NCBI GenBank assembly: GCA_002269645.1
Contig: NIVC01002148.1
Span: 48,676-80,310 of the forward strand
Length of the DNA stretch: 31,635 nucleotides
Direction: 5' to 3'
Origin: Macrostomum lignano
Taxonomy: Eukaryota
The position numbers were made by a program, and so were the translations under genes. This document shows positions 1-31,635 of the stretch, piece by piece (position 1 is the stretch's first letter; the number at the start of each line of letters is the position of its first letter). The notes beneath the pieces were generated by a model. That model was not told the DNA's origin. It searched no databases and saw nothing but the letters and a program-made list of their open reading frames with translations.

Positions 1-1960
1 CGGTCAGATCATGCCGAACGTCCGAAAACTTTAAGTCTTCAGACAGGCTCGATCGACGCTCCGGCCACCCATCTCGGATCACATCCAGCAGCCGCATGCT
101 TGTCGCATCCGATGATGTTTCAGTGCGTATCATGTCGAGAATTTCAGCGTCACCACTGAAGCAGCGCTCCACTGAAAGGACCTGCCATCTAGAGCTTCTT
201 GAAGCTGCACTGCCAAGTAGTCCGTCGGCCCGTATGCTCGGCTCAGAGTGTCGGCCACGTACAACTCCTTTCCTGGTGTGTACTTGACCCGGATGTCATA
301 CGGTTGCAGCTGTAATAATAGGCGCTGAATTCTGGGAGTAGTGTCACAGAGCGCCTTTTTGAAGATTGCTTCCAGTGGCTTATGATCACTCTGTTCTTGA
401 ACTGTGCGGCCCCACAGGTATCGATGAAACTTTTTGCAGCCGTATAAAATAGCTAGCAGTTCTTTTTCGATTTGTGCGTATGCTTTTTGAGCGTCTGTCA
501 TGGCTGACGAGGCAAAATCTACCGGTCGGTCGTCTTGAAGTAGAACAGCTCCGATGCCACTCTTGCTTGCATCCACTGAGACAACCACCGGCTTGCTGAC
601 ATCAAATGTTGCTAGAACGCGCTCAGAGCAGAGTTCAGTGATGATGGAGTCGTACGCCTTGTCATGCTGGTTCAGCCAGCTCCACATAACGTCCTTTTTT
701 AGTAGATGTCGCAGTGGCTCTGCAGTCGAAGAAAGGTGTGGGCAGAACTTAGCAAGATACGTTACACAACCAAAAATCGTCTCAGCTGTTCTCGCTTAGC
801 TGTTATGCTCTCAAAATCATTCGGCCGAGTCATTTCTTTGATTGCCTTAACTTTTCCTGGGTCTGCTCTTAAACCCATTCGATCCAAGGATATCGCCTAA
901 GTAGTTCAGCTCTGTTAAGCCAACTCTCATCTTCAGTGGGTTCAATGTGACATTTGCACGGCTGCACTGCTCAAGAAGGTCACGGACGGCTTGATCATGC
1001 TCTTCGACAGTTTGACCCCACACGATAATATCGTCGAAAAAATTCTTAGCATTTTTAAGTGATTTGTGACATTTTCCTCCATACGCTTCTGGAACACCTC
1101 GAGAATTGAGCTGAGTCCATACGGAACACGTTTCCAGCGGTAACGGCCACACGGTGTGTGAAAAGTGGTCAGAAACGAGCTTTATTTGTCCAGCTTGAGT
1201 TGATGAAAACTCTCATTTGCGTCAAATGAGCTGTACATTACAGCTCCAGCTGTTGCTATTCGAACCTCCGCTGTCGGTATCGGGTGGTATTCTCTAATTA
1301 TGAATAGGTTCAGATAGGTCGGGTCGAGACACAGTCTCATTGATATATGGCGACATACTATGGCGACATTCGAGACCCATTGTGTTGGCTCATCAACCCG
1401 AACGATGGTGCCATCTTTCTCTAGTCGTTCAAGCTCGCACTTTAGAGGCTGGTATGCTGCAAATGGAACCTTTCGAGGTGGCTGAACCTTTGGAACAGCG
1501 CTATCGCTTAGCCGAATCGTATAAGGTTGACTCATACAGCCTACACCGTTAAAAACTTTGGCGTAACTAGTTTTCAGTTGGCCTGGAGTGAGCTGTGATG
1601 GCTTTGTGACCTTAGCGAAAGTCTTTGGACTTTGTTGGATACTAAATAACTTTTTGATTAATTCTAGGTCTTTCAGTGCAGACTTGTAGCCAATTATTGG
1701 CGTCGAGTTCTCGCCTACTACCACTAGCTGAATTCGGAGATTCTTTTTGCAGGGTGATACACAGTCAAGTGTGTGACACCTACATCATCCAGCTGCTGCT
1801 TATTGTACGTCATCAGTGTCCATGAGGTTGGCTCGATCTGAGCCTTTGGAGCCAGCTGAGTTAGGTGCCTCAATGGTATGACGTTGACGTCTGCCCCTGT
1901 GTCGACCTTGAACAGCAGCTTTCTGCCAGTCTCTTTAACAGTCAAACTCACCATCATTGG
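1..1960 (-). pseudogene. pol: Ty3/Gypsy pol (protease-RT-RNase H, running off the left edge towards integrase), broken by stops and frameshifts
   Basis: Protease FKVDTGADVNVI (ORF 1724..2089). RT motifs QPPRKVPF, RLCLDP.YLN, FDA..SFHQ (1182..1724) and FFDDIIVWG (847..1152). RNase H VDASKSGIGAVLLQ..YAQIEKELLAI..SDHKPL (130..687). Post-RNaseH LLDVIRDGWP read by hand at ~30-110. The PR-RT-RH order is Gypsy-type. Confidence 0.95.
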
Positions 1961-2049
1961 GGAATTGCTAGTTGGTGGATTATCCTGGCCGCAGTTTGGC
2001 TTCTCCAGCGTCATGCTCGATGCCGACATAGGAACTAGAGACTCGTCTT

Positions 2050-2816
2050 CTTCAACCAGCTCATTAATCTTCTTGGACGAGCGGCACATTCATTCTTTCG
2101 ACCACAGGTGCTGCATTGCTTTCCATAGGCCGGACACTTGCGTCGTTCGTGTTGGTAACCACAGTAACCGCAGCTGCGTCCCGGTGGCTTGAATTGGCTG
2201 GCTGACCTTGAACCGCGTCCACTGATGAAGATGTCGCACTGAGTGGAATTCGACTTGGCTGTGCGGCTGTGCTAAGGCTCGAGCTTGTCGCTTTGATGTC
2301 TCAGAAGCTCGTCCGATTTGAATCGCACGGTCCAGTGTGAGCTTTTCCTCCCTCAACAGTCTTTTTCGAAATGCTGGGTCGTTGCTCCCGATGACAATTT
2401 AGTCTCTAATGACGCTGTTGACGATATTCTCCCGATTTGCTGGCTTTTCGTAGTTGCATCGTTTTATTAACTGACGCAGAGAGCTAACAAACTGATGGAA
2501 TTCCTCTGCATCACCTTGGACTCTAGTCCTGAAATGATAGCGCTCAAATGTCTCCTTAGAGTTTGGCTCACAATATTCTTGAAATTTTGCGACTACCTGC
2601 TCGTATGTCTTTACTTCCTCTGCTGCAAATGTTGAATAGATGTCTTGCCCTTCGGCTCCTAATGCAGTAAGAAGTGTTGCAATTTTCACTTCGTCGTCCT
2701 CGCTCGTCTTCTTGGTAGCCTTCATTTAGAGATCAAACGCCATTTTCCATCTTGGCCAATTCTCCGCACGGTTTGTATCAAAGGCGATTCGGTTCTGGAG
2801 GCCTCAGACCATCCAT
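2050..2816 (-). pseudogene. gag: Ty3/Gypsy gag, degenerate
   Basis: ATG at 2816 gives MDGLRPPEP, then a frameshift to IAFDTNRAENWPRWKMAFDL*MKATKK..KIATLLTALG..ETFERYHF (ORF 2399..2725). LLREEKLTLDRAIQI follows, and a zinc-knuckle CGYCGYQH..CPAYGKQCSTCG lies at ~2100-2175. Confidence 0.9.
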
Positions 2817-2825
2817 GCTTATTTT

Positions 2826-4261
2826 ACAAGTAGTATGAAGACGCACACGTCTTTTTGCCACCAGTGAACGGGCTTCTTTTTAGACGTGGGTCTTCATACT
2901 ACTTGATAAACCTAGTTTTGTACCGATAAAAAAGAACTGAGAATCTCAAGAAAAATTTAAATCTCTACTTATCCCATTTTTCTCTTTGTCTGTTCTGTTT
3001 TTCTCCTCTCTAATCTCTCTCTAGTCTCCCCTCTCCTCTCGCTTTTCTCTCGCCTTGCCTTATCTTTATCTCCTCTTTTCTCTTCTCTATCTATTCTCTT
3101 TCATTTCCTCTCTTATCTGTCCCGCAACCATGAACTGGAATCTTCTACAATAGGCCCTCGATCTAAAAAAATTGTCTAAAGTCTCTAGAGCGTAGCAGGG
3201 TTATACAACTCCATTTAAGCTGGTTGTTTCGGCGCAAGATCCTCTAGCATCAGCTTAAGTGCTTGGAAAGCCAGGCCAGTTTTGTGGGACCTAATACTCA
3301 TACTGACTGATACTATCAATCAGATAGTACACTAAACTGACATAAGATACGGGGTTGCAAAAAAAGCTATAAATAAAGTTATTCCAAAACTGTACATACC
3401 TACTTAATAAGCCGCGTATCGCCTGACCTTTTAGCCTGGGGGGGGGATGTACACATAGTGACTTGGAGCAGCGAAATCAGACGGCGGCAATATAGACCAA
3501 TATAGTACAGCAACTATGCTATAGAAATTCGAAATCGGCTTATTCGCACCATGTTCTCAAAATTATAATGAGCAATAATGCGAAAGTCATGTGATTTTTT
3601 GAAAAATCGATTTTTTCGGCACTGCAGAATCGTAGGGAAACAAAACTTTAGACACTTGTAGATTTTTGCATTGCGCATCCAACTGCACTGCTTTGAAGCC
3701 CAAACTCAAAAAGCTTCGTAGGAAAAATTGGCGAAATAATAAAATGAAGGTCATTTTTTACCCAAAAAACCCACCAAAACTGCATAAAGACGCCGAAATA
3801 AATTAAAGTGCCATATACCATTTTGTAGGAAATTTAGTTTTACAACTTTGATCCTTAGATGTCGAAGCCGTATCTCGTAAGGTGTACCAGAATTTTGAGA
3901 TCTCCCAGAAGCACTTTTGAAAAAATCGTCTTTCCACTTAATTTACGGCTTAGTAATAAAATCTCTGCACTTAAAAGTATATTCATTCGATAGATTTAAA
4001 AGTTTTCTATCGATCAACACCTCACTCAACTCAATCGGTGCAGTGGTTGCAAAACAGGAGCATTTTTTGGCGAAAAAACGTGAAATTTAAAAATGCTATG
4101 TAAGAGTCTAACTTATTTACTCGTAAATACTTTCTAGCCCATGTCGGCCTTCGGCCGCCATGGGTAGAAATTATTCACTCGCCCTCGGCCCCTAACGGGG
4201 CCTCGGGTTCTTTCGCTCTCGCCCGCGCCGCCTTCGTCGGCTCGTTCACTGGTGGAACTAG
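2826..4261. mobile_element. Non-autonomous hairpin-ended element, copy 1 (Helentron/HINE-like), inserted between the Gypsy PBS and the gag ATG
   Basis: Same termini as the copy at 4578-6789 (ACAAGTAGTATGAAGAC... / ...GGTGGAACTAG). Subterminal inverted repeat CCACCAGTGAACGGGC 2858-2873 vs GCTCGTTCACTGGTGG 4240-4255 (15/16 match). Stem-loop AAGACG-CACA-CGTCTT 2838-2853. CT-rich tract ~2980-3120. No coding capacity. Confidence 0.8.
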
Positions 4262-4273
4262 TTGCAACTTAAG

Positions 4274-4285
4274 CTTGCGACGCCA
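4274..4285 (-). promoter_or_regulatory. Putative primer-binding site of the Gypsy element
   Basis: Minus strand TGGCGTCGCAAG starts with TGG (complement of tRNA CCA) 5 nt after the LTR end ...ATAACA. The priming tRNA was not identified. Confidence 0.6.
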
Positions 4286-4290
4286 TGCTA

Positions 4291-4454
4291 TGTTATAAGA
4301 AACGAGACCAAATGGCTTGCTAAGTTGTGTCGACAGCTCTTGATTCAATGGATAAGTAAGCGAGGTCTTTTATTAGTTAATTTGCAAGTACCTACATTTA
4401 GAAAGTACAGTGCATCGCGCAGATGTACATAGAGCGCTCAATGCTAACAAAACA
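4291..4454 (-). repeat. Putative 5' LTR of the Gypsy element (~164 bp)
   Basis: TGT...ACA termini; AATAAA on the minus strand at 4369-4374; PBS adjacent. Homology to the uninterrupted paralog (24191 onward) starts at 4455, right at the LTR edge. The partner LTR is outside the window. Confidence 0.65.
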
Positions 4455-4577
4455 CCCAAGTTAGATGGTTTTATTTTCATGCCAGGCGAAGCTTTTATAT
4501 AATAAACAAAGGGGGTGTGGGTGCATCGTAATTGACGGGGACAACTCAAAACTAAATTAGATAAAAATTTTAACAAA

Positions 4578-6789
4578 ACAAGTAGTATGAAGACGCACAC
4601 GTCTTTTTGCCACCAGTGAACGGGCTTCTTTTTAGACGTGGGTCTTCATACTACTTGATAAACCTAGTTTTGTACCGATGAAAAAGAACTTTGAGAAGCT
4701 CAATAAAAATGTAAATCTCTACTTCTCCCATTTTCTCTCTTTGTCTGTTCTGTTTCTCTCCACTCTAATCTCTCTCTAGTCTCCCCTCTCCTCTCCTCGC
4801 TTCTAGCTCTCGTTTTATCTCTTATCTTCTCTTTAGTCTTATCTCTTCTCTATTCTCTTTCTCTCTCATCTGACCCGCAGCCATGAGCTGGAATCGAGTC
4901 TTCCATAATAGGCTTTAGAAGGCCTCGATATAAAAAAATTTCTAATGACTCCAGAGCGTAGCAGGGTTATATTTTGCAAAGAAAGCTATAAATAAAGTCT
5001 TTCCAAAACACTGTACATACCTACTTCAGAAGCCGTATCGCCTGACTTTTTAGTCGGGGGGAGGATTGTACACGTAGTGACTTGGATCTTGCGCCCGACA
5101 AACTTTGTACTGGGCTTGCAATTCAAATGTGCCTGTTAAAGAGCTAAATTTAATACGAAATTCTAATCACGTGACGCCCGTTTATCGATCTAATTTCCCT
5201 TGGTCTGTGTGCGAGTCAAATGAAGCTCTATTACACGCCCTCCAAACCAAGCCGCCAAGCCCTCTCGCGTTGCCACAACCCCACTTGGAAGGGACGGGTG
5301 TGTACATTGTATGTACGATTATTCCTTCCTTTCCTTTCCTTTCTAACCAGCTTAACTCAGCCCAACGCCAAAGCCATGCAAGCAATCGCATGCAAATGCA
5401 AATTATGCAAAGCGGTATGCGGCTTAATCTGATGAATTTTGGTGCAAAAAATGCATTTTTACCTCAAAAGAACATCGAATGGTTATGAAACTCAAGAAAT
5501 CTGTTAAATTAGCTGTATGGAATACTGTGCATTGGTTTCAGTGCAAAATTCTTACCATTTCCAGTTTAAATAGCCCCGAAACTAACATAAAAGTAAAAAG
5601 TCAAGTTTTCAGTTTTTTATCGATAATTTTTTACCCAATGAACCGAATCTCTAGAAATTGCACACAAATATGCCTCATTATGTGGGAAATCAGATTTCAT
5701 AAAAATCTTGTCGTCCTATTGCGTTATTTTGCCTGATTTCAAGCAAAATATAAAAAAATCACTACTCTGATCGATTTCCAATCACTTTTGACACATGAGC
5801 ACTTGTTGCAGACACTCAAAAACTTGGTAAATTTTAGCCAGACATTAGTACAACTAATTGCAGTGTCCGCATTTGATTTACCATTCTTTTAAAAATTTAA
5901 TCACCCTTTTTTCTGGCACCCAATCAGCCAAAAATCACAAATTATCGATTTCTGATCGATTTTTCAACCCGAAAGCAGCGAAATCAGACGGCGGCAATTT
6001 AAACCAATATAGTACAGCAACTATGCTATAGAAATTCGAAGTCGGATTATTCGCACCATGTTCTCAAAATTATAATGAGCAATAATGCGAAAGTCATGTA
6101 ATTTTTTGAAAAATCGATTTTTGTCAATTTTCTCAGCACTGCAGAAGCGTAGGAAAACAAAGCTTTAGACACTTGTAGATATTTGCATTGCGCATCCAAC
6201 TGCACTGCTTTGAAGCCGAAACTCAAAAAGCTTCGTAGGAAAAAGTGGGGAAATAATAAAATGAGGGTCATTTTTTTACCCAAAAAACCCACCAAAACTA
6301 CATAAAGATACCAAAATAAATCAAAGCGCCATATACCATTTTGTAGGAAATTTAGTTTTACAACTTTGATCCTCAGATGTCGAAGCTGTATCTCGTAAGG
6401 TGTACCAGAATTTTGAGATCTCCTAGAAGCACTTTTGAAAAAATCGTCTTTCCAGTTAATTTACGGCTCATTTAAAAAATCTCTGCATTTAAAAGTACAT
6501 TCATTCGATAGATCTAAAAGTTTTCTATCGATCGACACCTCACTCAACTCAATCGGTGCAGTGGTTGCAAAACAGGAGCATTTTTTAGCAAAAAAACGTG
6601 AAACTTCAAAATGCATAAGAGTCTAACTTATTTACTCGTAAATACTTTCTAGCCCATGTCGGCCTTCGGCCGCCATGGGTAGAAATTATTCACTCGCCCT
6701 CGGCCCCTGGCGGGGCCTCGGGTTCTCTCGCTCTCGCCCGACGCCGCCTTCGGCGGCGCCGGGCTCGGCTCGTTCACTGGTGGAACTAG
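4578..6789. mobile_element. Non-autonomous hairpin-ended element, copy 2 (2.2 kb, with an extra 888 bp internal segment 5087-5974)
   Basis: Near-identical ends to 2826-4261. Cleanly absent from the paralogous intron at ~24313 (empty site ...TTTTATCAGAAATAGGATTT...). GC-rich hairpins at 6650-6780. Confidence 0.85.
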
Positions 6790-7156
6790 GATTTATAACA
6801 AATAATACCGTATAAAACAAAGGATTTCTGATTGCTTGCTAAATTAGATTCGAATGTAGCTACTTATAGTAATACAATGGGGATTGGCCAGACCTTACAT
6901 CAATAGCAAAAGCAGACGTGTGAAATATTTTGCTAAGCTTTGACGTTAGCATAAACTTAAATTCACTTAGAAGCTCGGCTGAAAATAGAAAATACGGACT
7001 CTATTCCACTTTTTCTATTTTAAAATTTTAAAGAACCGAAAGTAGTGATGTAAAAAAATTGCTGACATTTGCAAACATTTAATTTTCCGACAGATCTATA
7101 AAACTCGGTTTACAACAAATATACGCTTGTATCATAAAACTAAATTCGATTTGCAG

Positions 7157-7793
7157 TACCCAGAGGTAATCATTCCAACGAAGCCAGACGCCATCGGCGA
7201 AAACTTCGAGTGGAGCCTGGTCTGCTACTCGTGTGCTCAGCCGAACGACGTATTGCGCAGCAGATGGCACCGCTTGCAGAATGAATGTGCCAACTGTGAC
7301 AAGTGCATTCTGCTGGTCAGAGAGAAGGCCAGTGTGGCACCAAGTGACGTTTGGCAGCGTGTCCGACCCAGACCAAGGAAACTCGTCAAGCTGGACATGT
7401 GCAGGAGATACAGCGATATAGAATCCTGCAACGGTTGCAATCGTTCTGAATGCGACTTTGCCCATGGAGACGCGGAGCTGCGGCAGTGGGAGCTGGAGAG
7501 AATCGGCAAATTCTCCTTCAACAAGCTGCTGGAGTCCAATCGATCAGCTGGGTCAGAACTGCCGCTGATTCTCTGCGAGCGACCTGCGGTCGAAGGAGGC
7601 TCGGAGACCCGAATTTTCTACACGGGTCCGGAGTCGCTTCCCGCCAGACTCCCTGCTGGGAAAGCACAAAATTCCTGCTATTCGCTCTGCAACTCTCTAC
7701 TTGAAGGAACTGAGTGCCAGCATCAAGGCATATGCTTCAGTGCTCACTGTGCTGAGGAGGAGCAGCTGTGGAACATCATGCAACAGAAAAGAG
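7157..7793 (+). CDS. Exon: ZC3H7/RoXaN-like zinc-finger module A (CxxC..CxxC + CCCH + CCCH-like), left copy
   Basis: Open frame within ORF 7127..7798: LVCYSC..CANCDK..LLVR..WQRVRPRP..MCRRY..CNGCNRSECDFAHGDAELRQW..LCNSLLEGTECQHQGICFSAHCAEEEQLW. Acceptor TTTGCAG at 7156 (phase 0); donor GT at 7794 (phase 1). Confidence 0.85.
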
Positions 7794-7884
7794 GTTAAAT
7801 CGAGATGCTTACAGAATTCTAATCTTTACGTTATAGCTCGTAATATTGAATAACGCTCGTGTTACAATTCATTAACTGTTTTAG

Positions 7885-8520
7885 ATAATTGGCCCGAACA
7901 TCTGGTTTTAAGAATCGACAAAATCGAGCCCGAACTCATTGGCTGGAGCCTCGAATCGAGCTGCGACTACATGTACAAGCTGACCTGCTACAGGTGCTCC
8001 GAATCACTGGATCCTCTGAGAAGCAGATTCAAGCTGAAGGAAACACAGAACTGTGAGCGGTGCGACCAGAGCATCCTGCTGGTCAGATCGAAGAACAATC
8101 AAATCAACAAGTGGCAACGCATCCGAGACAGACAAGGACATCTGGTCATATGTGATCTCTACCAATCAAACAAATGCAGGCGCTCCGAATGTGACTTCGC
8201 TCATGGCGATGTGGAACTGAAGCTGTGGAAGCTGGAGAGAATCGGCAAGTTGTCCTTCGACAAACTGCTGAAGTCCAAACTGCCGCCGATTCTCTGCGAG
8301 CGGCCTGCGGTCAAAGGAGGCTCGGAGCCCCAGATTGTCTACACGGGTCCGGAGCCGCTTCGCGCCAGACTCCCTGTGAAACGTAAAGATTTCCACACTC
8401 TCTGCAACTCGCTGTTTCAAAGAAAAGAGTGCCTACATTACAAGTATAATCGCGGCAGCTGCTTCTATGCTCACTGTGCTGAGGAAGAGCAGCTGTGGAA
8501 CATATTGCGAAAGAAAAGGG
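7885..8520 (+). CDS. Exon: zinc-finger module B (phase 1-1, 636 bp), left copy
   Basis: Acceptor TTTTAG ends at 7884. The phase-1 join reads QKR-D-NWPEHLVLRIDKIEP..., in frame with ORF 7971..8549 (LTCYRC..CERCD..KWQRIRDR..CDFAHGDVEL..CFYAHCAEEEQLW). Donor GTAAAA at 8521. Confidence 0.85.
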
Positions 8521-8605
8521 GTAAAATAATCATATTTATATGCTATTAGAGTACGTTTTTAACCTTCGCTATTCTCTCTTCGTAAATTAGAACCATGGTT
8601 TGGAC

Positions 8606-8958
8606 CATATAGATCTTATATTCCCTAGATAGGCCACTTTGTATGGCGTAAATAGAGAAAGCGCGACCGCTGTTTTTCGTCACTTGTGCTTTTGTGCTTG
8701 TGTTTTTCGTTAAATTTTGAGTTCAGTAGCTTAGAGACATAGACGCTTTTTTGAGAATTTAATAGAACTTCTCATGAATTGAATAAAAAGCTACTCAATC
8801 AAACTATGAATGGTGCATGCACTGCAGAGACTACGGACGAAATTGAGTTCAGTAGTTGATTTTCGCGCTGTCGCGAGTTGCAAATGTTTTTACATTAGCT
8901 TCTATGGCCACATGAGTGGTTAATGAGTGGCCCATCCTGCGTATATATATATGATCTT
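8606..8958. mobile_element. Possible MITE in the intron
   Basis: Flanked by the direct repeat TGGTTTGGAC (8596-8605 and 8959-8968). Imperfect inverted ends CATATA..GGCCACT / AGTGGCC..TATATG. Confidence 0.35.
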
Positions 8959-9474
8959 TGGTTTGGACTCATGTTTGATTTGGGTGCGCATTTTAGCAAT
9001 GTGCATTGTAACACGATATAAATGTGTAAAAGCGTGCATTAAACGCTAGAAGCGGGCTTAAATGGCTCGTGATCGCGTATTGGCTGGAGTCATTTAATGC
9101 ACGAGAAATATATATCGTGTTACAATACTACTCAATACTTGGTTTTTCTGGCTTAAATGGCTAGGTCACGATTGCGCACTGTGCTCAAAACCAAGTATTG
9201 AATCCTATATTCGGCTGTAAATGTTTTGATAAGCGGAATTTTCATCTATGGATCATCCTGTCAAATATTGTCTCATTTTGAATTGCAGAATTGTATGCGA
9301 AAATTCTATCTTTAGCTATCAGAGATTTACTGTGTGCCAACTAAATCATGTTACCCTTCCCATATAATCTGTTTATATATGACGCTGTTTTCTTGGCCTC
9401 TACCTACATGTACAAAATGCAATACAGAGTTACCTCCTCTTACGCTCGTATCTAACACGCTCAATTACATTTAG

Positions 9475-9827
9475 AGAAGTGGCCTCAGGAGCTGCGAGCA
9501 CTGATCGACCGAATCCAGCCTCAGCCACAACCGAGGCAGCAGCAGCAGCAGCAGCAGCAAGAAAGTTTCGGAACTGAACAACATTCCTTCGGAGAATGCG
9601 GCGCCCACAGGGCCAGCAACAGCAGATCAGAGCGGGGCTGCGCTGTAGGTCAAGATGCTCCTTGCTCAACGCAACAGCAATTAGGAACTTGGCGGCCGGC
9701 AACATCAAATCGGAGCGGGACTGCACTATCTGCCGTAGGTCAGGCTGCTCCTTACCCACCACAACATCAAGGAAGTCGGCAGCCAGCGACATCAGGTCAG
9801 CAGAAGGACAAAATTCGCGACAAATAA
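9475..9827 (+). CDS. Terminal exon with polyQ / low-complexity tail, left copy
   Basis: Acceptor CATTTAG ends at 9474. The phase-1 join gives KKR-E-KWPQELRALIDRIQPQPQPRQQQQQQQQQ...KDKIRDK* (TAA 9825-9827, translated by hand). The exon start is conserved in the paralog at 26065. Confidence 0.7.
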
Positions 9828-10231
9828 ATCAAAGGGTCAGCAGAGCTCCAAGAGCATCAGATTTGAGGATCTCCTTGAAGAGGAAGAATAACCTTTAAAA
9901 GACTGTCCTTGCTGAATTTTTCCTATCTACTATACCTTGTACTTACACTTAAGTTATTCGTCTAACTCTCTGGAACAGCTTCCCGAAATTGAAACAAATT
10001 TTAGCGCACAAGGGCCGCTAAAAAGGAATCCGCGCAGTTTTGTCTTAATAAAATCAAATGAAACTCTGATTGATGAAATCAACCAATACCTAACTAAAAT
10101 GAGCTCGTGACTTGATCAGATCCCTCACTCCCTTTATACTTGTATTCTATCAATCTGGTGGTTCTATATTCGTGCGATGGATCAAATTTGGTCTACAAAG
10201 TGAACAAAAATCTAAGAAAAGCAAAATTCAA

Positions 10232-10399
10232 TTGGGCCCGGCCATAGACTACAGAAACGTATTTATTCCCCACTTGGGCCCGGCCATAGACTACAGAAAC
10301 GTATTTATTCCCCACTTGGGCCCGGTCATAGACTACAGAAACGTATTTATTCCCCACTTGGGCCCGGTCATAGACTACAGAAACGTATTTATTCCTCAC
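10232..10399. repeat. Minisatellite, 4 x 42 bp
   Basis: Unit TTGGGCCCGG(C/T)CATAGACTACAGAAACGTATTTATTCCCCAC starting at 10232, 10274, 10316 and 10358, contiguous with no spacers. Confidence 0.97.
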
Positions 10400-12849
10400 T
10401 GGCGCAATAAAGCTTCAAAAATTTATAAAGTTTTATTTCTTTTATCAGCCTTTTTATCGGCTTGTCTATATTTACTAATCTATATTCGTGATCTGCAATA
10501 TTACTTAATTACCTTCAGTCCACCACTATTATAATAATAAATAAGCGCCGTGCAGTCGGTACTTTAATTTTACATTTTTCCATTTTTAAAATTGTATTGA
10601 AGCACGAAACAGTTAAAATCGATTTTTATTTCTCGAGTCTCCGGTTTACAGTCTTTGCCTTTTTCGGTACTTTTGCTAGTCAAGCCAGTTTATGGCAGGT
10701 TTTTAAACCGTTGAAACTTTTTCCAGTCTCTGGTTTACAGTTTGTGGTTTTCTCGCGGTAGGTTTGTCAGTCAAACCATCTTTGCAATTACCAGTTTATT
10801 AACCATAACTCATAATTGCAATATCCTTTAAGCTCCCTCCAAGCTTTTGCCGTTATCTATGCACTAATAGGTGGCAGAGTTATTAAGTGTTGCTTAACTG
10901 ATTATGGCTGTGGATAATTTATGCTACTAATTTTTTTATCATCATAACTTTTCCATATCTTCTCAGCTATTCGCAAAATATTTATATGCATATTAACAAT
11001 CACCAATACATCGATATATGAGGTTAACGCTATCCCCATCTGGATATGTCTACCGGCCTGTGTGGCTACGCTTATTGCGCGTCTGAAAAGAAGCTTCAAC
11101 AGAGTCTAATATTGATGTCTTGAATTTTACTTTTTAAGCAACAGTATTACTGTTGGTAGTACTACAGTAGCAGTAGTACTTCGCCCCTTCAACTGCACAC
11201 ACTTGTGCTTGCTGACCAACGTCAGCAAATGCATTCCGTTGGAATGAGGTTCTTCCCAGCTGCTTCACAAGGATGTAGTGAATGCATGTTCGTCCGTGGA
11301 ATGTCCAAGATGTCTTCGAGCTATCGTAGATTCACTCTTAGATCTGCACCCACCCAGCAGTGTCTGTTGAGCACGATGACGCACGCGCTTTTTTTCTATT
11401 GCTGAAGTTCTATCATAGCTCGTATTATATAAATATCGGCTTGCGAGCTTCACCCTCTAGAGTTTTCTAGTGCTCAACAAACTGTGACATGTATATAGTA
11501 GTCTCAGAAGGAATTTAATTGAATTACTACACATTTCATAGTATCTTGAAACTGTTGCTCAACTTGATCCAGCTCGTCTAGAAAATTCTGTCGACCTGTG
11601 GCTTCTTACCGAAAGAGTGCGTCATAGAATGCATTGAGCAGCTTCATTTTATGCGCTAGTCGTGTTCTGTAGTGGCTGCACCGCATGCTTTGAGCCGCTG
11701 CTCCGCCTAATGATTGATGGTCACGACTTCGTATTGAAAAAACGTTCGAGACGTCCTCACCAAGATGAAGGTCTCAAGGTCACCACATCAGGCCCTTGTC
11801 GAAAGCCATGGCAACATGGCAATGCCTTCGCATACGTAGGGATCCCTCAGTGAAGTTACGGATGCACGGACTTCTCTACTAAGTCAGTGCACTGTATGTC
11901 ACCCACATATAGTGGGGTGTGGCTACGCGTTGGAATGGTGCACTTTGATGTATTGACGACTGTGACGATATGGGGGAGTGGGGAGTAAGCGCGTGCTCTC
12001 AGCAATAAGCTCAAAGGGGAGTTATATAGTAATGAATTTATCACAGTTTAAACTCGTTTCACCTTTTATTGCCTCAGCTCGGATAATCATGCAGGTGCAG
12101 CGGTGGCAATTTGAGATGGTGTTGAGCCTATCGTAGGGTAGATGGGTACGGGTGGCTCGGCAGATGCTACTGTTCTGTTGCACAGAGGAAAGAGAAATCA
12201 GAGAACAAGCCTATAGGGCTGTTTACGCAGGTTTGTGCCAGACGTGCACTGTAAGAACAAAGAGCTGGAATATTGTTACTCCGCTCGCTGGGCGGAGGGG
12301 TTTTATTTTAGCATTAAAAACTGGACCGCAACACTGTGTTCCCCATAGTTCGCATATTTGTGCTTCTATTTATTTTGGCCTCAACCGACCGCCGAGTAAG
12401 TTTATGGTGGCCCTGAAAAGGGCCGTTTGAATTTCCAGTCACCTCTTAATACACAACAGCTAGTCTGCAGCTGGTGCAGTCGGTGCAGCCGGTCCCGCAT
12501 TATCTTCAGCTCAAAACGCCGCAGGACCATGCAGACGAAACACGCGGAAGTGATGCTGAATCGGATGATATCCGTGTAGATCCACTGGACCGTCTGTGGA
12601 GTCGAGAGCTCCCATGCAGGTAGGCGCAATGTCTCTCATTTGTGCAGAGCATCGCTTAGCGCACCCGATGACATTGACAACATATGCTTGGTCCAGCGTA
12701 GATCATGCGCGAGCGTTACGACTCGTACAGTTCAAGGACTGCTGAAAAAATCTATATACCTACTTACCTACTTCAAGTAATCTACTTAACTAGTCCTTAA
12801 TTAAAGCGTTTCACCTAGGCATTTTGTTTCTTGTGGGATGTCCTTTCTA

Positions 12850-13510
12850 TAGATGGTGTCTCGCATGCTCCACCACTTCCGCTTTCTGGTGAAAAAAATG
12901 GCCACCATCGTCTTGGCGGTTGCTAATTTATAGTTAGGCAATGTTGGGTAGCCCATTGCTCCTTATGGGCGAACTGCTGCATCAGGTTCCGGAGAAAGCT
13001 GGTGTCAGGGCCACTGAAAAAAGCTACGACATCCGCGTAACCGCACGGCTCTGATGATGCTGCTGGGGGCGTCAATTGTCAGGAGTTCGTCGTCGATCAC
13101 AAGATTCCAGATCAGTTAGGTGAGCACCCGCCTTTGGTTCCGCCCTTCATCACCGTGTGGTTTCAGCATCCACATTGAGCTGTCACCGTTCTGTTTCGGA
13201 TCATAAAGTGGATGATCCATCGCACAACACTTGGTCTGACCTTTTTCTCTTTCCTTTCCCTTTCTCTTTCCTCTTTCCTCTTTCTCTTTCTCTTTTCCCT
13301 GTTTCTCTTTCCCTTGAAAGGGAATCTCTGAAAGAGACAAATTTTGACACTATCAAAAGGCCCCTTCGATGTCACAGAAAAACCCACAGGCGACCTGTTT
13401 GTTAAGGATGGCTTTCTCAATGACTGAGGTTATAACATGCAGCGCGTGCTCGGTGGTTTTACCTGGTTGAAAGGCAAACTGGTGCCTAATTATGTTGTGA
13501 CTCGACCTAA
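12850..13510 (-). mobile_element. Decayed non-LTR retrotransposon RT domain
   Basis: QFAFQPGKTTEHAL..FFCDIEGAF(D) (ORF 13353..13610). A degenerate PQGGVLSP/IWNLVIDDELL lies at ~13075-13130, followed by a GYAD-like motif and KTMVAIFFTRKRK at ~12880-13050; these are readable only across frameshifts. Confidence 0.8.
13240..13315. repeat. CT-rich low-complexity tract inside the RT remnant
   Basis: Near-pure pyrimidine run of TTTC/TTCC/CTCT units. Confidence 0.8.
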
Positions 13511-13994
13511 TCGAAACTATAACTACATGTAGTTGGACTCTCCCAGCGAGTGGGCAACGAGATCGCCTCAGTCTGCTGCCGGACCTGGGCTGACTTCGGT
13601 AACTGAGCATATGAGCGTAACGTCGCGTCTAGAGACTTGAGCAGTTCGTCCCTAATCCCCCCAGATTCATGCAGTGTCCACTGTGAAAGCGTCTCCCACC
13701 GAAGAAACAAATAATACTGACTAATTGTTGTCCTTTGGCTATAGTTGGCTGTGTCGTTGAAACCAAACTCAGAACCGCGCTCTTTCTCACTCACCGCCAA
13801 CTCATTTATAACAATATTTCATTCACACGCACCCCAAAAAATCTCTAGGGTCAGAGATTGGGGCTAAAAAATCCTTCTAGCTGACTGCCGATTGGCCGAT
13901 AAAAACGCACGCACATATCAAATTTGGGAACAGAGGCTACAAGTATTTGGGGGTCGGGTCGCGTGGGCGATCAGTCCAGCCAACAGAGCTGGGT

Positions 13995-14264
13995 ATGCTG
14001 GGTATGCGGCGACTCCAGCTGGCAGGCCGCATCATCCGCACCGAGTCGTAGTGCCCACAGCCGGTGCGAGAGGTGCTGCTGCTAACTCTGCAGGCACCCT
14101 AACGGCGGGGGCAGGCGCGCACTTGGCGTTTCGTCGACTGCCTGCTGGCTGACGCCGGCGCCGTGGATTCGGCCGGCGGCGTGGCGCTCATTCGCAACCT
14201 GGCCTTGAAGCGCACGCTGTGATGCTAACTGCGTATTCGGTTGTTGTTGTTGTTGTTGTTGTTG
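13995..14264 (+). mobile_element. 3' end fragment of a LINE (probably RTE-related) with a (TTG)8 tail
   Basis: Hand translation MRRLQLAGRIIRTES*CPQPVREVLLLTLQAP*RRGQARTWRFVDCLLADAG..ALKRTL* (TGA 14220-22) is homologous to the C-terminus of the next element. (TTG)8 at 14241-14264. Confidence 0.75.
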
Positions 14265-15496
14265 GAGCAGACGGTCCCGCTGATGGGGCAAGCGAAGAAA
14301 TCGCTGCCTGTCTGGCAGAGCGACCCGACCATCAGGCAGTCGCGGCTCAACATCGAGCGACTCCGCAGAAACCGGCGGCTCGGGGGCGACGCTGAAGACG
14401 CGTTTGAGCGAGCAAGCCGCTATCGACAACGCCGTCAGGTCCATCACTGCAGCCGGCCCTGACGTAAAGAGCCGCACAGTGTGGACGGCCGTCCGGACTC
14501 TGACGGGGAGCAAAAAGCGCGTGGCGCTGAATCTGGCCGGCGACACCCCGGAGGAGCGCAGGAATGAATTGCGAACTTCTTTGCCGGCATCGTGAACGCA
14601 CCCGCCTGGACCGTCGCGCACATCGTGCCGATGACAAAGAAGGCAAGAAAAACGCGGAAAGAAGACCACCGCAGGATCTCGCTGATGTCAGGCACCGCGA
14701 AGCTCTTCAACCGGCTGCTGCTCGATCGTCTGCAGTCAGTGCTGGACCCGTACCTGCGGTACGAGCTGAACGGATTCCGGACCCAACGCGGTATAGTGAC
14801 AGTGGTACAGGGCACTCGGCCGTGTCATCAAGGATCCACGCCAGAACGACAGGTTCGTTGAGGTGGCATCGAGCGTCGGTCTCGTTATCAACACGCTGAA
14901 AACCGAGGTGCTGACTGTGCTGGCCGACATCCCAGCAGACCTGACATGCCGCGGCGCAGACGGGCAGACGACCAAGCTCGCACGCTGCCAGCGGTTCACC
15001 TACCTCGGCGGTCTGGTGCCTCACGTGGAGGAAGCCCTCCGGCTTGACTGTTGCAGGCAGTGTTCGAAACCGTCCTGCTCTACAACGCCGAGACGTGAAC
15101 GCTGACGGCTACGCTGGAGCGGCAGACTCAGCGCACTCAGGGCTGCTCCGCGCGGTCTTTCGAGCTGACGAGAGCGTCGGGACCGAGGCCCTGAGCGATC
15201 GGGCCAAGCTGCAGCGCCCGTACATCATCCTGCGCTGGCGGCGACTTTATCTGGTGGGCCACGTGATCCGGGCTGAGGGCTACTGCCCCTATCTGTTCAG
15301 GACGTCTTGCTGCTCACCATGCAGGGCCCGCTCAGGCGGGTCAGGCCCAAACCCGTCGATACGTGGACTGCCTCCTACGCGACGCCGGGGTGCCCGACAC
15401 TGCCAACGGGGTGGACTTCGTCCACTCTCAGGCTCTGCGGCGCGCCATCTGACGCACCCTGCTCTGTGACTTTGATTGCGGGACCGCGTGTTTTGT

Positions 15497-15530
<34 letters not shown>

Positions 15531-15539
15531 ATTGTTGTT
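14265..15539 (+). mobile_element. 5'-truncated, internally deleted LINE (probably RTE-related) with a (TTG)n tail
   Basis: AHIVPMTKK..DHRRISLMSGTAKLFNRLLLDRLQSVLDPYLRYELNGFR (RT N-terminus), VGLVINTLKTE..FTYLG, WRRLYLVGHVIR, stop TGA 15450-52. The central YADD region is missing. Imperfect (TTG)n at 15493-15539. Confidence 0.88.
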
Positions 15540-18500
15540 AAAGTTTTGGAGGGTTTATAGGTGTCGGCAGCAGCTGCACCCAAGGTGCTGCGTGGGGCAT
15601 TACGTACTCGAAAGGGTGCCGCGGTCTCTCGGTCGGTGGCCGGAATGATTTGCTCAGGGTACTCGCCAATAGGAAAGCTTGATGAGAAGAGCAGCTTGAG
15701 AGTCCTAAGTGGTTGTGGCATAGTTTCCATCTATGCACATGTAGGAGAGAGTTGCACTGGACGAGGATAACAGCTGGTTGTAGCATAAAATTATGCCAGT
15801 CATTATCAGCTAAGCAATCCACTCATATAACCTGCCCCATTAATTATTGCATATATAGGGGCTAAAGCTAGAGGATAGTTCAAAGGATATTGCATAGTAA
15901 TGGGTTAATCAACTAGTAATAACTGCTATAAACTGCAGCTTGACTTTTGGACCTCCCGAAAAAACAGTTCTTGAATATTGATAAAAACGCAAACTGTAAA
16001 CCAGCAACTAACGAAACGAAATTGAAAAAAGGATAAAAATTCTTGGGCTGGCGACAGCTGAAGTCAGTCTGTGCGCTTCATCACTTATCGATTTTTCTTG
16101 TTTCACTGCCCTGCTAGAGGGGCTGGTGGACTGGCGGACCAACTGGATCAAAGGTCGCAGCTCATGACAACTACTCAGGATCAAGTGAGAATGCCAATGT
16201 AGTGAGTCGCTAGTTTAGTTAGGCGCCGCACTAGTCAGCTGTTGCCCTCGCCCTCGCCCCAGGCTTCTGTCTGCCGCTGGGCAGTTGCCTGTCCCTCCCG
16301 TCTGTCCTCTGGCCTGTCCTCTGCCCGTTTGCCTGTCTGTCTGTTTGTCCTCGTCTGCCCCTTTTGTTTCGTTTTCCCTTTTTGCAGTGCCCAGACAGCT
16401 TGGTCTGGCCTGTCTCTGTTTCGTTCTCTGTTTGGCATCTCCAAATTTGGAGTGCCGTTCTGTTTTCCGGTCTCACGGGCACGAGTGCCTTCACTTGTGG
16501 GCCTTTTCCCCTTGTCATGTGAGCCAGTCACATGACAAGGCCTTCTTCCTTCTTTAGTCGAAAGTGCAATGATTTCATCATTGTACGCCGGGCTCGTGTT
16601 TATGGGGAGATCACGTGCGCCCGGACCCCTGCCTCCTCTGAGGCAGAACCCGCTTGTTTGTTGCTAAAAAAAGTAACAGAGTCACTCTTGACTCTCAGCG
16701 GGGATCTTTCGTGGTATGGTGCAATCGATCCTCCCTATAAAGGCAGCCCCTCTCTTGGCTTGGCTCAGTCAACCGGCTTTCTCTCCTGTTTTCGAGCCCG
16801 AGATTTTCTCAGTTCAAGCCTCTAAGTTTGTGTGCCAAGTTTGCGCTTAAGTTGAACTCCAAGACTCCCGACTTTGCGTGTGCCTGCTTCCGTTGCTCCT
16901 GCTATCAATTAGCAGGCCAGCTCAGATCGCCCGAAGCTAGCACTTTCGCTCTCACCCCGCACCAGCCCGGCAGGGACTGCTGACGCCTGACGGTGGGCAC
17001 CTCTGCGCCAGAACTGCTAAATCTGCACGAAGTGCGAGTCTCTTTCTCTCGTCTTAGTTATTTGCTTCTCCAAGCTCAGCACCTCACCGAAGGCTGCGAC
17101 TCTGCGAAGCTGGTGGCAGCACTACCAACGCTACTAGATCAACCGGAGACTTCCCAGAAGAGCTCAAGGTAGGCAGCTCACGTGACTGATTGGGAAGCAA
17201 AGAGTAACAAATACTTCACCAAAGGATAACAATTTCTGCACTCTGAACCCTGCTGGTAGTCAAAGCTTAAATGTCATCCAGCAGTTGAGTTGCGATAACG
17301 TTATTGATAATATCATAAAAGCTGAGTTTTATTCTAGCATAAATGTACATCTTGGGTTGTTGCACGCGGTCAATAATTCATGTACGCAGTGAGACGGTAA
17401 AACTTTTTGCATGCGTTCTGTAGCCTTTACATATAAGTAAATGTTTTATTACACCATTATTTTGCCGTTAAAAACCATGCCTTATATTCGTAATCCATTG
17501 CACAACTTACTCTTTTGTAAAAAAACTTATATACTCGTACAACTATTTCTTTTATGTATATACTAAATCATTTATTATTCGCTGTTTCCAGTATAATGCA
17601 CATCCAATAATAAATTTATCTTAATACGCTCGTACAGTACGTGCGCCATTAGACCAAAAATACGTTCAGTTAGGGACGTACAGACTCTCCCCCAAACACC
17701 TGCCTATCCCCCGGTTGAACAAGCGTGTGTCTTCCCCCGTCCCCCTTCTCCAGACGTTCACCCAGGTGTACTGCCTTATCCCCAATCTAGACGTTTTGTC
17801 TATCCCCTGGCATTTGCCTATCCCTTTACTCGTACCCCTTTTAAACACACCTTTATCCATTAGGCGCCTTGCCTCCTTATTTCCTCTGGTATTCTGCCAT
17901 TCCCCATCCCCAAGTCCTTTCCCCCATCATAATGATGGGTTTCGGCCTTTTCGGCCCCTTTCGGGAAGCCTTCGGGCCTCAGGTCTCAGAAATAAATCAA
18001 TTAGAGTCCTGGCCCCCCACTCCTGTCAGATGGTCAGCCCCATGGTAGCTTGATCGTGTGGCGAGCAGTCTTATAGGTCCTATAGCTAAGAGAGGGACAG
18101 CGAGCGAGAGACGAGCAGGGAGAATTTTAAAGGTAGCGATCAGCTAATCCGCAGATCAGCTAACTTGCTGCCACCAGCCCGTGCGTCCTGGCTCACCAAC
18201 CGGAACTTCGAAATCGGGCTTCCGACTAGAGGGGCTAGCACTTACCTGCCAACTAGTGTCTTTTTGCTGTCAATCTCGAAGTCATAGCCGATGATAAGGG
18301 ACACTGCTGGGACTAGATCGCATTGTCCATGCAGGTACAGAGGGGACTTGTGCAGGGGATTCTTGCAGTGGCGAGACTATGGGGTAGCTACATGTACTAT
18401 TCCATTGCTAAATACGAGGAATTGTACTTTTGGCCTTCAACGCGCCAACTAGCCTCTCATAGCGCTGATGATAGGCTAACTCGAACATCGGAGACCGCAT

Positions 18501-20665
18501 GATTCATTACCCGAGCCGCTTGGCGAACCTAGAGTGCACAAAGTACATCTCTGGCGCCGATTTTGCACTATTGGCAATTTTGCTCACTGATTTGATGGAT
18601 TGATCGACTGAGAACCGCCTTGCCATTGGTCCACTGTGACCGGCGCCTACTAGCTTAGCTACTCATCTGAGCCATCGGCGAACAAAGAAATAAAACCGAT
18701 AAAAATAACTGTCAGATTTAACCTTCTCACTGATTCAATTCACACTTCAGATTGATTTGGAGTTTCGGACTACTAACAGTATTATTGACTGATCTCTGCC
18801 TCAATAACAGCACTACTGAACAAAATGAGCAAAATTGTGCGCCTAATCCAGCTACTGAAACAGGGGACAGATAAGGAATCACCCAATCAAGCAAGTCTAG
18901 GTAGCCTCTCACCCAACCAATCAGAAACTCAACAGCCGGAGACCAGGTAATCCACAGTGACCGAATCGGCTTAGTGCTACGCAGCTGTAGACCCGGGATG
19001 ATGCTGATGTCACAACCTTCGCAGATAGCTAGCAGGTGATGATCTTAACCTTGATGTTCGCTGCTGACGACCGGGGGAATTCGTCCTTGATGATGATGGG
19101 GGGGAGTCGCGATCCGGGGATCAAGAGACGACGGTCGAGCTCCGGGAGGTCTAAGTTAGGCCAAAGTCCTAGGAGGTTACCGGGGTTTGAGGTCCGAGCG
19201 GGCCAAAAACACCGGTTTAAATAGCCGCCAACTGGACCGCAATTTGTTATAATGCAACACCTTGACGCTGATTGGCTGAGCCGATTTGTTATAACTGACG
19301 TCGAATTTTCTGATTGGCTGAGCTTGTTGCCACCCAAACTCACGTGACCAGAAGATCTTATCAGTTCCCTCATGGCCATAAAAATACGACAGGTGCGGTC
19401 ATAAATCACTCAAAATCGCTATATAATGATTTATGACCTTTCGCGTAGGAATGACAAAAATTAATGAAAAAATATGCATTAGAAAGATCTTATTAAGTAG
19501 AAAGTGAAGAGAAATCGCTAATCGCTAATCCGAAAGTACTTTTAGGAGTAAAACGCATAGCTGTCAAAGCTGTCAAACGCCTGAGTGAACACGAACAATA
19601 GGCCCTTACCTCATAAATCTGATGGCCTGTCAAAAATGATGAGAAAAAAGCTACCGCCCGCATCCTCTGGCGCCAGCCTCAGCATTGAGTGAGGCGCAGG
19701 TGGCTGTCAGACGTGCTCAAAAGCAATGATTCATGACCCCAAAAGCAGCAAAACACCGCGCCTATTTTATTATAACTACAAGTATGGCCGATTCATATGG
19801 CTACAAAAGTCCTACTAGTATGAAGTCTAGAAAAGTTACATAAAAAGAAGAAAAATGCTCATAGCCTGCTGTTAGTAGGCTAGCAAGTTTGGAACCCATG
19901 TGCGAGCGTGAAATTTGGAAAAAAGTGCGTCCTCATCAATAACTTGATAGTATCGATTTATTCCCCCAGCCCAAAAGGTCCGTAACAAATTGGTGACTCA
20001 GCGGTGGAATTCCATTTATACTCCCCATAACCCTATAACAAATCGGTGACAGCTGTAAGATTAATAAATTCAATATTTCCCCCAGAACTTTCCCCTATAA
20101 CAGTAGAAGCATTCACTTTTAGAAGCTCACAAGTATATAAATCGCTAACTTGGCCAGTTTGGGTATCGCTCATTGCCGCTCACTTTATATGTATATCGTG
20201 ATTACTCTTTGCAGGAGCCCAGAAACAATGCAAAAAAACTGCGAGCATGTTATAAGACGCTGCGTGAGGGGTAGAAATGGGAGCTGCCGTGTGTAAAAAC
20301 TGTGTCCTTGGACCGTTCGCAAGCTGAGCGACGTAAATAGCCTACCAGTGAAGTATGCTTGCTTCGCTTGATTCGCTTGAGCCAGAGAAAGAGTTGCTCG
20401 CATAAAACTCAAGTGTCGGCTCTCTCGGCGAGAAAATCACGTCTTTTATTCATCAGAAAGCAAGAAAATCTTTTCCTCGTGAGATTTTCTTGCCGAGCAA
20501 ATCTTGCTCGAGAGAAACTTGCAAGAAACTCGCAGTTTTTTATTCTTATAAACGCAAGAAATTCTTGGATTTCTTGCAAGAAAAAAATTTCTTTTTTTTA
20601 TTCATACGGCTCTATACGTGGCGCTTATTGAGTTCCTGTTGGATACTGAAATCGCCGGCTGTAGC

Positions 20666-23544
20666 ATGGCCGAGGGCTTGTTCGAAAGCTTTGACGAAAT
20701 CGAGTGCCACTCCAAGTGGCTGCCCGAGCTCAATTGCGACAGCCAAGAAGTTGACAAAATCCTCGAGGAGCTCCATTGGCAAAGCGACAATTATCCTTGG
20801 CTGAAAGGTTTATGCTTGCTCGCCATCGCGCACCTGCACACTCTGCCAGGGTCATGTGACATCGAAAAGGCACGAGAGAAACTCGAATCGATTAAGCCGT
20901 GTGAAGCAGTTTCAGGTGATCTGCCACAGCCGGATGTTAAATTTCTAGTTAAAGCAATGGAGCTCAAACTTCGAATAATGGAGTCACAACCAAGTCTGCC
21001 ATCCAAATACAAAGACCGGCTGGAGGAATTGTCAAACCTGTGGAAAGATAAGTCAGTTCAGGCCACTTGCTTTGTTGCCAAAGGCTGGACAATGCACTGG
21101 TTTGCTGTCGGCAATAATCGAGAGGATTCTTTCCAAATTTGTGCTTCGTCTTTGTTAAAAGCGAAATCAATTATTGAAGGCGTAACTGGTGAAACTGAGA
21201 AGCTTAAAGTGGTTGAATTTATCTGCCTGTACAGTTTGGCGTTCGCCTTCTTCCGGAGACGAGAAAATCACCATCGACTGTGCAATGATGAGTTTGTCTG
21301 CTGGGACAATGCGTACAAAATTTTGACAGACAAAGAGTGGCGGCATCCAATTTTCTTGCTGGAGTTCGCTAGGGCAGTCTCTTGTTCACCTGGTCACGTA
21401 GAGTTGTGCAAAAAACTGTTAGCGGAAGAGAAAAAAAATCGAGAACAACAGGAGAAGTATTATCAAACGTACATCATTTTGCCGGATATATTTTCGTGGC
21501 TGAAGAAGACACGAAAAAATGATACATTTTTGATCGAACTTGAAAAAGATATCAGCAGTTTGCTTGAAGAAGGAAGAAAAATCGAAAAACTACAACAACA
21601 TAAAAAATTTTTGCGTCGAATAGTTGAGTTTCTAATCAGCTGCTCAAGACGAGAAGACGCCAGAGAGCTGTTGCAGAACACAAAGGAGGAGAGGAACACA
21701 GAGCTCTATAGGCCATCCAGCAAATACTGGTTCGAAATAACGCTGATCGCTTTAGAAATACCCAAAACAGCCAAGGGATGCCAGAAGCTACAGCCTAAAG
21801 AGATCGAATCCTTCCTATACCGACTAGAAAACCTGTGCACAAACGTTCCGTCAAAAGCAAGGCAAGTTCGACTGACAAAAGGCATTTTTTTAATAAAGTG
21901 CGGCTACATCGATGAGGGCATGAAGTGCTTAGCGTGGGCCATGAATGACTACCTGCATCCAGCACAAAGCTTCAAGCCGTTTTTGCCAAAAGAAATTAAA
22001 GAAGCTAAAACGGTTTTAGAAGAAACAACGGACAAAAAAAAGTACCTGAATTGGGTTGAAAGTCAATTCGAAACTCATTCGGCATTTTATCACGTCGATG
22101 ACTCGATACAAAAGTACCAGACTGAGCTGAATAGGCAGGATTTAACAGAAGATGAGACATTTTTCATTACCGAGCACCTCGGAAGGCTGCTGTTGAGGAA
22201 GTACAGGTTTGAAGAGGCGGAGCAAAAGTTCAGGTCTCTGCCTGAGGCTCTGGAGCACAAAAACGCAATGATTGCTGACTCCCTCTTGTGTCAGGCAGAG
22301 AGCTTGTCGAGCGGTGATGACGTCACAGAAGTATGCAAGCTACAGGAGTTTAAAGCACAGCCAGATAATGCAGTCCACACAACCAGCATCGGGATGCGGC
22401 TGTACCTGCTGAACGAGTGTGCAAAGCTGGGCTGCAGAGACGCCATTCATGAGGCGCTGCTACTGCTGGAGGACATCCGGAAGCAGAGTCACAGACAGAT
22501 CACTTGTTGCAGCAAGCTCCAAACCATTTGTTCCTGCACAGCACTTGCGTCTACGTGTTTGCTCTCGGCTGCTTCGGCTGAGAGAGCGGGGCTTCCAAAT
22601 TGAGCGAAGAAAAAGTTTTGTAGACTCTGGCGGTGACCAGATGGGTGACATGCTGGACAAAGTAGAGCAAATCTTGGCCACTGAGTTGTATCCAGAAGAA
22701 TTCGACTGAAAATGACACAGCTGAGCTTGAAGTATGAATCAGTAGAGGAAATGCTTCAGAGTCCCGAGGCTGAGCGCAGCATTTGGCACACGCTGGAGGA
22801 GTCCCGAAAAGCACTCGATAGCTTCTGGGCTCAATTCGTCTCTAAAGTGGAGAAGCAGAAACATGGCTCCCAGTCTAAAGCGATATATTATCCATATTAT
22901 CCATTTGCCCGCCGTGATTTGAAAAGCAGCAATGATAGTTTTTCAAACCTTTTCAAAAACAATTGGAGAGATCAAGCAAAACTGTTTACTTCACTGTTGC
23001 AAACCATGAAAAGCACTGTTGAATGTCTCGACAAGGCTAATGAGAACGGAGTTGAAATTAATGCATGCGTGAAGGATCTGGAAGATATTGACGAAGCTAA
23101 GTTAAAAGATGAAGTGTCAGATGACCAGCTAAACGATTTCAAACAGCAGCTGGAGAAGCTCAAGCAATTTTTCAACCCTGCTACCACTGACCAATTAAGT
23201 CAAATCAAGCAGGCTCAATCAAGAGGCTTAGAAATTCCAGTGAGAAATTTAACGAAATGCTACAGAAACCATTCCCACTCGCGTTTCGAGCGAATGACGA
23301 AGTCTGTAAATGGATGATACGGAAGGAAGAGGCCATTGATTCTAACCACGGTTGTTGGCATGTACACTGGTGCGACGAAGTCAACTCAGATAAGCACATT
23401 TATCCGGTTGATGTTGCCAAATTCAACGAAAAAATCAAAGAAAGATTTAATCAGAAGCAGAGTGGGCCAGTAGATGTTCTGGCTTTGGCTCATTACGCTG
23501 CGGAATTCGCTGAAGAGGCCAGGCTCGTTCTCGAAGAGTACACG
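20666..23544 (+). pseudogene. Large first coding exon: IFIT-like TPR region + HEPN-like region, with three apparent frameshifts (~22495, ~22690, ~23200-23250)
   Basis: 661-codon ORF 20618..22603 (likely start AGC-ATG-G at 20666), helical, with ECHSKW (20702-19) and KGW (21080-88). Continues through 22419..22709, 22712..23317 and 23257..23559. Ends at the donor ACG|GTAAGT (23545). Could be a real pseudogene or assembly indels. Confidence 0.75.
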
Positions 23545-23991
23545 GTAAGTTTTTCTTAATTCTATGTTTTAAGAATCAAAGTATCTGTTTTTTGATTAGA
23601 CATTGTAAAATGGAGATCACCAAACAAAGATGATTCAAATGCTGTTTTTAAGCTCTTTTCGATAGTGTAGCAGGTGTAATTTTACTTATTTGTTCGATCT
23701 CGCAATTTCCACTAAATACCACCAAGTTGTAGCAGATTTATTTGTTCTGCCTAATTGAATCACTCCGTTTGTCAACAAGTTACCAACGTATGACTCTTTT
23801 CTAGGAAATTTCCTGATTCACTAGATTTCTTTGGTAAGACACTGTTCTAAATTCATAAATTAAGCCCGAAATTACAGCGTTTCCGGGGACCAAGGGTGTC
23901 CGGCGGCGAGCCTTAATACCTAATATTTGTCTGTCTTCTAATGCCTAATAATTAACATCTAATCTTATGACCTTCTTAATACCCCTTGAGG

Positions 23992-24107
23992 CTGTACGGC
24001 TTTATCTCTACTGGGTCTGTTCGACCTCTATTGCCTGTGCGGCCTTTTTCCTACTTCTGGGTCTGTACGACCTTTATTGCCTGTACGGTCGTTTCCCTAC
24101 TTCTGGG
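23992..24107. repeat. Short tandem repeat, ~2.5 x 46 bp, intronic
   Basis: CTGGGTCTGT(T/A)CGACCT(C/T)TATTGCCTGT..CCTACTT units start at 24011 and 24057; a third CTGGG starts at 24103. Confidence 0.85.
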
Positions 24108-24714
24108 ATAAGAAATGAATAAGCAAAGATCATCTGTCAGCAGAAATTTCCTTTATCAAAAGAGGCAAGCTAGGAACAAACTGGAGCTTGCTCAAGTTAG
24201 CTAGTTTTATTTTCATGCCAGGCGAAGCCTTTTTATAGTAAACAAACGTGTGGGGTGCATCGTAATTGGCGGGGACAACTTAAAACAAAATTAGATGAAA
24301 ATTTTATCAGAAATAGGATTTACAACAAATAATACCGTATTAAAACAAAAAATTTATTTTTGGTTGCTAAATTAGCAACCATTGCGATTTTTGGTCGCAT
24401 GTAGCTACTTATAGTAATGAAATGGGGATTGGCAGACCCCACTTTAATAGCGAAAGGTAGACGTGTGAAATACTTTGCTAAGCTATGATATCAGCATAAA
24501 TTTAAATTCACCTAGAAGCTCGGCTGGAAATAAAAAATACGGATTCTATTCAACTTTTTCTATTCTCAAACACTGTTTTCAAGCTCTTATAGATTAATTT
24601 GAGAACCGAAAGTAGTGGGTTAAAATTTGCATACATTTAATTTACCGACTGATTTATAAGACTCGGTTTACAACCAATATACCCTTGTATCATAAAACTA
24701 AATTCGATTTGCAG

Positions 24715-25351
24715 TACCCAGAGGTAACCATTCCAACGAAGCCAGACGCCATCGGTGAAAACTTCGAGTGGAGCCTTGTCTGCTACTCGTGTGCTCAGCC
24801 GAACGACGTCTTGCGCAGCAGATGGAGCCGCTTGCAGAATGAATGTGCCAACTGTGACAAGTGCATTCTGCTGGTCAGAGAGAAGGCCAGTGCGGCACCA
24901 AGTGACGTTTGGCAGCGGGTCCGACCCAGACCAAGGAAACTCGTCAAGCTGGACATGTGCAGGAGATACAGCGATATAGAATCCTGCAACGGCTGCAAGC
25001 GTTCTGAATGCGACTTTGCCCATGGAGATGCGGAGCTGCGGCTGTGGGAGCTGGAGAGAATCGGCAAGTTCTCCTTCAACAAGCTGCTGAAGTCCAATCG
25101 ATCAGCTGGGTCAGAACTGCCGCTGATTCTCTGGGAGCGGCCTGCGGTCGAAGAAGGCTCGGAGACCCGAATTTTCTACACGGGTCTTAAGCCGCTTATT
25201 CCTGCCAGACTCCCTGTGAAAGCACAAAATTCCTGCTATTCGCTCTGCAACTCGCTACTTGAAGGAACTGAGTGCCAGTATCAAGGCAAATGCTTCAATG
25301 CTCACTGTGCTGAGGAGGAGCAGCTGTGGAACATCATGCAGCAGAAAAGAG
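24715..25351 (+). CDS. Exon: zinc-finger module A, right copy
   Basis: Open frame in ORF 24685..25380, paralogous to 7157-7793. Acceptor TTTGCAG at 24714 (phase 0); donor GTAAAA at 25352 (phase 1). Confidence 0.85.
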
Positions 25352-25494
25352 GTAAAATCGAGATTCTTACAGAATTCTAATCTTTACGTTATAATATTGA
25401 ATAATAATTTACGAGTATATGGGATAAAGTTCAAGTGTGTTACGTATAATAACAAAGAGTTAACGTTCGAATTACAATCCAATAACCGTTTCAG

Positions 25495-25898
25495 ATAATT
25501 GGCCCGAACAGCTGGCTTCAGAAATCGACAAAATCGAGCCCGAACTCATTGGTTGGAGGCTCGAATCGAGCTGCGACTACAAGCTGACCTGCTACAGGTG
25601 CTCCGAATCACTGGATCCTCTGAGAAGCAGATTCAAGCTGAAGGAAACACAGAACTGTGAGCGGTGCGACCAGAGCATCCTGCTGGTCAGATCGAAGAAC
25701 AATCAAATCAACAAGTGGCAACGCATCCGAGACAGACAAGGACATCTGGTCATATGTGATCTCTACCAATCAAACAAATGCAGGCGCTCCGAATGTGACT
25801 TCGCTCATGGCGATGTGGAACTGAAGCTGTGGAAGCTGGAGAGAATCGGCAAGTTCTCTTTCAACAAGCTGCTGAAGTCCAATCGATCAGCTATGTAA
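25495..25898 (+). CDS. Exon: truncated zinc-finger module B, right copy (missed by the ORF track because it has no start codon)
   Basis: Acceptor TTTCAG ends at 25494. Open frame D-NWPEQLASEIDKIEP..KLTCYRC..CDFAHGDVEL..KSNRSAM* (TAA 25896-98). The second half of the module and ~0.8 kb of intron present in the left copy are absent. Confidence 0.8.
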
Positions 25899-26064
25899 GA
25901 AGTGTATTCTTAGTTACCAGAGATATACTGTGTGGCGACTAAATCATGTTACCCTTCCCATTCTAATCGAGAAACACATTTTTGTGGCCTCATTACCCAC
26001 ATGTACAACACAGTATTGCCTCTTATACCAGTGGCTCGTATCCAACACGCCCAATTAAATTTAG

Positions 26065-26270
26065 AGAAATGGCCTCAGGAGCTGCGAGCACTGATCGACC
26101 AAATCCAGCAGTCTCAGCCACTGCAGCAGCAGTAGCAGCAAGGAAGTCGTCAAGCTGAAGTTTGGGATCCTCTTACCCACCATAACAGCAAGGAAGTCGG
26201 CCGCCAGCAACAGCAGGTCAGCAGGACAAATTTGCCAGCAGAGCTCCAAGAGAAAACAGATGTGCAAACC
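26065..26270 (+). pseudogene. Remnant terminal exon of the right copy
   Basis: EKWPQELRALIDQIQQSQPLQQQ* with TAG at 26133-35 inside the CAG run; paralogous to 9475-9827. Confidence 0.7.
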
Positions 26271-28705
26271 TGCTCGAAGTTGATGGCGTTTAACTTTTCA
26301 TAGTGGTCGACAAGCAAAACATTTCTCTTACAATTTTCTGATTATAGTTAATAACTTGACCCACATTATATAGCCGTCATTTTGATAGAAGCATCGTTTA
26401 CTAGGATTCTATTAGAAGTAAGTGATATTGTTTTGCAGCTCTGCTATTATTACTCATGCTCATGACAGCGACTTTTTCTTCAAGTTTCGGTTGATAAATA
26501 GTTGCAGTTTTTCCGGGATCGGAACTTCGTCTCTGTAAAGGTTTTGATGATGCTGATTAAGATTTTTATGTAGCTTCAATCCAAGTCTATGTAGCTTAAA
26601 GCCAACCCCGGGGCATGAGAAATGAGGGGTTTTAAGGTGGCGAGATTCTTAATGGGGATTAATTTTATACAGTATATCAATTTAAACTTGAAGAGAGGCA
26701 TAGAGACCTATTCCAGTTTAGGTAGATTCATTCTTGGCTTAATTTTTTTAGTTACTAGTGTTAAGATAGTGGGTTGCTTTAGGTGTAATTGCCAATAGCT
26801 GATATGTTCTATTTCAATAGGTGAATTCGTATTCCTCTTTTACATGTATAATACTCGTACAATGCTTCTTAACTTCGTGCAGTACACAGCTTTGTCTATA
26901 CCGGTATGTTTGCATTCTCCGTAGTTAATCTTTTATTCTTTCTGAGACAACTATATTTATATATATAGTTTTAGCACGAGAAAACTTGAGCTCTGAACTC
27001 ACAAGCCGATATTTATAATACGAGCTGCTATATACCTTTGAGCTGCCCTCTAGCCTCAAAAACACTTAAGGCTGTTTGATGCGCTATAGTTTTTTGGGCT
27101 AAAATGTACTTTTCAGTATAATCAGTTATTATATATCTATATATGATCGAGAAACACGATGAAAATTTCATCAGCTCTGGGTCTTGAAACAAAGTCTATA
27201 CTGCACAACACAAAAAGCACTATGGGTTTAAAATAATGATGCACACTAATTACAAAATAAAGGATCATCACGTTCAAATAAAGAATTGGCCAAAAAAAGT
27301 GAATACAGCGAATGTACGCTGTCATACGGCGACATTCATTTCGTGATTATCTGTTGCACATTTTAATTTTAAATACGACTACACAATTTTGGTGATGGAT
27401 AAAGCGAATATTCCTTTGAAGTTTTGCCTTCCTGCGCAAAAAAATTGTCTAAGGTTTTATCGCATTGTGTTTTTGTGTTTGCTTTCTGTATATGTTTCTG
27501 CGTTATTTGCGATGAGGTTTTTGCATCCCCTGTTCGAATGTTTTTTTTCCAATTTTTCAGCGCTTATCTCCTTTGTTTACTTACTCGCACGTACACTACG
27601 TTTTTAATCGCCCTTTTGTTAATCCAGATTGACTATTTATCCTATCCTGTACTCCGTTTACTTGACATGTACCTAATTATTTGATCCCATTTTCACTTTT
27701 GTTATTTCGCCATGAGTACTTTATCATAGCGATTACGAGCTACCGTGTATACCCATGATCGCCTAATGCACCTGCCGCCTTCGCTTCACGTACGCCCACC
27801 TTTTTCACCTTATCCGTTCTGATTTGTTATAATCGTAAATTTTAAGTCTTACCACTCTTACCAACTTTCGTTAAAGCCTGTGTCGACCCCGCTTTCTATT
27901 CAATTGAGAATCGAGATAAACCCAGCACAAGCCGAGGCTTCGTTTTATTTAATTTGCTTTTTCTAAACATAGCTAGCTCACTACTTTCAGTTCTCGGCAC
28001 AAACTAACTGCGTCACAGATGCCCAAGACTTTTCTTTCTTTTTAACGTAAGACAAACTTTGAGACAAAATCGATGCATTATCATCAATGGCAGTTCAGCA
28101 AGCATAAATTTGAGTCATATATCCGCATAACAACTGCAGAGGCTTTTATGTCAATTAATGAGGGTTGTGTTGTGTTGTGTCATAAGCTTGCTGACAACTG
28201 CAGGGATCGATTTCATAAAAAAGCTACAAGTGACAAGTCGACAAATGACAAGTGTCAAGCGTCAACGATTTTGGTTTCATAAACTCATTTTTGTGTCTAT
28301 GGTTGAACCACCGTTTGAAATCGATCCAGCCTTTAAACTGGAGTCTGAAGGACGGACTGAAGACCTGGACGAAGGTGGTGCCGTTCGACCAATTTCTACA
28401 GAAGTTGTTGCCGACTATATCTGATAAGAACGAGCCGATCAAGCGGAAACCCCACGGCGTCGCCTGATGTGCTAATGTGGGGCCTGTGCGACGATGTGAC
28501 GCGCGGCACAGTGATTTTAATGCCGCAGATCATGAGACAAATCAGGCAGTTGATCCCAAGTTTGGAGGCCAGAGCAGGAGATCGTATAACCTTCGTCCAC
28601 GTGGCCATGATAAACTATCGTATCATATCTAGGTCTGTGCGTTTGATAGTTAAATACAAAATATCAGAGCTGGCTCACTGAGAACTTTATTGTTCGTGTT
28701 ATCTA

Positions 28706-29021
28706 AGAAATAATAATAATTGATTACACCCGCCCCAATGGGCAGATGTGCAACCGACAGCTCAGCCGCAGCTATTGCGCGGCGCATCTGAAGGCTGCGT
28801 ACGGCTGTTCAGTCCAAGGACTGGGGGGTCGCCACACACACCCTCAATTACCCCAGCTAATGCTGGCACCCATTTTACAGCTGGGTGAACTGAAGCAATA
28901 CAGAGCTAAGTGTCTTGCTCAAAGACACAAATTGTTCCGAGAAGGATCGGGAATCGAACCACCGACTTTCAAGTCGTAAGTCCGACGCTCAACCGCTAGG
29001 CTACAACCCCTACTAATGCTA
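28706..29021 (-). mobile_element. tRNA-derived SINE with CORE-like central domain
   Basis: Minus strand: A box TAGCCTAGCGG (28993-29003), B box GGTTCGATTCC (28950-60), TGTGTCTTTGAGCAAGACACTT..CAGCTGTAAAATGGG (28868-28929) resembling the MIR/CORE block, and an (ATT)n tail at 28709-20. Flanking direct repeat GTGTTATCTA at 28696-705 and 29022-31. Confidence 0.85.
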
Positions 29022-29164
29022 GTGTTATCTAGCACTTGTCAAGTCTTGCTCTCGGCTCTTACATCCGACCGGAAATAATTGTTCTTTAAATGCGTCAAAT
29101 AGCACATAAAAAATGAATTGGGGGGAATCCCAAAATAACTGTCGAAACGACACGAAATTTGTGA

Positions 29165-29400
29165 GAATCGACAATTGGTGGCACATGTGACACAATTAAG
29201 AATCAAATTTTTAATTGTGCACTGCTGTGCCACAACTGTGCCACAACTGTGCCAGTTGTCTCAGCTATTTTTGAGTGCTTATAATTGTGCACAACTGTGC
29301 CATAAATGTACCATTTGGCACCATACGAGTAAATGTGCAGCTAGAAGCAGTTAAACTAGCGCGTACTGTGCCATTTGGCGTAAATTCTCCAGACGAGTGA
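29165..29400. repeat. TGTGCCA/TGGCAC-rich degenerate repeat patch
   Basis: Includes CTGTGCCACAA x2 plus CTGTGCCAGTTG at ~29225-29258; same motif family as 31013-31485. Confidence 0.7.
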
Positions 29401-30429
29401 ATTTGCAGTTTAAAGCAGTTGAACTAAGCGCATAATATGCTATCTGATGCTGTTATAGTTGACCCGTTAGTCAACTACGAGTTATGAAGTGTATGAAGTA
29501 GCTAAGATTTGCGAGAGGTCCTTCTCATGTTTAAATGAGGGAAGACAAATTGAAAAGAGTTGTTAATGTAAATTAAACTTTAAAATAATGTTGAGCGCGA
29601 ACATAAACAGATTAAAACAGTTGGAAAAAGGGATGTTGCATAAATACGTATATATTTAATGGGAAGTAGCAAATAGGACAAAAAACATGTATAAAACAGG
29701 AAAAAGGGGAGGCTGCGGAATTAAAAAATGCATACTAGAAGTTAACGGAAAGAAACATAACCGACAGCGGACATTGGACAGGAAACAAAAAACAACGTAA
29801 TTAAAAAGCGCGGTGCATGAAAATTGTGGTGCCAGCCAAAGAGTTTACACTTCTAATACATTTAAAACTAAAACATGCAATGTAACAAATTAACTACTGA
29901 GTCGACTACACGTGGCACAGGATTTTAATGTAACAACATGTATACATCTGATGTATTAATTTAAAAAGCACAAACAAACAACTAGATAAAAAACAAGCAA
30001 TTAGTGAAACCAACTCCAATACCTCTGTTCCCCTATACTTTTCTAGTTAGACAACAAGTCTGATTCCTGGTGCTATTGTAATTTACGAGTCTGGAACTAA
30101 CTATAGTAATGTAGTTGGTTACTTTATGTGGGAAAGAGCATATTTCCAGGGGAAAACAAAACCAGAAACATGAGGGAGACAGACCAAGCTACACGGGTCC
30201 CGCATCTGCCAAACAAGTTTAGTTTTGCTAGATGCAACAGCAGATATCCCGCGCTCAGTCCTCGCGAGTGCATTAGCCGCCTCCGACTGCACAGTGTCAG
30301 TGACATTGGCAGCCGCACCTTGACGAAGTTTCTTTACAGGCAAACGTCCGGATTGCTTTTCACGCCGACTGACGGTGATGGAGCATCGGACGTAGGTCTT
30401 TTCAATCGCTTTCATTGGTTGGGATGTCG

Positions 30430-30942
30430 ATTCCAGCCAGGTAGCAGGCGTGGCCGACCAGGCTCAGTAGAGCGACCGCTCAACGACGTTACCAAAATCT
30501 CGTCGTCGCTGAAGCACCCCCGCACCATCTCGCGGAGAAGTGCATTGAGGTTGGCCGGAGTCGTTGGTTCTTGATATATCCTTACTGGCCATGACCCTGG
30601 TCCGAGCGACGTTGGACGTAAAGGCGAAACCGATTGGCTGCAGAGGTGTTTTTTAAGGATTGAAGAGCGTTTGAGAGTAACAATAGGATATTTGCGCGAT
30701 CATAAATGAAGGACTATTAATTTCTTACCGTAGTATAATTTCTTTCCATTGTCGTCGACCAGCATGTTGTCAACTGTGACGGCAGGGTCCACGAGCTGAT
30801 CTAGATGGACGGCGAGATGCTGCGTGATCTGCTGCTTTAGTTCTTTTGTAATGGCGTCAATCAAACGCGGTTGCGCCATTTTCGAGCGTCTGAGCAGATC
30901 ATGCCGCAAGTTGGGAGTGAAAACCTGCCGGTCATCTGCCAA
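30430..30942 (-). pseudogene. Possible BEN-domain-like coding remnant
   Basis: ORF 30700..30942 (ending at a GTAAGA donor-like site, ~30729) and a hand-translated LNALLREMVRGCFSDDEILVTSLSGRSTEPGRPRL at 30445-30550, resembling the BEN F(T/S)xEE..SLxG..P motif. Stops and frameshifts are present. Confidence 0.3.
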
Positions 30943-31012
30943 AATCGAAGCTACTGACGTCGCAGCCTCAGTGCAAGTTGCACCGGGTGTGCGTCAAACA
31001 GTTTTGTTAGGT

Positions 31013-31485
31013 AATTAGCAATAAAAAAGGTTATTTGAGCCAAGTGTGCCAAGAAGGACAAAGACATATAACTGTGCCAAATGTCATAGCTGTGGCACAA
31101 CTGGTACAATTGTAGCAAGTGTGCCAAGTGTGCCAGTCTGTTTTAATAACCAATTAGCTATAAAAAGGATATTCGTGCCAAGTGTGCCAAGAAGGACAGT
31201 CCAAGACAGTTATATAACTGTGTCAAATAGTATAGCTGTGGCACAACTGGTACACTTGTAGTAAGTGCGCCAAGTGTGCCAAATGGTTTCCAAGGGGAAT
31301 TAGCTATAAAAAGGTTATTTGTGCCAGGTGTGCCAAATAGGACATACAAAGACATTTTACAAACTGTGCCAAATGGCATAGCTACGGCACAATTGGTACA
31401 ATTGTATCAAGTGTGCCAAATATGACATACAAAGACATTTATAACTCTGTCAAAGGGCATATTTGTGGCACAACTGGCACACTTA
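31013..31485. repeat. Degenerate satellite, ~140-146 bp unit x ~3.3, built from TGTGCCAA subrepeats
   Basis: AATTAGC(A/T)ATAAAAAGG unit starts at 31013, 31152 and 31298. Confidence 0.9.
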
Positions 31486-31635
31486 CTGTTTTTGAAAGGA
31501 CAAATATTTTCGGTCGGGCAACTACTAATAGTAATAGTAAAATAGCTAAAAAAGTAAAACCCCAGACTCAAGAGTCAATATTAGACTCCGTTTTCATTTT
31601 TTTGCGGCTGCGCAAATAGCGTTGCGACACAGGTA

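Follow-up and report, generated by a model that had tools for sequence, protein, structure and literature searches.

ZC3H7A and ZC3H7B (RoXaN), which are reported from chordates only, have an N-terminal TPR domain, a long poorly conserved linker, and C-terminal CCCH zinc fingers (10.1101/2025.04.21.649502). IFITs, which are all-helical TPR solenoids, have been reported from jawed vertebrates only (PMC3688568), and residue K150 of IFIT5 is essential for the binding of 5'-ppp (PMC3950709). In HEPN domains, helix 3 ends with the motif Rx4-6H, in which the arginine is followed by a polar residue; the arginine is missing in some HEPN families. Those of the DZIP3 type are fused to TPR and Zn-ribbon modules in animals and show lineage-specific expansions (PMC3710099). 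As a general idea, the combination of TPR with CCCH fingers, or of TPR with HEPN and zinc modules, is already described in RNA biology and conflict systems. The initial annotation of the locus analyzed here proposed an IFIT-like sensor, a HEPN-like nuclease, and a ZC3H7-like CCCH array in one chain, and knew of no description of this three-part architecture; to call it unprecedented is too strong given ZC3H7A/B (10.1101/2025.04.21.649502) and the DZIP3-type fusions (PMC3710099). The literature search found no paper on IFIT and HEPN combined in one protein.

The window, a 31,635-nucleotide stretch of a Macrostomum lignano contig, contains what we regard with moderate confidence as a copy of a multi-domain gene, probably related to RNA, from a small family restricted to one lineage. 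The copy is probably decaying, and its conserved core is not demonstrably HEPN. The locus is composed of the following features:

6783..9815, + strand: upstream partial duplicate with the tail of intron 1, two zinc modules, and the downstream flank, matching 24310-26233
20391..20564, both orientations: cluster of the 11-nt motif GCRAGMAAHTC, 100-275 bp 5' of the start codon
20666..23544, + strand: exon 1, which codes for the TPR domain, the conserved C-terminal core, and a helical linker between them, delimited from the list of open reading frames and by tblastn with P0003, P0004, and P0012
20666..22500, + strand: TPR solenoid, about 610 residues long, whose N-terminal block is of the IFIT type (CH..W motif and KGW....F block)
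23305..23544, + strand: conserved C-terminal core with the invariant pattern E..W...W....N..KH ... H..AE..E, as aligned in six family members belonging to two organisms
23545..24714, + strand: intron 1, 1,170 bp, GT..AG, phase 0 on both sides
24715..25351, + strand: exon 2, a complete zinc module 1, in which two CCCH fingers accompany a C4 (CxxC...CxxC) ribbon
25352..25494, + strand: intron 2, 143 bp, GT..AG, phase 1, joining exon 2 to exon 3
25495..25898, + strand: exon 3, a truncated zinc module 2 that retains the C4 ribbon and only the first CCCH finger, followed by a stop codon

The coding potential of the locus is far above chance, with an open stretch of 645 codons and homologues with E-values from 3e-44 to 1e-4. 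The ATG at 20666 coincides with the N-termini of the homologues. Exon 1 ends at the donor ACG/GTAAGT (23544/23545), and exon 2 follows the acceptor TTTGCAG/TAC (24714/24715), which confirms the coordinates and phases previously assigned to this 1,170-bp intron. The 2,879 nt of exon 1 fit the 960 codons proposed for it, and together with exons 2 and 3 the copy reaches the estimated length of about 1,300 codons. Joining of exons 2 and 3 produces the linker ...KRD-NWPE..., and the same linker recurs between zinc modules. Intron 1 contains a 46-bp tandem repeat.

The gene appears to be almost confined to the flatworm Macrostomum, and its family is very small, judging from sequence searches. Searched exhaustively with HMMER, 1.84 billion representative proteins contained six relatives of the 645-residue TPR region: M. 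lignano PAA92423, PAA70671, and A0A1I8HQA1, and three proteins of the ENA assembly ERZ25074608, which represents a second eukaryote. Four Macrostomum lineages, as well as the second organism, keep the TPR domain and the core paired, and the C-terminal tails vary among members, being formed by CCCH modules, by RGG repeats, or absent. Word-index searches returned no match for the TPR region, and none for the core alignment, although the searched collection contains known members of the family. Pfam detected no TPR, HEPN, or zf-CCCH domain in the window's own pieces. Scans with the core and N-terminal patterns yielded no relatives in prokaryotic genomes (185,579 in the case of the core) or in JGI metagenomes. 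The Macrostomum gene identifiers are not mentioned in any paper found.

The proposal that a single chain is encoded by the TPR/core exon together with the zinc-finger exons is supported by splice consensus and predicted protein models. Two of these models, A0A1I8G528 (P0001) and A0A1I8HQA1 (P0003) of M. lignano, read through the junction, as ...LEEYT/YPEVTIP... and ...LRNYS/YKEVSG..., respectively. It is highly improbable that the two parts are separate genes and that gene prediction fused them artificially. Such an artefact would fit the fragmentary state of the P0001 and P0003 predictions; however, the same junction occurs at the same residue in these two divergent paralogues, which are 48% identical. 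The model P0002 consists of zinc modules only, the modules are absent from the paralogues P0004 and P0012 and from the ENA homologues, and the zinc exons of the upstream duplicate are open in a window that holds no second exon 1. Nevertheless, the donor and acceptor conform to consensus and are compatible in phase, the acceptor is also kept in the upstream copy, and exon 2 starts at the acceptor without a start-codon context of its own.

The zinc modules contain genuine CCCH fingers, in which the spacing C-x7-11-C-x4-5-C-x3-H can be seen directly, together with C4 ribbons. Exon 2 is 96% identical to M. lignano A0A1I8G528, which is named 'C3H1-type domain-containing protein' in UniRef. Pfam zf-CCCH gave no match with single sequences. 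A profile of the module compared with solved structures matched ZC3H7A best (2d9m, E = 6e-4), followed by TTP (1m9o, E = 2e-3), and it also matched CPSF30. The description of the array as ZC3H7-like is borne out by these results. The fingers share the pattern C.FAHG..EL with TTP and TIS11d (1rgo). However, they do not form a tight tandem pair: about 70 residues lie between them, and a C4 ribbon comes first.

The protein has the same order of domains as ZC3H7A/B, with an N-terminal TPR region, a variable linker, and a C-terminal CCCH array, and its fingers share the pattern C.FAHG.AEL..WE with the ZC3H7A finger. No similarity to ZC3H7A/B was detected beyond the finger. Furthermore, the Macrostomum fingers belong to repeated modules that include a C4 ribbon, and the protein has an additional conserved N..KH core. 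These comparisons bear on the possibility that the protein is a ZC3H7-like post-transcriptional regulator without an immune role, in which the TPR domain would be a scaffold for proteins, such as decay or translation-repression complexes, the CCCH fingers would bind mRNA, and the likeness to IFITs would be generic. We consider this unlikely. The shared domain layout, the best solved match of the finger, and purifying selection on the zinc exons are all consistent with it, as is the fold comparison, in which generic TPR scaffolds did no worse than IFITs. However, the HMMER search with the TPR region found neither ZC3H7 nor any other animal protein outside the family, ZC3H7A/B are reported from chordates only, the N..KH core has no described ZC3H7 counterpart, and, of the PDB chains, only IFITs have the CHF.W and KGW blocks.

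The TPR identity of the N-terminal region is indicated by matches of the family profile to TPR proteins in the PDB and of two paralogues to Pfam TPR families (best E = 7e-10). The AlphaFold2 model of the region is all-helical, with a pLDDT of 70. The sole sequence match of the N-terminal profile in the PDB was IFIT5, aligned N-terminus to N-terminus with an E-value of 1.4. When the profile was evaluated against shuffles, IFIT5 ranked 1 of 20,004 and IFIT1 ranked 61. Alignment of the profile to IFIT5 or to IFIT5 and IFIT1 by hhalign was local and covered only 27 columns, with a probability of 72-92%. The CHF.W motif is positioned about 10-20 residues from the start of the protein, and the KGW..L..FG block follows 124-132 residues later in the family and 126 residues later in IFIT5 and IFIT1. 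IFIT5 and IFIT1 were among the best matches in a fold search with the predicted model, in which the generic TPR proteins Ctr9, IFT-A, and OGT scored equally well.

The resemblance of the TPR domain to IFITs is weak but specific. The interpretation of the domain as IFIT-like is weakly supported by the IFIT5-specific match of the N-terminus and the motif spacing; however, the E-value of 1.4 is not significant database-wide, and the triphosphate contact K150 is not conserved. In the one reliably aligned block, the position of K150 is occupied by Cys (three members), Trp (the window copy), or Ser in five of the six members, and by Arg in the sixth. The proteins differ from IFIT5 and IFIT1 in other respects as well: the fold alignments have 13% identity, the Macrostomum solenoid is longer by about 150 residues and shares its chain with another conserved domain and zinc fingers, and the host is a flatworm, in which the context of an interferon system is absent.

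The designation of the core as a HEPN-like nuclease is not supported. In all six members the motif reads [IV]-N-x-x-K-H, with the Asn and His present and the Arg of Rx4-6H absent. HEPN families gave no Pfam match at E-values up to 10 and none in PADLOC. A PADLOC match of the P0003 linker was limited to the coiled-coil-type protein LmuB and was judged meaningless, and a comparison of the core profile with the PDB returned claudin, connexin, and uL23 at chance level only. The AlphaFold2 model of P0003 has four helices in core residues 456-538 with a pLDDT of about 50, too low to judge the fold; values in the linker, core, and zinc parts range from 30 to 58, too poor for a fold search. The core resembles HEPN domains of the DZIP3/hRUL138 type in being a helical domain downstream of TPRs in a fusion with zinc modules, and in the spacing of its Asn and His (canonical R-N-x-x-x-H), which the low-confidence model places at a helix end or loop start. 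However, it differs from them in the missing Arg, the lack of a HEPN profile match, and a second invariant helix (H..AE..E) that is outside the HEPN definition. The core is more aptly described simply as a conserved helical domain, without detectable relatives in Pfam, the PDB, PADLOC, JGI metagenomes, or prokaryotic genomes.

These results weigh on the proposal that one chain forms an antiviral system, with an IFIT-type sensor that would recognize the 5' ends of non-self RNA, a HEPN RNase that would cut it, and CCCH fingers that would add affinity for RNA. Such a sensor-effector function is pure inference and seems distinctly unlikely. The missing Arg counts against it, as does the absence of HEPN matches in Pfam, PADLOC, and the PDB, even though the Asn and His spacing and helix-end position recall HEPN motifs and Arg-less HEPN families exist (PMC3710099). 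The low pLDDT of the core model, about 50, also counts against the proposal, and the IFIT-like N-terminal block lacks the lysine required by IFIT5 for 5'-ppp binding (PMC3950709). The single chain, the small size of the family, the variability of its tails, and the decay of copies are consistent with the proposal. Somewhat less probable still is the reading that this invertebrate family is genuinely related to IFITs and that it combines a TPR clamp binding RNA ends, an undescribed catalytic helical domain, possibly an Arg-less HEPN derivative, and CCCH fingers into a sensor-effector acting on foreign or transposon RNA. If this were true, the IFIT type would have originated before vertebrates and independently of interferon. 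Homology to IFITs alone, if real, would make IFIT-type TPR proteins older than jawed vertebrates and place them in an animal without an interferon system, and would bear on the open question of the origins of vertebrate interferon-stimulated genes. The importance of the locus is limited by the small size of the family and by the window copy being probably dead.

In the favored interpretation, that of a lineage-restricted gene related to RNA, the large exon would provide about 600 residues of TPR solenoid with an N-terminal subdomain similar to that of vertebrate IFITs, followed by a poorly conserved helical linker and a helical core of 80 residues. Two more exons would supply the repeated zinc modules, each with a C4 ribbon and two CCCH fingers. 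The protein may act on RNA, with binding mediated by the CCCH modules, as judged from the types of domains; in one paralogue, RGG repeats replace the CCCH modules, which also suggests a role involving RNA. The TPR solenoid may hold RNA or a partner protein, and the core, with its invariant His, Lys, Asn, and Glu, is a candidate effector or interaction surface.

The window copy is probably a pseudogene or a misassembly. Exon 1 contains exactly three frame changes, running through frames 2, 3, 2, and 1 in order, and no other in-frame stops. Short introns were rejected as their source because the alignment to the paralogue continues unbroken across them. The changes had been described as three single-base indels; the number is correct, but at least one resembles a longer indel in comparison with the paralogue. 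The stop codon of exon 3 is located where the upstream copy runs on for about 1 kb, and the blastn self-comparison breaks there, at 25882/25892 versus 8278/9294. Given the three frame changes and the truncated second zinc module, a duplicate in decay is the most likely explanation of the copy. Assembly errors in an intact gene are a less likely one. The near-identical model P0001 has different frame problems, so assembly errors may explain the frame changes.

The local duplication reported previously is present, but takes in only the last part of intron 1, the exons for the zinc fingers, and the flank downstream of them; the window has no second copy of exon 1. The upstream duplicate contains two complete and open zinc modules at about 7157-7793 and 7885-8520. 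Exons of the two copies are 95-97% identical and introns 79-85%, and the dN/dS of exon 2 relative to the upstream copy is 0.33. This conservation of exons above introns, together with the dN/dS, points to past constraint on the zinc exons. A weak tblastn match of P0003 at 27128-27316 was dismissed as chance similarity in AT-rich DNA.

Rfam and tRNA scans of the whole window found nothing. The motif GCRAGMAAHTC has six matches in the window, where 0.28 are expected, and all six are inside the cluster upstream of the start codon; the array was not found upstream of the paralogue in L002. The matches are spaced by about 32 nt and form short perfect inverted repeats, and the cluster is a candidate cis-regulatory or hairpin-forming array.

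With the 645-residue stretch of the window gene as query, an exhaustive HMMER search across 1.84 billion representative sequences matched only six proteins. Three of them are from M. lignano (A0A1I8HQA1; PAA92423, 1,062 aa; and PAA70660/PAA70671, 1,091 aa), and the other three come from a single ENA assembly, ERZ25074608, with eukaryote-sized contigs and approximately 110x coverage. No additional relatives turned up when JGI metagenomes and 185,579 prokaryotic species genomes were scanned with sequence patterns. The gene belongs to a real, uncharacterised, lineage-restricted family, the members of which are built from an IFIT-like TPR solenoid, a conserved core of unknown kind, and RNA-binding tails.

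The window is eukaryotic DNA; it contains spliced coding exons and retroelement debris, and has zero tRNA and Rfam matches. The features of the gene and its duplicate are:

20666-23544, plus strand: exon 1, 2,879 nt in total
~23305-23544, plus strand: conserved core, from the alignment of six members from two organisms
23544/23545, plus strand: donor ACG/GTAAGT, phase 0
24714/24715, plus strand: acceptor TTTGCAG/TAC, phase 0
25352-25494, plus strand: intron 2, 143 bp, phase 1, linking exon 2 to exon 3
6783-9815: upstream duplicate of the 3' part of the gene, with two complete, open zinc modules

The donor and acceptor proposed in the initial annotation are present as claimed, delimiting an intron 1 of 1,170 bp with phase 0 at both ends, and its arithmetic for the length of exon 1 agrees with the 2,879 nt. 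The ATG of exon 1 is aligned with the N-termini of the homologues, and codons 1-645 are open without a break. Past codon 645, the homologous frame follows the order 2, 3, 2, 1, which amounts to three frame changes with zero extra in-frame stops. The number of changes matches the three single-base indels postulated before, but at least one of them appears larger than a single-base indel in comparison with the paralogue. Unjoined pieces of the window or intact paralogues served as queries in the searches.

Predicted sequences indicate that the TPR/core exon and the zinc exons are likely fused in one protein, as initially annotated. The protein model A0A1I8G528 crosses the junction as ...AEFAEEARLVLEEYT/YPEVTIPTKPD..., identical to the splice product of the window. 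The same junction is crossed by A0A1I8HQA1 (654 aa, 45-61% identical) as ...AEFAEEARLVLRNYS/YKEVSGFP..., and the end of the TPR region, linker, conserved core, and zinc module form its single chain. Both are fragmentary predicted proteins, not transcripts. The consensus acceptor of the zinc exon is also conserved in the upstream copy. The fusion is likely real because two divergent paralogues share the in-frame junction and the acceptor is conserved upstream.

The zinc exon (24715-25351) shares 96% identity with UniRef A0A1I8G528 and 53% with A0A1I8HRB3. Both of these proteins of the flatworm Macrostomum lignano are named "C3H1-type domain-containing protein", which assigns the window to this species or one very closely related to it. 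Every zinc module begins with a CxxC...CxxC ribbon and continues with two CCCH fingers of the spacings C-x7-11-C-x4-C-x3-H and C-x8-C-x5-C-x3-H. Among solved structures, the module profile matches the ZC3H7A CCCH domain best (2d9m, E = 6e-4), followed by TTP, TIS11d, and CPSF30; therefore, the label "ZC3H7-like" is fair for the finger. The nearest known architecture is that of human ZC3H7A/B, in which a TPR at the N-terminus is followed by a long variable linker and by fingers at the C-terminus; these proteins take part in mRNA decay and in repressing translation (10.1101/2025.04.21.649502). Outside the finger, sequence similarity to the window gene is undetectable (exhaustive HMMER search, 645-residue TPR region). 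DZIP3-type proteins are fusions of TPR, HEPN, and Zn-ribbon (PMC3710099). Fusions comparable to the window gene, TPR with CCCH in ZC3H7A/B and those of the DZIP3 type, are already in the literature, and a claim of an unprecedented architecture goes too far.

Across the six family members, drawn from two organisms, ten positions of the core never vary: E, W, W, N, K, H, and then H, A, E, E. The HEPN domain, to which the core had been likened, is a four-helix bundle with an Rx4-6H motif at the end of helix 3, in which a polar residue follows the arginine; helix 2 frequently carries an acidic residue (PMC3710099). The motif of the core is [IV]-N-x-x-K-H, with the asparagine and histidine at the canonical HEPN spacing. 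AF2 modelling of the intact paralogue A0A1I8HQA1 tentatively gives the core four helices and puts the motif at the end of one, at a local pLDDT of about 50. The arginine of the HEPN motif is missing in all six members, and the core has no HEPN family match in Pfam (E up to 10), PADLOC, or the PDB. Since the arginine is missing in some HEPN families (PMC3710099), the core might still be a HEPN domain; nothing positive supports the assignment, and we class the core simply as a conserved domain of unknown kind.

The TPR region of the window has no Pfam TPR match of its own, and those of two paralogues do (best E = 7e-10). The family profile matches LapB and consensus TPR proteins in the PDB with E ~1e-5, and AF2 predicts an all-helical solenoid with a pLDDT of 70. 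In Foldseek comparisons with the PDB, IFIT5 occupies ranks 2, 3, 5, 7, and 8, and IFIT1 ranks 13, 22, and 30; Ctr9, IFT-A, OGT, and Ski3 score level with the IFITs, and TM-scores reach merely 0.3-0.46. Among 177,635 distinct PDB sequences, IFIT5 is the sole real match of the profile of the first 260 residues (E = 1.4); a designed repeat protein (E = 3.9) is the only other chain in the list. The alignment to IFIT5 spans 157 residues, N-terminus to N-terminus, and places family "LECHF.W" on "LECHFTW" and 'KG.T...FG....a..Af.eAl' on 'KGWALLKFGGKYYQKAKAAFEKAL'. Both blocks are also found in IFIT1, and they are separated by 126 residues in IFIT5 and IFIT1 and by 124-132 in the six family members. 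With 20,000 shuffles, IFIT5 ranked first and IFIT1 just 61st, and hhalign supported the second block alone (72-92% probability). IFITs are reported only from jawed vertebrates (PMC3688568). Lysine 150 of IFIT5, which is essential for binding, touches the beta and gamma phosphates (PMC3950709); its position is occupied by Cys, Trp, or Ser in five of the six family members. The IFIT-like sensor of the initial annotation thus retains a resemblance that is weak but specific, for which homology has about even odds, and IFIT-type recognition of RNA 5' ends stays hypothetical.

In every full-length member, the N-terminal TPR region comes together with the same C-terminal core, and the tail after the core differs from member to member. 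Zinc modules follow in the window gene and A0A1I8HQA1; in their place, PAA92423 ends with about five GGSEHFRGRGG (RGG-type) repeats. The tail of PAA70671 is Ala/Lys/Glu-rich, and the ENA homologues have nothing after the core. CCCH fingers bind RNA, and the same is widely accepted for RGG repeats. From their presence on separate paralogues, which is the main argument, we infer that the family acts on RNA. The reading as an antiviral sensor-nuclease is attractive and largely unsupported.

At the locus of the ENA homologue, a 19-nt GT...AG segment (7831-7849) lies between the TPR and core ORFs, which are in different frames; its removal would put them in one frame, and it may be a micro-intron or a coincidence. 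The 4,203-aa UniRef model "AMP deaminase" in the 90% cluster of PAA92423 is probably a gene-model fusion.

In exon 3, a stop cuts module 2 short behind its first CCCH finger, and the upstream duplicate runs ~1 kb further, with the remainder of the module. Exon 1 of the duplicate was not found within the window: either its 5' exon is located outside, or the duplicate is just a fragment. The two copies are 95-97% identical in exons and 79-85% in introns, with patchy identity of 87-99%, and dN/dS values are 0.33 in module 1 and 0.70 in module 2. Such figures would fit constraint in the past together with some gene conversion. The three frame changes could be assembly errors, as the near-identical model A0A1I8G528 has different frame problems from the window copy. 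That explanation is not favoured: all three changes are confined to the final third of exon 1, downstream of 645 clean codons, which argues for a real decaying copy. The window copy is probably non-functional.

All six window matches of GCRAGMAAHTC (0.28 expected) cluster at 20391-20564, in both orientations. The cluster, with ~32-nt spacing and short perfect inverted repeats, lies a short way upstream of the ATG of the gene and was not found upstream of the paralogue at the PAA92423 locus; it could represent a cis-regulatory array or a small element that forms hairpins. An LTR-type retroelement remnant with gag-like, protease-like, RT, and RNase H pieces (Pfam RVT_1 and RT_RNaseH) is on the minus strand at 130-2725; its reading frame is broken by at least three in-frame stop codons as well as two frame changes, and it extends past the window start, so that no integrase part is visible. 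In the GC-rich region at ~13350-15650 (up to 63% GC), ORFs on both strands overlap and fragments of a non-LTR-type reverse transcriptase (RVT_1, weak match) are present; the region is bordered by simple repeats (TTTCYC, GTT, and TGT runs). Two direct duplications of non-coding DNA, 3467-4225 versus 5974-6740 (spacing ~2.5 kb) and 2826-3040 versus 4578-4795 (~1.75 kb), are 90-99% identical and lie upstream of the partial duplicate. Tandem repeats are present at 10232-10400 (42 bp x 4, 98% matches), 31013-31419 (146 bp x 2.8), and, within intron 1, 24011-24107 (46 bp x 2.1).

What the first reader, a model, noticed from the sequence alone, without database searches (positions are those of the whole stretch)
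20666..22500. IFIT-like TPR protein in an apparently invertebrate genome
Seen: MAEGLFESFDEIECHSKWL at the N-terminus and CFVAKGWTMHWF 125 residues after the Cys, in an all-helical-looking ORF. Knowledge (recalled, to be verified): vertebrate IFITs start with LECHFTW and carry CEKGWALLKF about 126 residues later; they bind 5'-triphosphate or cap-0 viral RNA and are usually encoded by one large exon. Inference: a divergent IFIT homolog acting as an RNA-end sensor.
Basis: partly seen in the sequence, partly recalled or inferred. Interest (0 to 1): 0.8.

Follow-up and report, generated by a model that had tools for sequence, protein, structure and literature searches.

The report
IFIT-like TPR zinc-finger gene in flatworm
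The ORF is the first 45% of a roughly 1,300-residue Macrostomum lignano (flatworm) protein that joins a helical-repeat domain related to vertebrate antiviral IFIT proteins to CCCH RNA-binding zinc fingers, which matters because IFITs are thought to exist only in jawed vertebrates.

Summary
An ATG at 20666 opens an all-helical ORF with EIECHSKW at residues 11-18 and CFVAKGWTMHWF at 135-146. The Trp-to-Trp spacing is 123, against 124 in human IFIT5.

The window is Macrostomum lignano: it is 99.3% identical to GenBank NIVC01000712.1.

The window ORF alone shows no significant similarity to IFIT. It belongs to a small flatworm family (E 1.5e-13 to paralog PAA92423.1). That paralog carries an exact ELECHFTW, and its first 284 residues hit only IFIT5 (E 7e-4) and IFIT2 in a search of the whole PDB. 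Profile-profile alignment is collinear over 403 columns (E 2.6e-8). IFIT1 is the best Foldseek match to the AlphaFold model (TM 0.39/0.48).

IFIT homology of the TPR domain is therefore supported. The proposed RNA 5'-end sensor role is not. The key triphosphate-binding Lys150 is Trp, Cys or Ser here, and most pocket residues are not conserved.

The ORF is only exon 1 of a three-exon gene (20666-25898). The gene continues into an orphan conserved domain and two ZC3H7/HELZ2-type CCCH zinc-finger modules. The stop at 22603 and four further frameshifts are most likely long-read assembly indels. GenBank lists the intact copies only as hypothetical proteins.

The parts
20666..23544 (+). Exon 1 of the gene: start codon, IFIT-like TPR region, helical linker and orphan conserved domain. 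Its reading frame is broken in this assembly at 22495-6, 22560, 22692 and 23191.
   Evidence: ORF list. Mapping of P0011 and P0133 onto the window. GTAAGT donor at 23545.
20666..22495 (+). IFIT-like all-alpha TPR domain, residues 1-610.
   Evidence: AF2 model with pLDDT 74.8 and 32 helices. Foldseek top hit is IFIT1 5udi_A. hhalign against IFITs gives E 2.6e-8. Homology to P0002 at E 1.5e-13.
20696..20719 (+). N-terminal signature EIECHSKW, a degenerate form of the IFIT-invariant CHFTW motif. C, H and W are kept.
   Evidence: Translation. Paralogs have ELECHFTW or LECHFNW. CHFTW is invariant in 20 IFITs and described as such in PMC11462223.
21068..21103 (+). Second motif CFVAKGWTMHWF, aligned to IFIT5 CEKGWALLKF. 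G140 is invariant in the family. The IFIT5 K150 equivalent is W145.
22495..22496 (+). 2-nt insertion (AC) relative to intact copies. It causes the false stop at 22601-22603 and is a probable assembly error.
22559..22560 (+). Site of a missing C (1-nt deletion), a probable assembly error. Similar missing C sites lie at 22691/2 and 23190/1, and an extra G lies at 25558.
23239..23544 (+). Orphan conserved domain, SEKFNEML...CWHVHW..NSDKH...AHYAAEFAEEARLVLEEYT. Invariant positions are E, W, W, N, K, H, A, H, A, E, E. It is present in every family member.
   Evidence: Alignments A4 and A8. No Pfam, PDB or PADLOC match.
23545..24714 (+). Intron 1 (GTAAGT...TTGCAG).
   Evidence: P0011 and P0133 junction EEYT|YPEV. 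Splice dinucleotides.
24715..25351 (+). Exon 2, zinc module 1. It holds a CxxC...CxxC ribbon, ILLVR, WQRVRPRP, CCCH finger 1 (CDFAHGDAELRLWELER) and a canonical C-x8-C-x5-C-x3-H finger 2.
   Evidence: 99% identical to P0011. PDB best hit is the ZC3H7A finger 2d9m at E 0.017, followed by TTP and TIS11d. UniProt names P0011 and P0133 'C3H1-type domain-containing'.
25352..25511 (+). Intron 2 (GTAAAA...GAACAG).
25512..25898 (+). Exon 3, zinc module 2 (ribbon plus first CCCH finger), with stop TAA at 25896-25898. An extra G at 25558 shifts the frame in this assembly.
6783..9815 (+). 5'-truncated paralogous copy of the gene's 3' part (end of intron 1 plus the zinc-module exons). It is 87% identical to 24310-26233. 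ORFs 7127-7798 and 7971-8549 are open, and there is no IFIT-like exon upstream.
   Evidence: Self-BLAST. tblastn of the ORF finds no second N-terminal copy..

Best explanation
The region is exon 1 of a three-exon Macrostomum lignano gene (20666-25898) encoding a roughly 1,300-residue protein.

Domain order:
- Residues 1-610 form an all-helical TPR array that is a distant homolog of the vertebrate IFIT clamp. It keeps the IFIT N-terminal C-H-x-x-W signature and is collinear with IFIT5, with about 130-160 residues of insertions.
- A helical linker follows.
- Next is a family-specific orphan domain of about 100 residues.
- The C-terminus holds two ZC3H7/HELZ2-type zinc modules, each a zinc ribbon plus TTP-like CCCH fingers.

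Shown: the gene structure, membership of a small multi-copy flatworm family, the specific sequence link of that family to IFITs, and the CCCH fingers.

Inferred: the protein is a cytoplasmic RNA-binding protein. The CCCH modules (RGG repeats in a paralog) would contact single-stranded RNA. The IFIT-like clamp would supply a second binding surface for RNA or for a partner protein. Together these suggest RNA surveillance or post-transcriptional control, possibly of non-self RNA.

The canonical IFIT triphosphate-binding Lys is absent. If the clamp binds an RNA end, it does so differently from IFIT1 and IFIT5.

The in-frame stop at 22603 and the other frameshifts in this window are assembly indel errors, so the locus is most likely intact.
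For: Gene and species:
- The window is 99.27% identical to NIVC01000712.1 and 98.8% identical to the NIVC01002616.1 copy.
- Intact proteins P0011 (1346 aa) and P0133/PAA56471.1 (1521 aa, starting MAEGLFES) exist.
- Exons and splice sites were mapped.

Family: an exhaustive HMMER search of 1.84 billion proteins finds only 6 relatives, from M. lignano and one ENA animal assembly.

IFIT link:
- P0002 against IFIT5 by BLASTP: E 4e-7, 28% identity over 192 aa from the N-terminus, with ELECHFTW identical.
- IFIT HMM: P0002 E 3e-9, P0004 E 6.6e-6.
- P0002 residues 1-284 against all 177,635 PDB sequences: only IFIT5 (E 7.2e-4) and IFIT2 (E 0.02).
- No Pfam TPR model matches P0002 residues 1-200, so the signal is not generic TPR similarity.
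- The family N-terminal HMM scores IFIT5-type proteins at up to 27.5 bits, against 6.4 bits or less for reversed decoys. The signal persists with the motif removed.
- hhalign gives probability 95.2% and E 2.6e-8 over 403 collinear columns.
- Foldseek ranks IFIT1 first (E 5e-5). IFIT entries have TM 0.42-0.49 (target-normalised; matched only by the OGT TPR domain at 0.49) and the lowest rmsd: about 9.5-10.5 A for IFIT1 and 11-15 A for IFIT5, against 16-31 A for other TPR proteins.

RNA-binding modules:
- CCCH finger matches to ZC3H7A, TTP and TIS11d.
- RGG repeats at the C-terminus of P0002.

Assembly errors: the window and GenBank L005 differ by 0 substitutions and 15 indels across the gene. 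Each is broken where the other is intact.
Against: - The window protein itself gives no significant direct match to IFITs. The link is transitive, through a 26%-identical paralog.
- The family N-terminal profile searched against PDB with default filters does not list IFIT. The full-length profile hits only LapB and consensus TPRs.
- Foldseek TM-scores are below 0.5, and Ctr9, IFT-A and Ski3 have similar E-values.
- Residues 1-22, which carry the signature, are modelled with low confidence.
- Most IFIT RNA-pocket residues are not conserved, including K150.
- No expression, binding or infection data exist. The function is inferred from domain content only.
- The C-terminal structure prediction failed (pLDDT 41).
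Confidence: 0.62

Rival explanations
1. The TPR domain is a working IFIT-type sensor that threads the 5' end of triphosphate or cap-0 RNA into a basic tunnel and sequesters viral RNA.
For: - IFIT-specific sequence link and best structural match.
- The R186 equivalent is conserved as R/K in 6 of 7 members. An acidic residue sits at the E33 position, and an aromatic residue sits at the Y156 position in 4 of 6. Trp at the W146/W147 position is kept in the window protein and in P0010.
- The domain is fused to other RNA-binding modules.
Against: - K150 gives the strongest electrostatic interaction with the RNA in IFIT5, and the K150M mutant binds about 15-fold more weakly (PMC9677429). Its equivalent here is W/C/C/C/S/R.
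- Q41, Y250, R253, Y254, R260, H287, Q288 and F337 are not conserved, although the alignment is unreliable beyond about residue 200.
- The domain carries a net negative charge with pI 6.2, which is not discriminating.
- About 130-160 extra residues are inserted in the clamp.
Confidence: 0.18
2. The IFIT resemblance is chance or convergence. The domain is a generic TPR scaffold for protein-protein interaction, and the protein works like chordate ZC3H7A/B, which combine TPRs with CCCH fingers to regulate mRNA or miRNA, with no evolutionary tie to IFITs.
For: - The same TPR-plus-CCCH architecture as ZC3H7A/B.
- The CCCH finger's best PDB match is ZC3H7A 2d9m.
- The zinc modules align to my recalled but unverified ZC3H7A sequence at E 1e-10.
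- TPR proteins cross-hit easily. Liu et al. 2013 (PMC3688568) showed that invertebrate TPR hits at E<1e-6 were not IFITs.
- Database-scale profile searches did not recover IFITs.
Against: - The similarity starts in the non-TPR N-terminal helices with an identical 8-mer, and it is collinear through four anchor motifs.
- The PDB holds many TPR proteins, yet only IFIT5 and IFIT2 are hit.
- Pfam TPR models do not match the region.
- No HSP was reported between the TPR regions of P0133 and the recalled ZC3H7A.
- ZC3H7A/B are reported as chordate-only (bioRxiv 10.1101/2025.04.21.649502).
Confidence: 0.14
3. The window copy is a real pseudogene. The five frameshifts are genuine mutations in a decaying duplicate.
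For: - Five frame-breaking indels relative to P0011 and P0133.
- M. lignano is a hidden polyploid with many duplicated loci (PMC5704211 abstract).
- A truncated 3' copy lies 13 kb upstream.
Against: - Against GenBank's version of the same locus there are 0 substitutions and 15 indels in 5.2 kb.
- GenBank's version is broken at three different places (21543, 21978, 22034) where the window is intact. This is the pattern of long-read consensus errors.
- Exon 1 differs from the paralogous intact copy by only 3 substitutions.
Confidence: 0.12

Closest known systems
Vertebrate IFIT family (IFIT5/IFIT1; PDB 3zgq, 4hor, 5udi)
   Same: - An N-terminal non-TPR helix pair carrying the C-H-F-T-W signature. 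It is exact in paralog P0002 and reads CHSKW here.
- Collinear similarity over the first 190 or so residues, with further anchors LAY, KG(W)xxxxFG and GxAxxxxR.
- An all-alpha TPR array.
- IFIT1 and IFIT5 are the best Foldseek matches.
- The R186 equivalent is conserved.
- Most of the protein is encoded in one large exon.
   Different: - About 610 residues instead of about 480, with large insertions.
- K150 and most RNA-pocket residues are not conserved.
- The domain is fused to an orphan domain and CCCH zinc modules (or RGG repeats in a paralog).
- Flatworms have no interferon system.
- The window protein itself has no significant direct IFIT match.
- IFITs are reported only from jawed vertebrates (PMC3688568).
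ZC3H7A / ZC3H7B (RoXaN)
   Same: - N-terminal TPRs plus C-terminal CCCH-containing zinc modules.
- The finger motif C-x-FAHG-x-AEL-x-x-WE-x-R matches PDB 2d9m (E 0.017).
- The W-x-[KR]-[IV]-R-P-R element before the finger also matches, but that comparison uses a recalled sequence only.
   Different: - From memory (not checked here), the ZC3H7 TPR region is short, about 3 repeats. No HSP between it and this TPR domain appeared in the (truncated) BLASTP output against my recalled sequence.
- ZC3H7 has no CHFTW-like signature and no orphan domain.
- ZC3H7A/B are reported as chordate-specific.
HELZ2 N-terminal zinc fingers (interferon-induced exoribonuclease/helicase)
   Same: Alternating zinc-binding elements of the type shared with ZC3H7A/B (PMC10516660), sitting in a protein linked to antiviral RNA metabolism.
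   Different: No helicase or RNB domain is present here. The similarity was not tested directly.
TTP/TIS11 (ZFP36) CCCH fingers
   Same: CCCH fingers with C-x-FAHG-x-x-EL. The second finger of each module has the canonical C-x8-C-x5-C-x3-H spacing. PDB 1m9o and 1rgo are weak hits.
   Different: The first finger has C-x8-C-x7-C-x3-H spacing with an extra Cys. It is not a tandem TZF with the YKTEL lead-in, and the E-values are only 0.1-0.4.

Membership tests
[quoted passage not shown] | Invariant N-terminal CHFTW pentapeptide in the loop or helices before the first TPR | tested here: inconclusive
   The window protein has CHSKW, 3 of 5 positions. Paralog P0002 has CHFTW within an identical ELECHFTW. 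P0003, P0004 and P0006 have CHFNW, and P0010 has SHFQR. The motif is invariant in 20 IFITs and described as such in PMC11462223.
IFIT | Significant, specific sequence similarity to IFIT proteins or profiles | tested here: inconclusive
   Not met by the window ORF itself. Met by its family: P0002 has BLASTP E 4e-7, IFIT-HMM E 3e-9, and IFIT5/IFIT2 as the only hits in a PDB-wide search. hhalign family against IFIT gives E 2.6e-8. The window-to-P0002 link is E 1.5e-13.
IFIT | IFIT clamp fold: subdomains of TPR helices closing around a central channel | tested here: inconclusive
   Foldseek's top hit is IFIT1 5udi_A (E 5.1e-5, TM 0.39/0.48, rmsd about 10 A). However, TM is below 0.5 and other TPR solenoids have similar E-values.
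IFIT | Conserved RNA 5'-end pocket residues (IFIT5 Q41, K150, R186, Y250, R253, Y254, R260, H287, Q288, F337) | tested here: not met
   The K150 equivalent is W/C/C/C/S/R. The R186 equivalent is R/R/R/K/E/R/R, so it is kept. The others are not conserved. The alignment is uncertain beyond about residue 200. The residue list comes from PMC9677429.
IFIT | Stand-alone TPR protein of about 470-490 aa | tested here: not met
   The TPR region is about 610 aa and forms the N-terminus of 1,300-1,521-aa multidomain proteins.
IFIT | Induction by interferon or virus (ISRE promoter) and antiviral activity | not testable with these tools
   No expression or infection data were accessible. No paper in the searched library links IFIT to flatworms.
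ZC3H7/HELZ2-type CCCH zinc-finger module | CCCH finger with a FAHG-x-AEL-x-x-W-E tail | tested here: met
   CDFAHGDAELRLWELER aligns to the ZC3H7A 2d9m sequence CKFAHGNAELHEWEERR. E is 0.017 both for the single sequence and for the profile, and it is the only or best PDB hit.
ZC3H7/HELZ2-type CCCH zinc-finger module | A preceding zinc ribbon and W-x-K-I-R-P-R-P element, with the module repeated | tested here: inconclusive
That sequence failed an exact look-up, and only its last finger is verified against 2d9m. This is a lead, not a test.
ZC3H7A/B orthology | Similarity of the N-terminal TPR region to the ZC3H7 TPRs | tested here: inconclusive
   In the BLASTP of P0133 against the recalled ZC3H7A, all reported HSPs lie in the zinc modules. 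The exhaustive HMMER search with the 645-aa ORF found no protein outside the flatworm family. No verified ZC3H7 sequence was available.

The most novel reading that the evidence does not exclude
The IFIT clamp is not a jawed-vertebrate invention. Under this reading, a lophotrochozoan lineage carries an IFIT-homologous domain with the CHFTW signature intact in some paralogs, built into a multi-copy, fast-diverging family of large proteins. These proteins also carry ZC3H7/HELZ2-type CCCH modules or RGG boxes. The family would act as an interferon-independent sensor or effector for non-self RNA, from viruses or transposons, in flatworms.
Probability: 0.2. Interest if true: 0.85.

Novelty: new variant of a known kind. 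Interest (0 to 1): 0.6.

Why it matters
IFITs are textbook interferon effectors. Their origin is placed at the base of jawed vertebrates (Liu et al. 2013, PMC3688568), and PMC11462223 states they have not been reported from lower animals.

A flatworm family with the IFIT N-terminal signature, collinear similarity and the best structural match to IFIT1 and IFIT5 would push the origin of the fold back to at least the bilaterian ancestor. It would also show the fold in a different architectural context, fused to CCCH RNA-binding modules.

Macrostomum lignano has RNAi and transgenesis. A test of what an IFIT-like clamp does without interferon is therefore feasible.

The gene copies are currently labelled only 'hypothetical protein' or 'C3H1-type domain-containing protein'.

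There is also a practical point. The locus is broken by different indel errors in two assemblies, so automated annotation truncates it.

Tried and rejected
Direct searches with the window ORF that found nothing useful:
- Pfam gave nothing.
- PDB phmmer gave only a designed repeat protein at E 0.09.
- BLASTP against IFIT5 was not significant.
- The word-indexed homolog search gave 0 hits.
- With the family alignment, that search returned only P0011.

Profile searches against PDB:
- The full family profile gave only LapB and consensus TPRs on profile positions 447-535.
- The N-terminal profile gave noise and no IFIT with default filters.

Other dead ends:
- The AlphaFold2 model of the C-terminal 697 aa had pLDDT 41 and was unusable, so it was not sent to Foldseek.
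- The orphan-domain profile against PDB gave noise only.
- PADLOC gave nothing.
- Pfam on the zinc-module ORFs and seven other ORFs gave nothing.
- Rfam and tRNA scans found none.
- pI and net charge of the TPR domain were not discriminating.
The BLAST against it is treated as a lead only.

Pseudogene reading: I considered it after finding 4-5 frameshifts. I largely rejected it after comparison with GenBank's version of the same locus, which showed 0 substitutions and 15 indels with complementary breaks.

A second IFIT-like copy in the window: none was found.

Literature: I found no report of an invertebrate IFIT in the searchable library.

Unidentified relative: I could not identify the organism behind ENA assembly ERZ25074608, which carries three relatives.
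Full report
**What is in the sequence.** The + strand ORF 20618..22603 has an ATG at 20666 and encodes 645 aa beginning MAEGLFESFDEIECHSKWL. EIECHSKW occupies residues 11-18 (nt 20696-20719). CFVAKGWTMHWF occupies residues 135-146 (nt 21068-21103). Cys14 to Cys135 is 121 residues, against 124 for C18 to C142 in human IFIT5, whose sequence I verified against PDB 3zgq. The Trp-to-Trp distance is 123, against 124 in IFIT5. An AlphaFold2 model of residues 1-610 is entirely helical, with about 32 helices, pLDDT 74.8 and pTM 0.61.

**Organism and locus.** The window is Macrostomum lignano, a free-living flatworm in Platyhelminthes. Positions 14938-31635 are 99.27% identical to GenBank NIVC01000712.1 from assembly GCA_002269645.1. 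Positions 15360-24252 are 98.8% identical to a second copy on NIVC01002616.1.

**The ORF is only part of a gene.** Three database proteins cover this gene:
- P0011 (UniRef A0A1I8J5T1, 'C3H1-type domain-containing protein', 1346 aa). Its residues matching the window's first 610 aa are 100% identical.
- P0133 (PAA56471.1, 1521 aa). It starts at the same Met.
- P0132 (PAA78005.1, partial).

Mapping these proteins onto the window gives this structure:
- Exon 1: 20666-23544.
- Intron 1: 23545-24714 (GTAAGT...CAG).
- Exon 2: 24715-25351.
- Intron 2: 25352-25511 (GTAAAA...CAG).
- Exon 3: 25512-25898, with TAA at 25896.

The protein of about 1,300 aa has four parts:
- The TPR region (residues 1-610).
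- A helical linker.
- A roughly 100-aa domain conserved in every relative (...CWHVHW..N..KH...AH.AAEFAEE). It has no match in Pfam, PDB or PADLOC.
- Two zinc modules.

**The frameshifts are most likely assembly errors.** Relative to the intact copies, the window has these frame-breaking differences:
- +2 nt at 22495-6, which creates the stop at 22603.
- -1 nt at 22560.
- -1 nt at 22692.
- -1 nt at 23191.
- +1 nt at 25558.

It also has in-frame indels of -6 nt at about 22336 and -3 nt at about 23208-9.

I first read this as a pseudogene. Against GenBank's version of the same locus (L005), however, the 5.2-kb gene shows 0 substitutions and 15 indels. L005 is itself broken at 21543, 21978 and 22034, where the window is intact. 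That explains why GenBank's model PAA78005.1 is 'partial' and starts at an internal Met. Complementary indel-only differences are the signature of long-read consensus errors, so the locus is probably intact. This remains an inference and needs short reads to settle it.

**Is the TPR domain IFIT-like?** The window ORF on its own gives no support:
- Pfam gave nothing.
- PDB phmmer gave nothing relevant.
- BLASTP against IFIT5 gave E about 1.
- An IFIT HMM gave no hit.

An exhaustive HMMER search of 1.84 billion representative proteins found just six relatives. Three are from M. lignano: P0001, P0002/PAA92423.1 and P0005 (P0010/PAA70671.1 is a longer member of P0005's cluster). Three come from one unidentified animal assembly, ENA ERZ25074608. 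The link from the window to P0002 is E 1.5e-13 over residues 6-542.

Four relatives carry ECHF[TN]W at the N-terminus. P0002 has ELECHFTW, identical to IFIT5 residues 15-22. The hypothesis-driven tests then give the following:
- BLASTP of P0002 against IFIT5: E 4e-7, 28% identity over 192 aa, collinear from the N-terminus (7-188 against 13-188). A second collinear HSP covers 398-495 against 267-363.
- An HMM built from 20 IFITs: P0002 E 3e-9 (domains 5-197 and 459-550), P0004 E 6.6e-6, the others E 1e-3 to 3e-3.
- Specificity: phmmer of P0002 residues 1-284 against all 177,635 distinct PDB sequences returns only IFIT5 (E 7.2e-4) and IFIT2 (E 0.02-0.03), plus one noise hit. Pfam TPR models match P0002 only at 308-495 and not in the first 200 residues.
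- Reverse direction: the family N-terminal HMM scores IFIT5-type proteins at up to 27.5 bits and human IFIT5 at 14.4 bits. Reversed decoys score 6.4 bits or less. With the signature removed there is still signal: up to 21 bits for IFITs, and P0002 and P0010 remain above all shuffles.
- hhalign of the family against the IFIT alignment: probability 95.2%, E 2.6e-8, 403 collinear columns (2-602 against 4-445), with insertions of roughly 130-160 residues in the flatworm proteins.
- Foldseek of the AF2 model against PDB: IFIT1 5udi_A is first (E 5.1e-5). IFIT1 and IFIT5 entries have target-normalised TM 0.42-0.49 (matched only by the OGT TPR domain at 0.49). Their rmsd is the lowest, about 9.5-10.5 A for IFIT1 and 11-15 A for IFIT5, against 16-31 A for other TPR proteins. 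Even so, Ctr9, IFT-A and Ski3 have comparable E-values, and every TM is below 0.5.

Counter-evidence also exists:
- The family profiles searched against PDB with default filters do not list IFITs.
- The signature helix is modelled with low confidence.
- Liu et al. 2013 warn that invertebrate TPR hits at E<1e-6 were not IFITs.

On balance, the non-TPR N-terminal 8-mer, the four collinear anchor motifs (ECHFxW, LAY, KGxxxxxFG, GxAxxxxR) and the IFIT-only PDB hits make homology the best reading. I put its confidence at about 0.7.

**Does it work like an IFIT?** I mapped the experimentally tested IFIT5 RNA-binding residues (list from PMC9677429) through the hhalign alignment:
- K150, the strongest contributor, maps to W/C/C/C/S/R.
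- R186 is kept (R/R/R/K/E/R/R).
- The E33 position is acidic.
- Y156 is aromatic in 4 of 6 members.
- Y250, R253, Y254, R260, H287, Q288 and F337 are not conserved, though the alignment is unreliable there.

The 5'-triphosphate or cap-0 sensor mechanism is therefore not supported. It is not excluded either. No coordinates were available to examine a tunnel.

**The C-terminal modules.** Each module contains:
- A CxxC...CxxC ribbon.
- ILLVR...WQR[IV]RPR.
- A CCCH finger ending CDFAHGDAELRLWELER.
- A linker.
- A canonical C-x8-C-x5-C-x3-H finger.

The only or best PDB match is the ZC3H7A finger 2d9m (E 0.017), followed by TTP and TIS11d. That sequence failed an exact look-up, so I count the result as a lead only. 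HELZ2, an interferon-induced RNase/helicase, is reported to share this finger type with ZC3H7A/B (PMC10516660). ZC3H7A/B are reported as chordate-only. Paralog P0002 replaces the zinc modules with RGG repeats. Variable RNA-binding tails on a constant IFIT-like-plus-orphan-domain core point to an RNA-directed function.

**Mechanism proposed (inferred).** This would be a cytoplasmic RNA-binding protein. The CCCH or RGG modules would bind single-stranded RNA. The IFIT-like clamp would provide a second site for an RNA feature or a partner protein. The likely role is RNA surveillance or post-transcriptional control. The multi-copy, divergent family is compatible with, but does not prove, a defence role.

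**Novelty.** I found no paper in the searchable library that reports an IFIT relative in an invertebrate. The GenBank and UniProt entries are uncharacterised. I rate this as a new variant of a known kind, of moderate to high interest, pending stronger remote-homology and biochemical tests.

Noticed in passing
window 4457-4578 and 6783-9815: A 5'-truncated duplicate of the gene's 3' part (tail of intron 1 plus the zinc-module exons). It is 87% identical to 24193-26233. ORFs 7127-7798 and 7971-8549 are still open. It is split from its intron remnant by about 2.2 kb of repeat sequence. It could be a zinc-finger-only gene or a dead fragment.
   Followed up: partly
window 20666-25898 vs L005 (NIVC01000712.1) 8403-13652: Two assemblies of the same locus differ by 15 indels and no substitutions. 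Each is frameshifted at different sites, and GenBank's gene model there (PAA78005.1) is truncated to an internal Met as a result.
   Followed up: yes
window 23239-23544 (also P0002, P0010, P0001, and L001 7808-8572): A roughly 100-aa domain conserved in all family members. The invariant pattern is E..W...W....N..KH...AH..AE..E. It has no match in Pfam, PDB or PADLOC. The N..KH and AH motifs made me think of HEPN-like helical nuclease domains, but nothing supports that.
   Followed up: partly
window 130-2089 (- strand): Remnants of an LTR-retrotransposon pol gene in three broken ORFs. RT-RNase H domains match at E 1e-27, and there are weak aspartyl protease matches.
   Followed up: partly
window 10232-10400; L002 19290-19837: A 42-bp tandem repeat with 4 copies at 98% identity that creates a spurious repetitive ORF (GPAIDYRNVFIPHL). 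The same repeat is present as a longer array near the paralogous gene copy.
   Followed up: no
window 2826-6789: A block of nested direct repeats. 3467-4261 is about 91.8% identical to 5974-6789. 2826-3205 resembles 4578-4971, and 3355-3467 resembles 4974-5086. This is possibly LTRs or a local tandem duplication.
   Followed up: no
window 14000-16500 and 15489-15539: A GC-rich island (GC 0.54-0.63, against about 0.43 elsewhere) with long overlapping ORFs on both strands and no Pfam match, plus a (TGT)17 microsatellite. Upstream of 14938 the window diverges from GenBank's contig to 92-96% identity with gaps.
   Followed up: no
window 31013-31419: A 146-bp tandem repeat of 2.8 copies at 79% identity, at the window's end.
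   Followed up: no
L001, L003, L004 (ENA ERZ25074608 contigs, ~110x): Three relatives with LECHFNW N-termini sit on long contigs of one 'metagenome' assembly. The contigs look like an animal genome, with a TUDOR gene nearby. The species is unidentified. In L001 the gene appears to lack zinc modules.
   Followed up: partly
window exon 1 vs L002 (paralogous intact copy): The only three substitutions in 2.9 kb of coding sequence are all non-synonymous (D>E, K>E, K>T). The number is too small to interpret.
   Followed up: no
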